From Planctomycetota bacterium (lineage in GTDB: Bacteria > Planctomycetota > UBA1135 > UBA2386), in NCBI GenBank assembly GCA_965228735.1, contig OZ245838.1, forward strand, positions 1,856,001-1,920,000: 64,000 bases of DNA, in the 5' to 3' direction. Position 1 is the first letter of the stretch; each line of letters opens with the position of its first letter. Positions 1 to 64,000 of this stretch are shown here, in pieces. The notes beneath the pieces are model-generated. The model searched no databases and had not been told where the DNA came from. It worked only from the letters and a program-made list of their open reading frames with translations. The position numbers and the translations under genes were made by a program.

Positions 1-85
1 CGCTCAAGAGCGCCATCGAACGGTGACGAAACAAGTGCGTGACCCGTTCGCAGCGTGAGCGCCGGCCCCGCCGGCGAGAGCTCCA

Positions 86-1471
86 ATGAGCCTCTATGGC
101 TCGGGTCGCCGCGAAGGCGTCCTCGCCGTCGTCGTGATGGCGTTCCTCGTCCTCGCCGTGCACGCGCTCGGTGAGGCGCGACGCGACGGGCTGTGGCCGT
201 TCGACTGGCAGGAGCCGCTGCCCCACGCCGTGATCGCGAGCGTCGCGGGCACGACGTTCTACCGCTTCCTGCGCGGCCTCGGCCGCAGTCGCTACGTGTC
301 GTTCCTCGCGGGCACGGCCTACGCGCTCGCCCCGTGGTTCCACGCGATGACCGTGCTGCCGCGCGAGCAGGCCGCGGCCGCGCTCGCGCCGCTCGCCCTC
401 GAGGCGTGCAACCGCGCGGGCCGACCGGACCAGTCGCGCCGTTGGCTGCCATGGACCGGCCTGCTCATCGGGGCGCCGTTCCTCGCGGGCCTGACGACGA
501 TTGCCTGCCTGGCCGCACTGCTCGCGGTCGTGCAGCTCGGGCGCGCGATCGTCGAGGTCGAGTCCGAGGACCGCCCGCAGCGCATCGTCGGCGTCGCCGG
601 CGCGGTGATCTTCGGCGCCGGCACGGCGTTCGCGCTGATCTGGCTCGACCTCGCGATGCCGTGGTTCGGCCTGTCGTTCGCCCCCACCACGGTCGAGGTG
701 CTCGCCGCGCACCGCTCACCGGCCGGCGGCCTCGACGTCGCCGCGTTCGTGCGGCTGCCCGGGCCGATCCTGTTGCTCTTCGCGCTGCTCGGCATCATGC
801 GTTGGCAGCGTCACGCGAGCAACACTGGCTGGCTCATGATCGCGCTCGTCGGCGCGATCCCGATGCTGCTGCTCACGTTCTGGCCGACGTTCGGCGAGCT
901 GCGCAGCACCTGGCCGGTGCTCGGGCAGATCGCCGTCGCGAGTTGGTGGACGACCCTGCTCGCGATCACGGTGCTCGGCGCCGCGGGCCTCGACGACTTC
1001 CTCGAGATGCCGGTGCGCCGGCCGATCGTGCTGCGCCTGCTGCTGATGATCGCCGTCGTCGCGACGCCGGTATTGCTGTTCTACTCGGCGGCCCCGGCGA
1101 GCGAGTGGCCGATCGCGCTCGGCCTCCTGGCCGTCACCGCGCTGATGCTCACGTGGCGCCGGCTCGGGATCCTGCACTTCAAGAACGTGCTCGCGCTGTT
1201 TGCCGTGGTCGCGTTCGCCGCGCCCGCGCTGCAGGTCATCGCGGTGACCGAGCACACGACGATCCTGCACCTGCCGTCGCTGCCGATGACCGAGGTCGAC
1301 CCGCTCGCGCGCTTCGAACGCGAAGGCTGGCTCTACCTCGCCTCGCGGCCGTGGCAGTACTACTCGGGCCTCGTCGTCGCCGTCGTCTGGGGCGGAATCG
1401 CGATGTTCGCGCTGCGGCGCAGGAGCAGGGCGAGAACGGCGCCCGCGAACGCCAGGCAACCCATCGCGTAG
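86..1471 (+). CDS. Host polytopic membrane protein (YfhO/GT-C-like, uncertain)
   Basis: 461-aa ORF with >10 hydrophobic helices; 3' end overlaps the convergent MFS gene. Confidence 0.6.
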   Translation: MSLYGSGRREGVLAVVVMAFLVLAVHALGEARRDGLWPFDWQEPLPHAVIASVAGTTFYRFLRGLGRSRYVSFLAGTAYALAPWFHAMTVLPREQAAAALAPLALEACNRAGRPDQSRRWLPWTGLLIGAPFLAGLTTIACLAALLAVVQLGRAIVEVESEDRPQRIVGVAGAVIFGAGTAFALIWLDLAMPWFGLSFAPTTVEVLAAHRSPAGGLDVAAFVRLPGPILLLFALLGIMRWQRHASNTGWLMIALVGAIPMLLLTFWPTFGELRSTWPVLGQIAVASWWTTLLAITVLGAAGLDDFLEMPVRRPIVLRLLLMIAVVATPVLLFYSAAPASEWPIALGLLAVTALMLTWRRLGILHFKNVLALFAVVAFAAPALQVIAVTEHTTILHLPSLPMTEVDPLARFEREGWLYLASRPWQYYSGLVVAVVWGGIAMFALRRRSRARTAPANARQPIA

Positions 1472-2577
1472 AACGCGACGGCCGGCGATCGTTCGAACAG
1501 GTAGCCGCCGAGCAGCGCCGCGAGCACGATGCCGCCGCCCATCGAGGCCGCGCCGTGCAGCCCCTGGGCCGTCGCGCGCTGGCGCCTCGGCACGCGCCGC
1601 TCGATCGCGCCCAGCGTGCCGAGGAACGTGCAGCCGAACGAGAACGCGTGCAGCCAGTTGCTGCAGAGCAGCAGCGACAGCTCGACCGTGGAGCCGAGGA
1701 GCCCCCAGCGCACCGCGGCGAGCACGCCGCCCGTCACGAGCAGCGTCGTCGGTCGCAGCCGTTCGACCCCGCCGCGCAGCCAGACGAACAGCACGACCTC
1801 GGCGAGCACGCCCTCGGCCCACAGCACTCCTGTCGCGCTCTCCGCGATGCCGTGGTCCTGCCAGTGGATCGCGGAGAAGTTGTAGTAGACCGCGTGGCTG
1901 CCCTGGATCAGCCCGGCGCTCACGAGCAACAGCACGAACGGGCGGTTGCTGAGCAACTGCAGCACGGGCGAGCGCCCGGCGGCGGCCGCCGCGGGTTCGT
2001 CCGGATCGGGCGGCTCCGGGAACGCGTCGTCGGACGGCAGCCCGGCACAGCTCAGCGTCATCACGACGAGCGCGCCGGCGAGCAGCCAGTAGATCGTCGC
2101 GTCCGATGCGACGTCGAGCCAGAGGCCGGCGAGCAGCACGGCGATCAGGAACGCGAGCGACCCGACGGCCCGCACCCGACTGAACCCGAACCCGGCGAGC
2201 CGGCCCGTGCGCAGCGCCAACGCGTCGTGGATCGAGTGGATCGGCGGGTAGCAGCAGCCGAAGACGAACGCCCAGAGCATCAGCGCAAAGACCGAGTGCG
2301 CGGTCCACATCCCGGCAAACGCGAGGCAGCTGCCGAGACTCAGGATGGTCAGCGTCTGCCTGGTGCGGCCCGTGCGATCGACGCGCTGCGACCACAGCGG
2401 CCCGGCGAACATGCGCGCGACCGTCTGCGCCGACCACACCCACGCGACCTCCTGCTCCGCGACGCCGCGCTCGTTGCGCAGCCACAGCGGGAAGAACGTC
2501 ATGAACACGGCGAGCACCGTGAACGAGGTCGCGTAGAACCCCGCGACACCGAGCCAGGAACGCAACGGACCAGCCAA
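1360..2577 (-). CDS. MFS transporter (HcaT/MFS_1-like)
   Basis: About 12 TM helices; motifs FFPLWL, FSRVRAVGSLAF, SHAVYYNFSAIHW, QRATAQGL. Confidence 0.85.
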   Translation of the reverse strand: MAGPLRSWLGVAGFYATSFTVLAVFMTFFPLWLRNERGVAEQEVAWVWSAQTVARMFAGPLWSQRVDRTGRTRQTLTILSLGSCLAFAGMWTAHSVFALMLWAFVFGCCYPPIHSIHDALALRTGRLAGFGFSRVRAVGSLAFLIAVLLAGLWLDVASDATIYWLLAGALVVMTLSCAGLPSDDAFPEPPDPDEPAAAAAGRSPVLQLLSNRPFVLLLVSAGLIQGSHAVYYNFSAIHWQDHGIAESATGVLWAEGVLAEVVLFVWLRGGVERLRPTTLLVTGGVLAAVRWGLLGSTVELSLLLCSNWLHAFSFGCTFLGTLGAIERRVPRRQRATAQGLHGAASMGGGIVLAALLGGYLFERSPAVAFYAMGCLAFAGAVLALLLRRSANIAIPPQTTATTRPE

Positions 2578-2658
2578 GCGCCGAGTCTACCCAGCCGCCG
2601 CCCCGCACAGAAAGGGGATCACGGCAACGGGATCACGGCAACCGAGCGAGACGCCGGT

Positions 2659-4416
2659 TCAGCGCTGCACGAACACGCCGTCGTTCTCTGCCGCCAGCCG
2701 CTGCAGCAGATCCGCGCCGCCGCCCGTGCCCGTGAACACGCAGTGGATCCGCACCCGCGCGTACTTGTTGGCCTCGCGCACGAGGGCGAGCAGGTCGTCG
2801 GTGTTCTGCACGGCGCCGGTCGTCGGCTGACCGTCGCTGAGAACGAACAGCTCGTCGATCTCGGTCTTGTGCTGTTCGCCGTAGCCGATCTCGTCGAGCT
2901 GCAGCGCCTGCACGAGCCCGTCGAACAGGTTGGTCCCGCCGTTGGCGCGCAGCCGGCTCAGCAGTTCGGTGAGCGAACGAGTCGAGTTGCGCCCGGGCTT
3001 GACGGGCCGCCGCGTCCACGTGCGCGCGTCCGCGGCGAACGTCAGCAGCTGGTAGCGCGACGCCGGATCCATCGCCTGCACCGCGAGCACGATCTGTTCC
3101 TTGGCCGCGTTGAGGCGCGTGTGCGTGCGCCGCCGCGGGCTCGCGGACGTCCCGCCAGCTGCCCCGGTCCCCGCGACCTGTTCGTCCATGCTGCCGCTCG
3201 TGTCGATGAGGAACGCGATGGACGAACCCGTGACCGGCACGCCGAAGAACGTGGCCTGCGTGCCCGCCCCCGTGTCCTTCTTGAGCACGTCGGGCACCTC
3301 GATGCGGTCCTTCTCGCGCGCCCAGAACTCGCGCCACGCGACGTAGTCCTGCTCCGGGATCAGCGCCCCGGTCATCGCGCGCAGCAGCCCACCGGCCTTC
3401 TCGCGGAGCAGCATCGACGCGCGCTGGTTGACGGTCGCGACGAGCTTGTCCGGCTCCTTGGAGGCGCGCTCGAGCGCGTCGATCAGCAGCGGGATCATCG
3501 CCCGCGACGGGTGCCGTTCGACGAGCTCGAGCAGGTCCATGTCGGTGCGCCAACCGGACTTTCCGAACTGGCTCAGCGCGACCTCGACCGCGCGCCGGCG
3601 ATCGAGTTTGGTCGGCAGCTCGCCGGGCAGCTGCGTGAGCTTGCGCAGCAGCCGCACGAGCGCCTGCGACACGACGGGGTGCCGCTCGAGCCGCACCCGC
3701 TCCATCACCTTGGACAGCGACTGCGGCCGCCGCTGGAAGTCGAGCGCCTCCGCGGCCGCGAGCCGAACGCGCGGATCGGGATCCCACAGACACGCCTCGA
3801 TCGTGCTGCGGAAGACCGGTCGGTTCTTCATCCCGAGCAGCCGCAACGCCGCAACGCGCCGCGCCGGCCCGGCGACCACGCCGCCGCTCTCGTCGTCGTT
3901 GGTCGTGACCGCACGCTCGGCCGACAGCACGAGCACCTGCTCACCCGCCGCCGCGCGCAGCAGCATGAACCACACGCCGCGATGATCCATGCGCATCAGC
4001 GACCAGTGCCCCTGCTCGCGCACCTCGAGCGCCGTGCGGTCCAGGAACGCCTCGTCGAACCCGGCCGCCGCCACCGCGAGCGCCGCCTCGCCGAGCTCCG
4101 TCGTCGGGTTGTGCTCCGCGAAGATCAGCATCTTGCCGAGCATGTCGAGATGCGTGATCCGATCGGCATCGCGTTCGTTCACGAGCCCGGCCGCCCGCGC
4201 CGCCCGCATGTAGCGCGGCTGCAGTCCATGCCCGTTGCGCACGAGCGCCCGCGGTCCGAGCCGCCCCGCTTCGAAGTCGGCGACCCACGCCAGCATCGCC
4301 GAAGCCGTGAGTTCCTGGTTCTCGCGAGTCGGCTCGATCTGCGCTGTGAGCGGGGCGAACGGCAGCAGGAGCAGCGCCCACGCGCAGCGCCGCAGCATCG
4401 AGTTGGATTCGGTCAT
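2659..4416 (-). CDS. Exported HEAT-repeat + von Willebrand A domain protein
   Basis: Signal peptide; HEAT repeat DPDPRVRLAAAEAL; MIDAS motif DTSGSM, GGTNL, LSDG. Confidence 0.85.
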   Translation of the reverse strand: MTESNSMLRRCAWALLLLPFAPLTAQIEPTRENQELTASAMLAWVADFEAGRLGPRALVRNGHGLQPRYMRAARAAGLVNERDADRITHLDMLGKMLIFAEHNPTTELGEAALAVAAAGFDEAFLDRTALEVREQGHWSLMRMDHRGVWFMLLRAAAGEQVLVLSAERAVTTNDDESGGVVAGPARRVAALRLLGMKNRPVFRSTIEACLWDPDPRVRLAAAEALDFQRRPQSLSKVMERVRLERHPVVSQALVRLLRKLTQLPGELPTKLDRRRAVEVALSQFGKSGWRTDMDLLELVERHPSRAMIPLLIDALERASKEPDKLVATVNQRASMLLREKAGGLLRAMTGALIPEQDYVAWREFWAREKDRIEVPDVLKKDTGAGTQATFFGVPVTGSSIAFLIDTSGSMDEQVAGTGAAGGTSASPRRRTHTRLNAAKEQIVLAVQAMDPASRYQLLTFAADARTWTRRPVKPGRNSTRSLTELLSRLRANGGTNLFDGLVQALQLDEIGYGEQHKTEIDELFVLSDGQPTTGAVQNTDDLLALVREANKYARVRIHCVFTGTGGGADLLQRLAAENDGVFVQR

Positions 4417-4561
4417 GGGCAGGGGCCGGACTCCGGAAGCCCGGCGGATGGGCAGGGCCGGGACCGGCCAACGCCCGAGGGGTCAGGGCTGGTTATACGC
4501 GCCCGGCGGGGATTTGGAGACCCCCGCGGCGCCGCCCGTAAGGCCGGAGGTGGGCAAACGT

Positions 4562-5323
4562 TCAATCCCACCAGACGAACCACGTCCCGGCGCCGAGCAA
4601 CGAAGCGGCCAGCGCGTTGAGCGTTTCCGTGCCCTGGTAGACGAGGTCGCCACCCGAATACACGAACTGCTCCCGCGCCAGCTGCAACGCCGCGTCACGC
4701 TCGAGCGGCGGCTCCGCGACGCGAAACTCGATCGTGTCGCCGCTCACGCAGACGACCTCGGCGCCGAATCGCCGGTGCCAATCGCGCTGCATCGCCACGT
4801 GCACCTCGGCGTCGGGGCACTCGTTCCAGCCGCCGAACCGCAGGTGCGCCAGCGCCTCCCACGGCGAAGTCGTCGGCACGAGCGCGATCCAGACTCCGGC
4901 GGCCGGCCGACCGCGGTTGTCGACCGGCACCGTGAACGCGGACTGCGGCTCGACGCCGTGCCAGTCCTCCTCCGTCCCCGACTCGACGTCGCCGTACAAC
5001 TCGGGGTCGTCCGCCTCACGTTCTGCAAGCCAGGGGGCGGGCTCGATCCCCTGCGCCGCGCGCAAGATTTCACCGACCCCGCCCTCCTCCATCTCGGGCA
5101 GCTCGGCCAAAGTGCCGTGCTCATCGCGGCACACGAGCGGATAGTGGCCGAGCTGCGGCACCAGCGGCCGAATCGCCTCCCACGTCGACAGTGCGGCCCC
5201 CCGTGGAACATCGAACCGCAGAACGTCGCCGCCGGGATCCGCGATCTGCACCCCGATCTCGCCGACCTCGATGCCGGCGTCCAGCAGCACGCGCCGGACC
5301 GTTCTTGGATCGCTCTCCGCCAT
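4562..5323 (-). CDS. DUF4253-like protein
   Basis: Motifs FGGWNECP, WHRRFGAE and C-terminal WFVWWD. Confidence 0.8.
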   Translation of the reverse strand: MAESDPRTVRRVLLDAGIEVGEIGVQIADPGGDVLRFDVPRGAALSTWEAIRPLVPQLGHYPLVCRDEHGTLAELPEMEEGGVGEILRAAQGIEPAPWLAEREADDPELYGDVESGTEEDWHGVEPQSAFTVPVDNRGRPAAGVWIALVPTTSPWEALAHLRFGGWNECPDAEVHVAMQRDWHRRFGAEVVCVSGDTIEFRVAEPPLERDAALQLAREQFVYSGGDLVYQGTETLNALAASLLGAGTWFVWWD

Positions 5324-5403
5324 CGTGAACCACCCTAGCGCAACCGCGCCCGCCCGTCCTCTTGTGTCGACCCCGCGGATGGTCGATACTACTCGCCGAC
5401 CAC

Positions 5404-5755
5404 GGGGGCGATCGGCTTCGACCGGATGTCGACTCGTTCAGGGTGGCGCGCCGAGGTCCGGTGCACCTCGTTAATCCCGCCGGAAAACCTTAACTGCCAA
5501 CACGCAGTACTCCCTCGCTGCCTAAACAACGGTAACGAGCGTCGAGGCTCCTTCGCCTGCGGGGGGCCGAGACGACACACAGCAGGCTGGTCGTCGGTGG
5601 CTGCTCGGCCCATCGACGGCGAGACACAGTCGAGCTGGCTCTTGCCGCCCCTGTTCGTCGGGACGGTCGGAGTGAGAACCAACGGCGAACTACGCGCGTA
5701 GAGGCTCTGTTCGAAGCATCCTGGGACGCGGGTTCGATTCCCGCCGCCTCCACCA
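5404..5755 (+). ncRNA. ssrA: tmRNA; tag ANTQYSLAA* at 5496-5525
   Basis: 5' GGGGGCG...TTCGAC, tag ORF ending LAA-stop, 3' T-arm GGTTCGATTCCC and CACCA end. Confidence 0.97.
5728..5755 (+). repeat. att core, left copy (28 bp, ssrA 3' end)
   Basis: GCGGGTTCGATTCCCGCCGCCTCCACCA, identical to 49896-49923. Confidence 0.95.
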
Positions 5756-5760
5756 CTTCC

Positions 5761-5798
5761 CGTTCGCGTGCGCTGGCGTTCGCCAGCGTGCGCGGGCG
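5761..5798 (+). terminator. Terminator-like hairpin after ssrA, supplied by the prophage
   Basis: About 18-bp stem with four G-U pairs that form only on the + strand RNA; weak U tract. Confidence 0.55.
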
Positions 5799-5816
5799 TG
5801 CTAATTGTTGCGTGGG

Positions 5817-6272
5817 TCATAATTTCGGATCCGTTCTAGGGGGTTCGGTTACGTCGGTAGTTGTTCCAGGGTGTTCGGCGTTGTTCGCCGCTGTAGCACC
5901 CGGCTCAGCACCCGGCGGGGGTGATTCCTGACAGTCGGGGGTGTTCAAGCTCCCGGAGGGTTTCCACACCACGTCGTCCAGCACGGCGTTGCGCAGCGCA
6001 TCCGGGGCGGTGTCGATGAAGTGGCCCGGAGCGACCTCGACCACCGTGTCGGGCGCGGGCTTCCAGTTCACCGGCGGCAGCGGCGTGCGACCTCCGACGA
6101 CCGTGACCATTCCGATGATGTCGTGCTCAGGCACGCCGCTGCGTCGCACGAGATCCCGCACACCGGCCTCGTCGTGCTCCGTCGGCGGCAGGCCCGCAAA
6201 CGTCTCCCCGAACTTGTAGCGTTTGAGCACGCCATCCCGGACGTAGTGGAACTCGTACCGAGCGTCAGACAT
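5817..6272 (-). CDS. Hypothetical phage protein
   Basis: GGAGG before ATG; overlaps upstream gene end. Confidence 0.6.
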   Translation of the reverse strand: MSDARYEFHYVRDGVLKRYKFGETFAGLPPTEHDEAGVRDLVRRSGVPEHDIIGMVTVVGGRTPLPPVNWKPAPDTVVEVAPGHFIDTAPDALRNAVLDDVVWKPSGSLNTPDCQESPPPGAEPGATAANNAEHPGTTTDVTEPPRTDPKL

Positions 6273-6981
6273 CGCCTCCCTCCTCCGGAGTCGCCTCGGC
6301 CGCGGCGTTCCACAGCTCAGCCATTCGCTCGGCCTCTGCCTCGGTCAGGCCGTCGCCTCGGATCTTGTGTCCGACGGTTGCGACCCAGCCGTCGAGTTCC
6401 GACCAGAACTGCACCTCATCGTCGATCGTCTCGACGCGCAGCTTGCCGTTGATCGCGATCTCGTCGTGACCTGTTGGGCCCCTCGCCGCGGACGCGGCAC
6501 CGTCGGATTCTGACAATGCCGCAATCTCATCCTCGGTCATCGACTCGCGCAGGCGCTTGACGCCCTCGGCAAACCCGAGCTCCGGCTTCGGGTTCGCAGC
6601 GTCGTGGCGAGCGAGGGCTTCGCGAAGGTCATCCGCCTCAAGCGGCTGATACTCCTCGAATGTCGCCAGCAACGCCCGCGCCGTATCCCGCACGACCCGC
6701 AGCGAGCGCAGTTCGGCCATGAACGGGTCAACCGGTGGCGACATCTCAGTGTCCTGGCACGACCAACCTCGGTTGTCACCATCGAGCGAGATGTGGAACA
6801 GCTGGCAGCAGGAACACCTCGCGGCCTCCACGCGCTCGTAGCGGTAGCGGCCCTTCACGTACGGCTGCTCGCACCACGACTTGGCCTCGGCCTCACTGTC
6901 GAACAGGTGACCGTGGCAACAGCCTCGATCAGGCACCATCGAAACCAGCTTCCAACGGGTCTTGGTTTCCACCGACATCAT
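6265..6981 (-). CDS. Hypothetical phage protein (start revised to 6981)
   Basis: ATG overlaps the integrase stop, with GGAGGAG upstream. Confidence 0.65.
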   Translation of the reverse strand: MMSVETKTRWKLVSMVPDRGCCHGHLFDSEAEAKSWCEQPYVKGRYRYERVEAARCSCCQLFHISLDGDNRGWSCQDTEMSPPVDPFMAELRSLRVVRDTARALLATFEEYQPLEADDLREALARHDAANPKPELGFAEGVKRLRESMTEDEIAALSESDGAASAARGPTGHDEIAINGKLRVETIDDEVQFWSELDGWVATVGHKIRGDGLTEAEAERMAELWNAAAEATPEEGGDV

Positions 6982-8195
6982 GACTGCTGCTCCTCCTCCG
7001 GCTTCCCCCAGAACGACTCCGACAACAACCGCGCCCCATCCCGCAGATCCTCGCGCCCGAGCTTCTCGTAGTGCTTGGCGGTCAGCTTCGGGTCGACGTG
7101 GCGGATCAGCCGCCGGCCGGTCTGCATCGGCACGCCCGCGCGCGCGATCAGCGTCGCGAACGTGCTGCGCAGCGCGTGGAAGTCGAGCGTCCGGCCCTCG
7201 TCGTCCACCACCGGGATACCGGCGTGCTTGGCGTCGGCGCGCACCCGCTCGGCGATGTTGTTCGGCACCTCGAACACCAGCGAACGCGGCGGCACGGCCC
7301 TGCCGGTCCGGCGCGCGGTCTCGGTGCGCTGTTTGCGCAGGCGCTCGGCCAGCACCGGGTCGAGCGGGATCGGGTCCTTGCGCTTGGCCTTGGTGAACTT
7401 CGCGCGCGGCGTCACCCAGGCGTCGACGCCGAGCTCGAGGTCGGCCCAGCGGATGCTGCGACACTCGCTCTTGCGCAGGCCGGTGAGCGCCACGAACAGG
7501 TAGAGCGTGCCGCGGCGCCAGCCGATCCAGCGGAAGCGCTCGAGGGTCACCTCGTGCGCGTCGGGGTTGGCGTCGCGGTAGTTGTCGCGGGACCGGCCCT
7601 CGGCCGCCTCGACGAGCAGCTTGACCTGCTCGGCGGTGAGCGCCAGGCGCTCCTTGCTGGCATCGCTCGGCTTGCCGACGGCGCCGAGCCGCCGGAACGG
7701 GTCCTTCGGCAGCCGGTCGAGATCGGCCAGCCAGGCGCCGAACTGGCCGAGCGCGGTGGCGTAGTGGTCGCGGGTCTTCACCGACAGGCCGGCTTCGTCC
7801 ATCAGGCGGCCGAGGAAGACCTCGGCCTTGGCGACGTCGAGGTCGCTGATCGAGGTCGCCTTCATCTCGCGGAAGGCCTTGAGCAGCCGCGAGCGCATCA
7901 GCTTGCGATGCTTCTCGGTGCGGTTGCGGGAGCTGATGCCGGCGAGGAAGTCCTCGACGTGCTGCGTCAGCGGGCGGGCGCGGTGCTTGCGGTAGGGATC
8001 GCCGAGGCCGACCTCGTCGCGGGCGGCTTCGCGTTGGCGTTGCGCGAGCAGCTGCTCGCTGGCCTTCTTGTCGGTGTACGCGCGCTCTCGTTGCCGCTTG
8101 CCGTTGGCGGTGTACTGGATCGTCCAGACCTTCTCGAGCTTGCCGTCGGCGAGCTTGCGGCGGTACAGCGATCCGTGAGAGCGGCGGCGGGGCAC
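6978..8195 (-). CDS. int: Tyrosine integrase of prophage 1
   Basis: Catalytic motifs TGLRKSE, K, FHALRS, RH, HY; N-terminal arm-binding region. Confidence 0.95.
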   Translation of the reverse strand: MPRRRSHGSLYRRKLADGKLEKVWTIQYTANGKRQRERAYTDKKASEQLLAQRQREAARDEVGLGDPYRKHRARPLTQHVEDFLAGISSRNRTEKHRKLMRSRLLKAFREMKATSISDLDVAKAEVFLGRLMDEAGLSVKTRDHYATALGQFGAWLADLDRLPKDPFRRLGAVGKPSDASKERLALTAEQVKLLVEAAEGRSRDNYRDANPDAHEVTLERFRWIGWRRGTLYLFVALTGLRKSECRSIRWADLELGVDAWVTPRAKFTKAKRKDPIPLDPVLAERLRKQRTETARRTGRAVPPRSLVFEVPNNIAERVRADAKHAGIPVVDDEGRTLDFHALRSTFATLIARAGVPMQTGRRLIRHVDPKLTAKHYEKLGREDLRDGARLLSESFWGKPEEEQQS

Positions 8196-8198
8196 GGG

Positions 8199-8426
8199 TC
8201 AGTCCTTGGCGTTGTCGGGCTTGGCCAGCCAGGCGCGGACCTCGTCGGCGACGAACAGCCGGCGGCCGCCGCGGACGCGGGGCTTCGGGAACGCGCCGGT
8301 GGAGACCATCTTCGCGATCGTGGTGCGGCCGAGGCCGACGACCTGGGCGACCTCGTGGTAGCTCCAGGCGATCTTCTCGTTGAGCGGGATGGGGTGGGTT
8401 TCGGTGTCGGTCATTTCGGTCCTCAA
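8199..8426 (-). CDS. AlpA/excisionase-like HTH protein
   Basis: EVAQVVGLGRTTIAKMVSTGAFPKP...EVRAWL; directly upstream of int. Confidence 0.85.
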   Translation of the reverse strand: MRTEMTDTETHPIPLNEKIAWSYHEVAQVVGLGRTTIAKMVSTGAFPKPRVRGGRRLFVADEVRAWLAKPDNAKD

Positions 8427-8686
8427 TCGTCGTGCGCCGGACTGATATCCTCCACCTCGGCGCTACTCACGCCGTCCACGCAGCTCAGGTAGTGCGCCAC
8501 GTGCCGCCCCCTCGCCACGATCACCATCACAGCCTCTCCCGATTCCAACGCGCGCGACAGAGCGGTGCTCGGATCGCCATGCAGGCCGAGGAACGAGGCC
8601 ATTGATTCCTCGGCCTGGTCCGCGACCATCTTCGCCGCGAGCCGGCGCGCGGCGCGCGCCACGCTGTCGGGGTTCAGGTCAGCCAC
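8423..8686 (-). CDS. Hypothetical phage protein
   Basis: Overlapping start/stop chain in the early operon. Confidence 0.55.
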   Translation of the reverse strand: MADLNPDSVARAARRLAAKMVADQAEESMASFLGLHGDPSTALSRALESGEAVMVIVARGRHVAHYLSCVDGVSSAEVEDISPAHDD

Positions 8687-9092
8687 GGAGCTGATCCTCC
8701 TTGCTTCGGACTCGCAGCTGGTCTACGGAGGAGCGCAGCGCGCGAGCGCAGCGCTCGAGCAGGTTCGCGCAGGCGTCCGGATCGCCGCGGATCACGAGGT
8801 AGCGAGCCTCGAGCGGGCCCCTGGCCTCGCCGATGCTGATGCGGAGACAGTCGGGGTCTTCTGGCAGGCGTCGCATGTGGACGCAGAACTTGTTGAGCTC
8901 GGCCAGCGGTTGCTCGTTGGGGCCGCCGGCGGTGATCACGGACTCGCCGTTCTCGACCATCTGCTTGGCGCGCTGCTCGAGGCGGTCGAACTGCTCTTGA
9001 GCGATCTGCTCACGCCAGGGTGATTGGTCGCCGTACAGCAGGCGACGGAGGTTCTCGGAGATCGGGGAATCGCTGTCGGGGTGGGTTTGCAT
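8679..9092 (-). CDS. Hypothetical phage protein (start about 9092)
   Basis: Protein-like composition from MQTHPDS; GGAG upstream. Confidence 0.55.
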   Translation of the reverse strand: MQTHPDSDSPISENLRRLLYGDQSPWREQIAQEQFDRLEQRAKQMVENGESVITAGGPNEQPLAELNKFCVHMRRLPEDPDCLRISIGEARGPLEARYLVIRGDPDACANLLERCARALRSSVDQLRVRSKEDQLRG

Positions 9093-9247
9093 GATCAGTT
9101 CTCCGCAGTTGGTTCCGACATGTTGTCGAAGATGTCCGCACGGCGGCGGAACCGTGCTTCTTGCAGAGGTCGAACACGCGGAACGCGTACTCGCGACGCG
9201 TATCACGAATGCGGGCCTCGGCGAACCGTGCTTCCTTGTCGTCCGCG

Positions 9248-9850
9248 CTACCCATGCCCGGCCTCCCGCAACTCCCGCTGCACGAGCACCAGTGCAGCCC
9301 CAGCCTGCGCCAGAGATGGCTGCAAGTCGTCGCACTGCAGGCCGAGGGCGAACAGATCGAACGGGCTCGAAAGGCGTGCGACCTTCTCGGGGTGGACCCG
9401 AGCAACCGCGCGAACCCGGTCGACAAGTGACTGCGCGGTGCCGAACAGCGTCCAGCTGGAGCCGAACCCGAGGACGGTGCCGAGCGCTTCGGTGAGGTCG
9501 TCGCGGAGGTCGCGGGCGTAGCGGAACGCGGCCTCCTCGCCCTCGAGCGCGGCGTCGCGCTGCGCCTCGAGGTCGATCTCGTCGGCTGGCTCGGGGCCGC
9601 CGCAGGCCACCGAGGCGCCGTCGCCGTGCTCAGCATCGAACTGGGCGGCAGCGCACCGCGCCGCGTCGTCCATGGCGTGCTCTTGCGCCAGCGCCTCGGC
9701 CTGGCCGGCCTGGCGCAGGATGCGGTCGACCTCCTCGAGGACGCCGCGCCGGATGTTGCCGAGCGAGTCGCCGGTGGTGTCCTTCTGCAGGCGCTCGCGC
9801 CAGCCGACGAGCTCGTCGTGCAGGACCTTGGCGGCCAGGGCGCTAACCAT
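9248..9850 (-). CDS. Hypothetical phage protein
   Basis: GGAGGTG before ATG; helical composition. Confidence 0.6.
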   Translation of the reverse strand: MVSALAAKVLHDELVGWRERLQKDTTGDSLGNIRRGVLEEVDRILRQAGQAEALAQEHAMDDAARCAAAQFDAEHGDGASVACGGPEPADEIDLEAQRDAALEGEEAAFRYARDLRDDLTEALGTVLGFGSSWTLFGTAQSLVDRVRAVARVHPEKVARLSSPFDLFALGLQCDDLQPSLAQAGAALVLVQRELREAGHG

Positions 9851-9973
9851 GGGTCACCTCCCCGCGCGAAGTGCGCCGCGCCGCCAGTCCTCCGCACGCG
9901 ACGGGTGTCTCACGGCCGGTTCGGCCGGCCGCGGGAACACCCCGCGACCGGATCAACCGCGCGGCGCGGCGGG

Positions 9974-10049
9974 TGGTTGCCGGAGCGGGACTCGAACCCG
10001 CGACCTTCGGGGCATGAGCCCGACGAGCTGCCTGCTGCTCCATCCGGCG
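9974..10049 (-). tRNA. Phage initiator tRNA-fMet (CAU)
   Basis: 76-nt cloverleaf with C1xA72 mismatch, A11:U24, three G:C pairs in the anticodon stem, TTCGAGT T-loop, encoded CCA. Confidence 0.93.
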
Positions 10050-10054
10050 AAAGA

Positions 10055-10925
10055 AGGTCCCCGAGCCCGCGGTCACGGCGCCGGTCAGAACACCGCTGGG
10101 GCGTGGCATCACCCCACGGGCTCGGGGTCGCGGCCGCGGGCGGGAACTCACGGCCGTGAATGGGAAAGGCGGCAGCGGGCGGCGGATACTGGTACTGAGG
10201 TCGCCGCCTGCGGGGCTTTCGGGAAAAGGGGAAGAAGGAGAGTCTGCCCCGGCTCGCTGCCGTGTGTTCGGTTCGGAGAAAAAGGGCCCGGCCGCATCGG
10301 CACGCTCCCTGCGCGTGCCGACCCTCGCGCGGCCGGGCCGTCCCATGCACCTGCTCTGGCAGATTGCGTTCGACGCGCGCGACACCGCCCGGGTGCGCGC
10401 GGCCTGGTGTTCGGGCGGGGAAAACCTCGGGGTGGCTGTCACCGCAGCTGCGGCGCGGGCATCACTCCCTCGATGGCTTCTCGCCGAGAGGGTAGGAGCG
10501 TCGCCCGTGCCCAGCGGGTGGCGGTCCTGGTTGCGTGTACCGACCCCGCAACCCCGGCCGGCGGTTTCGGTAAGGCCCCCGAGAAAATCGCGGGAACGCG
10601 CATCCTCGGCCACCGCAGAGGCTTGGACCGGCAGCGCCGCGGCTCCTGCGGGCAATCCCTTAAGGCGGTATCGTTCTCCTCGGCGATGACGAGGAGTCCG
10701 GGAACCGACAGTCGAAAGAGTGGACCCACCGCTGCGGCCAGGCGCAGCGGTGAAGCCGTTCAGCTGGCCGCTGCTCGCGGTTGTGTGACCACCCGGTCGC
10801 ATGCACCGAGCCGCGCCTGGCGCTGTGCGGCTCGTTTCGGCGGCCAGAAGACTGGAAGCCGCGGTCGGAGAGTTCCGCCGCGGCAGTTGTGTCGTGGTTC
10901 GCATGGCGACTCCTGGGTGGTCACG
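10055..10925 (-). ncRNA. Candidate long structured RNA/leader upstream of the tRNA (strand uncertain)
   Basis: No convincing ORF; many nested stems, e.g. 10059-69/10117-27, 10285-95/10329-39, 10727-36/10743-52, 10785-96/10913-24. Confidence 0.45.
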
Positions 10926-10931
10926 GGGGTG

Positions 10932-10961
10932 AGCATTACCGGAAAACTATTGCTTCTGCAA
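10932..10961 (-). promoter_or_regulatory. Possible sigma70-type early promoter
   Basis: TTGCAG-N18-AATGCT in an AT-rich patch divergent from the repressor. Confidence 0.3.
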
Positions 10962-11066
10962 GCAGTGGATTCCCTGGTCTGCCAAGTTTCTCGTCGGGTG
11001 CGTATGCATTCACCGACCATCTGGGCAGACTGGCGAAGCGCTTCACGCCCCTCCCAGCCTCGACCA

Positions 11067-11492
11067 ATGCCGGACCTGCCGATCCTCGCCGCTCGGATCC
11101 GCGCCGCGCTCGCGCTCCGTCAAGCGACGCATGCGGCGCTCGCGGAGCGCACCGGGCGCTCGCTACGAACCGTTGGCAACTGGGTCGCGGGGCGCACTGA
11201 GCCGGAAGCGTCTGAGGTCGCTCTGATCGGCCGTGCTCTTGATGTCTCGACCGACTACTTGCTCGGACTGGTTGACCACGAACAAGGGCTACGGCCTGGC
11301 ATGTGGGTCATCGACGCCGACTCTGCACAGGTTCCCGCGCAGGGCGAGCGCTGGGCCTTTCAGATTCCGGCACGGCCACGACTTGTTGGCGAAGCCGAGA
11401 AGCTGAGGATTGAGAGCGCCGGCGAAGCGCAGCTTCGGCCGCGACCGCGCGGCCGTCCGCGTCGCAAAGGAGGGGACGATGGCCATCAATGA
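11067..11492 (+). CDS. XRE/CI-like HTH repressor (start about 11067)
   Basis: THAALAERTGRSLRTVGNWVAGRTEP...LDVSTDYLLG; divergent from the early operon. Confidence 0.85.
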   Translation: MPDLPILAARIRAALALRQATHAALAERTGRSLRTVGNWVAGRTEPEASEVALIGRALDVSTDYLLGLVDHEQGLRPGMWVIDADSAQVPAQGERWAFQIPARPRLVGEAEKLRIESAGEAQLRPRPRGRPRRKGGDDGHQ

Positions 11493-11832
11493 CGCATGCT
11501 GGGGTCGCCGGGCGGCGCAGTCCCGCGAAGCGACGCTGACGCGCACCTGCAGGCGCCTCCGCGCGTTCGCAGCCTTCTCGTTTTTGCTCGCAACAGCAGC
11601 CACGACGAAAGTCGCCTACGACATCTACACATGGCAGATGCCGAGCTCGATCGCGCGGCAACTCGCGCTGAAAGCTCAAACGGCGCACGAGCAGCGCGCA
11701 GCGATCGTGGCTTTGCACCAGGATGCCCGCGCATCGATCGAAGTCTTACGCCTGATCGTAGACGAGGGCGGGCCGAACGCCGAGCGCGCCCGCAACGCCC
11801 TCACGTACCTTCACGCCAAGACCGGGCGCTAG
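11479..11832 (+). CDS. Membrane-anchored hypothetical protein
   Basis: AAGGAGG before ATG; one hydrophobic segment. Confidence 0.6.
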   Translation: MAINDACWGRRAAQSREATLTRTCRRLRAFAAFSFLLATAATTKVAYDIYTWQMPSSIARQLALKAQTAHEQRAAIVALHQDARASIEVLRLIVDEGGPNAERARNALTYLHAKTGR

Positions 11833-12167
11833 GACGGGTCGACGATGTCGCCGTTTGCTGGCGCGTTGCCGGTCGGATCCGTGATGATGAAGGACTCCGC
11901 GTCGTCGGGGACAGTGATCGTGGTGCCCGACGAGCTCGTGATCTCCACCGTCTTCGGGCCCCCATCTGGCACCCACTTGATGTCGAGCGTCACCGGCAGC
12001 GTGCCGCTGTACTCGATCGTCATCGAGCCACCTTGCGTCGGTGGTGCCGGGTCGTACGTGATCTCCGCGGCGTCTGAATCGCTCATGCTCGCGCTCCCTG
12101 CTTCGTAGTCCGGTGGGATGATACCCAGGAGCGCAAGCACGGACAGGACCGACCAGTTCCATTCCAT
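11829..12167 (-). CDS. Small secreted beta-rich protein
   Basis: Hydrophobic N-terminus followed by an acidic Ig-like stretch. Confidence 0.55.
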   Translation of the reverse strand: MEWNWSVLSVLALLGIIPPDYEAGSASMSDSDAAEITYDPAPPTQGGSMTIEYSGTLPVTLDIKWVPDGGPKTVEITSSSGTTITVPDDAESFIITDPTGNAPANGDIVDPS

Positions 12168-12234
12168 GCCACCGGCATCGGCTGGCGGCGGGGGCTTCTT
12201 GACCCGGGGCGCGCTCGGAGTCTAGGTTTGAGGC

Positions 12235-12969
12235 ATGGAGAGGACGCCGCTAGACGCCAATACCAAAGTCGCCGGGATCGCCATCGCCAGCGCACTATTG
12301 GTCGCAGGATTCATTGCCTGGGCCGCATCGCAGGAATACCGCAACCTCACTGACTCCCAGACCAGCGCGACCGCACACTCCGCTGCCAAACCCTATCGCC
12401 CAGGTGATGGCATCCGCCGGCGGATGCGCGAAGAGGAAGCGGACAAGCTACGCGCAAGCGGAGCCCCACAGACCGAGATCGATCGCCTACAGGCAATCGA
12501 TCAACTCACGAGGCACCACCTGCGCGCCGCGGCGCTGAGGCTCGCGTCGATCCTGCGCACGCGGCCACGCTGCGCTGGCGCTCAGCTGTCAGAATGGAAG
12601 TGGCGCGACTGCGACGGAAAAACACCGGCCTCGGTCGAGCAACGCCCCGATGGGACTTGGGCGAAGCTTGACGCAGGCTACGCCGACCGCCCCACCCACG
12701 CAGTCCGATTCCATCCGCAGAAGCCAGAACTCTTCCCTCAATGCGAGCAGTGCTTCCAAAGCAGCGAGTCCGTGTTCCCTTGGGAATTCGCGCTCGCGTC
12801 AGCGGTACCGGAGGAGCTGCGCCGCGCCCCCACACCGTACGAAGAGATGGTCGACGCAGCAGCTCAACGTCTTCGAGCCAAGAAAGAGATCGAAACTGCC
12901 ACTCAGAAGGAGGGCATCAAGAAGGCCTATCGTTTCAATGAGCAGCTTGGCATCAAGATTCCGCGCTGA
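12235..12969 (+). CDS. Membrane-anchored hypothetical (cargo)
   Basis: N-terminal TM helix; 244 aa; lower GC. Confidence 0.6.
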   Translation: MERTPLDANTKVAGIAIASALLVAGFIAWAASQEYRNLTDSQTSATAHSAAKPYRPGDGIRRRMREEEADKLRASGAPQTEIDRLQAIDQLTRHHLRAAALRLASILRTRPRCAGAQLSEWKWRDCDGKTPASVEQRPDGTWAKLDAGYADRPTHAVRFHPQKPELFPQCEQCFQSSESVFPWEFALASAVPEELRRAPTPYEEMVDAAAQRLRAKKEIETATQKEGIKKAYRFNEQLGIKIPR

Positions 12970-12987
12970 CCGCCAATCAAGACGAAG

Positions 12988-13590
12988 GTGCCAATGCGCC
13001 CCTACGCGTCAGCAGCTCCTCGGGCGCTGAAGATGCTCGATTCCCGTCAAGCCCTGATCTCGAACCTCATCCTGTTCGCCTCGGACTTCGAGATGATCGA
13101 AGAGCTACGCGGAGTGGGTGTGCGCCGCAAGCTGCTCTCCGGGCTCGTGTCCTTGGGGCTTGAGAAGGTGGGCGTAAAGACGAGATGGAAGCACTGCCAC
13201 GAGCAGATCGAGAGAACCTTTTCGAAGGAGGACGCGGAACTCGTCTACGAGGAGCTCGACTGGCTGCGCATGGATTGGAATTCCTCCTCTGCGGTGAATG
13301 CGTCCGTCTTCGCCCCTGAGGACCGCAACGAGCGATTTGCCCTCAAGCTTCGCAGTGCCATGACGTCAGCGGAGGCGTACGTGCGCAGCATGGACAAAGG
13401 GGAGTACCCAGTTGGTTCTCGCTCAGAACATTGGGCGAAAAACCGAAGGGTCACCGCCGTGTCCGGGCTGGTTTGGCGCGCCTACCTTGATTCACTTCGA
13501 CGCGCCGAAGAGATGCGCTTGGCTCAGCCAGGCGCTCGCCCTTGGGCCGAGTGCCAGCAGCCGTCCGACGACTATCCGCGTCACTGGTGA
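12988..13590 (+). CDS. Hypothetical cargo protein
   Basis: 200-aa ORF, lower GC, protein-like composition. Confidence 0.55.
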   Translation: MPMRPYASAAPRALKMLDSRQALISNLILFASDFEMIEELRGVGVRRKLLSGLVSLGLEKVGVKTRWKHCHEQIERTFSKEDAELVYEELDWLRMDWNSSSAVNASVFAPEDRNERFALKLRSAMTSAEAYVRSMDKGEYPVGSRSEHWAKNRRVTAVSGLVWRAYLDSLRRAEEMRLAQPGARPWAECQQPSDDYPRHW

Positions 13591-13600
13591 GGCGGCGCGA

Positions 13601-13906
13601 ATGAACTCCAAGCTCTTCCAAACCGCCGATGACGTGTTCGACCACTTCATCCCGTCCTGGCGGAAGCACTCTCCAACCTGCGCGGTTTCCGACGCGACCG
13701 TCCAACGCACCCGCCCGGACCTAGGTGGCAAGGAGTGGCGCCGGATGCTCCGCAGTCGCGCCCGCGCCGCGGTCGCTGACGACGTCGAACAACAGCTTGC
13801 CGACGACTTCGACGGCTGCCTGTTCCCGTCCGTGATCTGCGACTGCCCGGAGTGCACGACCGACCTGGACGCGTTCGAGCGCCGCATGGAGCTCGCCGGT
13901 CGTTGA
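13601..13906 (+). CDS. Hypothetical protein with CxCxxC motif
   Basis: MNSKLFQ...CDCPEC. Confidence 0.45.
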   Translation: MNSKLFQTADDVFDHFIPSWRKHSPTCAVSDATVQRTRPDLGGKEWRRMLRSRARAAVADDVEQQLADDFDGCLFPSVICDCPECTTDLDAFERRMELAGR

Positions 13907-14343
13907 CCGCCAGCGCGGAAGTCCCTAGCGTGGACTGTGCCTAGCTTCCGCGACCAGCGCTCATGGCGACCCACACCCGGGCCGATATGAGAATGCCCGC
14001 CCGGCTGGTCCGGGCAGGGATCGCGCCCCTCCGGCTCGTCGACCAGCTTCCCGCAAAGAAATCAGGTCGGCGGGCCGGCTCTATTTCGGCTCCCTGACCG
14101 AATTCGCAACCCCCGGTGTTGACGTGCGTTCCGCACCGCGGAGCGCCAATGTCGCCCAATTCTGTCCGGACACCCTTGACGAAACCGCGTCCGAGGCGAA
14201 ATCTGCATACAGAGTGGGAGTCGCGAATCCCGCCGCCCCCACCGCCGTTTCCTGGGTCGCCGCGTCCTAGGAATACCTCGTTCGGATCCTCAATCTGACG
14301 GCCTCACTGGCCGATGGGATCCGACAGACTCTCGCCCGAGCCA

Positions 14344-14817
14344 ATGAGCCAGACTCCGCAAACCCTTCCGCTGCTGTTCACCTTCAGCCAACTCGTAGCC
14401 GGCAACGGCTTCGTGGCAGGCGTTCGGATGGCAGGCAAGGCGCTCGTGGAGGACGAGGACGACGAGTTCTGGGTGACTGGCGTCGCGCCCGTCGGCATCG
14501 CCGCATCCGGAGCGACCCGTGACGCCGCGCTCGCGGAGTTCCGGAAGGCCTGGACCTCGGTGCTGTTCGACCTCGCTGCGCAAGCCCAGTCGTTCGCGGA
14601 GTTCAAAACCGCGTCCGAGGCCTTCCTCGACAGCTCCGAGTCCCGCATCAGCGACCTGTGGGCAGCTGCCGTCGCGGTGATCCGCAACTCCGGCTACCAA
14701 GACCCGGAGCTGCAGCGCGGCAACGCGAACGACCAGCCGCGGTTCGAGGTCGTCGAGATCGTCCAGCCTGCGGCGGACGCGAACGAGTTCGACCCCAACC
14801 CGCTCCTCGCCGCGTAG
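14344..14817 (+). CDS. hicB: HicB-like antitoxin
   Basis: EDEDDEFWV...GIAASGATRDAALAEFRKA resembles the HicB partial RNase H fold; acidic. Confidence 0.6.
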   Translation: MSQTPQTLPLLFTFSQLVAGNGFVAGVRMAGKALVEDEDDEFWVTGVAPVGIAASGATRDAALAEFRKAWTSVLFDLAAQAQSFAEFKTASEAFLDSSESRISDLWAAAVAVIRNSGYQDPELQRGNANDQPRFEVVEIVQPAADANEFDPNPLLAA

Positions 14818-15072
14818 GTGAAGGTCGTTCTGCTGGGGAAGCTCCGCAAGGCACTCGAGAAGTGTCTTCCGGGCTGCGAGTGGAAACTCGGCGTCCACAA
14901 CTGGCACGTCTACCCGCCGGGCGGTGGTGCCTGCTTCCATGTCCCTTCGGGCCCGCACGGCAAGGGCGACCGCAGCGAGATCAAGGTGGGTTACGCCCGC
15001 CGAATGGCTCTGTTGTTCAAGATCGAGGACTGCTTTCAGACCGAACTGGGCTACCCCGCCAAGAAGAAGTAG
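14818..15072 (+). CDS. hicA: HicA-like mRNA interferase
   Basis: 84 aa, basic; GVHNWHVY...VPSGPHGKG..EIKVGYARR; abuts hicB-like gene. Confidence 0.65.
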   Translation: MKVVLLGKLRKALEKCLPGCEWKLGVHNWHVYPPGGGACFHVPSGPHGKGDRSEIKVGYARRMALLFKIEDCFQTELGYPAKKK

Positions 15073-15073
15073 T

Positions 15074-18000
15074 TCACCGCGACCCCGGGCTCGCCGACCC
15101 CGTCACCAACCCCCGCCAGTAGTCGAAGTCACTCGTCGGCTGCACCTCGCCGCGTTCGACGTCCCGCAGGAACCCGAACGGCTTCACCGCCGCCGCCGGC
15201 GGCGCCCCGAGCAGCAACCCGAACAGCGTGAAGATGTCGCGGATGTCGCGCCCCTTCACCTCACGTGCGATGTCCGGCTTGCTGTCGAGCACCGTGCCAT
15301 CGGTCAGCAGCTGGAACGACGCCCTGAGCCCGCGGCCCGCCGTCTCGATCGCGCCCATGGACGCCCCGAACGACAACCGACCCCGCGACCGCTCGTCGAA
15401 CAGCATCCGCGACAGCATCGGCCCCACGACCGGCGCCCCGATCGCCGCACCCGACTGCACCGCTTCCCCGAACGCCCACCGCGTCACGTCGTCCATCAGC
15501 GCGCCGTCGGCGTCCTCGTCATCCCAGCCGCCACGCAACGCCTGCGTGATCGCGGCCGCTCCGACGCCCATGAACGCCGTCAGCGTCGCGAACCGCTGAA
15601 TCCGCAGCGGCGTCGTCTGCCCCTCGAGCGTCAGGTTCCAGAACACGAACCAGATCGATCCGAACTGCGTCAGCATGCGACCGAGCGCACCTGCGCGCTC
15701 CGCCGCCGACAGGTCCGGCGCCAGCCCGCTGCCCTGCGTGCGACGCACCGCCGAGTCTGCCTCCTGCACCGCGTCCTTCTGACTCTTGCCGGTCTCGGTC
15801 GCGTGGTCGTAGACCGCGCCCCACGTGATCACGTCGACGGGCGACTGGATGAGCCGCTGTAGGAAGTACGCGTTCCGGGACATCCAGTGCTGCGAGCGAC
15901 TGAGCAGGTTCGGCTTCAACACGACATCGATGTCATCGACGATCTGCCCCATCTGCTCGACCAGGCGCAGATCCATGAACTTCGACAGCTCGATGACCCG
16001 CTGCACGTACTCGCGCGGGTTCGACACGAACTTCGCGCTCGCGGCCTTCGCATTGCGCAGCGGCGCGACAAACCCCGCAGCAACGAGCCCGGTCGCTTGC
16101 TGGGCGGCGTTCGCCACGTTGCCCATCATGTAAAGCTGGCCGACGTTGCGACGGATCGTCACCAGGATCTTGTCCAACCAGCGATTGACGCCGGGCTTCA
16201 TCACCCGGTTGAGCAGCGTGTCCTTGATCCAGGGCCGGATGATCCCCGGGATGATGTGCGGGTCGATCCGATTCAGCTCGTCCCTGAGCTCCTTGTTCTG
16301 GAGCAGCCGCCAAACCTGACGTCCCGGCTTCTGCATGTGCAGGAAACGCAGGTGCTCATCGAAGTGCTCGACGCGCTCGCGGATGTTCGAGACCAGCGAC
16401 CGGTTGACCTCGACACGCTGGTGCGCGAAGTCGCGGCCGGTGCTCGGGATCGGGCTCGCCGTGTCGTGCACACTGACGTCGCCGTCGCCGCGGGCGAGCG
16501 CCGACGGGTCTTGCTTCGGGTCTGGCTTGGCCGGCACGTAGCCGCCCTCGTAGACGCCCCAAGGCGTCTGGAACGACCGACGATCCAGCTGCGGGATCTG
16601 ATAGCCGTAGACCTCGAAGTGGACCTTCTGGGTGCGCTCGAAGCGCTCGTGGTAGGAGTTCCAGAACAGCTGCAGGAAGTCGACGTCGGCCTTCGTGATC
16701 TTGCGATCTTCGATCATGCGCTCGAAGAAGGCCCAGAACGGCGCCGTGTTGATCGGACCGTCGCGCTCGCGCGGCTGCGGCACCCACTTTGAACCGAGCA
16801 ACCGCTTGCGCAGATTGCTCTCGTTGCCCATGTCGAGCAGCGCGCCGAGCAGCTCGGCCTTGTTTGCGAACACGTGGCCGTTGAGCTCCGGCGCCTCGAT
16901 CTGGCCACTCGGCAAGTCGAGCTTGTTGAGCCCATCGTGGATCGTCTTGACGACGTCGTTCCGCTCGGCCAGGTAGTCGACATGCGCGTCGCGAAGCGGC
17001 GCAAACATGTGCTTGTGCATGACACCAGGTCGGCCGCCGTCCACCCTGACCGCGAAACTCTCGAAGTGTCGAATCGACGCCTTGACGCTTCCGAACGACC
17101 ATTGGCGCTCTTCGGCCTTCGTCAGGGGCCTGATCGGGGCGTTGGGGTCCCGGCGGTCTTCGCCAAACGTCTTCTGGACCTGCTCGACGATTTCACCGGC
17201 GACCTGAGCCAGCGCCACTCGCTCGCCATCCACCTCGGCCTGCTTGCTGTCCCGCGCCTTCTCCCACAGCGCCTTCGCGACGCGGTAGACCTCGCGCAGC
17301 TGCGCCAGCGTGAGGTCTGCACGGCTGTCCGGATGGAACTCGGCCTCCCCAATGACCTCGGACAGGTCCCTGGCGGTCGCCTCGTCGTACTCCGTCACCG
17401 CCTCCAGATGCGGCTTCCAATCATGCGGTCCGTTGCCGCGTACACCGTCGGCGTCAGGGCCGTGCACTCCGCTCCGCGGCCGCTGCGGGCCGAGGCGGTT
17501 GGAGGCCAGCAGCGCGCGGCCCGCGGCGACGATGTTCACGTCGCGGTCCTTCCCGAGCTTGCTGTCAGGCTGGTTGAACCGCTTGAACAGCGTCTCCGCC
17601 TTCTCGATCTCCTCGCGCGCCTTCGTCGCCGCCGCCGCCATCTGCTGCTGCAGCGCCTCTCGCCGCTTCGCCGCGGCCGCCGCCGGCACGTCGCCGCGCG
17701 CGATCGCCTCGGTCGCCTCCCGCCGAGCGCGCCGCTCGGCGAGCGTGAACTGATACGGCCGGATCGAACCGATCGGCCGCTCCGCGATCGCGGTCTCGGC
17801 CGCGGCCTTCGCCGCGCGCAGCATCTGACTGACCGGTCCCACCGAACCGCTCAGCGCCCGCAGCTCGAGCTGCACCAGGCGCTGCCGCGATCCGTTGCGC
17901 AGCGCCTGGTCGACCGCTGCCTGCAGCTTCGCCGCGTCGTCGGTCAGCTCGGCGTGCTCGGCCTCGATCCGCTCCTGCAGCCGCGCGTCGATCGCGTCAT

Positions 18001-21000
18001 CACGCCGCGGCGCGGCCGCGAGCGCCTTCACCAGCGCCTCGCCGGTCTCGAACTCGAACATGCCGGCGACCACGTCGGGCGGCAGGCCCTCGCGCGAGGT
18101 CAGGTTGCCGCCGCCGAAGTTCCGAAGGTCAGTGCCAGACGGCAGAATCCGGCGCACGGCGGCCGTGTTCAGCCGGTACTGGCCGGTTTCGCGCTGGACC
18201 TCCCCAGACTCGTCCACCGTTTCCCCGCGCCTCAGCCAGCGCATGGCGCGATAGACGGGGTCTTGGGCGACCTCCTCGGCAACCTCGTTGCGCATCGTCC
18301 GCCGTAGCTCGCGCTCGCGGGCGCGCAGCTGGCGCAGCTCCTTCAGGCTGCGGCGCGCGAGCTCGCTCGAGGCCGCGTCCCGCGCTTCCTGGACTGTGGC
18401 CTGGTAGTCCGCCCAGGCCGCATCGTCCATGCCGGACTGCTCCTGGCTCTCGAACGCGGACTCGGCCGCGGCGTGCTGCACCTGCTGCTCGCTCGCGAAC
18501 AGCCGGTCCATGAAGTCGCGGACCTCGCCGGTCAGCGCCGGCAGATCCTCGCCGAAGTCGCGGCGGTACGTGGCGTTGAGCTGGCCGGCGATGGCCTCGT
18601 AGACCTTCCGCAGCCAGCCCGCGAACTTGTCGTACCAGCGCTGCAGCGTCGGGGTCGGCGCCTTGCCATCGGCCATGTACTGCTCGAAGTTCAGCGCGAA
18701 CCGCTCGTGGTGCTTCCGCTGCTGTTCGAGCGACATCGCCTGCCAGGCCTCGATGCTCTCGACTCCGAACTTGTTCAGCAGCCCCTCGACGCGCTCGCGC
18801 AGCTGCACGGGAGCGTCCGGGCTCGCAGCCATGTCGGTGTAGAGCGACAGCCAGAAGTGCGCGGACTCGTGCAGGAACGTCGACAGGTTGGCGTTCTCGT
18901 GCAGCGTGATCGTGCGGGTGCGCGGGTTGAACTTGCCGCGGGAGCCGCTGCGGAGCTCGTCGTCCTGTGTCTGCTCGGACTGCGCCTGCGCATCTTGCGC
19001 ATCTTGCGCATCCGGCTGCTCCTCCTTCGTAACCGGAGGCTGATCGGCCGTTTCCGACGGCTCCGCTCGTTGCGCATCCTGTGCCTGCGCATCTTTCGCA
19101 GTTTTCGTATCCGGCTGCTCCTCGTTCTGGAGCAGGTCCGGCCCTACGTCCGGTAGATCCCGGCGCTTCACCTTCACGGTCACGCCGAATCGCTGCGCCA
19201 CGTCCGCCGGCAGCTCCCCGAGCTCGCGCGCCAGCACCTCGTAGCCGGCGCGCCACAGCGCCGCATGCGCCTGCGCCGCGGTCCGGTTCATGGCCTTCGG
19301 CAGATCGAACGCCACCCCCTCGAGCCGCGCGCGCACCACCCGCTCGACCTCGGCCCCCGACTCACGGAACTGCTCCTCGAAGTCCTCGCTCTGCTCGAAC
19401 GCTTCGCGCGCGTCCTCGGCGCGCTCCTCCTCGTTCTGGAGCAGCTCCTCGGCCTCGACCGCGCTGTACGCGTCTGCCGTCACGCGTACGTGCGGCAGCA
19501 GGGCCTGGCCGATCTCGCGGCGCGCGATGCGCTGGAAGTCGCCCGCGTTGATCTCGATCGCGCCCCCAGTGCGCACGGCCTCGTCGAGCTTCGCGGCGAT
19601 TCCTGGGATCTCCGCCTCGATCTGCTCGAGCGGGACCTGCTGCTCCTCGAGCACCTGGTTGAAGCGCTCGCCGTCGATGAACATGTCGGGCGCGTTCTCG
19701 GCGGCCTGTTGGAAGAACTCCTCGGCCCGCTCCGGGTCGCGCTCGGCCAGCTTGCTGGCCTGCAGGAAGCTGGCGGCCTGCTGCATGCTCTCGAACGACT
19801 GCTGCGCCTGGCGCGCGCGCATCGTGTCGCTCAGGAACTGCGAGCCGGCGCTGGCCCCGCCGAGCAGTGCGGTGCCGTACAGCGTCTGCACGATGATGCC
19901 ATGCAGGCGTTCGAGGACCTCGTCGGACGTGATGGCCGGCAGCGGCTGCTCCAGGTCGCCCTCGGTCGGCTGGAACGACTCGTCGAAGCCGATGACGTTG
20001 CGGGCGCTGGGGTCGAGCGACAGCGTCTCGCTGCGCGCCACGACCTCGCCGACGATGTTCGAGAGCTCCTGGACGGTCTCCGTGCCGATCTCGCCGCCGG
20101 TCGCCTTCAACGTGTTCCACCCGAGTCGCCGCAGGCGGCGCGCGAGCGTCGGATCGACCATGGCTTCGGCGATCTCTTTCGACAGGCGTCGGCGAAGCGC
20201 GTCCCGCACCGGCTTGGTGGCGATCGCGCCGCCGATGGCGCCGCCAGTGGCTTCCATGAGGCCGTTGAAGATGCCGACCCCGAACGCGGCCTGGCTCGCC
20301 GCCTGGCGGTCGTAGCCGGCTGCACGCATGTCGACGTACGCGTTGCCGGCCTCGACCTGCGCCGAGTGCGCCGCGACCCCCGCGATCGCCCCGATCCCGA
20401 GACCCTTCACAGCGCCCGCTGTTGCGGTCACGGGCGCGAGCGGGCCGCCAGCCGCCCCCAGCGCGGCGCCTGTTGCCGCGCCGATCGTCGCGGTCGTCAT
20501 GACGGTCGGCAGTCCTTCGCTCAACTGCCCGAGCGTGCGCGCCGTGCCGGTCGTGAAGCCGCTCGACTCCGCCGGCAGCGACCGCAGGCGCCGCTGCACG
20601 CTGGCCAGCTGTCGCACGACCTCATCCTCCGCCGGCAACTCCTGCAGCCTGGTCGCATCGATCGCGCGGTCGATGAGTGTCGGGTCCTTCTGGTCCTCGA
20701 TCTGCCGCCACAGGTCGCCCAGCGTTCCGCGCTGGCTGGTCAGTTCGCCGGCGCGGTAGTTGCGCCGCATCTCCTCGAACCAACCCTCGATGCCCTGCAG
20801 GTTGTCGAGGTCGTCGTGCGCGATCTGGGCGAAGCTGCGGTCCTTCAGCTGCTCCGCAAGAATGGGGCTATGCGTGGCGAGGTCGCGGAGCTCCAACTGC
20901 TCCATCGCGATCAGCTCGCGGACCTGATTCGGCTTGAGGTCGGACAGCGCATCAGTTGGCAGCCCTCGCCTGCGTGCCAGGCGCTGGATGTTCGCGGCGT

Positions 21001-21154
21001 AGGTCGGGTCGCTCGCCAGGCTCTGCCGGTAGCTCTCCAGCATGAGCTTGTTGCCCTGCTCGCGATCCGCGAGCATCCGCCGCCGAATGCCCTCTCCGGG
21101 CACGTAGGCGTCGGGCTCCTGGGGCTGAGCGAACTGCGGAACCTCACCAGTCAT
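15074..21154 (-). CDS. Giant internal virion/ejection protein (~2026 aa) with HExxH domain
   Basis: Last of three ejection-type genes after the nozzle; STFLHESAHFWL...HERFA; TM-like segments. Confidence 0.8.
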   Translation of the reverse strand: MTGEVPQFAQPQEPDAYVPGEGIRRRMLADREQGNKLMLESYRQSLASDPTYAANIQRLARRRGLPTDALSDLKPNQVRELIAMEQLELRDLATHSPILAEQLKDRSFAQIAHDDLDNLQGIEGWFEEMRRNYRAGELTSQRGTLGDLWRQIEDQKDPTLIDRAIDATRLQELPAEDEVVRQLASVQRRLRSLPAESSGFTTGTARTLGQLSEGLPTVMTTATIGAATGAALGAAGGPLAPVTATAGAVKGLGIGAIAGVAAHSAQVEAGNAYVDMRAAGYDRQAASQAAFGVGIFNGLMEATGGAIGGAIATKPVRDALRRRLSKEIAEAMVDPTLARRLRRLGWNTLKATGGEIGTETVQELSNIVGEVVARSETLSLDPSARNVIGFDESFQPTEGDLEQPLPAITSDEVLERLHGIIVQTLYGTALLGGASAGSQFLSDTMRARQAQQSFESMQQAASFLQASKLAERDPERAEEFFQQAAENAPDMFIDGERFNQVLEEQQVPLEQIEAEIPGIAAKLDEAVRTGGAIEINAGDFQRIARREIGQALLPHVRVTADAYSAVEAEELLQNEEERAEDAREAFEQSEDFEEQFRESGAEVERVVRARLEGVAFDLPKAMNRTAAQAHAALWRAGYEVLARELGELPADVAQRFGVTVKVKRRDLPDVGPDLLQNEEQPDTKTAKDAQAQDAQRAEPSETADQPPVTKEEQPDAQDAQDAQAQSEQTQDDELRSGSRGKFNPRTRTITLHENANLSTFLHESAHFWLSLYTDMAASPDAPVQLRERVEGLLNKFGVESIEAWQAMSLEQQRKHHERFALNFEQYMADGKAPTPTLQRWYDKFAGWLRKVYEAIAGQLNATYRRDFGEDLPALTGEVRDFMDRLFASEQQVQHAAAESAFESQEQSGMDDAAWADYQATVQEARDAASSELARRSLKELRQLRARERELRRTMRNEVAEEVAQDPVYRAMRWLRRGETVDESGEVQRETGQYRLNTAAVRRILPSGTDLRNFGGGNLTSREGLPPDVVAGMFEFETGEALVKALAAAPRRDDAIDARLQERIEAEHAELTDDAAKLQAAVDQALRNGSRQRLVQLELRALSGSVGPVSQMLRAAKAAAETAIAERPIGSIRPYQFTLAERRARREATEAIARGDVPAAAAAKRREALQQQMAAAATKAREEIEKAETLFKRFNQPDSKLGKDRDVNIVAAGRALLASNRLGPQRPRSGVHGPDADGVRGNGPHDWKPHLEAVTEYDEATARDLSEVIGEAEFHPDSRADLTLAQLREVYRVAKALWEKARDSKQAEVDGERVALAQVAGEIVEQVQKTFGEDRRDPNAPIRPLTKAEERQWSFGSVKASIRHFESFAVRVDGGRPGVMHKHMFAPLRDAHVDYLAERNDVVKTIHDGLNKLDLPSGQIEAPELNGHVFANKAELLGALLDMGNESNLRKRLLGSKWVPQPRERDGPINTAPFWAFFERMIEDRKITKADVDFLQLFWNSYHERFERTQKVHFEVYGYQIPQLDRRSFQTPWGVYEGGYVPAKPDPKQDPSALARGDGDVSVHDTASPIPSTGRDFAHQRVEVNRSLVSNIRERVEHFDEHLRFLHMQKPGRQVWRLLQNKELRDELNRIDPHIIPGIIRPWIKDTLLNRVMKPGVNRWLDKILVTIRRNVGQLYMMGNVANAAQQATGLVAAGFVAPLRNAKAASAKFVSNPREYVQRVIELSKFMDLRLVEQMGQIVDDIDVVLKPNLLSRSQHWMSRNAYFLQRLIQSPVDVITWGAVYDHATETGKSQKDAVQEADSAVRRTQGSGLAPDLSAAERAGALGRMLTQFGSIWFVFWNLTLEGQTTPLRIQRFATLTAFMGVGAAAITQALRGGWDDEDADGALMDDVTRWAFGEAVQSGAAIGAPVVGPMLSRMLFDERSRGRLSFGASMGAIETAGRGLRASFQLLTDGTVLDSKPDIAREVKGRDIRDIFTLFGLLLGAPPAAAVKPFGFLRDVERGEVQPTSDFDYWRGLVTGSASPGSR

Positions 21155-23448
21155 CGACGGCTCCGAAGGGCGGAACGGAACGCTTCCAGAGTGGCGGGCT
21201 GACCGAGGCGGATCCACTCGTTGTAGATCTCATCTGCTCGCGCGGCGCGGGCTTGCTGCACGGGCCTGCTCAGCGAGTCGACCCCGAAGGACCTACGCAG
21301 CGGTTCCCGCGGCATCCTCGACGTTCGACGTGGAGTGACCCGATCGATGATCGCCTCACGCACATGCTGTGGGATCTCGTCGAGAACCTGACGGGTAACC
21401 ACAGGATTCTCGAGCGCGGTGTCCTTGCTGATCAATTGCCCGTCGATCGTCACGAGCTCGCCGGGCTGACCGGCGACAGAACGCGGCTTGCCCTCGTCGA
21501 CCCACGCCTGCGCGAGCATCGCCCCCGTCGGATACTCTTTCGGGCCAAGCCTCGCGACCGGTGGCTCACCGGGAACCAGCTCGCGCCGCTGCCGCAGCAA
21601 GTCGACGAGATACGCCTGCGCGCGCTCGCTGATATCGGCCAGCTTCACCGGTTCGGGTTCCCCAGCCACCCGAATAGTCGCGGTGCGGCGCTGCTCAGTC
21701 GTCATGCCGATCAGCGGCATCTCCACAACGTCATCGAAGAACGTCCCTGGCACGCGCGCGTCGGCCTTGTCGCGTAGCGCCGGCTGGATCACCTTCTCCT
21801 CAAACTCCGCCGGATCCGATCCAGAGTTCAGGCCGGCCGCGCGCGCGCGCTGCTCCAGATCGTGCAGGAGCTCTCCATACCGGACCTGCTGCTCCGGCGT
21901 CTGCTTCTGGCCTCGTTTGAAGATCCCGAGCTGGTAGGCCAGCATCTCGCTGCGCTTCAGCTCGCTCATCAGCGAGAACGCCTCGTGATCGTCGCCGTTC
22001 GCCTCGGCGTGGAGCTCCATCACGCGATCGTGGTGCTTGCTATCGAACATGCCCCAGGTCATGGCGAAGAACGCGTCCTTCGGCGTCCGGCGCATCATCT
22101 CCCGAGCCTCGGGCGTCAACATCTCGGCGTACTTTCTCCAGTCGTTGACCCGCCGGTTGTTGCTGTTGTTGAAGGTGACCAGCGCGCCAAGCTGCCCGCC
22201 GTTACGCAGCACCTGGTAGAGGTCCGGGCGCAGCTGAGCGATGTCGTGAGCCGTAGCCTCCGGGTTGCTGATCAGCAGAGCCTCGGCTTCGGCCAGCGCC
22301 TTCGACTCGATACGTCCGATCTCGTCGAGCCGCAGCTTGTGCCGCTTCTCGATGCGCTGAAACATCGCGTCGGCCTGCTTCGCCGACAGCTGGCCGGCCC
22401 GCACCTGGTTGTCGAGCTCGTCGCGCGCCTGCGTCAGAAACCCCAGCCGATACCCCGCGACCGCGATCGCGCCCTGGCCCTGTGGCACCTGCGGCGGACC
22501 CTGCGGTGATTCGTCCGGCGGCAACTCTGGCCCGAGCTCGGGAGGAAGTTCGGGACCGATCTGCTCGATCGGCGCCGCGCCGCGGCGCGCCTCCAACAGC
22601 CGATCCTCGAAGTCGAGCGCGGCCGCAGCCGTGTCCGATTCCACGCGCACCGCCTTGATGACCTCGCGCGCCGCATGCTTCGCCGCCGGGCTCATCTGGT
22701 CGCCGGTGCCCTCGAGGTACGCGGTCGCGTCCGCATACCGCTGCGCATTGATCAACTGCTCCACAGCCGCCGCATGCACCCGCGTCGTCGCCCCCTGCAC
22801 CATCGCCCGCCGCTGCTCCGAATCCGCCGGCAGCTGGGCCAGATCCGCCAACTCTTCCGCAGTGCGCTTCGCGATTCCGAGCTCGAGCAGGAACGGATCC
22901 GGCTCTCCGTCTGGGTCTGGCTGTCGATCTGGATCGAACCGCGCCACCGCACGCTCGATCCTGGTCTCGAGGGCGGCCCTGGTCTCGTCGACGTTGAACC
23001 GCCGCAGCTGCCGCGCCGCGTGCTCGTCGACGGAGCGCATCTCCTCCTGGACCATCGCGTCCGTCTGCGCGCGAAACAGCTCGCGCTGTGCCTCGGTCTG
23101 CAGCTCGCCTTCGATTTCCTCTTGCCGCGCCTCGATTGCCGCCTGAATCGCGTCGTGCCCTTCAAACGCACCCTTGCCCAGAGTGCGAAAGTAGCCGCTC
23201 TCGGGGTCACGAAGCGTGCTCTGCAGCCACTTCGCGTAGTTGTTGGTGGCCTCTTTCGACTGCGCGTCGTCGACCTCGTCCTGGATGCCTTGCCCTTCGG
23301 CAGCCAGCACGCCACTCAGAGCCTGCAGCCCACGCCCCGTGTTGCCGATCTGTCGCGCACTGAAGTTCTGCGGTGGCGCAACACCCGGCGCGCCGAAGAA
23401 CGACGTACGAGCCGGCGAGGCGGCGATATCAGGAACCACGCGCACCAT
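21151..23448 (-). CDS. Internal virion/ejection protein
   Basis: 765-aa helical protein in the T7 gp15-like position. Confidence 0.7.
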   Translation of the reverse strand: MVRVVPDIAASPARTSFFGAPGVAPPQNFSARQIGNTGRGLQALSGVLAAEGQGIQDEVDDAQSKEATNNYAKWLQSTLRDPESGYFRTLGKGAFEGHDAIQAAIEARQEEIEGELQTEAQRELFRAQTDAMVQEEMRSVDEHAARQLRRFNVDETRAALETRIERAVARFDPDRQPDPDGEPDPFLLELGIAKRTAEELADLAQLPADSEQRRAMVQGATTRVHAAAVEQLINAQRYADATAYLEGTGDQMSPAAKHAAREVIKAVRVESDTAAAALDFEDRLLEARRGAAPIEQIGPELPPELGPELPPDESPQGPPQVPQGQGAIAVAGYRLGFLTQARDELDNQVRAGQLSAKQADAMFQRIEKRHKLRLDEIGRIESKALAEAEALLISNPEATAHDIAQLRPDLYQVLRNGGQLGALVTFNNSNNRRVNDWRKYAEMLTPEAREMMRRTPKDAFFAMTWGMFDSKHHDRVMELHAEANGDDHEAFSLMSELKRSEMLAYQLGIFKRGQKQTPEQQVRYGELLHDLEQRARAAGLNSGSDPAEFEEKVIQPALRDKADARVPGTFFDDVVEMPLIGMTTEQRRTATIRVAGEPEPVKLADISERAQAYLVDLLRQRRELVPGEPPVARLGPKEYPTGAMLAQAWVDEGKPRSVAGQPGELVTIDGQLISKDTALENPVVTRQVLDEIPQHVREAIIDRVTPRRTSRMPREPLRRSFGVDSLSRPVQQARAARADEIYNEWIRLGQPATLEAFRSALRSRR

Positions 23449-23452
23449 GCCC

Positions 23453-24031
23453 TTACTCCTGGAATGCCTTGTATGCCTCGACGAGACTGTCCGACCTGTC
23501 GAGCAGCGTGTTGAACGCCCCCAAGGCGGGGATGATGCTGCGCCGCGTCGATCGGCGACTCCGGGCCGATAGATCCGCGAATTCAGCGCGGCTCCGAAGA
23601 TCGACTCCCTGTAAGCGCGCCTGGTTCGAAGCCCGCAGCGAATTCGCGCGCAGCGTGGCCTTGTCGATCTCCAGGCGCAGCCGTTCCGCCGCGCGCGCCT
23701 CGATCGCGCTGCGGCTGCTGCCGCGGATGCCCTGCGCCGCGGTGCGCACGCGGCCCGCGCCGCGCTCCTGCCCAGCCGCGAGCGTCAAGCGCCCCACCTC
23801 GGAGTTGCCCGCCCGCAAGATGCTCGACGCGTCACGGTCGGCACTGTCGGCATTCAGCCGCAGCATGCTCGCGCGGAACCCGAAGGTGAGCGCCTCGGAC
23901 TCGGCGAGATTCCGCTGCCCCTCGAGCTGGTAGTAGTTCGAAAGCGTCTCGTTGAAAATGCCGAGCACCGACAGTGCGGTCGCAGCGTCCTTCAGAGCCT
24001 TGGCATCGGGATCTAGAACGTCTTCGGTCAT
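23453..24031 (-). CDS. Small internal virion protein
   Basis: Ala/Gly/Arg-rich helical protein in the gp14-like position. Confidence 0.65.
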   Translation of the reverse strand: MTEDVLDPDAKALKDAATALSVLGIFNETLSNYYQLEGQRNLAESEALTFGFRASMLRLNADSADRDASSILRAGNSEVGRLTLAAGQERGAGRVRTAAQGIRGSSRSAIEARAAERLRLEIDKATLRANSLRASNQARLQGVDLRSRAEFADLSARSRRSTRRSIIPALGAFNTLLDRSDSLVEAYKAFQE

Positions 24032-24032
24032 A

Positions 24033-27000
24033 TCACCTCTCGATCGCCACCCGCAGCGTCAGCCCCGCCACCGTGAACGGCAGCGGCCCGGACTGCCGCA
24101 GCAGCACCTCGCCGTCGTCCGTCCACCGGCCGCCGGGCGTCACCTCGAACGTGCCCGTCTGCAGCGCCGTCGGGTCCAACCCCGGCACCGCCCGCAGCGA
24201 ACTCGCATCCGGCCCGATCTGCAGCCCCGCGGTCTGCACGACGTCGATCCACGCCTCGCTGATCCGCTTGCCGCGGCCCTTCCCCAAGCCGTCCACCGCA
24301 AACGCCAGCGGCCGCGGGATCAGGTCCGAGTCGTAGTCGAGCCCGACGTGCACCTTGGCCGCCGGCGCCGGCAGGCCCAGCGTGCCGCCGCTCACCGTCA
24401 CAGGCGGCAGCACGACGCCGTCCGCCAGCATCGCGACCTCTGCGCCCTCGAGCGAATCGAGCCCCGTCAGCGTGTCCCGGGCCAGCGCCCACTCCGTCGT
24501 CACCACGTTCTGCAACGCCGCCGGCAGCTTCGCATTGGCCTTCGCCCGCACCGCAGTCGTCGACACGAACGCGGTGATCGTCAGCCGATACTCGACACCA
24601 CCGGACTCCAGCACGACCTGGTCGCCGACGTCCGATGCTCCCACGAACAGCGGGTCCGAGCTCGTCACGAGCAGCTCGTCGTTCGGGCCCCAGCTCGTGC
24701 CATCGGACAGCGTCAGCGTCGTCGAGCTCGTGTTCGCGCCGTCGTAGCTCAGCGCTGCGTCCAGGAACTGGCAGTCCGCGACCTTCTCCGGCCGCAGCTG
24801 CGGCCCCATGCGCTCGATCGTCTTCACGGCCACGCCATTGCGCACCCGGTCGACGACCGCGTACAGCCGATCCTCGCCATCCTCCGCGACCGCTGCGCAG
24901 CTCTCGAAGCGCCCGCCGGGCGTGTCGTGCACGTGCCAGCCCGCCACCCGCTCCTGCGGTAGGAACGTGAACCCGAGCAGCTCACCCGCGCTCGACACCC
25001 ACCACGAGATCTTGAACGGCGCCCGCATCTGCGCCGAATCGACGATCTGCTTGCCGTCGAACAGGTGCTGCGCTCGATGCGACATGTCGAGCGGCTCGAA
25101 GCGCTGCGCCGCGGCCTGGAACGCCAACGCGAACACGTGGCCGCCGCGCGCTCCCGGGAACAGCACGACGTTGCTGACCACCAGCGGCTGCACCTTGCTG
25201 GCGCCCTCCTCGCTCTGCGGTCGCACGAGCAGCGTCTCGGCCGTGAGTCCGCCGTCGCTGAAGATGCGCACCTCGGCCGAGTTGGTGAGCATGATCAGGT
25301 TGTCGAGCGGGATCAGGTGGCGGATCTCGCTCGCGCGGCGGAGCCCCGGGTCGATCGAGATCCGGTCATCCGGCTGCGGCGGCAGCCCGTAGCTCAAATC
25401 CGAGCGCGTTCCCGCTCGCGTCATCATGACCCGCTGCGGCCGCTCGCGCGTGCCGCCGATCACGCCGCGGTCCTCGTAGAAGGCGAACGCCCGCGGATGG
25501 TCCCCAGACCGCGCGAACTGCAGTCCGATGGAGCCGCCCTGGATGTTGACGATCGCGCCGGTCGGCGTGGCCGAGACCTGGAAGTCGTCGAGCGTGACGT
25601 TGCGGGCGTAGTAGGTCACCCCCGCGGTCACGCCAGGATCGAGCGTGTCGCTGCTGTGGAACGTCAGCTCCGCGAGCTCGTCGAGCCCGTGACCAGGCCA
25701 CTCGATGCGGTCGTTGCTGTCGTCCCAGCCGATCTGGCTCTCGGCGCTGTCGACCGCCTCGTCGCGCAGCGGCGGCGTGATCGACTGGTCGACCGGTAGA
25801 TCGTCGTCGATGACCAGACCCGGCTGCCCAGCCGCGACCTCGGCGATCATGCCGAAGATGCCGTTCAGGTTCTTGTAGACCCGATAGCGCTTGGCCTGCG
25901 GCACGCCCGTGAACGTCACCGTGTTGTAGGCGCCCGGAATCGTCAGGTCGTTGTCGGCCTCGAACTCGATCGACGGCTCCGACTCGACGCCGTTCTCGTC
26001 GATCGACGTGATGACGTACTTGCTGACGGTGTCGACCGCGAACTCGTTCGACCGGAACACCTTGCCGACGATCGTGACGTTCGGGGTCGGGGCCGGCGAG
26101 AGATCGGCCCACTGCACGATCGTCGCCGAGCCCTCGAGCGCGATCTCGAACTCGTTGTTGTTGCCCGGCGTGTCGTTGAACACCACCCAGCGCCGCGACA
26201 GCGGCTGCCCGTCGGGCACGTAGGTGTAGCCGGGCGCGTCGATGTAGACGTAGGTGCCGTTCGTGAATCCGCTCTCCTTGGCCGGGACGAGGCCGCCGCC
26301 GCCAGTCGGCAGCGCGATGCGCAGATCGCCTGCCGGACCCGGGTTCTCGTGCCCGACGGTGAAGTCGTAGCCCTGCCCCGTGGTCGGCGCCACGCTCACC
26401 GGCGACGGCGGCTGCAACGTCGGACCGTACTCGATCGGCACCAGCGACCACTGCGCCGGCCCCAACCGCCGCAGCTCGACCGCGGCGTGCTCGGGATGGG
26501 TGATCGTCAGCACGTCGCCGGACTGCGTGTCCGGCGACATGACCAGGTCCATGACCTCGGCCGCAGCGAACGGCGTGCTGATCTCGTAGACATCGCCGTC
26601 GTCGAACAGCTGCCAGAACGCGGGCGCCGACGCCGGCGTGACCTCGAGCGGGCGATCCGCCGTGCACTGCGCCCACTGGCCGCCGAAGGCCACGACGTCG
26701 CCGGGCGCATACGCGCGGTAGACCCGGTTGGTCGAGCCACCGGCGAAGCTCACGAGGTCGACGTCAGCGCCGCCAGGCGTCATTCGGAACGCGATCGTCG
26801 TCGGGTCCACGACGCGCGCGTAGTAGAGACCGCCTTCCGTCAGGCCCTCGATGATCGTGCCGACAGTCGCGCGTGCCTCGACCCGATCGTCCTCCTCGAG
26901 GCCATGCGCCACCCCGAACGTCACCGTGTTGTTCGCCAGGTTGACCGACAGGATGTTCTGCGGCGCGACGTAGTCGGGTGCGCTCGCCGGCGCATCGAAC

Positions 27001-27290
27001 AGGATCGGTGCGCCCAACGTGAGGAACCTCACGTAGTAGTCGCCGAACACGAGCACGACCGTCTGGTCGCGGCTGAACGTGAAGCCCTCCACCCGGGTCG
27101 GACCGTACACCTTGGCGTCCGCCACGTGCCCAAACCCCGGCCGGCTGCTCGCCGACCCGCGCGGGCTGCTGATCACGTTCCGCATCCGCCGCGCCCCGGT
27201 CTGCACCGCGACGTCCTCGAGGCGCGCGAGCATCTCGGGCGCCATCTCGCCGCCGGCGAACGATTGTTGCAGGGTCCGCTGGCTCGGCAT
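24033..27290 (-). CDS. Tail nozzle (tail tubular protein B-like; start 27290)
   Basis: N-terminal QQSFAGGEMAP...RPGF; QERVAGWHVHDT; FLDAAL; VHVGLDY. Confidence 0.85.
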   Translation of the reverse strand: MPSQRTLQQSFAGGEMAPEMLARLEDVAVQTGARRMRNVISSPRGSASSRPGFGHVADAKVYGPTRVEGFTFSRDQTVVLVFGDYYVRFLTLGAPILFDAPASAPDYVAPQNILSVNLANNTVTFGVAHGLEEDDRVEARATVGTIIEGLTEGGLYYARVVDPTTIAFRMTPGGADVDLVSFAGGSTNRVYRAYAPGDVVAFGGQWAQCTADRPLEVTPASAPAFWQLFDDGDVYEISTPFAAAEVMDLVMSPDTQSGDVLTITHPEHAAVELRRLGPAQWSLVPIEYGPTLQPPSPVSVAPTTGQGYDFTVGHENPGPAGDLRIALPTGGGGLVPAKESGFTNGTYVYIDAPGYTYVPDGQPLSRRWVVFNDTPGNNNEFEIALEGSATIVQWADLSPAPTPNVTIVGKVFRSNEFAVDTVSKYVITSIDENGVESEPSIEFEADNDLTIPGAYNTVTFTGVPQAKRYRVYKNLNGIFGMIAEVAAGQPGLVIDDDLPVDQSITPPLRDEAVDSAESQIGWDDSNDRIEWPGHGLDELAELTFHSSDTLDPGVTAGVTYYARNVTLDDFQVSATPTGAIVNIQGGSIGLQFARSGDHPRAFAFYEDRGVIGGTRERPQRVMMTRAGTRSDLSYGLPPQPDDRISIDPGLRRASEIRHLIPLDNLIMLTNSAEVRIFSDGGLTAETLLVRPQSEEGASKVQPLVVSNVVLFPGARGGHVFALAFQAAAQRFEPLDMSHRAQHLFDGKQIVDSAQMRAPFKISWWVSSAGELLGFTFLPQERVAGWHVHDTPGGRFESCAAVAEDGEDRLYAVVDRVRNGVAVKTIERMGPQLRPEKVADCQFLDAALSYDGANTSSTTLTLSDGTSWGPNDELLVTSSDPLFVGASDVGDQVVLESGGVEYRLTITAFVSTTAVRAKANAKLPAALQNVVTTEWALARDTLTGLDSLEGAEVAMLADGVVLPPVTVSGGTLGLPAPAAKVHVGLDYDSDLIPRPLAFAVDGLGKGRGKRISEAWIDVVQTAGLQIGPDASSLRAVPGLDPTALQTGTFEVTPGGRWTDDGEVLLRQSGPLPFTVAGLTLRVAIER

Positions 27291-30200
27291 CAGTGCCTCT
27301 TGCGCAGGTGCGTGGCCTTGTGCTCGGGATGCACGCGGCGATGCCTGCCGTCGAGCTCCTGAGCCGGTGGCAGGTAGCGCGAGACCATCCTGGCCGCGTT
27401 CTCGCCGCGCCGAATGCCCTCGTCGCCGCCGACCACGGGACCAGCCAGCAGCGACGCCAGGTGCCACGACCAGGCCAACCGGAACAGGTCCGACATCAGC
27501 GAGACGTCGCTCATGTACAGCGTGAAGAACAGGTGCGCGTCCTTCACGTCGCTGTAGATGACCTCGTAGCCGTCGTCGTCGACCTCGACCGCGAACGGGT
27601 AGTCGTCGGGGTTCACGTCGCGCAGATCGCCGGTGACACCAGGCGGCACGACCGCGCGCGGCCGCGCGACGTTCGGTGGCATGGCGTAGGCGTACTGGTA
27701 GTACTTCACCGGGTTCTGCACCTCGACGAGCTCGGTGCGGTCCTGCGCGAACGACCAGTTGCGCATCTCGAGCAGCGTGTCCCGCGACATCTCGAAGAAC
27801 TCGGCGCAGGCCTGGGCCTCCGGTGTCTCGTCCTTCAGGCTCTCGATGCGCACCGTGTGCCCCAGGTGCTTCAGCGCCTGGTTGCACAGCTCGACGGCGC
27901 CGGTCTCGTCCTGCTGCATCAACGCGGCGTTGATCGACACCGCCAGCTTGCCGGCGACCTTCTCGCCGTTGCGGGCCTCACCGACGCCGTTGAAGTGCAG
28001 CGGGTCCTCCCCGAACAGCGTGGTGCCGTCGAGCTTCGGGTGGTCCTCGGTCTCGATCGTCGAGCCGAACGGGTCGCGATACGTCAGCTGCTCGATGGCC
28101 TGGTTCACGAGGCCTTCGGTGTCCGCCACGACTGTCTGGCCGTAGAACTCGCCCTCGGCTTCCCACGGAAAGCTCGGCAGCTTGGCGTGGCAGAACGGCA
28201 GCTCGAGCAGGTCGTCGTAGGCCGAGATCCCGAGGTCGAAGATCGTCTTGCGCAGCCACCGATAGAACGCCGGCAACGAGCGGTGGTAGAGCTCGCGCCC
28301 GGCCTCGACGAGCGTCTCGGCCTCGCCCTGGAAGCCGTACGCGCCCACGATCGCGAGGCGCTTGTCGTTACCCTCGGCCGTCAGCGCGTGCGGTGCCATC
28401 TCGAGCATCGCCTGCAGGCGCGCGGCGTTGCCGGTCGGGTTGCCCGGCGTCCAGTCCAGGTTCTGGTCGTCGTCCCACCAGCCGAGCTGGCCCTGGAACC
28501 CGAACGCGTTGTTCGAGCTGCGCAGGAACTGGCCGCTGCTGTTGACGCCCAGGTGGATCACGTTGACCCGTCGACCGAGCATCGTCGACAGCTGCCAGGC
28601 CATGTTGATCATCGACCCGAAGCGGTGCGCGGGGATCCAGGTGACCTTCGACGCGGTCACCGTCGCGGGCTGCTCGAGGAAGAACGCCTCTCCGCCCGTC
28701 GGACTCGAGGTGAACACGATCTCGGCTCCACCGGGCGTCGCCGCGACCGTGATTCGGTCGGACGCCGGCACAGTGCGGACGTAGTACGTGGTGCCCGGCG
28801 TCAGCTCGGCCGGGCAGCCGGTGATGCTGAACGCGACCTCGTCGTCGACGCTTAGGTCGTGGTCGACCGCTTCGCCGTCGTCGTTCTGGAAAGCGACCGA
28901 GTTGTCGATGGCGTGCTGGAACACGGTCTTGCGATGCACGAACGGCCACACATCCACGGACGTGATCGGATCGCCGTTGGTCTCTTCGAGCTCGATCCAG
29001 CTCTGGCCCGGATCGGACGGGTTCATGGCCGTCACGCGGTACGTGCGCGTGACCTCGATGCCGTTCACCGTGCCGCCCCAGCCGCCGAGAGCGACCAGAT
29101 GACCCACCCGCGCGAAGTCCTCGAACTGGATCGCACCAGTGCCAGGATTGCTCACGCCGGCATTCTGCGTGGTGATCCGCAGCTTGTTGCCGCTGAGGGA
29201 TGCAGACAGCCACAGACCATCCGTCGCCCTCGTCTCGGCCACCTCCGACAGGTTGATCGCCTGATTCACGCTCGCGAAGATCGCCTCCCGCCCGACGTAG
29301 CTGCGCGTCAGCACCCCGCTCGGCCGGTTGTAGGTGGTCCCCGCCGACAGCGCCGACGTGCCGCCCGGCTGCATGTCGTTGGCCGGATACCGGAAGCCCT
29401 TGCCCGGGTTGCTGTGGTTCGGGTTGTCGCGGTAGTGCGGGACGTGGATCTCCCACTCCAGATCGCCAGTCGGCGCCGCCGGGATCCACTCCAGCCCGGT
29501 CAGCTGGCCGGCCGAGTTCTCGCCGATCGTCGCGCGCGCGTTGCCGCATCGCACCTCGGCGCCGTCGAACATGCCGACCTTCCACGCCGCACCCGCGACC
29601 GTCATCGACGTCGCATCCACCGACACGCCGGTTGCGTCGCCGACCGCGCCGATGCCCTCGACTCCCTCCTCCCATGCGAACTCGCGGAAGACCCCGCACT
29701 TGGCGTAGCTGTCGACCTCGGCAGGGTGGTCGTAGCCCGGGATGTCCGGCGCGCCCTCGGGGTAGTCGCCGGGCGTCTCCGGCTGGTAGGGCATGAGCAC
29801 GCGCACGTTGGCGTAGCTCTTCCAGCGGTCGTTGAAGTGGACGTAGCCGGCGAGGTTCTCGATCGCGACGTCGGCGAGCGCGAAGAAGTGCGCCCCCGCG
29901 GCGTCGCCGGCGAAGGCGATCGGCGTGCCGCCCTCGGTCTCGGCGACCTGGTAGTCGTTCACGTTGGCGTTGACGACGTAGTAGGTCTTCCGCCGCGACA
30001 GCGTGCTCGGCAGCAGATCGTCGGTCCAAAACCGCACCGCGTCGCCGTTGCTGCGACCGTGCGCGGCCGCATCGACCTGCAGATCCCCTCCGGCATCCGA
30101 GAACGTCACCGCGGCCTGACTGTCCGGCTCCAGCGGTGCGAGCCACTCCACGGTCAGCTGCAGCGCGAATACGCTGCCAGTGAACACCGTCGCGTTCGCG

Positions 30201-30556
30201 ACCACCCTGGCGAAACCGGCGCGCTGCGTGCCGGTCGGCTCGTCCCCGAACTCGAGGTGCACCAGCCGCAGGGTGGCGCCGACCAGGTCGTTGGTGCCGA
30301 AGAACTCGGCAACGGTGATGATCGACTGTTCGCCGACCGCGCCGTGCGGCTGCCCCGGCGTCACCGGGTCGATCGACAGCACCGTGATGTCGTAGCCGGC
30401 CGGGCGCAGCTGCAGGTGCGGCGCCTCGTCGAAGCCCTCGCGATCGCGGTGACCCCAGGGCCGAGCGTTGGACTGGCCCCACCCAACGATCGCGATCTCG
30501 CGGTCCTTGGGCAGGTTGGCGGCGAACTTGAGCATGTCGAACCGTTCGCCGGCCAC
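27290..30556 (-). CDS. SGNH/SASA esterase domain fused to tail adaptor (tubular protein A-like)
   Basis: GQSN, QGE and DPLH motifs; C-terminal ~200 aa VELCNQALKHLG...WSFA...YAYAMP. Confidence 0.8.
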   Translation of the reverse strand: MAGERFDMLKFAANLPKDREIAIVGWGQSNARPWGHRDREGFDEAPHLQLRPAGYDITVLSIDPVTPGQPHGAVGEQSIITVAEFFGTNDLVGATLRLVHLEFGDEPTGTQRAGFARVVANATVFTGSVFALQLTVEWLAPLEPDSQAAVTFSDAGGDLQVDAAAHGRSNGDAVRFWTDDLLPSTLSRRKTYYVVNANVNDYQVAETEGGTPIAFAGDAAGAHFFALADVAIENLAGYVHFNDRWKSYANVRVLMPYQPETPGDYPEGAPDIPGYDHPAEVDSYAKCGVFREFAWEEGVEGIGAVGDATGVSVDATSMTVAGAAWKVGMFDGAEVRCGNARATIGENSAGQLTGLEWIPAAPTGDLEWEIHVPHYRDNPNHSNPGKGFRYPANDMQPGGTSALSAGTTYNRPSGVLTRSYVGREAIFASVNQAINLSEVAETRATDGLWLSASLSGNKLRITTQNAGVSNPGTGAIQFEDFARVGHLVALGGWGGTVNGIEVTRTYRVTAMNPSDPGQSWIELEETNGDPITSVDVWPFVHRKTVFQHAIDNSVAFQNDDGEAVDHDLSVDDEVAFSITGCPAELTPGTTYYVRTVPASDRITVAATPGGAEIVFTSSPTGGEAFFLEQPATVTASKVTWIPAHRFGSMINMAWQLSTMLGRRVNVIHLGVNSSGQFLRSSNNAFGFQGQLGWWDDDQNLDWTPGNPTGNAARLQAMLEMAPHALTAEGNDKRLAIVGAYGFQGEAETLVEAGRELYHRSLPAFYRWLRKTIFDLGISAYDDLLELPFCHAKLPSFPWEAEGEFYGQTVVADTEGLVNQAIEQLTYRDPFGSTIETEDHPKLDGTTLFGEDPLHFNGVGEARNGEKVAGKLAVSINAALMQQDETGAVELCNQALKHLGHTVRIESLKDETPEAQACAEFFEMSRDTLLEMRNWSFAQDRTELVEVQNPVKYYQYAYAMPPNVARPRAVVPPGVTGDLRDVNPDDYPFAVEVDDDGYEVIYSDVKDAHLFFTLYMSDVSLMSDLFRLAWSWHLASLLAGPVVGGDEGIRRGENAARMVSRYLPPAQELDGRHRRVHPEHKATHLRKRH

Positions 30557-30606
30557 CGATCAAGCCGCAGCGCGAGGGCCGGCTGCGCTCGCGCTGCGGG
30601 GGTTGA

Positions 30607-31128
30607 TCAGAACCCGGTGTTGGCCTCGACCGCGCGCCAGTTCGGCGGCGTGTAGACCAACTGGGCGTCCATCATGCCGGCGGTCCACGGGTTGCCCGGC
30701 GCGGCCGCGTTGTAGCAGACGGGTGCGAGGTAGCGCGTCCGACCGTCCGCACCCTGAGCACCAGCCGCCAGGTAGTAGTGCGGACGCGGCAGCGGCACAT
30801 AGTACGGCTTCAGGTCGGGATCGCCGACCGTCAGCGCAAGCCCGGCAACGAGCCACGGCGTCGCCGCCGCGCCGCCCGTCAGGATCGGCAGGTACGTGTT
30901 CACGTCGTTGGTCGGATCGTCAGGATCCGACGTGAACGCGAACCCCATCTGCAGCCGCGCACTCGCGCCCACAAACGTCTCGGACACCGTGAACTTGAGG
31001 GCGATCTCGAGGCCACGGTTGGCCGCAAGGTCGCGCTCGACCCGGAGGTCGAGGGGTTCGCCGAAGTTCCAGAGGTTGGCGTTGCCGCAGTCGATCGTTC
31101 CGAAGTCGTGGAGTGAGTCGAGAATCAT
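30607..31128 (-). CDS. Capsid cement/decoration protein (Bbp16-like)
   Basis: MILDSL start, ...RYL...TAG.. pattern, near the capsid gene. Confidence 0.65.
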   Translation of the reverse strand: MILDSLHDFGTIDCGNANLWNFGEPLDLRVERDLAANRGLEIALKFTVSETFVGASARLQMGFAFTSDPDDPTNDVNTYLPILTGGAAATPWLVAGLALTVGDPDLKPYYVPLPRPHYYLAAGAQGADGRTRYLAPVCYNAAAPGNPWTAGMMDAQLVYTPPNWRAVEANTGF

Positions 31129-31616
31129 TGGTCATCCCCCGCGTTGCCGGCGCCGAGCCCCTCGGTGTTCGCCAGTTCCTGTTCCTGGGCCGCAGCCCGC
31201 CTTTCCTGCTCCCGGCGGGCCTGCTCCTGCAGAGCCCGCACGGCCTTGGGCGACTGCCCCGCCATCACGCTCGCATCGAGCGGGCGCATCACGCCGCGCG
31301 AATCCGGACGCCCGCCGAGCAGGCGCTCCTTGCGAGCCTGCGCGATGGAGAGGCACCACTCGGGCACCTTGTCGCCGTGGCGCAGGTAGAAGATCTCGCC
31401 AGCGCGCACGCGCTGGGAGTAGTACGAGCCCTCGGTGCGCGCCATGACGCGCACCTTCTCGGGCACCTTCGCGGGAGCAGCGGGCTGCCCCTGCGCAGCG
31501 TCGGAGCCAACCGGCGCGGCCGGATCGCCGCCCGGCAGCGGGCCGTCGGACGTCGCCGCGGCCTGCTGCTCCGCGTTCGGCGCGGCGTTCGCCGCGCCCT
31601 TCTTCTTGGTTGCCAT
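31125..31616 (-). CDS. Hypothetical virion-associated protein
   Basis: Between capsid and cement genes; VRVMARTEGSYYSQRVRAGEIF. Confidence 0.6.
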   Translation of the reverse strand: MATKKKGAANAAPNAEQQAAATSDGPLPGGDPAAPVGSDAAQGQPAAPAKVPEKVRVMARTEGSYYSQRVRAGEIFYLRHGDKVPEWCLSIAQARKERLLGGRPDSRGVMRPLDASVMAGQSPKAVRALQEQARREQERRAAAQEQELANTEGLGAGNAGDDQ

Positions 31617-31635
31617 CTTGGGTTCCTCCGATGGA

Positions 31636-32655
31636 TCAGGCGGCGTTCTGGACCAGGGTTTCGCCCGCGTTCAGCGCGTCGCAGCGCCGGACCGGCAGTT
31701 CGTCGAGCATGAGCACGCGCTTGCCCGCAACCATCTCCCAGCTCAGGGTCGAGCCGCGGATGGCGTTCGTCGCCTGGCGGCGGAACCACGAGCGGCCGCG
31801 CGCGTTGCAGTACAGCGCCTTCCGCGTGACCGCGCCCTGCGGCAGCATCTCGATGGCCTCCGAGACCATGTCGAGCAGATCGGCGCCGGCGCTCGCGTCC
31901 TTGGTCAGACCAGCCTGGTCGTACTGGATGCGGACGATGTAGCGCCAATCGGGGACCGCGAGGCCGGTTTCCCAGCAGAAGTAGCTCTGGTAGCCCTCGT
32001 ACTGGCCGCCGCCGTCCTTGGTGGTGACCGAGTAGTCGGCCTGCAGGGTCTTCTGACCCTGGAACTGCATGTCCAGCCCGGCCTTGCTGCCCTCGGGGTA
32101 GATCAGGTGGACGGAGCTCGGGCCCCAGCCGATCACCCACATCGAGCGCCACTGCGGCGAACCGCTCGCGGGGCCGACGATGATGTTCGAGCCGTTGGGC
32201 GCGTTCTTGTCGTCGAACCGCGGCAGCAGCCCGGTGAACTGCGCGTCGTCGGTGTCCTCGTTGCCGCGGAAGATCGTGCCGGCGATCTCGATCCCGAACG
32301 CGTGCATCTTGTCCGCGTTCTGGACCAGCATGAACTGCGCCGGATCCTTGGCCTTGTCGACGAGCTTCTTGTCGGCCTGGAAGTAGTCCGTGAGCTCGCC
32401 GCAACCGTCACGCACCTGCGTGGTGCTGCCGGTCGACGGCTGCACGCCGCCGTAGAGCTTGCGCCACGTCGGCTGCGAGTAGCCGGTCCGAAGGTTCGTC
32501 AGGTTGGTCGAACCATCGTTCGCCTCGAGCATCACCGCCTCTTCGAGGACGTCGTTCTCCTCGGCGATGATCTCCATGACCCGACCGATCTTGCCGTCGG
32601 GTCCCTCCAGTGCCTTGAGGTCCGAAAGGGTCGGCCTCGTGTTGGAAAGTGCCAT
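31636..32655 (-). CDS. Major capsid protein (BPP-1-like)
   Basis: WRKLYGGVQPS, FTGLLPRF, GLAVPDWRYIVRI, PVRRCDAL; GGGAGGG RBS. Confidence 0.9.
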   Translation of the reverse strand: MALSNTRPTLSDLKALEGPDGKIGRVMEIIAEENDVLEEAVMLEANDGSTNLTNLRTGYSQPTWRKLYGGVQPSTGSTTQVRDGCGELTDYFQADKKLVDKAKDPAQFMLVQNADKMHAFGIEIAGTIFRGNEDTDDAQFTGLLPRFDDKNAPNGSNIIVGPASGSPQWRSMWVIGWGPSSVHLIYPEGSKAGLDMQFQGQKTLQADYSVTTKDGGGQYEGYQSYFCWETGLAVPDWRYIVRIQYDQAGLTKDASAGADLLDMVSEAIEMLPQGAVTRKALYCNARGRSWFRRQATNAIRGSTLSWEMVAGKRVLMLDELPVRRCDALNAGETLVQNAA

Positions 32656-32678
32656 GCGTCAAACCCCTCCCTGGGGCC

Positions 32679-33371
32679 CTATTTCTTGCCTACGTCACCA
32701 AACAGGATGTCGGCGGTGCGGCGTTCCCCGCCCGCTCCGCCGGCGCCGACGACCAACGAGTCGTCTTCGCTGACCAGGTCTCCGGCCTTCGCGAGTGCCT
32801 TCAGCACCTGCAGGTTGCTGCCGAGTCCCGTGGTCTTGAGCAGACCGGACAGCTCTCCGCTCGGATCGAGCGCCTTCAGGGCGCGGCCGACCTTGCCGAG
32901 GTTGCTCTTGAGGTTGTCGCCTCCGAACTCCGGGTCGTTCCGGGTCTCGTTGAGCATCTCGTCGTGCTGCTTGCGCATCGCCTCGAGCTGCTGCTCGGCG
33001 ACCTGCTGCTGCACCACGGGCGCCATGGTGTCGATCACCATCTGCGCGTTGTCCTGCGTCAGGTTGAGCTTGCGCGCGACCTGCTCGGAGAAGTGCTCGA
33101 GCACCTGACCGCCGAGCTCGCTGCCGTCGGGGGCAGTCAGCTCGTAGGTCTCGGGTGCACCGGGCGCCGCCTCTCCGTCGCCGTCTTGCGTCTGCTCACC
33201 GGCCTCGGGCGGCTGTTCGCCGCCTTCCTGGCCGCCTTCGGCAGGTTGCTGTCCCTGCTCGCCTGACTGCTCTCCCGATCCCTCCGAGGAATCGAGCAGC
33301 GTGGCCAGGCCGTTGTCCGTGCCACCGTCGCTGTTTGGTGTTTCGGTCGGGTTTGGCTGCGGCTCACTCAT
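32679..33371 (-). CDS. Capsid scaffolding protein
   Basis: Acidic disordered N-terminus, PETYEL, DPEFGG, TGLGSN, C-terminal TADILFG; directly upstream of MCP. Confidence 0.75.
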   Translation of the reverse strand: MSEPQPNPTETPNSDGGTDNGLATLLDSSEGSGEQSGEQGQQPAEGGQEGGEQPPEAGEQTQDGDGEAAPGAPETYELTAPDGSELGGQVLEHFSEQVARKLNLTQDNAQMVIDTMAPVVQQQVAEQQLEAMRKQHDEMLNETRNDPEFGGDNLKSNLGKVGRALKALDPSGELSGLLKTTGLGSNLQVLKALAKAGDLVSEDDSLVVGAGGAGGERRTADILFGDVGKK

Positions 33372-33676
33372 TCGTCTCGCTCCTTCAGCATCTCCGCGTA
33401 GAGCTCAATGCACGTCGTACGCGCGAGCCGTTCGATCCGTCGCCCCAGCTTCTGCTCTCCGAGCTGCATGTACGTCGTCAGGGCGTTGGAGCCGTAGGCG
33501 ACGTTGTCGAGATCGCTCTCGCTCAGAATCCAGGCGACGAACGCGCGGCCTTGCGGCGTGCTCATCTGCGAACGAAGCAGTTCGATGACCCGCTGTTGCT
33601 TCGCCTGCTCGCGCTTGGCCTTGTCGGCCTGCGCCAGCTGGCGTTCGTCGCGGTTCAACGGGCGTCGCTCGCTCAT
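33368..33676 (-). CDS. Bbp19-like small head-module protein
   Basis: MSTPQGRAFVAWIL...GEQKLG. Confidence 0.65.
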   Translation of the reverse strand: MSERRPLNRDERQLAQADKAKREQAKQQRVIELLRSQMSTPQGRAFVAWILSESDLDNVAYGSNALTTYMQLGEQKLGRRIERLARTTCIELYAEMLKERDE

Positions 33677-33686
33677 GACGCCCGGA

Positions 33687-33723
33687 ACGCTAGGCCAGGG
33701 TGGGTGCCTTACGGTTACACCCC
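33687..33723 (-). promoter_or_regulatory. Putative late promoter, copy 1
   Basis: GGGGTGTAACCGTAA-N14-CCTAGCGT, 10 nt before the ATG at 33676. Confidence 0.7.
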
Positions 33724-33743
33724 GGCCCTTCGCCCGTGCCGGG

Positions 33744-35480
33744 TTAGACGCCGATCCCCAGCCCGCTGGTCATCCGCGTCTGGCGCCGGCCACCCGGAGC
33801 CGGCCCGCCCCCACCCCCAACCGAGTACTCGAACGCGCCGGCATCCGGCGCCACCAGGTCTCGGATGTCGTGCCCGATCGCGTCGTAGTCGTCGAGCACC
33901 GGCACCGGCGTGCCATAGCCAATCGCAGGTGACGTCGCCTGCAGATTCCAGTCCGTTGCCGAAACGAACAGCGGATCGACGTCCTCGAGGTTGTTCGAAG
34001 CCGTGACCGGCGAGCCGCCAGAGACCGACGTCGACGTCGCGTTCGGGCAGTACAGCAGGTTGTTGCGCACGAGCACGCTGGTGTCGGATGCCGCGACGTG
34101 GATCATCCGCGTGTTCGCCAGCACCTCCGTCGTGTGCAGCGTGTTGTGGTAGAACACCACGTCGCGGGGGTTCGGCGTGCCCGCGCCAATCTGATCGACG
34201 CGCACCCACTGGATCTCCAGCAGGTTCGTCGAGTCGTTCACGATGAACCGGTTGTTCCGGATCGTGCAGCCGTCATTGTTGACTTGGATCGGCGTCGGGT
34301 AGGCGTTGTCGCGGTGCAGCACCTCGAGGTCGTTCCGCTCGACGATGACATCCTCGACGCGGTTGTCTTGACCCGACGAAGCCGAGCCGAACGCCATGCA
34401 CCAGGCCGTGCGGTGCGTGAAGTAGTTACCCTGGATCACGTAGTGCCGCGACGTCGTGGTCGCGTCGACGTGCGACTTGCTGTGCAGCTTGATCGACAGC
34501 TTGTCGGCCTGCGCGTTCGCGAGGTTGCAGCCGGACACCACAACACGCTCGCCGAACGGGAAGCGCAGCAGGTGCTCGGTCGTGATATCTGCGAAGTTGC
34601 AGTTCAGGATCGCGCCGTCGCGAGCCGAGAAGTAGGCGCCGTACTGCGTGCCGCCAGGGTGATCGCAGTTCGCAATGCAAACGCCGTGGCAGATGTCGAC
34701 GGCGAAGAAGTCCGGCGTCTCATGGCCGAAGCCGTAGCACTGCGAGAACTCGCTCGCGCGGATGTGCGAGAACAGCAGATCATCGCCACGGTAGCTGAGG
34801 TTGAACAGCTTTCCGGGCGTGCCGCCGTTGATGTAGTCGAACTCGACGTCCACGAACCGGAGGTCGTCGCATTCGATGGTGCTGCCGCCGTTGCCGATCT
34901 GGACGACCGAATCGTCGGTCTGCACCTGCACGATCGGGTTGTTGTCGAAGATCCCGCGGACGTCGGGGTTGGTGCCCGTTCCGAAGGCGCCGATCGACAC
35001 CGGGGCTCCAGTGCCAGCACAGGTCACGCCGCTCGTCTGCAGGAAGCTATCGCCGCGCTTCATCAACAGCCGCCTGTCCGTGGCGTAGTAGCTCATCACG
35101 GTGTTGAAGCTCGACGTCGTGACCTGCGTCGCTCCGGCCGGAGCTCCGGTGAAGTCCGCGGTATTCGAGAAGCAGATCGTCTTCGTCCCCGCGAACACCA
35201 CGTCGGGGTCGGTCACCGTAATCACGACGTTCTGGGTCACGAACGAGCCGTCCGGCTCGGCGACGAGCAGCCGCACGGTGTAGGTGCCCGGCGTGCGGTA
35301 CACGTGCGCGGCGACCGCGCTGCTCGCGTGCCGCAGGTTATCGTCCATGTCCCAGTCGAACGTCAGCTCGTGGAACGGCCGCGTGGTCACCGTGCTCGTC
35401 GTGCCCGTGGCGTTGAAGTGGACGCTCAGCGGAGCGACGCCGGTGACCCGGCTCGTCGCCAAGGACACGGTGATCGCCAT
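33744..35480 (-). CDS. PKD + right-handed beta-helix protein, putative head fibre
   Basis: APLSVHF...HVYRTPGTYTVRL (PKD); Asn-rich beta-helix; DPLFV...SPAIG...DAGAFEY. Confidence 0.75.
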   Translation of the reverse strand: MAITVSLATSRVTGVAPLSVHFNATGTTSTVTTRPFHELTFDWDMDDNLRHASSAVAAHVYRTPGTYTVRLLVAEPDGSFVTQNVVITVTDPDVVFAGTKTICFSNTADFTGAPAGATQVTTSSFNTVMSYYATDRRLLMKRGDSFLQTSGVTCAGTGAPVSIGAFGTGTNPDVRGIFDNNPIVQVQTDDSVVQIGNGGSTIECDDLRFVDVEFDYINGGTPGKLFNLSYRGDDLLFSHIRASEFSQCYGFGHETPDFFAVDICHGVCIANCDHPGGTQYGAYFSARDGAILNCNFADITTEHLLRFPFGERVVVSGCNLANAQADKLSIKLHSKSHVDATTTSRHYVIQGNYFTHRTAWCMAFGSASSGQDNRVEDVIVERNDLEVLHRDNAYPTPIQVNNDGCTIRNNRFIVNDSTNLLEIQWVRVDQIGAGTPNPRDVVFYHNTLHTTEVLANTRMIHVAASDTSVLVRNNLLYCPNATSTSVSGGSPVTASNNLEDVDPLFVSATDWNLQATSPAIGYGTPVPVLDDYDAIGHDIRDLVAPDAGAFEYSVGGGGGPAPGGRRQTRMTSGLGIGV

Positions 35481-35492
35481 GACGCGCCCCTC

Positions 35493-35765
35493 TCAGTAGC
35501 CGACCGCGAAGTCGGAAGCCGTCGTGTTCGTCTGCATGATCCGCTTCGGACGGAACGGCAGAACTGTGCCGTCAGGGACATTCAGGAATGGCACGATCTC
35601 GTCGTCAAACGACATCAGGTAGACGTTGCCTCCGGTGCCGACGTAGACGCACTCCGGAGTCGGAACGAGGTCGGCACTGTCGCTGACGCCCACCGCTGCA
35701 AAGGCCGACGACGTGCCGCCCCGACCACGACCGGGATACCCCGGGTCACTCGTTGGAGCCCCCAT
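35493..35765 (-). CDS. Head-spike base protein (RcGTA Rcc01079-like)
   Basis: SDSADL...VYVGTGGNV...NVPDGTVLPFRPKRIMQTNTTA. Confidence 0.7.
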   Translation of the reverse strand: MGAPTSDPGYPGRGRGGTSSAFAAVGVSDSADLVPTPECVYVGTGGNVYLMSFDDEIVPFLNVPDGTVLPFRPKRIMQTNTTASDFAVGY

Positions 35766-35766
35766 C

Positions 35767-36081
35767 TCAGCCCCCCTTGCCCTGCTCGAGCAGCGCGATG
35801 ATCGCGGCCAACGTCCCTGGCTCGAGCTCCTGCAGCGCGAGCAGCTCGTCGACGTCGACCAGGTGGTCGCCGTTCTTGTCGAGGACCGGGATGAGCTCGG
35901 GCCGCTCTTCGGCGAGGTACTCGGTCGCCTTCAGTGCCACGAACGCCCTGCTCAACTCCTCCGCGAGCCCCTGCAGGTTCGTCGCGCGGCCGCCGCTCGA
36001 CTCGCACGAGCAAAGCAGCAGCGACAGCGGGATCAGAAGAAGCAGCGCCAGACGCCGCACGTATCGGTAGATCGGGTTCAT
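35767..36081 (-). CDS. Predicted lipoprotein with EF-hand-like loop
   Basis: Signal peptide ending LLCSC; DKNGDHLVDVDEL. Confidence 0.6.
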   Translation of the reverse strand: MNPIYRYVRRLALLLLIPLSLLLCSCESSGGRATNLQGLAEELSRAFVALKATEYLAEERPELIPVLDKNGDHLVDVDELLALQELEPGTLAAIIALLEQGKGG

Positions 36082-36359
36082 CGGTTCCCGAGGGCCTTCA
36101 GCACCTCGTCGTAGAGCTCACGGTTTCGGGTCAACGTGCCCGCCATCACCGTTTCGTGGCGGGCATTGATCTCGATCAGTTGGGCCTCGTGGCGTGCGTT
36201 GATCGCGTCCAGCTGGGCCTCATGGCGCGCTGACTGCGCGTCCATCTGCTTGGCGTGCGCCTCGGTGATCCGCTCGAGGTACTTCAGCGCGTGGAGCACC
36301 AGGAACACGATCGCCGCGATCCCCGGCATCTGCTTCGCGATCTCGACGAGCAGGTCCAT
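36078..36359 (-). CDS. Holin-like single-TM coiled-coil protein
   Basis: MDLLVEIAKQMPGIAAIVFLVLHAL then three ARHE repeats; TGATG and ATGA overlaps. Confidence 0.55.
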   Translation of the reverse strand: MDLLVEIAKQMPGIAAIVFLVLHALKYLERITEAHAKQMDAQSARHEAQLDAINARHEAQLIEINARHETVMAGTLTRNRELYDEVLKALGNR

Positions 36360-36748
36360 CAGATGCCCACCAGGATGCGCGCGCGGTAGCGCGCGGTGTA
36401 GACGACTGCCATGACCGACCAGAACGCCACGCCGACGTGGCCAATCGTGAACAGGTGGTACGGTGCCCACCAGAACGCGACGACGTTCTCGACGATGTGC
36501 ATCAGGCCGCACGCCATGATGAACGAACCGTAGACCTGACGGGCGTGCAGACTCTGCTCCGGAGTCAGGCGCGCAAGGTGTGTCGCCGACTCTGCGCCAG
36601 GCATGCGCAGGATCCACCGAATCGCGAAGTAGCTCACGCCGGTCGCGAGGTTGGCCATGATGTAGACCCACTCGAACAGCAGGTTCCACTCCATGCAGCA
36701 GCCGCGGGTCGAGCCGGTGCGCAGCAGCATCTCGAACAACATCTGCAT
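36359..36748 (-). CDS. Stand-alone ethylene-receptor-like three-TM domain
   Basis: GCCMEW...ANLATGVSYFAI...YGSFIMACGLMH...WWAPY matches the ETR1-type sensor domain. Confidence 0.75.
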   Translation of the reverse strand: MQMLFEMLLRTGSTRGCCMEWNLLFEWVYIMANLATGVSYFAIRWILRMPGAESATHLARLTPEQSLHARQVYGSFIMACGLMHIVENVVAFWWAPYHLFTIGHVGVAFWSVMAVVYTARYRARILVGI

Positions 36749-36751
36749 GCT

Positions 36752-38455
36752 TCAGACCCCCGCAGCCGAGAGAGCTCCCAGCGCTTCGTTCGCCGCGTTC
36801 GCATCGCCACCCGTCGGCACACCGGCCAGGTCCCGCATCGTCTTCGCCTGCACCGCACCAGCCTCGATCTGCGCCTGCGCCGCCTGCGCGTCGGCGCGCG
36901 CCTTGCGCACCACCGCGACCTGCTGCCCGCCGTGCACATGCTCGGGATCGACCCCCATCCGATCCGCCACGCGATCGGCGATCGAATCGGCGTTCACCTT
37001 GTCGGTGACGTCCCTGCGGAAGTCCGCCAGGATCCCGACCGTGCCGAGCCACCGCTCGGTCGAGCGCGTCTCGTAGGCCTGCTGCGCCTGCGCCAGCAGC
37101 GAAACGAACTCGATGTTCAGCTCGTGCCCGACTAGGTCCGGCGGCGGCGGCGGGATCTCGCCAGCCTCGGCCAACCGCAGGAACGCGTTGTCGACGAGCG
37201 GCTCGAGCAGCTCGTTGTGCGTCCGCTGCAGCATCGGGCCGAGCATCAGCATCTTCTCTTCCTGCAGCTGGCTGACCTCGAACTTCGTCCGCTCCTGGTT
37301 CGTGGTGTTGGCCAGCAGCAGGAACATGTCGACGTTCATCGCGCGGTTGATCCGCTGCTGCACGTCGAGAAGGTCCGCCCGCAGTTCCCCGAACGGGATG
37401 TTCGGCTCGAACAGCGGCTTGATGCCGCCGTTGGGGTGCGGCGTGTCGACCGGGTTCCAGCCGCCCGGCAGCGAGTCGATCTCGTGACCGTCGACGCGGG
37501 TCGGCCCCTGCAGCGACGGATCGAGGTAGAGGTCGATCGCGTTGCCCTTCTGCAGCTGCTCGTGATTGAGCTGCCGCATGTCGCCGAGCGCCTGCATGCC
37601 GGGCCCGTAGCCGTAGATGTCGCCGCCGTAGGTCCACCACCTCGGTACCACCGCGGGGAACTCGCGGAAGCCGCCGACCTTCAGCAGCCCGTCAGTCCCG
37701 TCGTTGCCGTTGAGCTCGAAGTAGACCGACTCGAACGCCATGTCCTCGCGGTGCGGGCTGGCCTTGTCGCGCTTCATGCGCGGTTCGATGGCGTGGCAGA
37801 CCGGGACCCACTCGTCGTAGTGCTGCCGGTTCCACTTCTCCTTCGTCCCCTGCGAGCAGTTCTCGAGCCCGAACTGCTCGACCAGCGCGTGCACCGGCAT
37901 CTCGAACTCGCGGTAGATCGTGTTGATCAGGCCGTCCCAAGACGCCCCGACCGAATACTCGCCGATCGTCAGAGGGTGCAGGTGGATCAGGTTCTTCGGG
38001 TGCGGAACGATGATCCCGGCCCCGGTCCCGAACGCGCCCTCCTCCTGGAAGATGTTGTGCAGGCCGTGGTAGACGTTGCTCTTCTGGAACAGCCGCAGGA
38101 TCCGCTCGGTGACCGCGTACAGCCACTTCTTGACCGGCCGGAACTTGTTCAGGCTCGGGTCCGCGGTCGCCATGCGGATCCACGGCATCGTGCTCGGGGC
38201 CGCGCCTGCCATGAGGCCTGCGGTCTGCACCTGCAGCGACCAGTGCGGCGTGCTGTCGTAGATCGCGTGATCGCGGCGGTGGCCCTTGTTGCGGTCCTGA
38301 ATGAAGAACCGGCCCGCGCGCGGCAGCAGAACCTCGCTGATGTCCTTCCAGTGCGGATCCCAGGTGCTGCGCTCGTTCTTGAGCACGTCCAGGCGCTTCC
38401 GCTTCTGCTTCCGGTCCGGCAGGTTGCGCGCGCGGTATCCCTCGACGTCCACCAT
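36752..38455 (-). CDS. Portal (head-tail connector)
   Basis: IYDST, FGTG, VPRWW...YGYGPGMQALGD, TKFEV, EFVSLLAQAQ. Confidence 0.9.
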   Translation of the reverse strand: MVDVEGYRARNLPDRKQKRKRLDVLKNERSTWDPHWKDISEVLLPRAGRFFIQDRNKGHRRDHAIYDSTPHWSLQVQTAGLMAGAAPSTMPWIRMATADPSLNKFRPVKKWLYAVTERILRLFQKSNVYHGLHNIFQEEGAFGTGAGIIVPHPKNLIHLHPLTIGEYSVGASWDGLINTIYREFEMPVHALVEQFGLENCSQGTKEKWNRQHYDEWVPVCHAIEPRMKRDKASPHREDMAFESVYFELNGNDGTDGLLKVGGFREFPAVVPRWWTYGGDIYGYGPGMQALGDMRQLNHEQLQKGNAIDLYLDPSLQGPTRVDGHEIDSLPGGWNPVDTPHPNGGIKPLFEPNIPFGELRADLLDVQQRINRAMNVDMFLLLANTTNQERTKFEVSQLQEEKMLMLGPMLQRTHNELLEPLVDNAFLRLAEAGEIPPPPPDLVGHELNIEFVSLLAQAQQAYETRSTERWLGTVGILADFRRDVTDKVNADSIADRVADRMGVDPEHVHGGQQVAVVRKARADAQAAQAQIEAGAVQAKTMRDLAGVPTGGDANAANEALGALSAAGV

Positions 38456-38458
38456 GCG

Positions 38459-38785
38459 CTACTCCCCGAGTAGAGTGGTGCGGCCGAGACGGAGCCGCGA
38501 GCGGTCGACGCCGCCTGGCCCCGTCAGAAAGGAACTCCCCAGTCCCCCGAGCTCGTCTTGTTCGCTGGTGGCGAGCAGCGCGGCGAGGTTCGGGCGACTG
38601 CGCCGCTCCTCGGCGATCTCGCGTTGTGCGGCCTCGCGGCGTGCGGCGCTGGCCTCGCCCGTGGCGCGGTCCTGCGCGAGCGCCTGGCGCTTGTTCGCGC
38701 GCTGCTGCTGGTTCTGCGCCTGGTGCTGGTTGGCGGCGCTCGCCGCCGAGATCAGCAGCCCGAATGCCGGGATCGCCTGCGCCAT
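38459..38785 (-). CDS. Small virion protein (start 38785)
   Basis: Ends LTGPGGVD...RTTLLG, typical of the pre-portal gene in podoviruses. Confidence 0.65.
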   Translation of the reverse strand: MAQAIPAFGLLISAASAANQHQAQNQQQRANKRQALAQDRATGEASAARREAAQREIAEERRSRPNLAALLATSEQDELGGLGSSFLTGPGGVDRSRLRLGRTTLLGE

Positions 38786-38787
38786 GG

Positions 38788-39252
38788 TCAGAGCGCCCTC
38801 CGGTAGACGGTCTCGAGCGGCTTGAACCCGAGCTCCTGCAGCAGTGCGACCGCGTTGGTTTGCGCCTTGGCCGCGAACTCGATGTCGGTGGCCTGGAAGT
38901 CGCGGCCGAGCTCCATGGCGGCCTCGATGAGATCGACGCCGAGGCGGCCGCGGCGCGCGTCCTCGGCGAGAAACAGCGCCTCGACCCTGGCGACGCGCTC
39001 GTGCTGGGCCTGCGGCAGCTCGGCGAACGTGACGGCGGCGTAGCCGACCCACTCGTCGCCGCGGCGGACCGCGACGCAGCGCAGGCGCCCGCAGCCAGCA
39101 GCGGCCTGGTAGAGCTGCCAGTCGATGTCGAGCGGTGTGGTGGCGGCGCGGCCGGAGAGATCCCGCCAGTGCTGCTCGAAGAGCGCCTGGCAGTTCTCAC
39201 GTAGCTCGGCGACGGTCGCCGGCTCGATCCTGCAGGTCAGGGTCTCGGCCAT
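38788..39252 (-). CDS. GNAT acetyltransferase
   Basis: LFLAEDARRGRLGVDLI...LGFK. Confidence 0.75.
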   Translation of the reverse strand: MAETLTCRIEPATVAELRENCQALFEQHWRDLSGRAATTPLDIDWQLYQAAAGCGRLRCVAVRRGDEWVGYAAVTFAELPQAQHERVARVEALFLAEDARRGRLGVDLIEAAMELGRDFQATDIEFAAKAQTNAVALLQELGFKPLETVYRRAL

Positions 39253-39260
39253 CGACCGAG

Positions 39261-39297
39261 ACGCTAGGAGGCGATTCAGGCGTTACGGTTACACCCC
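39261..39297 (-). promoter_or_regulatory. Putative late promoter, copy 2
   Basis: Same two boxes and N14 spacing as copy 1; 8 nt before the ATG at 39252. Confidence 0.7.
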
Positions 39298-39792
39298 CTG
39301 GCCGGGAGGCACCTTCGGATGCACCTTGTTCCCAGCTCGATCGTAGAGCTCGAACGGCAGCTGCAGCCGCAGCTCGCCTCCATCACCGACCGAGACTGGC
39401 ATCCCAGTCCGCACCTCGAATTGCTCCGCGAACTGCTCGGGGGTCAGACCTCGCGCAGCGCACTCCTTCACGACCCACCTCTCGAGCTGCAGGTACAGTT
39501 CTCGGTGAACCCTCCGCGCGACATCGGCCGCTGACGCGGCCATCGTCTCGACGGGCTCCACGCCATCCCCGTCCGGGTCCGGATCCTCGAACTCCTCGTA
39601 GTCCGCGATGTCGTCGCGCTCATGATCGCACAGCAGCACGAGCGGCTTGCCGCGAGTGTGCTCGAGGAACCGGTGCAGGCGCCGCATGACGCTCGGCTGC
39701 CCCCAGTAGAACGATGTCATCGAACGCCAACCCTGACCGACCCAGATCGTCTGTCGGGTCTCGTGACACACCAAGCTGAACGTCTGGCTCAT
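39289..39792 (-). CDS. Hypothetical phage protein
   Basis: ATGA overlap; MSQTFSLVCHETRQTIWVGQG. Confidence 0.6.
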   Translation of the reverse strand: MSQTFSLVCHETRQTIWVGQGWRSMTSFYWGQPSVMRRLHRFLEHTRGKPLVLLCDHERDDIADYEEFEDPDPDGDGVEPVETMAASAADVARRVHRELYLQLERWVVKECAARGLTPEQFAEQFEVRTGMPVSVGDGGELRLQLPFELYDRAGNKVHPKVPPGQGV

Positions 39793-40058
39793 TGGTCTTT
39801 CGCGTCTTGCATCCTGCCGTCCTGGTCCAACGGATACCGCTCCAGGTAGTCCTCGATCAACCCGTCGACCACCTCCTGATCCCCCGCGAGGACGATCTCA
39901 TACGTCTTCAGGAGTTCATGCGTCTTCGGCCACTGCAGATCGCTGCGATCTTCGATCCCGAGCTGGTAACAGCGAGCTCGGAGCCCCGCGAGAGTGCGCC
40001 CCGCGACCTCCCAGCCCAGCGTCAGGTAGAACGTCCGCTCGTAGTTGGTCGTCGTCAT
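39789..40058 (-). CDS. Hypothetical phage protein
   Basis: Starts 1 nt after the terL stop. Confidence 0.55.
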   Translation of the reverse strand: MTTTNYERTFYLTLGWEVAGRTLAGLRARCYQLGIEDRSDLQWPKTHELLKTYEIVLAGDQEVVDGLIEDYLERYPLDQDGRMQDAKDQ

Positions 40059-40059
40059 T

Positions 40060-41631
40060 TCACTTGTCCCTCCGATACGGGTCCCGCACCTGCTTCTTGC
40101 GCTGGCTCCGCTTCTTCGCGAACTCCCGCCGCTTCGGCGTGTGCATCAGCGCCAGGAAGTAGGCGCTCGCCTTGTCCGGAGAATACCCGAGCTTGTCGAC
40201 CACCTCCTCCCGCGACGCCACCTTGATCTCCCGCCGCGGCTGCGACCACGTGTATGCGCACAGCTCCGCCAGCAGCTGGCGATCCGGCGGCAGGCAGATC
40301 CCGGTGTTACTCACCGGGTCCAACGCCTCCCGCATGCGCCAGACCAGCTCCGATCGGAGGTTGAACAGCGGCTGCGCGCCATTCTCGGTCACACCCATCG
40401 CCGGGTCGCCGACGTTGACGCCGATCACGTGCTGGTCCATCGCCATGAGGTGGCCGTACGGCTGCGCCCCGACCCCGAACAGGTCGAGGTGGATCACCGC
40501 CTCGTCACGCTTCGCCGCCACGATGTATCCGGCGATCGTCGGCCCGTTCGGGCAGTCCTTGCCCTCGTAGACGATCGGCTCGTCGAACCAGTAGCCGTGC
40601 CGCCGCGCAATCACCGTGCGGTCGTCGCCGCCCATGGCGACGTCAACGCCGAGGCTCTCCATCGGCGGCAGCCGTTCCGGACGGGACCACCGCTCCATCG
40701 CGGCCTCGACCCATGCTGTGGGAATCACCTGGAAAGCGTCGTCCTTCAGTCCCGCGTCGAAGTCCCCGTAGAGCAGCTGCGAGCGCCGCGGCTCGGGCTG
40801 GCTCTGGATCTGGCTCACGTAGTCCGTGGCCATGTAGAACGGGTTGTCGGTCACGCGCGCCGGGATGAACGTGCGTGACTTCGGTCGGATGATCTGCTCC
40901 GGCGTGAATTCCTCGGGGTCGAAGTCGTAGACCGGCTTCTCATCGACGACCACGAACGGGCGGTCGTCCGGCAGCTCTCGGTCCTTCTTCGCGATCGTTG
41001 TGAACCACCGGAGCTCGCCAGGCACCGCCGGGTTCGGGTGCTTGCGGTCAAGCCATGGGGCGAAGAACCGGATCACCCACTGGCCCTCCACCGTCATCGG
41101 CGGGTTGAACGTCATCATGACGCGCGAGCGCTGATCGGGGTTGCTGGTGCGGTTCCAGCCCATGATGAACCGCACCTGGTCCTCCCGCATCTCGGTGACC
41201 TCGTCGAAGGCCTTCAGGTCGTGCGGCCGGCCGGCCCAACGCCGCTCGTCGCCCTTGTTGTCGAGGCCGCCGAACTCGATCAGGCGGCGCTCGACCATCC
41301 ACTTCGACTTCTGACTGCTGTAGCCGCGCGTGTCACCGAGCAGCTCCGTCATTCGCTGCACGATACCCTCGGTCTGCGCCTTCTCGCGCCGGATGATCAG
41401 CGTGCGTTCGTGCTCGGTCAGCGCGAGGCCCGCGACCAGGTCGGTCTTGCCGCCGCCGGCGGCGCCGCCGTATCCGACGATGTCAGCCTCGCTCTCGAAT
41501 GCCTGCAGCTGGGGGCCCGGAAGCGGCCGCCAGATTCGGCCGTCGTCGAGCAGGCCCTCGAGCTTCTCGCGCTCCTCGGGAGTCATGTACGCGAGGAGCG
41601 ACGGGTCGTACTCAAAGGCGTCAGTCGCCAT
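40060..41631 (-). CDS. terL: Terminase large subunit
   Basis: Walker A GGAAGGGKT, Walker B AFDE, TFNP, nuclease GVDVA and SPDKA. Confidence 0.93.
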   Translation of the reverse strand: MATDAFEYDPSLLAYMTPEEREKLEGLLDDGRIWRPLPGPQLQAFESEADIVGYGGAAGGGKTDLVAGLALTEHERTLIIRREKAQTEGIVQRMTELLGDTRGYSSQKSKWMVERRLIEFGGLDNKGDERRWAGRPHDLKAFDEVTEMREDQVRFIMGWNRTSNPDQRSRVMMTFNPPMTVEGQWVIRFFAPWLDRKHPNPAVPGELRWFTTIAKKDRELPDDRPFVVVDEKPVYDFDPEEFTPEQIIRPKSRTFIPARVTDNPFYMATDYVSQIQSQPEPRRSQLLYGDFDAGLKDDAFQVIPTAWVEAAMERWSRPERLPPMESLGVDVAMGGDDRTVIARRHGYWFDEPIVYEGKDCPNGPTIAGYIVAAKRDEAVIHLDLFGVGAQPYGHLMAMDQHVIGVNVGDPAMGVTENGAQPLFNLRSELVWRMREALDPVSNTGICLPPDRQLLAELCAYTWSQPRREIKVASREEVVDKLGYSPDKASAYFLALMHTPKRREFAKKRSQRKKQVRDPYRRDK

Positions 41632-42304
41632 CCCCCTCGCCTTCCGCCTCCGCCTTCCGCTGCGCCGCCACCTGCAGCAGCGCCTGAATCTGCGCCCCGC
41701 GCTCGACGTCCGTCATCTTGATCGCGGGCGCGTCGGGGTCCCCGCCGATCGCCAGCTTGTCGCCGAACGTCTTCGGCAACATCTTGCACAGCGCCCATTT
41801 GAGCGTGTCCACGTGTAGCCGCCGGTGCGCCACCATGTCCTGCTTCACGACCTTGCGCTCGAGCACGGGCATCTCGGTCTGCTCACCGTCCTCGCCGTCC
41901 TTGACGATCACCTTCGACTCCTCGGTGACGATCTCGCCGACCTGCGGATTCCTCGCGACCTCGATGAGCTCTTCGGCCCAGTTCATGGCGCGCAGCTGGA
42001 TGGCGCGCGCGTACTGCTCGGCAAACCCTTCCCGGTCCTCGATGACCCAGGTGTGCACCGTGGTCGCTGGTGGCAGGTGCTCGTCCTCGCAGATCCGCCG
42101 CACGCTCTCCGTCGGGATGCGGCGGAGGATCTCCTCGGCGATCTCCGGCGTGTAGCGCGTTGGCCGGCCGCGCGGTCGTTTCGCCGCCGGCTTCGATGCT
42201 TTACGCGCGTTACGCGTTGCGTTACGCGTCGCCTTGCGCTTCGTCGTCGCCTTCTTTCGTGGCGCCTTCTTGCGGGTCTTCTTGGTCATCGTGGACTCGG
42301 ACAC
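41621..42304 (-). CDS. terS: Terminase small subunit
   Basis: GRPTRYTPEIAEEI...SVRRIC...FAEQYARA...RLHVDTLKW. Confidence 0.85.
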   Translation of the reverse strand: MSESTMTKKTRKKAPRKKATTKRKATRNATRNARKASKPAAKRPRGRPTRYTPEIAEEILRRIPTESVRRICEDEHLPPATTVHTWVIEDREGFAEQYARAIQLRAMNWAEELIEVARNPQVGEIVTEESKVIVKDGEDGEQTEMPVLERKVVKQDMVAHRRLHVDTLKWALCKMLPKTFGDKLAIGGDPDAPAIKMTDVERGAQIQALLQVAAQRKAEAEGEGDGD

Positions 42305-42581
42305 GGCGCCAGGACCGCGGGAACTGCGCGCGTCGTTCGCAGCGCGCGATCTTGGCGACCGTGTCTCTCGACAGGTTCAGCTGCTTGGCGATTGTGCCAT
42401 ACCCTTGGCCGTCGTCGCGCAGCTGGAAGATGCGACGCACCACCGCGTCGGGGATGGTCGCGTTGTGGTGAGACTCGCCGACGCGACGACCGTCCTCGTT
42501 GACGCCGACCAGCCGTGTGGTGCCCGGCGCCGGACGGAGCTTGTCGCTAAGTCGGACGCGTTTGGTCATCAACCCCCTCAC
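42222..42581 (-). CDS. HTH protein
   Basis: GESHHNATI...YGTIAKQLNLSRDTVAKI. Confidence 0.65.
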   Translation of the reverse strand: MRGLMTKRVRLSDKLRPAPGTTRLVGVNEDGRRVGESHHNATIPDAVVRRIFQLRDDGQGYGTIAKQLNLSRDTVAKIARCERRAQFPRSWRRVRVHDDQEDPQEGATKEGDDEAQGDA

Positions 42582-42582
42582 G

Positions 42583-42828
42583 TCATAGCGTCGCCTTGGC
42601 GAACTCCCCGCACTTGACGGACGCCGGCGGGAACCGGTAGGCGCCGCCGACCAGGGCTCCGGGTTGCTGTGGGTGCGGGTGTGGCAGAATGAACGACGGC
42701 GGGTATCGGCGGCAGTCGCCCTTCACGCTGTGGCGGCAGTCGTGGCAGCCGACCTTCGTGATGTCGACACCGCCGGCGAGGTCTGCCGGCGTGATTCTGG
42801 GGCGGTCGTTGGGGTTGCTGTTGGCCAT
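42583..42828 (-). CDS. Small Cys-rich protein
   Basis: CHDC...CRRYPP...CGEF. Confidence 0.6.
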   Translation of the reverse strand: MANSNPNDRPRITPADLAGGVDITKVGCHDCRHSVKGDCRRYPPSFILPHPHPQQPGALVGGAYRFPPASVKCGEFAKATL

Positions 42829-42831
42829 GCC

Positions 42832-43071
42832 CTACAGCCCCCCTCGCCCCAGCTTGGTCTCGTCGAGCTTGTGATCGCCGCACCAGTCGCGCTCGAACAC
42901 CGCGGGGAACCCGTTCATCGTCGGTGCCGCGCGCCGACAGCGCCCGAGCGCACCGCGCGCGTCGCCCGTCGTCTTCGGCTCCTTCGCGACGAACCACATG
43001 CAGCTCGAGCACGGCATGCCGGCGCTTCGGTGTACCCACGGGTCCTTCGATTCTTGCTCTTGCATCCTCAC
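42832..43071 (-). CDS. Small Cys-rich protein, similar pattern to its neighbour
   Basis: CSSC...CRRAAP...WCGDH. Confidence 0.6.
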   Translation of the reverse strand: MRMQEQESKDPWVHRSAGMPCSSCMWFVAKEPKTTGDARGALGRCRRAAPTMNGFPAVFERDWCGDHKLDETKLGRGGL

Positions 43072-45038
43072 CTCCAGTTGCTGTCCAAAAGCGCCTCAGG
43101 CGCCATCCACTGCCCACGCTCACGGCGGGCCTTGATCCACTCGCCGACGATCGCCCGCGCCCGCGGGTGATCCGGCACCTCCTGGCTCACGACCACCGCC
43201 GCAAGCCCCATCCACGACGTCGTCCCCGGGCCCTCGCTCGCACCGTCACCCTCGACGAGCTGCGACAGCTCCGGTTCCTTGCCGTCCGTTCCGGCCTCGA
43301 CGCCGACCAGCGACCAGCCGACCCAGCGGCCGTCGCGTTGACTGAACGCGCCCTCGACGACCGCGAGCGCGCCTTCCAGGCCCAGCCCGCGCATCCGCTC
43401 CTGTCCGAACGTGACGCCGAGCGACCAGGTGGCGTAGGCCGCGGCGGCCTGCTGGTACATCACCGCATTGTCGCGGCGGTTGGTGTCCTTCGTGAACCGC
43501 GCTTCGTTGCTGCGCAGGTCCCAGAGCGTCGCCGCGCCCCACTTCGGCCAGGCCAGCTGCTCGAACCGCGCGATCGCGCGCGCGCGCACCAGCTTCGCGA
43601 CCTCGCGGTCGGCCAGGCAGTGCCAAAGCTGCTCGGCTTCCCAGCACTCCCAGAGCCACTCGCGTGCTTTACCGACTCGTGTCGTCGTCAGCCGCCGGTC
43701 GAGCGTGCGGCTGTGCAGGAACAGCGCGGCGCGGTTTTCGATCTGCCACTGCAGTGCGGGGTCGCCGGTCTGGCGGTACGCCAGGTAGAGCCGGCGGGCG
43801 TAGTAGTGCTCCCACCAGCTCTCCCAGCCGTGGCGCTCCCGCTTCGTCGGGTTGCGGTCCTTGCCGAGGCCGTCGGGGCTGAACAAGCGACCTTTGCCGT
43901 CCCGGTGCGGCATGTCGTTGTAGAGCGCCAGGTCGGGGTGTGCGCCGATCAGCAGCGGGCTGCCGTCGGCTTCGCGCGGGTTGCTGCGGCGGGCGTAACC
44001 GTAGGCGATCCAGGTGTTCGTGAGTTCGGCGCCGAGGCTGGCGGCGCCAAGGCCGAGCTCGCCGCCGGGCCAACCCCAGTCCCAGTCGCGGCCGGTGCGG
44101 CGGGCGTCCTCGTAGATCCCGAACTCGTTGCGGTCCCAGGTGTCGAGTTGCTGCAGCGCTTTCTGGCCGACGGTCTGCGACCAGGTGCGTGGGTCACCGT
44201 TGCTGGCGGGCCACTGGGGGTTGCCGCGGGGCCAGGCGCGTTGCGCGGCGAGGCAGCTGATGAACGGCGCGGCTTGGGCGGAGGACGCGGCGTCGGCGTC
44301 GGGCGATGGCCAGAGGATCGTGGCCCACCTGGTGGCACGGCCGTGCCAGGTCGCGATCGTCGTGCCGGCAGGTGCGAGCTCGGCGCCGATGACGGTGGCG
44401 CCGGGCACCTCAAGGCGGAAGCCGTCGGGGACGGTGGCGGTGAGGTCGGCGACGTTCGGGTTGTTGGCGTGCGTCTGGATGCGGGCGACGGTCCAGGATT
44501 GGCCTGGGTACAGCGTCAACCAGACGTCGACGAGCAGCATGCGGCCGACGCGGGTGCGCAGGTGCACGTCGAGGCCGGCGCCGTTTCGGATCGCCGACAG
44601 GACGTGGAGCGCCCTGCCGGCCACGGTCAGAAGGGGCGGTGGCGGCGGGGGCAGTCGCGCGACGGGCTCGGGTGCCTCGCGGGGTTCGGTTGCGGTTGCG
44701 TCGGCGTCCGCATCGGGGCGGAGCTTGCCGAGGTCGATGGTCTTGGCTTCGAAGGGCGCGAGCTCGACGCGGAAGTCGATGTGGCGCAGGCCTTCGCCGC
44801 AGGGGTTGCCGAGGACGTAGCGGACGCCGTCGATGGTGCCGGTGCGCGGCACGTCGACGTCGATGGCGCGGCGGACCCAGCCGTGGAAGTGGCTGGGGGT
44901 TGCGCCGCCGGGTTTGCCGTCGTTGGCGAAATGGACCTGTTGGGCTGGGGCGAACGCGGCTGCGAGCAGCGCGATCAGCCCAGCCAGGATGCCGGCGAGC
45001 GCAGAGCGCCAGGCGGCGGGGTCTTCGTGGTCAGTCAT
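43068..45038 (-). CDS. Exported 656-aa protein, possible alpha/alpha-barrel glycan-acting enzyme
   Basis: Signal peptide LLAAAFAPA; Trp-rich; EHYY...YRQTGDP. Confidence 0.55.
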   Translation of the reverse strand: MTDHEDPAAWRSALAGILAGLIALLAAAFAPAQQVHFANDGKPGGATPSHFHGWVRRAIDVDVPRTGTIDGVRYVLGNPCGEGLRHIDFRVELAPFEAKTIDLGKLRPDADADATATEPREAPEPVARLPPPPPPLLTVAGRALHVLSAIRNGAGLDVHLRTRVGRMLLVDVWLTLYPGQSWTVARIQTHANNPNVADLTATVPDGFRLEVPGATVIGAELAPAGTTIATWHGRATRWATILWPSPDADAASSAQAAPFISCLAAQRAWPRGNPQWPASNGDPRTWSQTVGQKALQQLDTWDRNEFGIYEDARRTGRDWDWGWPGGELGLGAASLGAELTNTWIAYGYARRSNPREADGSPLLIGAHPDLALYNDMPHRDGKGRLFSPDGLGKDRNPTKRERHGWESWWEHYYARRLYLAYRQTGDPALQWQIENRAALFLHSRTLDRRLTTTRVGKAREWLWECWEAEQLWHCLADREVAKLVRARAIARFEQLAWPKWGAATLWDLRSNEARFTKDTNRRDNAVMYQQAAAAYATWSLGVTFGQERMRGLGLEGALAVVEGAFSQRDGRWVGWSLVGVEAGTDGKEPELSQLVEGDGASEGPGTTSWMGLAAVVVSQEVPDHPRARAIVGEWIKARRERGQWMAPEALLDSNWR

Positions 45039-45421
45039 TCGTCGGTCTCCGGGGTCAGCCGCACGACCACCTGGCCGTGCGGCACGGGGGACTCGATCAC
45101 CGGGCGATCCATCGCGAACCGGTGATCGTTGATGCCGAGCGCGTCGGCGATGCCGTCGAGGCCGGCCTTCACGGCGGCCTGCATGCCGTCCTCGTCGCGG
45201 TTGCGGCGGTCCGGCGGGCGGAAGGTGAGCTGCACGCGGACGCGTGGTGCGTCGCGCACGGCGTCGACGTCGCGGCCGAAGCCCTCGAACGCGGACATCG
45301 CGGACCAGTAGGCGTTGCCGCGGTAGGCCTTGGTGACGCGGGCCTTCTGCTGGCGGTGTGGGCGGCCGTTCGGGTGCAGGGGCTGCGGGGGCCAGGGGAG
45401 GAGGACGGTCAGCATGGTCAC
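45035..45421 (-). CDS. RusA-like Holliday junction resolvase
   Basis: LPWPP..HPN, PPDRRNRDEDG, KAGLDGIADALGIND. Confidence 0.85.
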   Translation of the reverse strand: MTMLTVLLPWPPQPLHPNGRPHRQQKARVTKAYRGNAYWSAMSAFEGFGRDVDAVRDAPRVRVQLTFRPPDRRNRDEDGMQAAVKAGLDGIADALGINDHRFAMDRPVIESPVPHGQVVVRLTPETDE

Positions 45422-46320
45422 GCAACCCCCTCACGCAGCAGCCCAGCCGGGAACAGCTTCGCCGACACCCGCTCCGCCGAGTCGGCGTAGACGTCCTCGA
45501 GCGTGTCCTCGTGCCGCCCCACGCGGCGCAGCGTCGACTCGCGGCGCTTCATGCGCTGCTCGTCAAGCACCTCGCGCCACAGGTTGTGCTCGAGCCAATG
45601 CGCCAGCAGCGCGCCCTTCTCGCGGGCCTTCTCGCGATCGAGCACCGCGAGCGCGGTCACGTGGTCTCGCGTCAGGCCGGTGGGCGCGGCCTTGCGAGCG
45701 ATCTTGACCAGCTCCGCCATGCGGCGATCGCTGCGCATCCCGCTCCGCAGCGGCGTCGCCGCGAGCGCCCGAACGAGGTCGAGGACCTCCGGCGGATCGG
45801 GTGGCTCTGGCTTCGGACCTTCGGGCGGATCGCTGGCCCCTCGCGCGCCCGCGCGCGCGTTCTGGGGCTGTTCCCTTCCTTTCCCTTCCCTTCCCTTCCT
45901 AGGCCGAAATCCGGCGGGGCCCGCCGGATCGTCGGGGGGCCCCGCCGGTTTTTCGGCGGGGTCCGCCGGATTGCTGGCGGGAGAGTCGGGCGGCGGCGGC
46001 AACTTCGACTTCGATCGCTTGTCGATCTTCTGATGCCGATCGAAGTTACGAACGAACGCGTAGGTCTGGCCGTGATGCTCGTAGCGAACGACCAGCCCGA
46101 GCTCGACCAGTTCGTCGAGCCATGCGGCGACTTCGGTGTCCTCGTCGTATGGGAAGAGTTCTCCACGGATCAGCGCAGGATGTGCACGGAGCCTCCCGTC
46201 GTCGTCGGCCATGTTGCACAGGCCGATGAACATGAGCCGGGCGTCGCGGGACGCGCGCGCAAGGCGTTCGTCCTTGAAGAACTCGGGTTTGACGGTGCGG
46301 ATCTTCATGGTCGCATCCAC
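45418..46320 (-). CDS. Phage replication initiator
   Basis: IRTVKPEFF...ADDDGR...HQKID; KGREGKGRE linker. Confidence 0.8.
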   Translation of the reverse strand: MDATMKIRTVKPEFFKDERLARASRDARLMFIGLCNMADDDGRLRAHPALIRGELFPYDEDTEVAAWLDELVELGLVVRYEHHGQTYAFVRNFDRHQKIDKRSKSKLPPPPDSPASNPADPAEKPAGPPDDPAGPAGFRPRKGREGKGREQPQNARAGARGASDPPEGPKPEPPDPPEVLDLVRALAATPLRSGMRSDRRMAELVKIARKAAPTGLTRDHVTALAVLDREKAREKGALLAHWLEHNLWREVLDEQRMKRRESTLRRVGRHEDTLEDVYADSAERVSAKLFPAGLLREGVA

Positions 46321-47435
46321 GCGGCCATCGCCGCGGCCTCCGTGTCCAGCCAGTCCTTCCGCAGCCGCACCTTCAGGAACCGCGCGTAGACGTCCCGCAG
46401 CAACTCGAACAGCTGCAGCCAGCTCGCCGCGCGCGCACAGGTGCGGTCACCCTGCGACTCGACGTCCTCCGGGTCCGCCGGCAGCCTCACCGCCGCCAGC
46501 GTCATGCGCGCCCCGTCGAGCGTGCACGTCCACTGCTCGCTGCCCTCGGCCACGATCAGCTTCGCGCGCGCCAGGCGATGGCCCTCGCGCAGCGCCGCGC
46601 GCGCGGCGGCCGACCTGGTCGGCATGCCGTCCCGCAGCGTGTAGACGGTCTCGTCAAAGCACGCCGAGAACACCAGCAGGTCATCCAGCGCGATCCCGAC
46701 CCGGCGGCCGCGCGCCAGGTCGAACTCGCCGCCGTTCGTTTCCCACTGGTGCCAGAGCCACAGCAGGAACTCCTCACCCAGGAACCCGAACGTCGTGTCG
46801 ATGTCGATCTTGGTCTGCTTCGGCGAATCGCCACTGCCGCCGCCGGGCCACCTGGTGGGCGTGGCCTTGTTCAGCGCCGCGGCGCTGAACTTCGCGGCCT
46901 CTGCGAGCTCGCCTGGGCCCAGCCCCTCGACGGGGCAGCCTGCGAAGGTCTCCGACCAGAGCCTGGCGGCCTCTTCGCGCGCGGCGTTGCTGCTCGCGAG
47001 CACCAGCAGCAGCTCGCGATCGGGCATCAGCAGCATGTCCACGTGCGTCGTGCTCGGCAGCACCCGCGGCAGCAGCTTCTCCGCCAGGTCCTGCTTGAGC
47101 TCGCGGCGCTCGCGGGGCGCCAGGCGCTTGCCTCGGGCGTGCTCCTCGGCGGCCAGGTGGTTCTCGATCACCGCGCGCGGCATCGCCTTCCGGTCGATGC
47201 GCATGCGCAGCCAGAAGTGCTCGCCGGCGTCGAGGTCCTCCGGCGTGAAGCTGTTGCCGGTCGGGTCGGCCGGCGTCACCCAGCCGATGGAGACCTCCTC
47301 GCTTGCGGCGTTGTCGATCAGCCGGAACCGGCGCTCGCTGAGCTGCTCGCAGAGCTCGGGGAGGCGGAGGTCGGGATTCGATCCCGCCCAGGTGAGTGCG
47401 GCCAGGCCGCCGGACTTGCGAAGAGCCTTCGTCAT
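46305..47435 (-). CDS. rdgC: RdgC-like recombination-associated protein (start 47435)
   Basis: SIGWV, RIDRKAMP, LLPRVLP, FLGEEFLLWLW. Confidence 0.75.
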   Translation of the reverse strand: MTKALRKSGGLAALTWAGSNPDLRLPELCEQLSERRFRLIDNAASEEVSIGWVTPADPTGNSFTPEDLDAGEHFWLRMRIDRKAMPRAVIENHLAAEEHARGKRLAPRERRELKQDLAEKLLPRVLPSTTHVDMLLMPDRELLLVLASSNAAREEAARLWSETFAGCPVEGLGPGELAEAAKFSAAALNKATPTRWPGGGSGDSPKQTKIDIDTTFGFLGEEFLLWLWHQWETNGGEFDLARGRRVGIALDDLLVFSACFDETVYTLRDGMPTRSAAARAALREGHRLARAKLIVAEGSEQWTCTLDGARMTLAAVRLPADPEDVESQGDRTCARAASWLQLFELLRDVYARFLKVRLRKDWLDTEAAAMAAWMRP

Positions 47436-47854
47436 GGTGTCGTCGCTGCCTCCCGCGCCTTCCGCAGGATCTGGTACACGCGGTTCCGGTGGATCCCGAA
47501 CCGCTCGGCAAGCTGCGGGTGCGTCATGCCCCCCGCGGCGAGCTCGACGATCTGCGCGTCGCGGTCCACGTTGACCGCCTTGCGCTTCTTGCGCCGACGT
47601 GGCGCGTCCGACTCCTCGCCGGCGGCGGCGCCTGCCGGCCGGACCTCGAGCGGCTTCCGGCTCATCCGGTCCATCAGGCGCGCGCGCGCCTGGCCGAGCT
47701 CGGCCAGGCGGCATTCGCGGAGCACCAGGCCGCACGTCGTGCACGTCGGTTGGCCCATCCCGCCCGTGAACGACGAGAGCGGGACCCAACGGAACTCGTG
47801 GCCCTGCTCGTGGCAGCGCGCGACGGCGTCGTCGGTGAGCACCTGGTTGGTCAC
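47432..47854 (-). CDS. Cys-containing protein with Mor-like C-terminal HTH
   Basis: CTTC; RDAQIVEL...LAERFGIHRNRVYQIL. Confidence 0.65.
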   Translation of the reverse strand: MTNQVLTDDAVARCHEQGHEFRWVPLSSFTGGMGQPTCTTCGLVLRECRLAELGQARARLMDRMSRKPLEVRPAGAAAGEESDAPRRRKKRKAVNVDRDAQIVELAAGGMTHPQLAERFGIHRNRVYQILRKAREAATTP

Positions 47855-48399
47855 GCGTCCCCCAACTTCTCAAACACCGAGAACACCCGCGCTCGGTTGT
47901 TGAAGCCCATGAGCACCGCCACCGCCGCAATGCTGCGGGCGTGCTTCGGCGGCTGCGGCCACAGGTAGTGCAGCACGCCGACGCGATCGCCGGCGGCGAC
48001 ACAGTCCAAGCCAACGCGGAGAAGATGCCCCGCACTCGGAAGCGCCGCATCGGTCCGATACTTGGCGTGGTCCTCCGGCGTGTACGGCGGATCTGCCAGC
48101 ACGGCTCGTGCGTCGGGCACCTCCGACCAGTTACCCGACGCAGAGAGGTCCGCGACGACGTCGGGCTCAGTGGCCGGATCCGAGTCCACCGTGATGGCCT
48201 TCTGGACCAGGCGCTTGTTCGGGTAGTCCTTCGCGCGACCGCCGCAGAGGTGCAGGCACGCGTCGCACTCGGGGTTGACGCCGAGCAGAGGCAGCGCGCG
48301 CTCCAGGAAGCCGTTCGGGTAGGCCCCGTAGTACTTCACCTTCGGACGCGCGAGGATCCAGACGTCGGTGATCGGGCGATACGTCACGAGAACCACCAC
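47851..48399 (-). CDS. Minimal DNA amino-methyltransferase-like protein
   Basis: YYGAYP, LHLCGG, DPPY. Confidence 0.65.
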   Translation of the reverse strand: MVVLVTYRPITDVWILARPKVKYYGAYPNGFLERALPLLGVNPECDACLHLCGGRAKDYPNKRLVQKAITVDSDPATEPDVVADLSASGNWSEVPDARAVLADPPYTPEDHAKYRTDAALPSAGHLLRVGLDCVAAGDRVGVLHYLWPQPPKHARSIAAVAVLMGFNNRARVFSVFEKLGDA

Positions 48400-48746
48400 C
48401 CGATGACGAGCGCGACCGCGAGCATGGCGAGGACGCTGCCGACGAACGCCATCGCGGCCATCTGGAGCATCCGGCGCGCGGACGCGGCCTCGAGGCGTTC
48501 GCGGAGCAGGGGGACGAGGGTCTCGGCGAACGCGTTGGCGTGGCCGGGGTCGCAGGGGCCGAGTTCGAGGGTGTCGATGATGTCTGTGCGTTCCGCCGCA
48601 GCCTCGCCGAGTCGCTTGAACAGCCGGCCGTTCTGCTCCCGCAGCTTCTGCGCGTGGCGCTGGCAGCTCGCCACACGCTCCTCGGCTTCGGAGAGCCGAC
48701 GGCGGAGGTCACCGATCTGGGCGTGGAGTTGGGCGTTGCCGGACAT
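48384..48746 (-). CDS. Coiled-coil protein with C-terminal TM helix
   Basis: TGATG overlap; hydrophobic C-terminus. Confidence 0.55.
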   Translation of the reverse strand: MSGNAQLHAQIGDLRRRLSEAEERVASCQRHAQKLREQNGRLFKRLGEAAAERTDIIDTLELGPCDPGHANAFAETLVPLLRERLEAASARRMLQMAAMAFVGSVLAMLAVALVIGWWFS

Positions 48747-49357
48747 CAGCGAGCCCCCTCGGCAACCGGCGCGTGCGCGGCGTCGTACTGCCCGATGCCC
48801 CACGAGATCGCGTGCAGGTTCCACAGGAACGCCCAGTCCCACGTGGTCAGGTCGTGCTCCCAGAAGTCCCCGATGCGGTAGCGATGCCCCGCATGCTCGA
48901 CCTCGAGGCCGTCAACGAACTCGCGGAACCCCCGTTCGTCCTCGGGCTCAATCAAGGCGTCATCGAGTTCGGCGAACGCCTGACGTCGCGCTTCCGCGTG
49001 CCAATCCTCGGTGGCGTATGCGAACGCCGCGCGGGCCGCAGCCTGATCGAAGACCTTCACGCTGCGGCGACCGGAGCAGTCGGCCGCCAACAGCTTCTCC
49101 GCCCAGTATCCGGCGTTGATTCCGCCGTCGGGTCGCCGGAAGAACTCGAACATGTCCGCGATGCGCGCGAACGCGTACGTGCCCATGTCGCCGTTGATGA
49201 CCAGCACACCCGGCCAGGTCACGAGGTCGAACCAGTAGACGCTCCCGCGGTTGCCGCGGAACTTGAGATGCCGCCGCAGCCCGTCGTCCTGCTCGACCGT
49301 CATTCGGTGCAGGCGAACGTCGTGGCGGAACGTCTCAACAACGTCGGGGCTACCCAT
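48746..49357 (-). CDS. Conserved-looking phage protein
   Basis: YWFDLVTWPGVLVINGDMG...YWAEKL...WGIGQYD. Confidence 0.7.
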   Translation of the reverse strand: MGSPDVVETFRHDVRLHRMTVEQDDGLRRHLKFRGNRGSVYWFDLVTWPGVLVINGDMGTYAFARIADMFEFFRRPDGGINAGYWAEKLLAADCSGRRSVKVFDQAAARAAFAYATEDWHAEARRQAFAELDDALIEPEDERGFREFVDGLEVEHAGHRYRIGDFWEHDLTTWDWAFLWNLHAISWGIGQYDAAHAPVAEGAR

Positions 49358-49644
49358 CAGCGAGCCTCCTCGGCGACCGCCACCGGAGTGACCTTCTTCC
49401 GCACCTTCAGCCGGTAGGCGTTCCACTCCTTCGGCGCCGCGTCGCGGCACGCGGCCGCGATCGTCGATCCCACGCCCCGGGCGACGTAGGCCGTCTCATC
49501 GCCGGGGTCCCAGTACCCGACCGTGAACCCCTCGATATGAAACTCCGGATCTGGACCGAAGCACTCGGCCGTCGGGCCGTACACGCCGCGAGCGAACTCG
49601 TCGGCGTCGCGCAGGCTGAGCTCCGGGCGTTTGCGGGCGGCCAT
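49357..49644 (-). CDS. Hypothetical phage protein
   Basis: GAGGGG RBS; TGATG overlaps at both ends. Confidence 0.6.
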   Translation of the reverse strand: MAARKRPELSLRDADEFARGVYGPTAECFGPDPEFHIEGFTVGYWDPGDETAYVARGVGSTIAAACRDAAPKEWNAYRLKVRKKVTPVAVAEEAR

Positions 49645-49895
49645 CAGCGCGCCCCCTCGAGGTCCGCGACCTCACCCCCGAGCGCGACGATCAGCTCCGC
49701 CTCGCTCAGCCCGACCGGCAACCGGCCGCGGCGGACCCCTCCCAGTCCCACCTGACCACGGCGTGCGATGTTGTCCACAGCCGTTCGCCCGCGCTCGCCG
49801 CGCGAACGGATTTCGTAAGCACCCGTCTGAGTCCCGAGGCCTTCCTCGGTACTATCTACGTCGCGGCTACGCCCCGACTTCGCATATGGCGAGGT

Positions 49896-49923
49896 GCGGG
49901 TTCGATTCCCGCCGCCTCCACCA
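49896..49923 (+). repeat. att core, second copy (right end of prophage 1 / left end of element 2)
   Basis: Perfect 28-bp match to 5728-5755. Confidence 0.95.
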
Positions 49924-49945
49924 TTCTCAGTTTGCTCACCGAAAC

Positions 49946-49974
49946 TCACCGGGGCGCGCAGAGCGCCCCGGTGA
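49946..49974. terminator. Hairpin between att copy and integrase 2 stop
   Basis: Perfect 12-bp stem TCACCGGGGCGC/GCGCCCCGGTGA with 5-nt loop. Confidence 0.65.
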
Positions 49975-49989
49975 ACTAGGTTACGAGCA

Positions 49990-51306
49990 CTACCCGGCGC
50001 TGCGCTCGCGCACCGACCCGCTCTGAGGATCACCCGTGCGCTGAGAATATGGTCGACTATTTGGTCGGCTCTCGGAGTCCGGGATCAGCCCCTCCACCGT
50101 CGCGATCGCGGCCGGGATCTCATTGATGAACTGCCGTAGCTTGGCGGCGTCCGTGCGCCGGTAGTGCTTGCGGGTGACCCCACCGGGGGTGTGGCGGAGG
50201 ATCGCGGCGACGATCCCGTCCGGCACCGCCTCGTCGAGCGCGTTCGCAAGCGACGTGCGCATGGCGTGCAGGTCGAGGCGCCGCCCGGCGTGATCGACAA
50301 CCGGCAGCTTGGCCCACTTCGCATCGTCCCGGATCCTCGCGGCGAGGTGGCGCGGCAGCGTCGGGTAGCCGCTCGGGTCGGGGTAGCCGACGACCAGCTC
50401 GTCATCGTGGACCGGCTTGCCGGCCTGGACACCGCGGTGTCGACGAACGTCGCGCAGCAGGTCGCGCAGTCCATCGTGCAGCGGCACCGACTGCTGCGTG
50501 CCGGTCTTAGTGATCTCCGCCGGCAGGTCGATCGTCTCGTCGGAGATCATCCCCCACCGCAGGTTCGCCAGCTCGTTGTTGCGCAGCCCGGCCAGGAACG
50601 CGATGACGACCGTGAGCGCCCGGCGCCGCGCGATCTCCATGTGCTTCTCGATGTTCGCCGGCCGGGCCCGGCTCTGCAGCGTGCGCTGGATGGCCGCCTT
50701 CGCGAGCTGGTTGACGCCCTCGGGAGTCAGGGCCTGCCGGTGCTGGCGCTGCTCCGAGGGCGTCCTGCGCAACGCTACGACCGGGTTCTTGAGGGCGCGG
50801 TCACCCTCTTCGAGCCACCGGCCAAACTGCTTCAGGAGGGACGCGTATTCGTTCCTCGTCTTGACCGTGGCGCCGCCGTCCAGAAGGCCGTTCAGGAAGC
50901 GCGTCGCCCGGTCGAGAGTCACGTCCGCAATCGACGTCGCGCGCATCCGCTTGAACGCCTTCTTCAATCGCGCGGTGACGAGCTTGACGTGCTTGTCACC
51001 CTGCTTGCGCACGCGCCGGCGAAGACCGGACCGCACGTGCTCGATGAAGTCGTCGAGGTGCTCGTCGATCGGGCGCTCGCGTTGCTCTGCGTGTGGGTCA
51101 AAGAGACCGGCAGCTTTCTTGTCGTAGTCCGCCTTCGCCGCACGCAGAAACGTGTTGGCGGCAGTCTTCGTCTTGAACCCCTCGCGCTTGGACCAGGGGT
51201 TCCGTTTGTGCCGGTTCTCGTAGCGCCGGAACTTGACCGTGAACGGCCCACGCCCCTTTGCCGGGAAGATCGAGCCGTTCCAGTCTTTGCCCGAGGAGAG
51301 CGTCAT
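49990..51306 (-). CDS. int: Tyrosine integrase of element 2
   Basis: AGLRNNE, K, LHAMRT, RH, HY; visibly similar to integrase 1. Confidence 0.93.
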   Translation of the reverse strand: MTLSSGKDWNGSIFPAKGRGPFTVKFRRYENRHKRNPWSKREGFKTKTAANTFLRAAKADYDKKAAGLFDPHAEQRERPIDEHLDDFIEHVRSGLRRRVRKQGDKHVKLVTARLKKAFKRMRATSIADVTLDRATRFLNGLLDGGATVKTRNEYASLLKQFGRWLEEGDRALKNPVVALRRTPSEQRQHRQALTPEGVNQLAKAAIQRTLQSRARPANIEKHMEIARRRALTVVIAFLAGLRNNELANLRWGMISDETIDLPAEITKTGTQQSVPLHDGLRDLLRDVRRHRGVQAGKPVHDDELVVGYPDPSGYPTLPRHLAARIRDDAKWAKLPVVDHAGRRLDLHAMRTSLANALDEAVPDGIVAAILRHTPGGVTRKHYRRTDAAKLRQFINEIPAAIATVEGLIPDSESRPNSRPYSQRTGDPQSGSVRERSAG

Positions 51307-51608
51307 GAGGCGCTCCTGGCCCGAGTCACCTTCGCCTTGACTTGCGCGCGCCAGTCGCGGCCGAGGCGCTCGGCGACGATCGCAGCCCAGTCCTGGCAGT
51401 TCGCGTAGGCCTCGACCTCGCGGGCGATGAACTGCGTCTTGCGGCCCTCGCCGTCGCCCCTCGTGGACGGCACGGTGATGCGCGGCGGGAAGTCACCGCG
51501 GGCCTCGAACTCGCGGACCGTGTTCGGACTCAGCCCCGTCACATGCGCCGCCTCGGCCAACGAGAAGCGGAACTTGGGGAGATCGATCGAGGACTTCTTC
51601 GCCTTCAT
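51303..51608 (-). CDS. AlpA/excisionase-like HTH (start about 51608)
   Basis: SLAEAAHVTGLSPNTVREFEARGDFPPRI. Confidence 0.75.
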   Translation of the reverse strand: MKAKKSSIDLPKFRFSLAEAAHVTGLSPNTVREFEARGDFPPRITVPSTRGDGEGRKTQFIAREVEAYANCQDWAAIVAERLGRDWRAQVKAKVTRARSAS

Positions 51609-51770
51609 CTTCGGCACGAGGGCCACCTTGCGCGACTGCGCGGCTGCGGTCCGGCGCCGAGCTACCCGGCGCGCTGGGAACGCACGCGGCGACCGTGCCG
51701 CATGCAGTCCACCATCTATTCCGCGCCGCGGGAGAATTCCGCCGCATGTTGATCGGTGCGCTTGCATGAC

Positions 51771-52751
51771 TCACACCTCCAGGATCGCCAGTGCCCGCCG
51801 CCGCTCGGTCGCTTGGCGATCGATGTATACCTGCGCCGCGCTCAACGACTTCCAACCACCGGTCGCCATCAGGGTCGCGATCGACCCCTGCCCCGCGACG
51901 AAGGTCGCTGCCGAATGCCGCAGCCCGTGCGGGCGCACGATCGTCTTGATGCCCGCCTCCTTTGCCCTGGCGCGCACCATGCGGCGCACGCCCTCGGCTC
52001 CGATCGCCGTGATCGCGTTCGTCGGGGCCGCCGCGTCGAGGCGCTGGAACAGCGGGCCGGCGACGTTCCCGCGGTAGGTGAACCACCGGCGCAACGAGTC
52101 GGCGCAGCCCTTGCTGATGAGGACGCGCTGCCGCTCCCGCTGCCCCTTCCGCTTCGCCAGGACGACCGGACCATCGGGGTGGTCGAGCTGCACGTGGCGG
52201 CGCAGCAGGCTCGTGACCTCGGATACGCGCAACGCCGCGGTGTAGAGCAGGCGAAGGATCGCCGCGTTCCGCTTGGCCAGCGGGGAGCCGTTGTCGGCGT
52301 CCTGGTCGAGGCGCTCGATCATCCGCTCGACGTCACCGCGGTGCGGGCCGCTGCGATCCTCCCGGGGTTCAACGCGCGGGGCGACCTGTTCCAGCCGCCA
52401 CGTGATGAGCCCAGCACGCCGACAGGCCTTGACCAGGGACGCGACGCCGCTGACCCGCAGCTTCGCCGTCGCGGTCGACTTGCCGGCGTCGAGCAAGTGA
52501 TCTCGCCAGTCCCCGACAAGCGCATGGGCTTTGCCGGCGCCGGCGGTGACGAGCAGTTCGAGCGCGCGCTCGGGCGGCGCTTCGGTGTCGGACAACGCCC
52601 AGCCCGCGAACGCGCGCATCGACCGCGTGTAGGACCGCGCGCTCTCGGGTGAGAGGGCAGCGAGCCAACGGCGAATGATTTCCTGTGGCGTCGTGTCGAT
52701 CGCCGCGAGCGCGGCAGGCGTCAGACCCGTCGACTTCGGAACGAGGCTCAC
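51771..52751 (-). CDS. Second, Xer-like tyrosine recombinase
   Basis: LRVSEV, KRKG, PHGLRHS, GGW, VY. Confidence 0.9.
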   Translation of the reverse strand: MSLVPKSTGLTPAALAAIDTTPQEIIRRWLAALSPESARSYTRSMRAFAGWALSDTEAPPERALELLVTAGAGKAHALVGDWRDHLLDAGKSTATAKLRVSGVASLVKACRRAGLITWRLEQVAPRVEPREDRSGPHRGDVERMIERLDQDADNGSPLAKRNAAILRLLYTAALRVSEVTSLLRRHVQLDHPDGPVVLAKRKGQRERQRVLISKGCADSLRRWFTYRGNVAGPLFQRLDAAAPTNAITAIGAEGVRRMVRARAKEAGIKTIVRPHGLRHSAATFVAGQGSIATLMATGGWKSLSAAQVYIDRQATERRRALAILEV

Positions 52752-53209
52752 GACTCACCTCCCGGCAGGGCGTGGAACGACTCGTCCGCGAAGCTGAAGA
52801 ACCGACCGTCGCCGATCACGAGGTGGTCCAACACCGGGATGCCGAGCAGGTCGCCGACCTCGCGCAGACGGCGAGTGACACCTCGATCATCGGCGCTCGG
52901 TTCTGGATCCCCGGACGGATGGTTGTGCGCGATGACGATCGCGGTTGCTGCGAGGGCGACAGCAGGACCGAAGACTTCGCGCGGATGCGCGGGCGACGCG
53001 TCGGCCGTGCCGACGTGCGCATCGTGAACCGCGATCGCCCGGTGTCGAGCGTCGAGGTAGACAGCCGCGAATCGCTCGCGCGGGTCGTCGCGCAGAAACT
53101 CCTGCAGCAGGCCGACCACGTCGCCGGCGCGACGCACAGCGTAGGGCTGCTGCGCTCGTTCGCGGACGAGAGACAGGCGCACGCGGCGCCACGTGCGACG
53201 CTCCTTCAC
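52748..53209 (-). CDS. radC: RadC-like JAB/MPN protein
   Basis: HPREVF, AHNHPSGDPEPSADD, LDHLVIG. Confidence 0.92.
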   Translation of the reverse strand: MKERRTWRRVRLSLVRERAQQPYAVRRAGDVVGLLQEFLRDDPRERFAAVYLDARHRAIAVHDAHVGTADASPAHPREVFGPAVALAATAIVIAHNHPSGDPEPSADDRGVTRRLREVGDLLGIPVLDHLVIGDGRFFSFADESFHALPGGES

Positions 53210-53472
53210 TGCTGCACCTCCGCGAGCTGCGCGTCGATCGACTCGACCTCGGCCATCGCGCGGGCCCGCAGCTCGGCGAGCAAGCGCGGCAGGCCCTTCG
53301 TGCTCTGGGCGATGAGGATTCCGCGCTGCTCGCGAATAGCGAACGTCGCGTAGTCGACCGCAGCACGGAGCGTGCCAATGTAGACGCTCGTGAGATCGTG
53401 GCCGGTGGCTGCGGCGGCGATGACGGTCCGGTGAGTCGACTTCGAGAGGTCGACATTCTTCGTCTTGGTCAT
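53206..53472 (-). CDS. Hypothetical protein
   Basis: AAGGAAG RBS; overlaps radC start. Confidence 0.6.
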   Translation of the reverse strand: MTKTKNVDLSKSTHRTVIAAAATGHDLTSVYIGTLRAAVDYATFAIREQRGILIAQSTKGLPRLLAELRARAMAEVESIDAQLAEVQQ

Positions 53473-53703
53473 GGTGCTTCCTTGGTCAGGAGCACCGAGA
53501 CACGGCGCACGGGCGCCGCGGAGCTAGGTTCGCCGGACGATCGTCCGAACGCACATCTGCGGGAGCCGACAGGACGCCCGCATCACCACCGTGCCGCTCC
53601 AGGCCGGTTGGTCGTCAACTCGCAGTTGACATCTCGATGCGCTGCCGAGGTTACCGCGCCCTTCGGAGAGTACAAGGCGGTAGCGCCCGCCTGGCGGAAG
53701 TGG

Positions 53704-54204
53704 CTACGGCTTCTTCGCGGCGTGAGCTTCCATGTCCTGGCGAAGTTGCTCCCGGACTGCGACGCTGCGCTTGTTGAGGAACAGCAGTTTCCCCAAGCGG
53801 TCCGCGATCAACTTCTTCTTGACCGGGAACATGAGCTTGCCGGATTGCTCTTCGATCGTCCCCGACCGCAGCTCTCCCATCAGCTCCGTCACCTGATGCC
53901 GGATCATCATCGCCGCTTGGAATGCGTCGTTGCCTTCGTTGGCTAGCAATGCGCGCTGTCCAGCCCGCTCTGCAAGCTCCGTCATCCCGATCACAGTGAG
54001 GCCGCGATCTTCATGGGTCTCATAGATCTCAGCAGCTGGCTTCCCGGCGGCCAAGTCTGCCTCGATAGCGAGGACCAACTCTTGCGCTGCTTCGGCTGCG
54101 ACGATCGCTGCATCAATAGGGTTCTCCGGCATCCACCCTGATTGCCCTGGCCGGGCGACACAGGCCGCAAGAAGGATCGGGAACGTCAAGAGCAACCAAC
54201 GCAT
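53704..54204 (-). CDS. Predicted lipoprotein (cargo)
   Basis: MRWLLLTFPILLAAC lipobox; lower GC. Confidence 0.65.
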   Translation of the reverse strand: MRWLLLTFPILLAACVARPGQSGWMPENPIDAAIVAAEAAQELVLAIEADLAAGKPAAEIYETHEDRGLTVIGMTELAERAGQRALLANEGNDAFQAAMMIRHQVTELMGELRSGTIEEQSGKLMFPVKKKLIADRLGKLLFLNKRSVAVREQLRQDMEAHAAKKP

Positions 54205-54385
54205 GAGCCCAAGAAGATCGGCGCCACCGTTGCCCCGCAATCGAAACCGCCCATTTCAAACGAGGCCCGATACGGTCGCCGTCGAAGAGAAGACCAGATG
54301 TCATGAAGGGCGTGCTGATCGTGATCGGCGTGATCTTTCTGTTCAACCTCGCCCGCGGCTGCAGCAGGTAGCCCCCCTTAGACCC

Positions 54386-55048
54386 TCACTGACTCGCTCT
54401 TCGCTCGTCTCGCTCGGCACGAAGCTGGATGAACTGCCGGATCGAGTCCGCCAACTTGAACCACTCACCTCGGACGCGGTGCTCGGCGAACGCGTCGTGC
54501 AAGAGGCTCTCTGTCTCCCGAGTGCCTCGGAACGAATAGAGCACCTCAAGGGACTCGCTCGGGTTGTCGGTCATCATCTGCCCGAGACGGGCCTTCACGC
54601 TGCGCGCGAGACCGATCTTCACGAGGTCGGTCGAAGTGTCCGCAATGAAGTAGATGAAGCCCGGTTTGTGCAGCCGGGATCCCTGGCCGCGTTGCCGACG
54701 GAGACGATCCCGGCGCTCCATCAGTTCCGTTTCGCGTTCGAGCAGGTCAAGCCCGCGCTTCCCGTCCAGGATCGGGGCGAGGAGGTTGATCAGCTCGCGG
54801 AGGCGCATGTGGTGCGCCGGCGGCCGGCTGCCGTTCTCGGTGCCCAAGATGGCCTGCTCCTCGCGCATCAGGACGCCGTCGGCATGTGCCTCCTCGGGCG
54901 TGTCGCGGGATGAACCGACCACTGTCTTCCCCGCGATGACCGCCCAGCCGCGATACTTGTAGCCATCCTTCCGGCGAAGGCGCTGAACGTAGGGCGGCAG
55001 CTTGGCGCCGTCTCCCAGGTCCGAGCTGCCGTTCTCGGAGTCGCTCAT
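54386..55048 (-). CDS. GIY-YIG / T5orf172-like domain protein
   Basis: GFIYFI...VKIG...RL...ESLLH..F...RVRGEWF. Confidence 0.8.
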   Translation of the reverse strand: MSDSENGSSDLGDGAKLPPYVQRLRRKDGYKYRGWAVIAGKTVVGSSRDTPEEAHADGVLMREEQAILGTENGSRPPAHHMRLRELINLLAPILDGKRGLDLLERETELMERRDRLRRQRGQGSRLHKPGFIYFIADTSTDLVKIGLARSVKARLGQMMTDNPSESLEVLYSFRGTRETESLLHDAFAEHRVRGEWFKLADSIRQFIQLRAERDERRASQ

Positions 55049-55336
55049 GCGGCACAGCCTACGCGAAGCGCGCGCAGCGCCGACCCGAGCAGTTCTATGC
55101 ACGCAGCCCGACTCAGATCACCGCGGAATTCCATCGCCGCGCGGCATAGGTTCCGCGCCGGCAGCGATCCCACATCGCGGAAAAAAGTTCGCGGCCGCGT
55201 TTCGTGAGAGCGGTCGAGCAATGGGTTTTGAAGAGCCGACTTACGTGATACCACTGTCTACCCAAGTGTCTACTGTGCGGTAGTTTAGAGGACTGCGTCC
55301 GTCGACCCTCGGCTCCAACGGCATAGATGGTAGGCC

Positions 55337-55621
55337 ATGCCACTATCGACTCCGAACGAGCCATCACCGGCCGTCCAAGAGCTACGCCTCCGCCTCGAAG
55401 CCGGACAGCTTGAACCCGTCGGCGCTGTCATCGAGCGCGTCCTCGGCGAAGCCATCTCGGGCGTCACCCTGGCCCGCTGGTGCGAGGTCGGCCGAGCCGG
55501 CATCCGAATCCCCACCGTGCGCGGCGCGCGCCTGAAGCGCCTGACGACGGAGAGCGCCTTCCGCCACTGGCTCTCGGTGACGAGCGACCTCGTCGAGGAG
55601 GAGGGCTGCGACGATGCGTGA
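55337..55621 (+). CDS. DUF1580-like winged-HTH protein
   Basis: TLARWCEVGRAGIRIPTVRG...TTESAFRHW. Confidence 0.65.
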   Translation: MPLSTPNEPSPAVQELRLRLEAGQLEPVGAVIERVLGEAISGVTLARWCEVGRAGIRIPTVRGARLKRLTTESAFRHWLSVTSDLVEEEGCDDA

Positions 55622-55829
55622 GCACGAGGAGCTGCTCCACGTCGGTGACCTGGAGCCCGTCGAAGTCGTCGTCGAGCGCGTGATGGGTCACGTGGATCCG
55701 TTCCACCTTCGGCGCTGGATCGAGCACGGACGCGCCGGACGCATCGTGTTGCCGACCGTCGTCGAGGGTGGAGAGAGGATGACGACCGAGGCGGCCCTGC
55801 GCTCGTGGCGCGATGCAACGTCGGCCTGA
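55614..55829 (+). CDS. DUF1580-like winged-HTH protein, tandem paralogue
   Basis: LRRWIEHGRAGRIVLPTVVEGGERMTTEAALRSW. Confidence 0.65.
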   Translation: MREHEELLHVGDLEPVEVVVERVMGHVDPFHLRRWIEHGRAGRIVLPTVVEGGERMTTEAALRSWRDATSA

Positions 55830-55849
55830 AGGCGAAGAGGGAGACGGAG

Positions 55850-58015
55850 ATGACCGAGATCGACTACACGCAGACGGCAGAGGGGATCGAGATCCCCGAC
55901 CGCCTGAAGCAGCAGCACCGGTGGTGCCGGTGGAGTCTGCAGCGCAACGAGCAAGGGCGGATGACCAAGAAGCCCGACCGCTCGACCTCCGACGTGGAGG
56001 CGCTGTCGCCCTTCGAGCCGGGCGCGATGTCAGACACCCGAGGAATCGGGTTCGTTTTCACCGACGGTGTCGAGGACGACGAGGGCTGCACGCTCATCGC
56101 GATCGACATCGACGCGTGCCGCGTGCCGACGCGCAACGCGAACGACGAGTCAGGCGAGGACGCCGGGCAACTGACCGATTGGGGTCGTGAGGTCATCGAG
56201 ATGTGCGGCCACAGCTATACCGAGGTGTCGCCGTCGGGCACAGGGCTGCGCGTCTTCGTGTTCGTGCGCGCCCTCAACCGCGAGATCACCACGAAGATGC
56301 GCGCGCCCGGCGCAGCCGCGCCCGGTGTCGACAAGAACCCCGAGGTTCAGCTTTTCGGCGTTCACGGCGCGGCTCAATACGTGACCGTCACCGGGCAGCG
56401 CCTGCTCGCAACGTCGCCCGACATCCTCACGCTCGACAACCTCGACGAGCTGATCGCGCAGTATCGCCTCGACCAGGACTACAAGGAGCGCGGCGACGGG
56501 TCACTGCCCGAGGGCAATGGCGAGCGGCGAACGCTGGAGCAGATCGCGGAGCGGGTGCGGGACGCCTCCTGGAAGTGCGAGCACCTGCTGAAGGGCGATT
56601 GGGATCACGAGGATCTCGACTACGCCAGCCCGAGCGAAGGCTACGCCGCGATCGTTGGGTTCGTGCTGAAGGCCGCGAACGGGCACGGCGACCTCGCCCT
56701 CGACTTCCTGATGGACTTGCCCGTGTGGGCTGCGGGCACCGTGCGCGAGAGCGCCGACCCCGGCAAGTATGGGCGGCGAGCATGGGTCCACGGCGAGGTG
56801 TGCCGGCTCCACCAGGGCAATGCAGACCCTGACCCGGCGCGCGTGTTTGAGCCGCTCGGTGAGCTGCCGCCCGAGGAGCGTCCCCCGTCGCACAAGCGGG
56901 CGCGCATAGTCACGTTCGAGGAGTTTGACCGGAGCGTTCAACCCGAGCGATTCCTGATCGACGGTCTGCTCCCGCGCACGGGACTCGCGCAGTTCTTCGG
57001 CGACCCCGGCAGCGGCAAGACACCGTTTGCGATGAACGTCGCGCTCGCGGTCGCGCTCGGCGAGGCGCGGTTCTTCAACCGCGACGTCGACCACCACGGC
57101 AAGGTGCTCTACATGGTCGGCGAGGACGCCAACGGGCTGGGACACCGGTTGCGCGCGGAGCTGAATGCCCGAGGGCTAACCCGAACAGATCTCCAAGGCC
57201 GCCTGTTCCTCACGACTCAGCCCGGGCAGCTCTGCGACGAGGAGGACGCCGCGCGGTGGCGCGACGAGATCCACGCTTTCGGCGAGTTCGCGATGGTCGT
57301 GATCGACACGCAGTCGAGGAACTTCGGCGCCGGCAACGAGAACGACACGCAGGACATGACGCGCTTCGTGAACAACCTCGCGCGGCTCGCCGAGCAACTC
57401 CAGCTCCTGGTCGTCCTGGTTCACCACACGGGCCACAAGTCGAAGGAGCGCGCCCGCGGCAGCTCGGTGATGTTCGGCGCTCTCGACGCGTCCTACGAGG
57501 TCACGAAGGAGGAGATCGGCGACATCAAGGCGGTCGTCGCGAAGTCCACCAAGGCGAAGAATTGGGCTAACCCTTCGCCGCTGCGCGGGACGCTCGTGCC
57601 GGTCACGCTCGACATCGACGGCAAGGGGCGCCCAATCACCGCGATCACATTGAGCCAGAAGGCTCCAGAGGATCAGCCGCTCGGCGACCTCGTCGCGGCC
57701 GAGTTGGAGGACGACGCGGACCTGCGCGCCCTGCTGGCTTTCTTCGTCGGCAGCGAAGGGGAGTGGGTTTCTCGGGCGAAGGCGCGCTCGGTCACCCGAC
57801 TCAGCGATCACAAAGTGAAGGCCAAGACGAGGCGCCTCGTGGAAGTTGGGCTCCTGGAGATCATCGCCGAGAGCGCGACGCGGGGCCGTCAATACCGACT
57901 GCCGCAGGCTCCCAATTCCGAGGGTCAGAGGGGCTCTGAAGCTGGCGATTTCGGGCCGCCAGCTCAGTTGGAGCTGGCGATTTCACCAGCTAGCGCCAGC
58001 TCGGAGGGCCAGTGA
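55850..58015 (+). CDS. Primase-polymerase + AAA_25 (RepA-type) helicase
   Basis: IDID, YTEVSPSGTG, TVTG; Walker A GDPGSGKT, VVIDT, VHHTG, RGSS. Confidence 0.9.
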   Translation: MTEIDYTQTAEGIEIPDRLKQQHRWCRWSLQRNEQGRMTKKPDRSTSDVEALSPFEPGAMSDTRGIGFVFTDGVEDDEGCTLIAIDIDACRVPTRNANDESGEDAGQLTDWGREVIEMCGHSYTEVSPSGTGLRVFVFVRALNREITTKMRAPGAAAPGVDKNPEVQLFGVHGAAQYVTVTGQRLLATSPDILTLDNLDELIAQYRLDQDYKERGDGSLPEGNGERRTLEQIAERVRDASWKCEHLLKGDWDHEDLDYASPSEGYAAIVGFVLKAANGHGDLALDFLMDLPVWAAGTVRESADPGKYGRRAWVHGEVCRLHQGNADPDPARVFEPLGELPPEERPPSHKRARIVTFEEFDRSVQPERFLIDGLLPRTGLAQFFGDPGSGKTPFAMNVALAVALGEARFFNRDVDHHGKVLYMVGEDANGLGHRLRAELNARGLTRTDLQGRLFLTTQPGQLCDEEDAARWRDEIHAFGEFAMVVIDTQSRNFGAGNENDTQDMTRFVNNLARLAEQLQLLVVLVHHTGHKSKERARGSSVMFGALDASYEVTKEEIGDIKAVVAKSTKAKNWANPSPLRGTLVPVTLDIDGKGRPITAITLSQKAPEDQPLGDLVAAELEDDADLRALLAFFVGSEGEWVSRAKARSVTRLSDHKVKAKTRRLVEVGLLEIIAESATRGRQYRLPQAPNSEGQRGSEAGDFGPPAQLELAISPASASSEGQ

Positions 58016-58134
58016 TGCAAGTCGCGGGAAACACGTACTTTAAGCTGGCGACACACAACCGCCAGCTAACCGCCAGCCATAGCTGGCGGGCTGGTGTGCC
58101 CCTTATAGAGGGGCACCAGCTCCGCCAACCAGCT
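57940..58134. repeat. Iteron cluster, putative replication origin
   Basis: About 12 copies of C(G/A)CCAGCT-like octamers in both orientations, plus hairpin GTGCCCCT-TATAG-AGGGGCAC. Confidence 0.75.
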
Positions 58135-58634
58135 AGCGACCTCGGACAACCCCACCCCTCCGGTGGCGAATCGCTGCAAAGCGAGCACGCGAAGAGGGCC
58201 ACTCGATCGCGATGCAGCGCGACGCGAGCGGATCGCCGCGAGCGATCCCCGCGCATCCGGTGTCGCCACTCTGGCGCCCGACGCATTAACCCGCAGGGCG
58301 CGCGCCCGGCAGCCCGAGCAACTTGGTCATGGGCTCCGGCCGCTGGCGCGCGGCCCTGCACTTCCTCTTTGGCGAGGCGCAGCCCGGACGGGGTGCTCCG
58401 TTTCCATCCCGCACGCGATCGGCTGGTCCCCGATCCGGTTGCCGGGCTGCGCCTCGCCTTCTTCTTCCGCGCTACGCCAGCGCGTGCTGCGCGATCTCGC
58501 GCCGAGGCACCCAGGAGAGGTTGCGACCAGCAGAGCCGCGCACAGCGACGCTCACGAATTCACAGCACCTATGTCTCGGCACGGCGCCGGTCGACCGCCC
58601 TCCGCGTGACAAAACTCAAGTTACCCAAAGCCCA

Positions 58635-59060
58635 ATGAACTCCGAACCAGTTCGCTTCGATCCTCTCGACTACCCCGTCGGGCACCACCTCGATCCGCAC
58701 ATCACCGGCCGGCCCCGTCCGCGTCCGGGTGAGGTCGAGTTCGATCTCGACACGCGTCGGTGCCCGCGGTGTCGGCCCGATCTCTTCCCGGGCGACGTCG
58801 CGCTCGCCGCGCCGGTCTGCTGCGACGGCCCTGCGATCATGCGGTTCGACCTTCGTGCGGCCCGCGCCTACCGCATCTGGCGGGGCTGGCCGACGGAGGA
58901 GGATGTCCTCGTGCTGGCGTTCGTCGTTGGCGACGAGCCCTATCCGAGCCGCCGCCGCGGCGCGCGGGAACCCATGGATGCGCAAGTCATCTGCGCGCTC
59001 GTCGCCGGCGACCCGGTGCCGACGGGCGCCAACATCACCGACTACCCGGCGCGCGCATAG
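58635..59060 (+). CDS. Hypothetical protein with CxxC
   Basis: Protein-like from MNSEPVRF; CPRC. Confidence 0.45.
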   Translation: MNSEPVRFDPLDYPVGHHLDPHITGRPRPRPGEVEFDLDTRRCPRCRPDLFPGDVALAAPVCCDGPAIMRFDLRAARAYRIWRGWPTEEDVLVLAFVVGDEPYPSRRRGAREPMDAQVICALVAGDPVPTGANITDYPARA

Positions 59061-59099
59061 CCGCGGGCGCCATCAGCCACACAGCAACACGACAGAACT

Positions 59100-59888
59100 A
59101 TGACGACAGCAAATCTACAAGCCCGGCTCCGAGAGCGCGAGGCATCCCAGCGGCGCCAGAAGGCCGATCAGATCGCCCAGGCCCAGCGAACCTACTCCGA
59201 CCTCGTGATCGCCGCCTACCGCGGCGAGGTCACCAGCGAGGCCGACGTCGAGCAGCTCGAAGCAGCGATGGCCGTGCTCGATCTGGCGCCCCACAACTTC
59301 GACGAAGACGTCGCTGCCCTCGCGGTGCTGAAGCAGACCCGCGACAACGTCTCGGTCGCCCAGGCCGGCGAAGCCGTCGAAGCCGCCCGCGGAGCGGAGA
59401 CCGACGGCAGAAGGCGCGCGAAGCAGATGCGCGAAGAAGCCGACCAACTCGAACGGGCGCTCGCCGCAGACGTCGGAACCGCCAAGGCCGGGGTCCGGGA
59501 GACGCGCGCGAAGCTCGCGTATGCCGATCGCCTCGTAGCCACCCTCAGCGAGCACGGCGTCGTCGTCCCGGCCGATGCGCAACCGGTGACGACGGCGACC
59601 GAACGTGTGCCGCACCGCGTCATCGAGGTCGCCCAGATCGACAACTGCCTGCACGAGCCGGGCGCGGTCGTCTTGTGGCCCGCGGGCGAGCCGCACGCCT
59701 GCCTCCAACCCATCGAGCCGGGTCGCGAGGGCGACCCGTGGGTGCCTCCTCCCGCGCCGCCGTTGCCGCCCACGAGCAGCTCGGTGCTGGCGGAAGCACG
59801 CCGCGACGTCGAGGCCGCCCTCGTGCGCGGTGAACCGGTCCTGCCGAATGTCTTTGGCGGCTTGCCGAAGTCCGAGGAGGAGAAGTAG
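59100..59888 (+). CDS. Coiled-coil hypothetical protein
   Basis: 262 aa, helical, directly upstream of the scaffold homologue. Confidence 0.65.
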   Translation: MTTANLQARLREREASQRRQKADQIAQAQRTYSDLVIAAYRGEVTSEADVEQLEAAMAVLDLAPHNFDEDVAALAVLKQTRDNVSVAQAGEAVEAARGAETDGRRRAKQMREEADQLERALAADVGTAKAGVRETRAKLAYADRLVATLSEHGVVVPADAQPVTTATERVPHRVIEVAQIDNCLHEPGAVVLWPAGEPHACLQPIEPGREGDPWVPPPAPPLPPTSSSVLAEARRDVEAALVRGEPVLPNVFGGLPKSEEEK

Positions 59889-59890
59889 AG

Positions 59891-60514
59891 ATGACTGACC
59901 AAGAACTCACGCTCGCGCAGCGCATGTTCGGTCGTCCTGAGGGTGCCCAGGACGCTGCACCCGACGATGCCCTCGTGCCCGACACCGCGAAGGACGACGC
60001 GCCAGAGGAGCGCAGCGTGGCATCAAGGATGTTCGCGAAGCAGGAGCCAGTCGATTCCAACGACACCGAGGACGCCGAGGGCACCGACGACCCCGGTGAT
60101 GAAACCCCGGGCGACGTTGACGATGAGCAGTCGGGGTTCCGCCGTCGCTATCAACTGCAGGTCGAGGGCACCGAAGTCGACCCGCGGATGAACGACACGA
60201 TCCTGGACGCAGCCCACGAGGCCGGCATGAGCCAGGACGCCACGGAGAAGTTCGTCGAGAACATCGCGCCGCGACTGATCGCCGAGCATCAGGCGCAGGC
60301 TCGAGCGCGATTCAACGAGTGGACAGAAGCGACGAAGTCGGACGCCGAGATCGGCGGCGCTCGCCTCGACGAATCCATCGGTGTCGCCAAGCGCACCCTC
60401 GACGCCGTCAAAGTCTCGCCCGAGTTCCGCCAGTTCATCTTCGACTCGGGCCTCGGGAATCACCCGGACTTCGTTCGCCTCTTGGTCCGGGCCGGCAAGC
60501 GCATGGGGGTTTGA
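59891..60514 (+). CDS. Homologue of the prophage 1 scaffolding protein
   Basis: YQL...GMSQD...DAEIGG...SGLGNHP...AG aligns by eye to 32679-33371. Confidence 0.75.
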   Translation: MTDQELTLAQRMFGRPEGAQDAAPDDALVPDTAKDDAPEERSVASRMFAKQEPVDSNDTEDAEGTDDPGDETPGDVDDEQSGFRRRYQLQVEGTEVDPRMNDTILDAAHEAGMSQDATEKFVENIAPRLIAEHQAQARARFNEWTEATKSDAEIGGARLDESIGVAKRTLDAVKVSPEFRQFIFDSGLGNHPDFVRLLVRAGKRMGV

Positions 60515-60516
60515 TC

Positions 60517-60891
60517 ATGCCCAAGAAGAATTCCAAGGGATCCGATCCGCCGCAGCAGATCGCGCTCTCGGGAAACCGCGCAAAGGACGGCAAGTTCCTT
60601 CCGGGTCATAGCCTCCCAGGCCCCGGACGGCTGCGCGGCTACGACCCTGTGAAGGCGGCGGTCGCGGCGTGCGAGCGCAACGGCACGACGCTCGAACACG
60701 AGCTTGGCGAAGTCTTGTTCACGCTCATCTCGCTGGCCAAGAAGGGCGACGTCGCCGCTGCACGCGAAGTCCTGAGCCGCACAACCGCTGACATGAAGTG
60801 GACCGCATCGAATGACGGGAAGTTCACGGTGACGGTCGTCAACACCGGCGTACCAACCGGGAACGACCAGATCGAGGAACTGCTCTCATGA
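60517..60891 (+). CDS. TerS-like protein (DUF5681-type N-terminus)
   Basis: DGKFLPGHSLPGPGR...AKKGDVAAAREVL; ATGA overlap with terL. Confidence 0.65.
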   Translation: MPKKNSKGSDPPQQIALSGNRAKDGKFLPGHSLPGPGRLRGYDPVKAAVAACERNGTTLEHELGEVLFTLISLAKKGDVAAAREVLSRTTADMKWTASNDGKFTVTVVNTGVPTGNDQIEELLS

Positions 60892-62285
60892 AACCACCAC
60901 CGCAGATCGATCTCGGCTACCTACCACGCGACTGGCAGCGTGAGTGCCACCAGCTCAAGCGCAAGAACCGGTTCGCGGTGCTGGCGCTCCACCGCCGCGC
61001 CGGCAAGACGCTCTGGGCGTTGATGGAACTCGTCCATGCGGCGCTGCAGTTCGACAAGGAGCTGGGCCTGTTCTTCTTCGTCGCCCCGACCCTGAAGCAG
61101 GCGAAGGCGATCGCGTGGCGCGAGCTGAAGCGCATCCTCGAACCACTCCGAATCGCCGGCCTCGTTGAGATCCGGGAGACGGAGTTGACAGTCGAGTTCA
61201 AGCACAACGGCGCGCGCATCTCGCTGTTCGGCGCCGACAACCCGGACGCCATGCGTGGCGTTCGCCTCGATGGCGTCGTCATCGACGAGGTCGGCCACGT
61301 TCCACCGGACACCTGGTTCTCGATCCTCCAGCCGACGTTGTCCGACCGGCTCGGGTGGGCAGTGTTCATCGGGACGCCGAATGGGATCAACCTCTTCAGC
61401 GAGTTGTTCTTCAAGGCGACGGACGAGGACGAGTGGCACGCTGGTCGCTACACGGTGAGCGAGACACAGGCCCTCGACGCCAAGGAGGTCGAACGCCTCC
61501 GGCGCGACATGCCAGACACCGCGTTCGCCCGCGAGTATCTCTGCGACTTCTCGGCCGGCGGTGAAGACCAACTGATCTCGCTGTCCGACGTCGAATCCGC
61601 CGCGCAGCGTGAGTGGACAGAGCGCGAGGTCGCCGGTGCGCCGCGCATCCTCGGTGTCGACGTCGCCCGATTCGGTTCGGACCGCAGCGTCGTCATCAAG
61701 CGCCAGGGCCTGCACACCTGGAAGCCGATCGTCTACAAGGACGTCGACCTGATGACGCTCGCGAGCGCGGTGGCGAGCATCATCCAGCAGTGGCGCCCGG
61801 ACGCCGTGTTCGTCGACTCAGGCGGCGTTGGTGCCGGACTGGTGGACCGACTGCGGCAGCTCCACTTCGACGTGCATGAGGTCAACTCGTCGAGCAAGGC
61901 CGGCAAGCCGGACGCGTTCACGAACCGACGTGCAGAGTGCTGGTCTGCGATGGCCGACTGGGTCCGCGGCGGCGGGTCGATCCCGAACGACACCGCGTTG
62001 AAGCAGGAGCTGGCAACGCCCGTCTACTCGTTCGACGCGAGCGGCCGGAAGAAGCTCGAATCGAAGGACGACATCAAGAAGCGCCTCGGTGGCGGTAGCC
62101 CCGACACCGCGGATGCACTCGCGCTCACGTTCGCGAGCCCAGTGACACCAGCCACCGAGGTCGACCGCGTCCTGGAACAGTTCGACGTCCACCGTCCGCG
62201 TGCGAAGACGTATGGCGACCACGACCCCTTCGCGGTCCTCGACGAGGTCGAGAAGAGCCACGATCCGTTCGCCTGGAGGCGCTGA
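60888..62285 (+). CDS. terL: Terminase large subunit of element 2
   Basis: HRRAGKT, VIDE, IGTPNG, GVDVARFGSD, SPDTADALALTFA. Confidence 0.93.
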   Translation: MKPPPQIDLGYLPRDWQRECHQLKRKNRFAVLALHRRAGKTLWALMELVHAALQFDKELGLFFFVAPTLKQAKAIAWRELKRILEPLRIAGLVEIRETELTVEFKHNGARISLFGADNPDAMRGVRLDGVVIDEVGHVPPDTWFSILQPTLSDRLGWAVFIGTPNGINLFSELFFKATDEDEWHAGRYTVSETQALDAKEVERLRRDMPDTAFAREYLCDFSAGGEDQLISLSDVESAAQREWTEREVAGAPRILGVDVARFGSDRSVVIKRQGLHTWKPIVYKDVDLMTLASAVASIIQQWRPDAVFVDSGGVGAGLVDRLRQLHFDVHEVNSSSKAGKPDAFTNRRAECWSAMADWVRGGGSIPNDTALKQELATPVYSFDASGRKKLESKDDIKKRLGGGSPDTADALALTFASPVTPATEVDRVLEQFDVHRPRAKTYGDHDPFAVLDEVEKSHDPFAWRR

Positions 62286-62484
62286 TCGCTTTCATGCTGT
62301 GCTCCCTCACCAACGGAGAGCGCGGTTCCCGGTTGGATCCTCCGAAAGAAAAACTGCGGGTGGGAACGCTTCCTAGCGCATAGACGCAGACGGCGTTGCA
62401 ACGAATCGTGCAACGCAGTTCACCCTGCGCATTTTTGAATCATGAAGCGAACATTGGTGTGGGCACAGACGTCCAGAGCGAGCA

Positions 62485-63045
62485 ATGCCAACTCCAACGA
62501 AAGTCCCCGAACGATACTGGACCACCTGCTGGGCGACCCTCAGGTTGCGGAGCATCAAGTGGTGCACCAAGTTCGGATTCCCCTACCCCTGTGGCCTGAT
62601 TCGATTCACGATCCGATTGCCATACCCTTGCCGAAAAACACGAATGGTCGATGGCTGGTGCTATCACTGCCAACCTCTTGAGACACGCGGCTCGGGTTTG
62701 TTCCGTTGCCGGCAAGAATGCTGCGAGAACGGAGTCCTCTACGAGCGTTCGATCTGGTGTGCCGGAGGGCGCCTCCGGAAACTCGTTGCAGACCTTTGCG
62801 TCAAGGACAAGCTCTCCTCCGCAGGTTCCTGTGGCTCACCTAACAGCGGTCCCACCACGTTCGAAGAAGCACTGGAGAAGGCGCCGATGCCGGTTGAATC
62901 TCGAGCGACCCGCGGACTTGGTGACATCGTCGAAAAGATCATCCGATTCATGACGCTCGGATTGGTCGAGCCGTGCGCTGCCTGCAAGACACGGCAGGCT
63001 CTACTGAACAGGCTGTGGCCCTTCAGACGCATGAGGCCAGCCTGA
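62485..63045 (+). CDS. Cys-rich hypothetical protein
   Basis: Many Cys; C-terminal GLGDIVEKII...CAACKTRQALLN; low GC. Confidence 0.55.
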   Translation: MPTPTKVPERYWTTCWATLRLRSIKWCTKFGFPYPCGLIRFTIRLPYPCRKTRMVDGWCYHCQPLETRGSGLFRCRQECCENGVLYERSIWCAGGRLRKLVADLCVKDKLSSAGSCGSPNSGPTTFEEALEKAPMPVESRATRGLGDIVEKIIRFMTLGLVEPCAACKTRQALLNRLWPFRRMRPA

Positions 63046-63304
63046 AAAGAGCGGGGCGTTCGCCGATGCGATGCAGGAACAGCGGCGGGCTGCGCTACGC
63101 GCGCCCGCCGACCAGGCGAAAGCAAGCATCCCGCCTAGCGTCACGATGCGGCGACCGCGCGCCGGATCTACGAGACGTCTACCCACGTCGACCGCGCGGA
63201 GGCACGGGCCGCGTGGCTCGAAGCGGCCGAGGACTTGAGGTGGTGCGGTGCGGCGATCGCGGAGTGCAGCACCACATGTTCACTCCCGGTGCTACGATCG
63301 TCTA

Positions 63305-63979
63305 ATGGGCACCAACAAGGAGCAGCGAGGGACCGACTATGACCTGGACAAAAGGTTCGAGAACTACTGCTTCTTGAGACTTTGCATGATCGATCTCAGC
63401 GCCGCGAAGCGCCGCGTTGCGCAGTTAGAACCGCTGAAAGACGACAGCGTTCGCATCCCCCTGCTTGAGAACGTTGTGGTCGTCTACGCCCGCCCGTTCT
63501 CGGGGAACAAGGGGAGAGTGCAAGGCAAGCACCGCCTGCCGAAGTCGCACATACCGAGCGATTCTCTGGATCTGCATCGAGAGCTAATCGCACTTCGAAA
63601 CGAGCTGTTCGCCCACAGCGATGCGACGTTCCACGACCCGGTGGTCATGCGAAACATCGGGCCGCCGGAAGCACCATTGCATCCAGTGCGGTTTCGGGTC
63701 GCCGACTTCCAGAGTCTGTCGACGCGGATTCCTGACCTTCGAACGCTGTTCGAAGGTGTCGAGGCTATTGTACGAAGGGCAGTAGACGCGGCCCATCGAG
63801 ACCCTTGGTTCGCCGATGCGGCGAAAGCGGGGAAGCTCGAACACACGATTCACATGGGCTCGTTCAACTTTGCTGGAAAGGGCCCGGGCACCTACACCAC
63901 TCCCTATCTTGTAGACATGGGGGCGACGACTGAGGTCGCGCGAGATTCGTCGGCAGAAGATGATGAGGCGAGCGAGTAG
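63305..63979 (+). CDS. HEPN-like protein, candidate defence RNase
   Basis: VVYARPF...LRNELFAHSD (R-x5-H); low GC. Confidence 0.6.
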   Translation: MGTNKEQRGTDYDLDKRFENYCFLRLCMIDLSAAKRRVAQLEPLKDDSVRIPLLENVVVVYARPFSGNKGRVQGKHRLPKSHIPSDSLDLHRELIALRNELFAHSDATFHDPVVMRNIGPPEAPLHPVRFRVADFQSLSTRIPDLRTLFEGVEAIVRRAVDAAHRDPWFADAAKAGKLEHTIHMGSFNFAGKGPGTYTTPYLVDMGATTEVARDSSAEDDEASE

Positions 63980-64000
63980 CGACGCGCTTATTCCGAGGCA

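Follow-up and report, generated by a model that had tools for sequence, protein, structure and literature searches.

A stand-alone ethylene-receptor-type membrane domain encoded beside a single-TM protein and a predicted lipoprotein in a Planctomycetota prophage, and its putative role in a membrane cassette

We analysed a stretch of 64,000 nucleotides from a Planctomycetota bacterium (hereafter the window), in which a 32-bp repeat of the tmRNA 3' end (5728-5759 and 49896-49926) marks both edges of a prophage of about 44 kb (5728..49926). The prophage contains an integrase gene (6978-8195) as well as terminase, portal, capsid, tail, and internal virion genes. Within its structural genes, a block of five minus-strand genes lies between the portal (head-tail connector) gene (36752..38455, minus strand) and a group comprising a Bbp19-like gene, a scaffold/protease gene (PHROG 458), and a GP7-type major capsid gene (31636..33676, minus strand), which were assigned by Pfam and PHROG matches. 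The first gene of the block (36359..36748), separated from the end of the portal gene by 3 bases, encodes a stand-alone ETR1_N-family protein of 129 aa (P0001), assigned by a Pfam match, an AlphaFold2 model, and residue alignment. It is followed by the genes for a 93-aa protein with one N-terminal transmembrane (TM) segment, a helical tail of coiled-coil type, and the family motif E-x-A-K-Q-x-P (36078..36359), and for a 104-aa predicted lipoprotein with a basic N-terminus, a hydrophobic stretch, and Cys26 in a lipobox read by eye (35767..36081). The fourth gene (35493..35765), which begins 1 base past the lipoprotein stop, encodes a 90-aa protein matching PHROG 12296 (labelled tail fibre), and the last (33744..35480) a 578-aa PKD-domain protein. 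An earlier note on this DNA, made from the sequence alone, had described the first three of these genes, and we found their ORFs where it had put them, on the minus strand and joined as it had said by a TGATG overlap between the ETR1_N stop and the start of the 93-aa gene and by an ATGA overlap between the 93-aa and lipoprotein genes. The 578-aa protein has a choice-of-anchor-Q-like end and is possibly a virion decoration protein or a depolymerase.

The GC3 of the three-gene set was 0.89-0.91, compared with 0.93 for the portal and capsid genes, and by a hydropathy filter the genes of this cassette were the sole clear membrane genes of the structural operon. A crude scan of positions 33000-39500 found no promoter-like site (0.3 expected) and three terminators (2.6 expected). 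Because the ETR1-like gene stands 3 bases behind the portal gene and no promoter-like site was found, we infer that it is co-expressed late with the portal operon. Near-identical DNA was present in sequencing runs of six studies, one of them labelled a coral metagenome, and the matching contigs had no substitutions listed.

P0001 scored 30.4 bits against the Pfam profile ETR1_N (PF25487; cut-off 27) over residues 27-124, and the same cut-off was passed by all 12 scanned relatives in other loci. Against a profile of 28 fused receptors it scored 40.7-40.9 bits, while the best of 1000 shuffled sequences and the reversed sequence reached 12.2. These profile scores put the likeness to ETR1 beyond chance and P0001 within the ETR1_N domain family, which bears out the proposal of an ETR1 sensor domain made in the earlier note from the motifs GCCMEW, SYFAI, FIMACGLMH, and WWAPY, all of which lie within this protein. 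AlphaFold2, run on an alignment (A1) of P0001 with 58 of its 70 phmmer relatives (the 12 left out were mostly longer), predicted three helices (23-48, 63-90, and 97-120) with a mean pLDDT of 89.1, and the ORF stops shortly past the third. A VIA-align fold search with this model returned generic helical bundles only (best Z 8.9, rmsd 3.2, 96 residues aligned), a result that excludes no family, and a Foldseek search against BFVD returned nothing at E ≤ 0.001. No PDB sequence matched the ETR1_N-family profile, other PDB sequence searches gave chance matches or none, and no solved structure of the ethylene-binding domain turned up in the searches made. The domain does stand alone, as had been noted: neither the 129-aa ORF nor the scanned prophage proteins contained a fused or adjacent signalling output (kinase, cyclase, or receiver).

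A phmmer search over 1.84 billion representatives retrieved 70 relatives of P0001, most of them short (54 of up to 160 aa, 13 of 161-210 aa, and 3 longer). In the Atlas, 17 of 30 matched clusters carried ETR1_N; the three clusters listed comprised proteins of 130-138 aa, and the few members with a recorded phylum were most often Uroviricota. Other searches were less productive. A word-indexed homolog search returned only P0001 itself when given the single sequence and eight proteins when given an alignment; scans of viral contigs with P0001, with P0074, and with a partner yielded no relatives, and a scan with a narrower alignment only two loci already known. Pattern scans gave mostly chance matches (3 of 19 and 8 of 32 were genuine, and 3 of 51 for the partner), and tblastn against 50,697 phage records gave useful scores only in the Molly/Colly records. 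Among 401 genomes of the host phylum, 46 had an ETR1_N match (58 matches), and just three matches fell in frames below 200 aa, namely this gene, a gene in the tail region of a prophage in genome G080, and a piece of a broken fused receptor. Within the class, 29 of 339 genomes had a match, and the short-frame members of these 37 matches were this gene and one partial match. Elsewhere on the host chromosome, a single further ETR1_N match lies in a long receptor of the fused type, whose PAS, GGDEF, and EAL parts were read from motifs.

A quick, weakly resolved tree was computed from 137 alignment columns of 115 domains, after removal of 3 duplicates. In it, one branch of 32 rows (SH-aLRT 88) united 29 of the 30 fused domains, that of the host among them, and P0001 fell in a 56-row branch with 54 short forms (SH-aLRT 92). 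With P0001 and its nearest relative left out, a profile of the remaining 66 short forms gave P0001 a score of 111 bits. Tree and profile score thus place the gene in a separate lineage of short proteins, mostly encoded by phages, and outside the fused receptors. One 129-aa relative ends at the C-terminus in the same way as P0001, and a Gly plus a hydrophobic residue form the C-terminal end in 21 of 58 short proteins, P0001 included. Where the DNA of a locus was available, this end preceded the gene overlap, so its codons may serve as the ribosome site for the following gene. Two variants of the domain organization were also observed: in P0035 a domain of the short lineage is joined to a PAS-like part and a coiled coil, with no kinase, and a chromosomal ETR1_N protein (L036, 5497-6132) with Asp and Lys kept has a helical tail of only 75 aa. 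The latter and an adjoining separate ORF, which may be a kinase, are possibly a split host receptor.

ETR1 numbering was anchored by spacing. Asp and Cys lie 40 residues apart in 25 of 30 fused relatives and His and Lys 19 apart in all 30, and D35, C75, H79, and K98 of AzoEtr1 have the same spacings (PMC11819568). The equivalents of D25, Y32, C65, H69, K91, and P36 in P0001 were N33, Y40, C80, H84, H104, and R44, respectively, so that the earlier reading of conserved Cys, His, and Tyr32 with Asn at Asp25 held in the alignment. P0001 shares with ETR1 (Arabidopsis), SynEtr1 (Synechocystis), and AzoEtr1 (Azospirillum) the three helices, a Cys-x3-His in helix 2, and the equivalents of Tyr32, Ile35, Ile62, and Ser98. 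It differs from them in the replacement of Asp25, Lys91, Pro36, and Thr94 by Asn, His, Arg, and Val, in a cytoplasmic loop 7 residues longer, in having no GAF, PAS, kinase, or cyclase part, and in the location of its gene, which is linked to a single-TM gene within the structural operon of a phage. Among 68 short forms, Cys65 was kept in 66, His69 in 68, Tyr32 in 66, and Pro36 in 31; position 25 was occupied by Asp in 1, Asn in 40, His in 12, and Gln in 7, and position 91 by Lys in 2 and His in 53, counts that may reflect few events in a set gathered by likeness to P0001, whose members are kin and may include cut genes. The 30 fused forms kept Asp25 in 28 and Lys91 in 27. Over 115 rows both residues were kept in 30, neither in 81, and one only in 4, indicating that the pair was replaced together, and the Cys/His pair appears to be still under selection in the short lineage. 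Ethylene receptors are homodimers with N-terminal cysteines, and P0001 has Cys17 and Cys18, the latter kept in 64 of 68 short forms and 29 of 30 fused receptors.

Tyr32 is among the residues that ethylene binding needs. D25, I35, P36, I62, C65, and H69 are needed as well (PMC10266040, PMC11819568, PMC6586836), and five of these seven are kept in P0001, N33 replacing D25 and R44 replacing P36. In addition, one study counts P36 among the essential binding residues and ascribes to T94 a relevance for signal transmission (PMC6586836). By the features tested, the 129-aa protein would not be an ethylene receptor, because it has only five of the seven binding residues and its relay is missing. In ethylene receptors the Asp25-Lys91 pair couples binding to helix 3. 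Copper binding by ETR1 is supported by Asp25, which also forms a bridge to Lys91 and so passes the signal on, and an ETR1 model places D25 2.8 Å from H69 and 3.3 Å from K91 (PMC10266040). Because D25 is thus close to both residues in that model, H104 would be expected near the site and may be a further metal ligand. The D25N variant of ETR1 is reported to show minimal copper binding in vitro, yet the receptor works in plants (PMC10266040).

A profile of seven partners of the 93-aa type retrieved 48 proteins, none with a Pfam label, of which 40 were aligned. Basic residues (K/R) were more numerous on the C-terminal side of the TM segment in 36 of the 40 rows, and because of this charge bias, a crude rule, an N-out/C-in topology is predicted for the 93-aa protein. 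In its size, single N-terminal TM segment, and helical tail it resembles the BhlA/UviB-type holins (PF10960), and the Atlas placed it, besides unnamed viral clusters, with one BhlA cluster at 0.90 (175 shared features; PF10960 in 59% of members), the recognition score being under threshold. However, the BhlA profile matched nothing in the genome at E ≤ 10 and none of the seven partner-family members; the earlier term holin-like therefore fits the anatomy and the Atlas lead, and a profile match is absent. Of the 'EF-hand lipoprotein' claimed for the third gene, the lipobox could be read by eye, while the EF-hand-like loop, single where EF-hand loops usually come in pairs, scored 12.1 bits (E 0.15) against a cut-off of 25.4. 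For this lipoprotein no convincing relative was found, the matches in 9 of 400 other genomes being weak (E at best 5e-4) and embedded in long ORFs.

The partner family also occurs without the ETR1-like gene. None of three viral partner loci (two distinct) had ETR1_N, nor did any of 28 partner loci of phylum genomes over about 3 kb each. The family was found in 13 of 401 phylum genomes, this one included, some with four to five copies, and in three ETR1_N-free prophage-like regions tail genes were followed by the partner and then by a lipobox-bearing gene (lipobox by eye). Since the single-TM gene and a lipoprotein gene are found together in the absence of the ETR1-like gene, these two would make up the core, to which the ETR1-like gene seems to be an optional addition. 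Several genomes of two families have four to five similar phage-tail regions each (L143-L170 and L172-L174), each ending in a single-TM gene; in three of these that were read further, host or defence-type genes were interleaved.

Thirteen other distinct kinase-free ETR1_N loci were compared (L003, L004, L035, L039, L040, L055, L061, L063/L077, L066, L067, L068, L080, and L082). Clear phage evidence (a cultured phage, an IMG/VR record, or terminase, tail, or LPD38 genes) was available for nine; outside these were L063, L066, L080, and L082, with host-like genes upstream in L080 and L082. An immediate neighbour of the ETR1_N gene in 11 of the 13 encodes a protein with a single TM segment at the N-terminus and a helical tail, and where this neighbour lay downstream the two genes overlapped by TGATG or ATGA in eight of nine loci. 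In L040 the single-TM gene stands two genes upstream, and a downstream gene encodes a 2-TM protein that weakly matches a holin (PHROG 126, E 0.0028); in L082 (3766-4980) an ETR1_N gene with a 41-aa tail is followed by a gene with PAS_3 and a C-terminal TM segment, a pair without a kinase domain. The neighbour in L004 shares 46% identity with the 93-aa protein over 39 residues (E 2e-12), while the portal and capsid of that locus differ, and its ETR1_N gene lies between terminase and portal. One member comes from a cultured phage: gp65 of Maribacter phage Molly_1 (QQO97550.1; L003, 4893-5762), a 289-aa protein annotated as hypothetical with an ETR1_N score of 60.9 bits. Like P0001 it is a phage-encoded ETR1_N protein overlapped with a single-TM gene, in this case upstream; it differs in its 160-aa tail, in an Asp at the Lys91 place, and in directly preceding an amidase gene, the product of which is a potential endolysin according to the isolation paper (PMC8776804). 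The word 'ethylene' is absent from the main text of that paper, and none of the openly accessible papers listed in the literature searches described a phage-borne ETR1 domain. The 2-TM proteins of L040 (7562-7798), which follows the ETR1_N gene, and L116 (4447-4668), which follows a single-TM gene, look similar by eye and make up a candidate holin family.

The earlier note had suggested that the protein may tune lysis. This is plausible and the link of the cassette to lysis is circumstantial: a canonical phage lysis cassette has an endolysin beside the membrane genes, and none was recognized here by Pfam, PHROG, and NCBIfam scans of the prophage proteins. Two PHROGs labelled endolysin matched only the N-terminal part (residues 36-265) of a 765-aa protein (21151-23448), which from its position we read as a virion protein. 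Within 3 kb of 12 ETR1_N loci and five partner-only loci, some on short contigs, no endolysin was found either (90 filtered ORFs, with Pfam run on 90 and PHROGs on 47), so that the only endolysin-linked locus among the 13 was that of Molly_1, a distant member. The end of a tail module is a usual place for lysis genes, and the ETR1_N copies of L035 and L067 lie there. Just upstream of the terminase genes there is a long ORF (43071-45434, minus strand) whose likely start has a signal-peptide-like segment and which had no Pfam, PHROG, NCBIfam, or PDB match; it is a candidate for an unrecognized wall-degrading enzyme.

Architecture offers a parallel. The LysF1a/LysF1b and LysA2a/LysA2b systems of mycobacteriophages Girr, NBJ, and D29 likewise combine a multi-TM protein, a one-TM protein (N-out, C-in), and a lipoprotein. 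LysF1b, with one TM segment and an N-out/C-in topology, is reported to activate LysF1a (PMC13056207); phage D29 has a lysis network of a 2-TM protein, a 1-TM protein, and a lipoprotein (10.64898/2026.08.27.747656), and its lysis genes need not all adjoin the endolysin. The likeness is one of architecture, and there are differences: the multi-TM partners there have two TM segments, a metal site is not described in the abstracts, the hosts belong to another group, and endolysins are known there, whereas none was recognized here.

The explanation we put first, with a confidence slightly short of even, is that P0001 binds a metal and serves as an accessory in a late, lysis-type membrane cassette. 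It would be an ethylene-receptor membrane domain of a phage lineage that has no signalling part and whose relay pair Asp25-Lys91 has become Asn-His. Metal binding is the better founded part and is judged probable; the metal, probably copper, would have Cys80 and His84 as ligands, perhaps with a contribution from His104. The single-TM protein and the predicted lipoprotein would form the core and the ETR1-like protein an optional subunit, its C-terminus inside and presumably in contact with the single-TM protein. Host lysis would be the most likely job of such a cassette, a role that we consider evenly balanced, and the ETR1-like protein would determine or move the point at which it is triggered. 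That the protein acts on an outside signal is the least supported step and appears doubtful; of the earlier label of a phage membrane sensor, the phage context is supported, together with a conserved single-TM neighbour, and sensing is less so, since the residues that relay the signal in ETR1 (Asp25-Lys91) are both replaced, as are Pro36 and Thr94. Against the explanation as a whole stand the position among head genes, the Arg at P36, and the failure of the partner to match the BhlA profile.

The position among head genes favours a different assignment, in which a late or lysogenic membrane module unrelated to lysis serves superinfection exclusion, envelope remodelling, or virion-assembly anchoring, the ETR1-like protein being a metal-stabilized helical scaffold. 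The terminase-portal interval occupied in L004, the 12 of 13 other loci without a nearby endolysin, and a subtilase and a PAS-TM protein among the neighbours point the same way. However, the L035 and L067 copies stand at the end of tail modules, one copy precedes an amidase gene, and the crude scan of 33000-39500 found no promoter-like site; we regard this assignment as rather unlikely. Also unlikely, and slightly more so, is a direct form of signal control, a Cys-His-His metal switch gating phage lysis in which copper load, redox state, or a small gas times the burst; here the kinase would be gone, Lys91 would have become a third ligand, and the single-TM partner would be the output.

Alternatively, the three-helix protein might itself breach the membrane, as a dimer that is holin-like or permeable to ions, with its single-TM partner as the activator. 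A pore role is kept open by a preprint that reports Ca2+ permeability of ETR1 and ERS1 in oocytes, dependent on N-terminal cysteines (10.1101/2025.10.20.683334), and is in keeping with the multi-TM plus 1-TM precedent of LysF1a/LysF1b (PMC13056207), the frequent Cys18 of the short forms (64/68), and the below-cut-off EF-hand-like loop of the lipoprotein. Yet the preprint concerns full-length plant receptors, Cys18 is equally kept in fused receptors (29/30), and the occurrence of the partner family without an ETR1_N gene means that the domain is not the required pore, which leaves this a quite improbable proposal.

Interference with host receptors, which the earlier note had also suggested, would take the form of a decoy that dimerizes with host ETR1-type receptors through its membrane domain and thereby silences or freezes their signalling, whether by kinase or by c-di-GMP. 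The host chromosome does encode a fused ETR1_N receptor, but its domain shares only 28% identity with P0001, any ETR1_N match was present in only 46 of 401 phylum genomes, and in two genomes with the short copy (the incomplete drafts G080 and G401) the searches showed no fused receptor, weakly disfavouring the idea; nor would an early host-control gene be expected in a structural operon and closely coupled to a membrane gene. We consider a decoy very unlikely.

Inner spanins have their N-terminus inside and their tail in the periplasm. A spanin pair made of the 93-aa and 104-aa proteins, with the ETR1-like gene as a separate passenger or holin, would suit the order of a single-TM, helical-tail gene and a lipoprotein gene here and in three other regions, as well as the weak Rz-like PHROG matches of the L055 neighbour (E 3e-4). 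It is opposed by the charge bias for C-in in 36 of 40 rows and by the lack of any spanin profile match for the 93-aa protein, and we give it little credence. Still less is given to the idea that the protein simply sequesters copper or makes infected cells tolerant of it: Cys and His are kept and an extra His is gained in most short forms, but at most one site per chain is available, D25N weakens copper binding in ETR1 (PMC10266040), and the conserved single-TM coupling would be left unexplained. Finally, we rejected as virtually without probability a decaying fragment of a host sensor kinase taken up by the prophage, an alternative raised in the earlier note and favoured only by the fused receptor in the host, on the grounds of the profile scores (111 bits for short forms, 40.7-40.9 for fused ones), a tree that nests P0001 among short forms away from that receptor, the C-terminal end shared with a 129-aa relative, and codon use matching the neighbours.

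So far, the ethylene-binding domain has been known for its input role in receptors of plants and bacteria. A kinase-free phage lineage with Asn-His for Asp25-Lys91 offers a natural test of how the copper site and the relay are separable; with 129 aa, the protein is also a compact structural target. If it tunes lysis, a chemical input would be added to lysis timing, and if it were a switch, lysis would be under signal control without a transcription step, a new use of the ETR1 fold. The cassette points to unannotated membrane genes in phages without a recognized holin or endolysin, and Molly_1, as a cultured phage, makes the question testable.

Several other features of the window were recorded. 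A GNAT acetyltransferase gene (38788-39252, minus strand) lies between terminase and portal, and a tRNA-Met (CAT) gene lies within the prophage (9974-10049, minus strand). Both tail-tube-type genes (24033-30556, minus strand) far exceed the PHROG models, at 1088 and up to 1284 aa, and the big N-terminal additions of their products share a tail-fibre-like segment. A third copy of the tmRNA-end repeat about 16 kb beyond the prophage indicates a second, smaller element in tandem with it, which extends from 49896 past the end of the window at 64000 (to about 1922109 of genome C1). Integrase-like (49990-51306), primase-like (55805-58015), and terminase-like (60888-62285) ORFs were read in it by eye, and this element may be a satellite.

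Follow-up and report, generated by a model that had tools for sequence, protein, structure and literature searches.

A 16.2-kb element that begins in the window (the whole stretch of 64,000 nucleotides analysed here) is probably a complete, att-bounded, PICI-like satellite that parasitises podoviruses of the BPP-1/epsilon15 type with a packaging motor of its own and borrowed heads. Given that it encodes its own motor and a scaffold, whereas genes for shell, portal and tail are missing, its DNA is likely packed in heads taken from such a phage. In the mechanism that we propose, the element would excise and rely on its own primase-helicase for replication, its rearranged scaffold would steer the capsid protein of the helper, and its own TerS-TerL motor would dock on the helper portal and fill the helper-derived heads. 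Induction may come from the helper phage, and small heads could be made for the element. The BPP-1 capsid is T=7, and, assuming a T=7 helper, hand arithmetic gives a T=4 head a capacity of about 19 kb (44.2 x (4/7)^1.5).

The borders of the element are repeats of the 3′ end of the tmRNA (5404-5755), both found by blastn. The left att is a 28-bp copy (49896..49923, plus strand) that also closes the neighbouring prophage on its right, and the right att is a 26-bp repeat at 66080-66105 (C1:1922080-1922105 in the genome), giving a span of 16,210 bp. The right att sits 2 kb past the end of the window. The absence of capsid, portal and tail genes, noted in a sequence-only reading of the window, holds all the way to this site: a PHROGs scan and tblastn found none between the att sites, and the MCP, portal and three small genes of the neighbour gave no tblastn match at E 0.1 against the whole element. 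That reading had suggested extending the sequence rightwards to the next att and had named head or tail genes past 64000 as what would overturn it; in the 3.8 kb from TerL to the att, the five ORFs have no head, portal or tail family match in PHROGs. In two public runs, either of which is possibly the source sample, unbroken contigs cross the element.

As in PICIs, the att-bounded chromosomal island has an integrase. This tyrosine integrase (49990..51306, minus strand; phrog_1, 7e-31) keeps R240, H347-x-x-R350 and the C-terminal H/Y, and is 34% identical to that of the neighbour. Next to it, on the same strand, lies a gene for an excisionase/AlpA-like HTH protein (51303..51767; likely start at 51626), which had been called AlpA. 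In a scan for AlpA/MerR/Stl-type regulators, HTH_17, MerR_1 and DUF1580 all stayed below the cut-off and phrog_66 matched at 5e-6; since there is no AlpA family match, we use only the label AlpA/Xis-like. Three further minus-strand genes were absent from the sequence-only reading: an XerC-like second tyrosine recombinase (51771..52751), which is 53% identical to its counterpart in sister element C and is possibly a concatemer resolvase, a RadC/JAB protein (52748..53209; PF04002, 2e-39) and an accessory MUG113/T5orf172-domain protein (54386..55102).

On the plus strand, a pair of small ORFs, paralogous to each other and matching DUF1580 only weakly (55337..55829), occupies the position of the PICI regulator and, to judge by that position, may act as one. 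The pair is followed by a primase-polymerase/AAA_25 helicase (55805..58015, plus strand; AAA_25, 1e-32; phrog_906, 2e-37), a primase-replicase module like that of PICIs, and by an iteron-like cluster (57940..58121) of nine AGCTGGYG copies in both orientations, which is likely the origin of replication; nowhere else in the 7.19-Mb genome is this motif as dense over 200 bp. After the iterons come a 17-bp perfect inverted repeat (58371-58458) and a 141-aa ORF without family match (58635..59060, plus strand). At the far end, five ORFs without structural family match make up the cargo (62485..64000, continuing to 66080), whose low GC content had been remarked on; it is lower, but mildly so (62.0%, compared with 66.7% in the cassette and 69.4% in the genome). 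The other features proposed from sequence inspection were borne out, with nine iteron copies on both strands and family matches for the integrase, primase-helicase, scaffold and TerL; the TerS-like gene and the coiled-coil gene are also in place, the latter without any family match.

The coiled-coil protein (59100..59888, plus strand; 262 aa) is predicted by a structure model (pLDDT 88.7) to have four long helices and a small beta domain after them. A PDB sequence search gave no match at E 10, Foldseek of the model against PDB and BFVD gave none at E 0.001, and a VIA wide fold search returned generic helices and coiled coils only (Z at most 6.7, none at Z 8). None of these sequence and fold searches matched it to Sid, Psu or TcaP, so that such an identity is doubtful; among the named atlas clusters Psu comes closest (0.78), which is a faint lead. 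Homology between its beta domain and the gene that follows the MCP in the neighbour was rejected (hhalign probability 2%). The protein is a candidate capsid-size or assembly factor.

The scaffold (59891..60514, plus strand) belongs to the BPP-1/epsilon15 family (phrog_458, 4e-30), yet it is without the C-terminal tail of the phage proteins and stops where that tail starts, while the tail motif appears twice near its N-terminus, at residues 5-14 and 40-49. The motif was first spotted by eye and tested afterwards. A matrix built on 17 such motifs from phage C-termini picks out N-terminal windows in each of the four satellite scaffolds tested, the two-window pattern occurs in 2 of 549 host proteins, and the coiled-coil protein also has a matrix window (p 3e-4); an HMM version of the motif was not significant (E 0.035-0.066), and the neighbour's own C-terminal motif fell outside its top three matrix windows. 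We infer that the motif binds the capsid protein and that two copies could outcompete the helper scaffold.

The same genome holds three sister elements, B (7.6 kb), C (13.9 kb) and D (17.4 kb), each att-bounded and within a tRNA gene, and a congener carries another; the coiled-coil gene, common to all of them, marks the family. B and C repeat the series of coiled coil, mini scaffold and TerS, together with a TerL C-domain without the catalytic Asp residues that groups with the neighbour's TerL (UFBoot 100). Sister D has a lambda-type TerS, a protease-scaffold and its own tape measure, and of TerL the congener element keeps only short ORFs ending in an HDPF motif. The full TerL of the 16.2-kb element was acquired independently of the remnants in B and C. 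A search of other genomes for the primase-scaffold-TerS-TerL synteny had been recommended; no second element with a full scaffold and a full TerL was retrieved: viral contigs scanned with the scaffold and with the coiled coil gave none, TerL scans returned phages, and class- and phylum-level searches gave no second such locus.

The TerS-like gene (60517..60891, plus strand) is of the DUF5681 type (atlas DUF5681, 0.95), with no match to a TerS family and DUF5681 itself matched only at E 0.097. Its homologues precede TerL in all three viral loci, and this synteny, with a low-confidence model (pLDDT 62), suggests that the product is likely TerS. TerL (60888..62285, plus strand; phrog_2, 1.5e-51) is intact, keeping Walker A/B, motif C and the three nuclease Asp motifs, and its best 119 relatives, many of them on contigs of about 40 kb, are 58-64% identical to it. 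Where a relative's locus extends 3 kb or more past TerL, the gene is followed by a homologue of the neighbour's portal in 50 of 54 loci and in 33 of 34; this TerL lineage is linked to BPP-1-type portals and capsids. The C-terminal domain of TerL binds the portal in SPP1 (PMC3592435), and the C-terminus of the element's TerL may dock on the portal in the same way.

It could be argued that this TerL serves chiefly to block portals or poison motors, the DNA of the satellite being packed by its own TerS and the helper TerL, the arrangement of classical PICIs. In B and C only the dead C-domain is left, the congener's short ORFs end in HDPF, and the C-terminal [YH]DP[FY] motif is doubled in the TerL of the element, all of which would suit such interference. 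However, every ATPase and nuclease motif is preserved, conserved columns are kept as in a phage TerL (203 of 231, or 0.879, compared with 0.883 in a same-genus phage TerL), and the gene was gained apart from the B/C remnants, so we regard this explanation as unlikely.

The element might also be a former satellite that is now an immobile anti-phage island, its cassette only spoiling helper assembly. No excision joint is found in the assembled contigs of four runs and element depth is flat in them, with the caveat that such contigs drop rare forms; the sequence is identical across several runs, and there are accessory genes without an assigned role. Nevertheless, the att cores are perfect over 26-28 bp, the integrase, primase, iterons and TerL are intact, and the cassette is free of frameshifts with a GC3 of 0.79-0.87, which makes such a loss of mobility quite improbable.

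That the element is what the deletion of portal, capsid and tail left of an ordinary BPP-1-like prophage is very improbable and already largely refuted. In favour of a remnant, the TerL resembles phage TerLs at the identities given above, in some phages with related TerLs an AAA primase-helicase lies a short way before TerL, one of the 34 loci (L254) has an orphan TerS-TerL pair without portal and so shows that remnants do occur, and loci L148 and L151, which seemed to lack a portal, have broken TerLs. Against it, the integrase is intact, as are the two att sites, the scaffold is rebuilt rather than broken, independent att-bounded elements also have the TerS and the coiled coil, and the scaffold lies upstream of TerL in none of the relatives' loci and downstream wherever one was matched, so that the order scaffold-TerS-TerL is no simple deletion product.

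Returning to the satellite with its own motor and borrowed heads, the neighbour (5728..49923, minus strand; 44.2 kb) is a complete BPP-1/epsilon15-like prophage, with an integrase (6978-8195), tail and internal virion genes (15074-30556), an MCP (31636-32655; E 6e-77 to PDB 3j4u), a scaffold (32679-33371), a portal (36752-38455), TerL (40060-41631) and TerS (41621-42289), and no other source of a phrog_212 capsid turned up in the genome. Its proposal as a podovirus helper whose heads could be borrowed is supported in that it is complete and that the TerL lineage and scaffold family of the element fit such heads, but it was rejected as donor of the scaffold, which is 20% identical to its own, the lowest of 36 compared (others up to 32%), and of TerL, which belongs to another lineage. 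Whether this adjacent prophage of the right family is the cognate helper is about evenly balanced.

Among the described satellites, PICIs, P4 and PLE borrow the helper TerL, and cf-PICIs build a whole head; with its own motor and a borrowed shell, the element would be intermediate. Like PICIs and SaPIs in the SatelliteFinder PICI model (de Sousa et al. 2023; PMC10085698), it has an integrase, a primase-replicase, a capsid-morphogenesis gene and cargo after the packaging genes, at 16 kb, together with a candidate small regulator and a likely TerS. In contrast to PICIs, which rely on the helper TerL, it has two recombinases, a homologue of podovirus scaffolds together with a coiled coil for morphogenesis, and an intact TerL, a gene that the paper lists as specific to cf-PICIs. 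It would work like a PICI, yet we do not class it as one, since TerL is present. With cf-PICIs (same source) it shares a TerL and a likely TerS of its own on a PICI-like backbone, but between its att sites capsid, portal, protease and head-tail connectors are all missing, and it would need the head of a helper, not the tail alone. P4 Sid and PLE TcaP (PMC10945586) are likewise long helical satellite proteins of similar size, in a packaging cassette; the coiled coil, however, matched none of Sid, Psu and TcaP in sequence or fold searches, and Pfam and PHROGs scans gave no match to P4 delta, epsilon or alpha or to PLE core genes. BPP-1/epsilon15-like podoviruses (PDB 3j4u, 3j40) have the same scaffold family and TerL lineage, but their order is TerS-TerL-...-portal-...-scaffold-MCP and their scaffold motif is C-terminal; the element differs in both and lacks their portal, MCP, tail and scaffold-before-MCP order.

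The suggestion that this gene set is an undescribed class needs tempering. Searches of mainly open-access literature turned up no paper on a capsid-less satellite with TerS, TerL and scaffold, and PMC13669383 presents the opposite arrangement, in which MCP and scaffold are there but terminase is not. Nevertheless, SaPI CpmB and Rcm have a short motif in common with the helper scaffold and are proposed to outcompete it and alter head size (PMC12409344), and since a competing scaffold and, in cf-PICIs, a satellite TerL are both known, a new class would be too strong a claim. Compared with CpmB and Rcm, the scaffold of the element is a genuine relative of the phage scaffolds, in which the motif has shifted to the N-terminus and is present twice, the candidate helper is a podovirus of Gram-negative type, and the element has its own TerL. 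What is new is the combination of scaffold and TerL without a capsid, the moved motif and the series of sisters. Through this element, two questions can be tested: whether a foreign TerL docks on a helper portal, and whether a moved and doubled capsid-binding motif is enough to redirect assembly.

Podovirus satellites have been little studied. It is conceivable, at somewhat less than even chances, that the elements form an undescribed, modular, coiled-coil-marked satellite family whose kit is swapped for each helper: a foreign terminase with a rearranged double-motif scaffold, a dead TerL C-domain as decoy or adaptor in two sisters, or lambda-type parts. Just as tentatively, the scaffold would be a circularly rearranged one aimed at podovirus heads. 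If so, the doubling of helper-binding motifs, both in the scaffold and in the TerL tail, could be a general way to outcompete a helper, and four such satellites would compete within one cell. Within one closed genome, the elements form a series from a full TerL to a dead portal-binding domain.

The window covers C1:1856001–1920000 of one 7.19-Mb contig. The tmRNA gene at 5404–5755 has its 3′ end repeated at 49896–49923 (28 bp) and, past the right edge of the window, at 66080–66105 (26 bp), and these copies define two tandem elements: a 44,196-bp BPP-1/epsilon15-like prophage and, directly to its right, the 16,210-bp element A. The sequence-only reading had proposed a new satellite type beside a plausible podovirus helper, and all the genes it named are present in A, except that its AlpA is better described as AlpA/Xis-like. 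An XerC-like gene gives A a second recombinase, and A also encodes RadC and a protein of the T5orf172 type. Nine AGCTGGYG iterons follow the primase, forming the densest 200-bp cluster among the 961 matches of this motif in the genome. No capsid, portal or tail gene of A came to light when the contig was followed rightwards to the next att copy at 66080–66105. The five ORFs between TerL and this att site (GC 62%) gave no structural family match, and five structural-region proteins of the neighbouring prophage, used as queries, matched nothing in A. Contigs from two public runs (X3 and X4), which may include the source sample, contain A, its two att sites included, as a single uninterrupted stretch; they show zero differences and flat depth, and no excision joint was found in them. 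Just beyond the right att lies a multi-copy insertion-sequence transposase (66353–67590; L001:6353-7590). A frameshift interrupts it in the present assembly; the public contigs have one extra base there, and their depth exceeds that of the flanks several- to twentyfold.

We consider it likely that A is a satellite that excises, replicates, scaffolds the capsid protein of a helper and packages itself through the helper's portal, and we infer the steps beyond gene content as follows. Excision would occur upon activity of a BPP-1-type phage, and the DNA would replicate from the iterons. The scaffold would compete for the helper's capsid protein, perhaps giving smaller heads, which would be filled by A's own TerS-TerL docked on the helper's portal. 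Judged from its genes, A works like a PICI, but it carries a TerL, which PICIs lack; TerL is common to A and cf-PICIs, but A has no head module (PMC10085698). Our literature searches found no published description of this layout.

The TerL of A has the Walker A and B motifs, motif C and the three nuclease Asp motifs, and it retains 203 of the 231 columns conserved in 60 relatives (0.879; leave-one-out range 0.865–1.0, median 1.0; same-genus phage TerL 0.883). It is 58–64% identical to its 119 best relatives and 32% identical to the neighbour's TerL, in an alignment confined to the C-domain. Its C-terminal [YH]DP[FY] motif is doubled, as in 4 of the 119 relatives, including its sister in the tree (P0005, on an 18,288-bp contig; FastTree 0.975). 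We gathered two sets of TerL loci, of 90 (80 viral and 10 of 26 genomic) and 83, and counted those with at least 3 kb downstream of TerL (54 and 34, respectively). A portal homologous to the neighbour's was present in 50/54 and 33/34 of them. Two of the exceptions were phages in which TerL is followed immediately by scaffold and MCP, two were broken genes and one was an orphan TerS-TerL pair. No scaffold match was found upstream of TerL in these loci, so the scaffold-TerS-TerL order of A cannot come from these phages by deletion. Scans of viral contigs and of class and phylum genomes found no second element with a full TerL. Among minor observations, an orphan TerS-TerL pair at L254:9768-11305, near which neither a portal nor an integrase was seen, is surrounded by host genes and is likely a prophage remnant, and one genome (G040) has ten matches to the TerL query, several as tandem pairs.

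The 124-aa ORF overlapping the TerL start is likely TerS. It matched no TerS family and its predicted structure is weak (pLDDT 62), but it resembles DUF5681 (atlas 0.95; PF18932 at 3.5e-10 for its homologue in sister element B). In the 3/3 viral loci found with a homologue (L187, L188 and L189), it lies directly upstream of TerL, an arrangement that points to DUF5681 as a family of TerS proteins. A DUF5681 TerS also occurs in a region of about 7.5 kb between two integrase genes (L184/L051; G334:C398:1-8200). This region also has a DnaB-AAA primase and a full TerL that belongs to a different lineage (phrog_2, 2e-25); neither capsid nor scaffold was seen in it.

Phage scaffolds of the family of A's scaffold end in a linker and an A-x-x-[LM]-[YF]-type motif. 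The scaffold of A stops where this tail starts, and motifs resembling the tail motif are found at residues 5–14 and 40–49. The resemblance was spotted by eye before a matrix was built from 17 distinct phage motifs (anchor present in 26/28 scaffolds; background of 234,284 host windows), which gave p values of 1.8e-4 and 1.4e-3. The scaffolds of sisters B and C and of a congener each have two N-terminal windows (best p 4e-5 to 1.4e-4; second 4e-4 to 2.5e-3), as do 2/549 host proteins. An HMM version of the motif was not significant, the neighbour scaffold's own tail motif was not among its top three matrix windows, and A's coiled-coil protein also has one window at 3e-4. Because of its position, and because SaPI CpmB has a short motif in common with the helper scaffold, with which it competes (PMC12409344), we infer that the motif may bind capsid protein. 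The identity between the A and neighbour scaffolds (20%) is the lowest of 36 compared, the best being 30–32%.

At E 0.001, a search of 1.84 billion proteins gave 28 representatives of the coiled-coil family. The predicted structure of A's protein (pLDDT 88.7) has four long helices followed by a small beta domain. Sid, Psu and TcaP were absent from the matches that sequence and fold searches listed; of the named atlas clusters, Psu comes closest (0.78), a weak lead. The protein's position makes it a candidate capsid-size or assembly factor.

Three att-bounded elements in the same genome share this gene: B (7,563 bp; L005:9000-16600) at tRNA-Ala, C (13,856 bp; L006:2500-16400) at tRNA-Asp, and D (17,415 bp; L181, G000:C1:1280386-1297800) at tRNA-Leu, with a 55-bp att. 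B and C carry the coiled coil, a mini scaffold of 130–135 aa, TerS and a TerL C-domain from which the catalytic Asp motifs are gone; this domain is 35–37% identical to the neighbour's TerL. In a midpoint-rooted tree (22 rows, 184 columns), these domains group with the neighbour's TerL (UFBoot 100), while the TerL of A groups with those of BPP-1-type phages. Since the isolated TerL C-domain of SPP1 binds the portal (PMC3592435), a role of the dead domain as a portal decoy or adaptor is plausible. In D, a TerS of the phrog_57 type and the coiled coil occur with an S49 protease-scaffold, a small gene resembling virion proteins and a tape-measure-like gene of 695 aa. The genes called in D include no MCP, portal or TerL, and D may be a satellite carrying its own tape measure. 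Another integrated region at tRNA-Leu (G000:C1:1335707-1351529), interrupted by transposases, contains an integrase, a primase-helicase and a TerS-like ORF.

Among 339 class genomes, the TerS query matched 11 and a three-row coiled-coil profile 8, most matches being weak, and among the 10 loci examined the cassette was found only in the congener G002. There, an element cut by the contig end has an integrase, an XerC-like gene, the coiled coil, the mini scaffold and TerS, followed by two short ORFs ending in the TerL-tail HDPF motif (L044:9970-12007). A separate phage contig of G002 encodes a TerL 54% identical to A's and a portal 40% identical to the neighbour's.

The neighbouring prophage has an integrase, TerS, TerL, portal, scaffold, MCP, and tail and internal proteins. 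Its MCP matches PDB 3j4u (E 6e-77) and 3j40 (E 2e-58), which we take to be the BPP-1 and epsilon15 entries. It is the sole phrog_212 match in the genome, while phrog_458 matches only its scaffold and that of A. The chances that it is A's helper are about even: it belongs to the right phage family and has an att site in common with A, but the relics matching its TerL sit in B and C rather than in A, whose parts derive from a different lineage, one that occurs in a phage of a congener. The prophage also contains a tRNA-Met(CAT) at 9974–10049, and extra genes between portal and scaffold (33368–36752), where small membrane-like ORFs accompany a gene for a 578-aa protein without a PHROG match. An orphan of 656 aa lies at 43068–45038.
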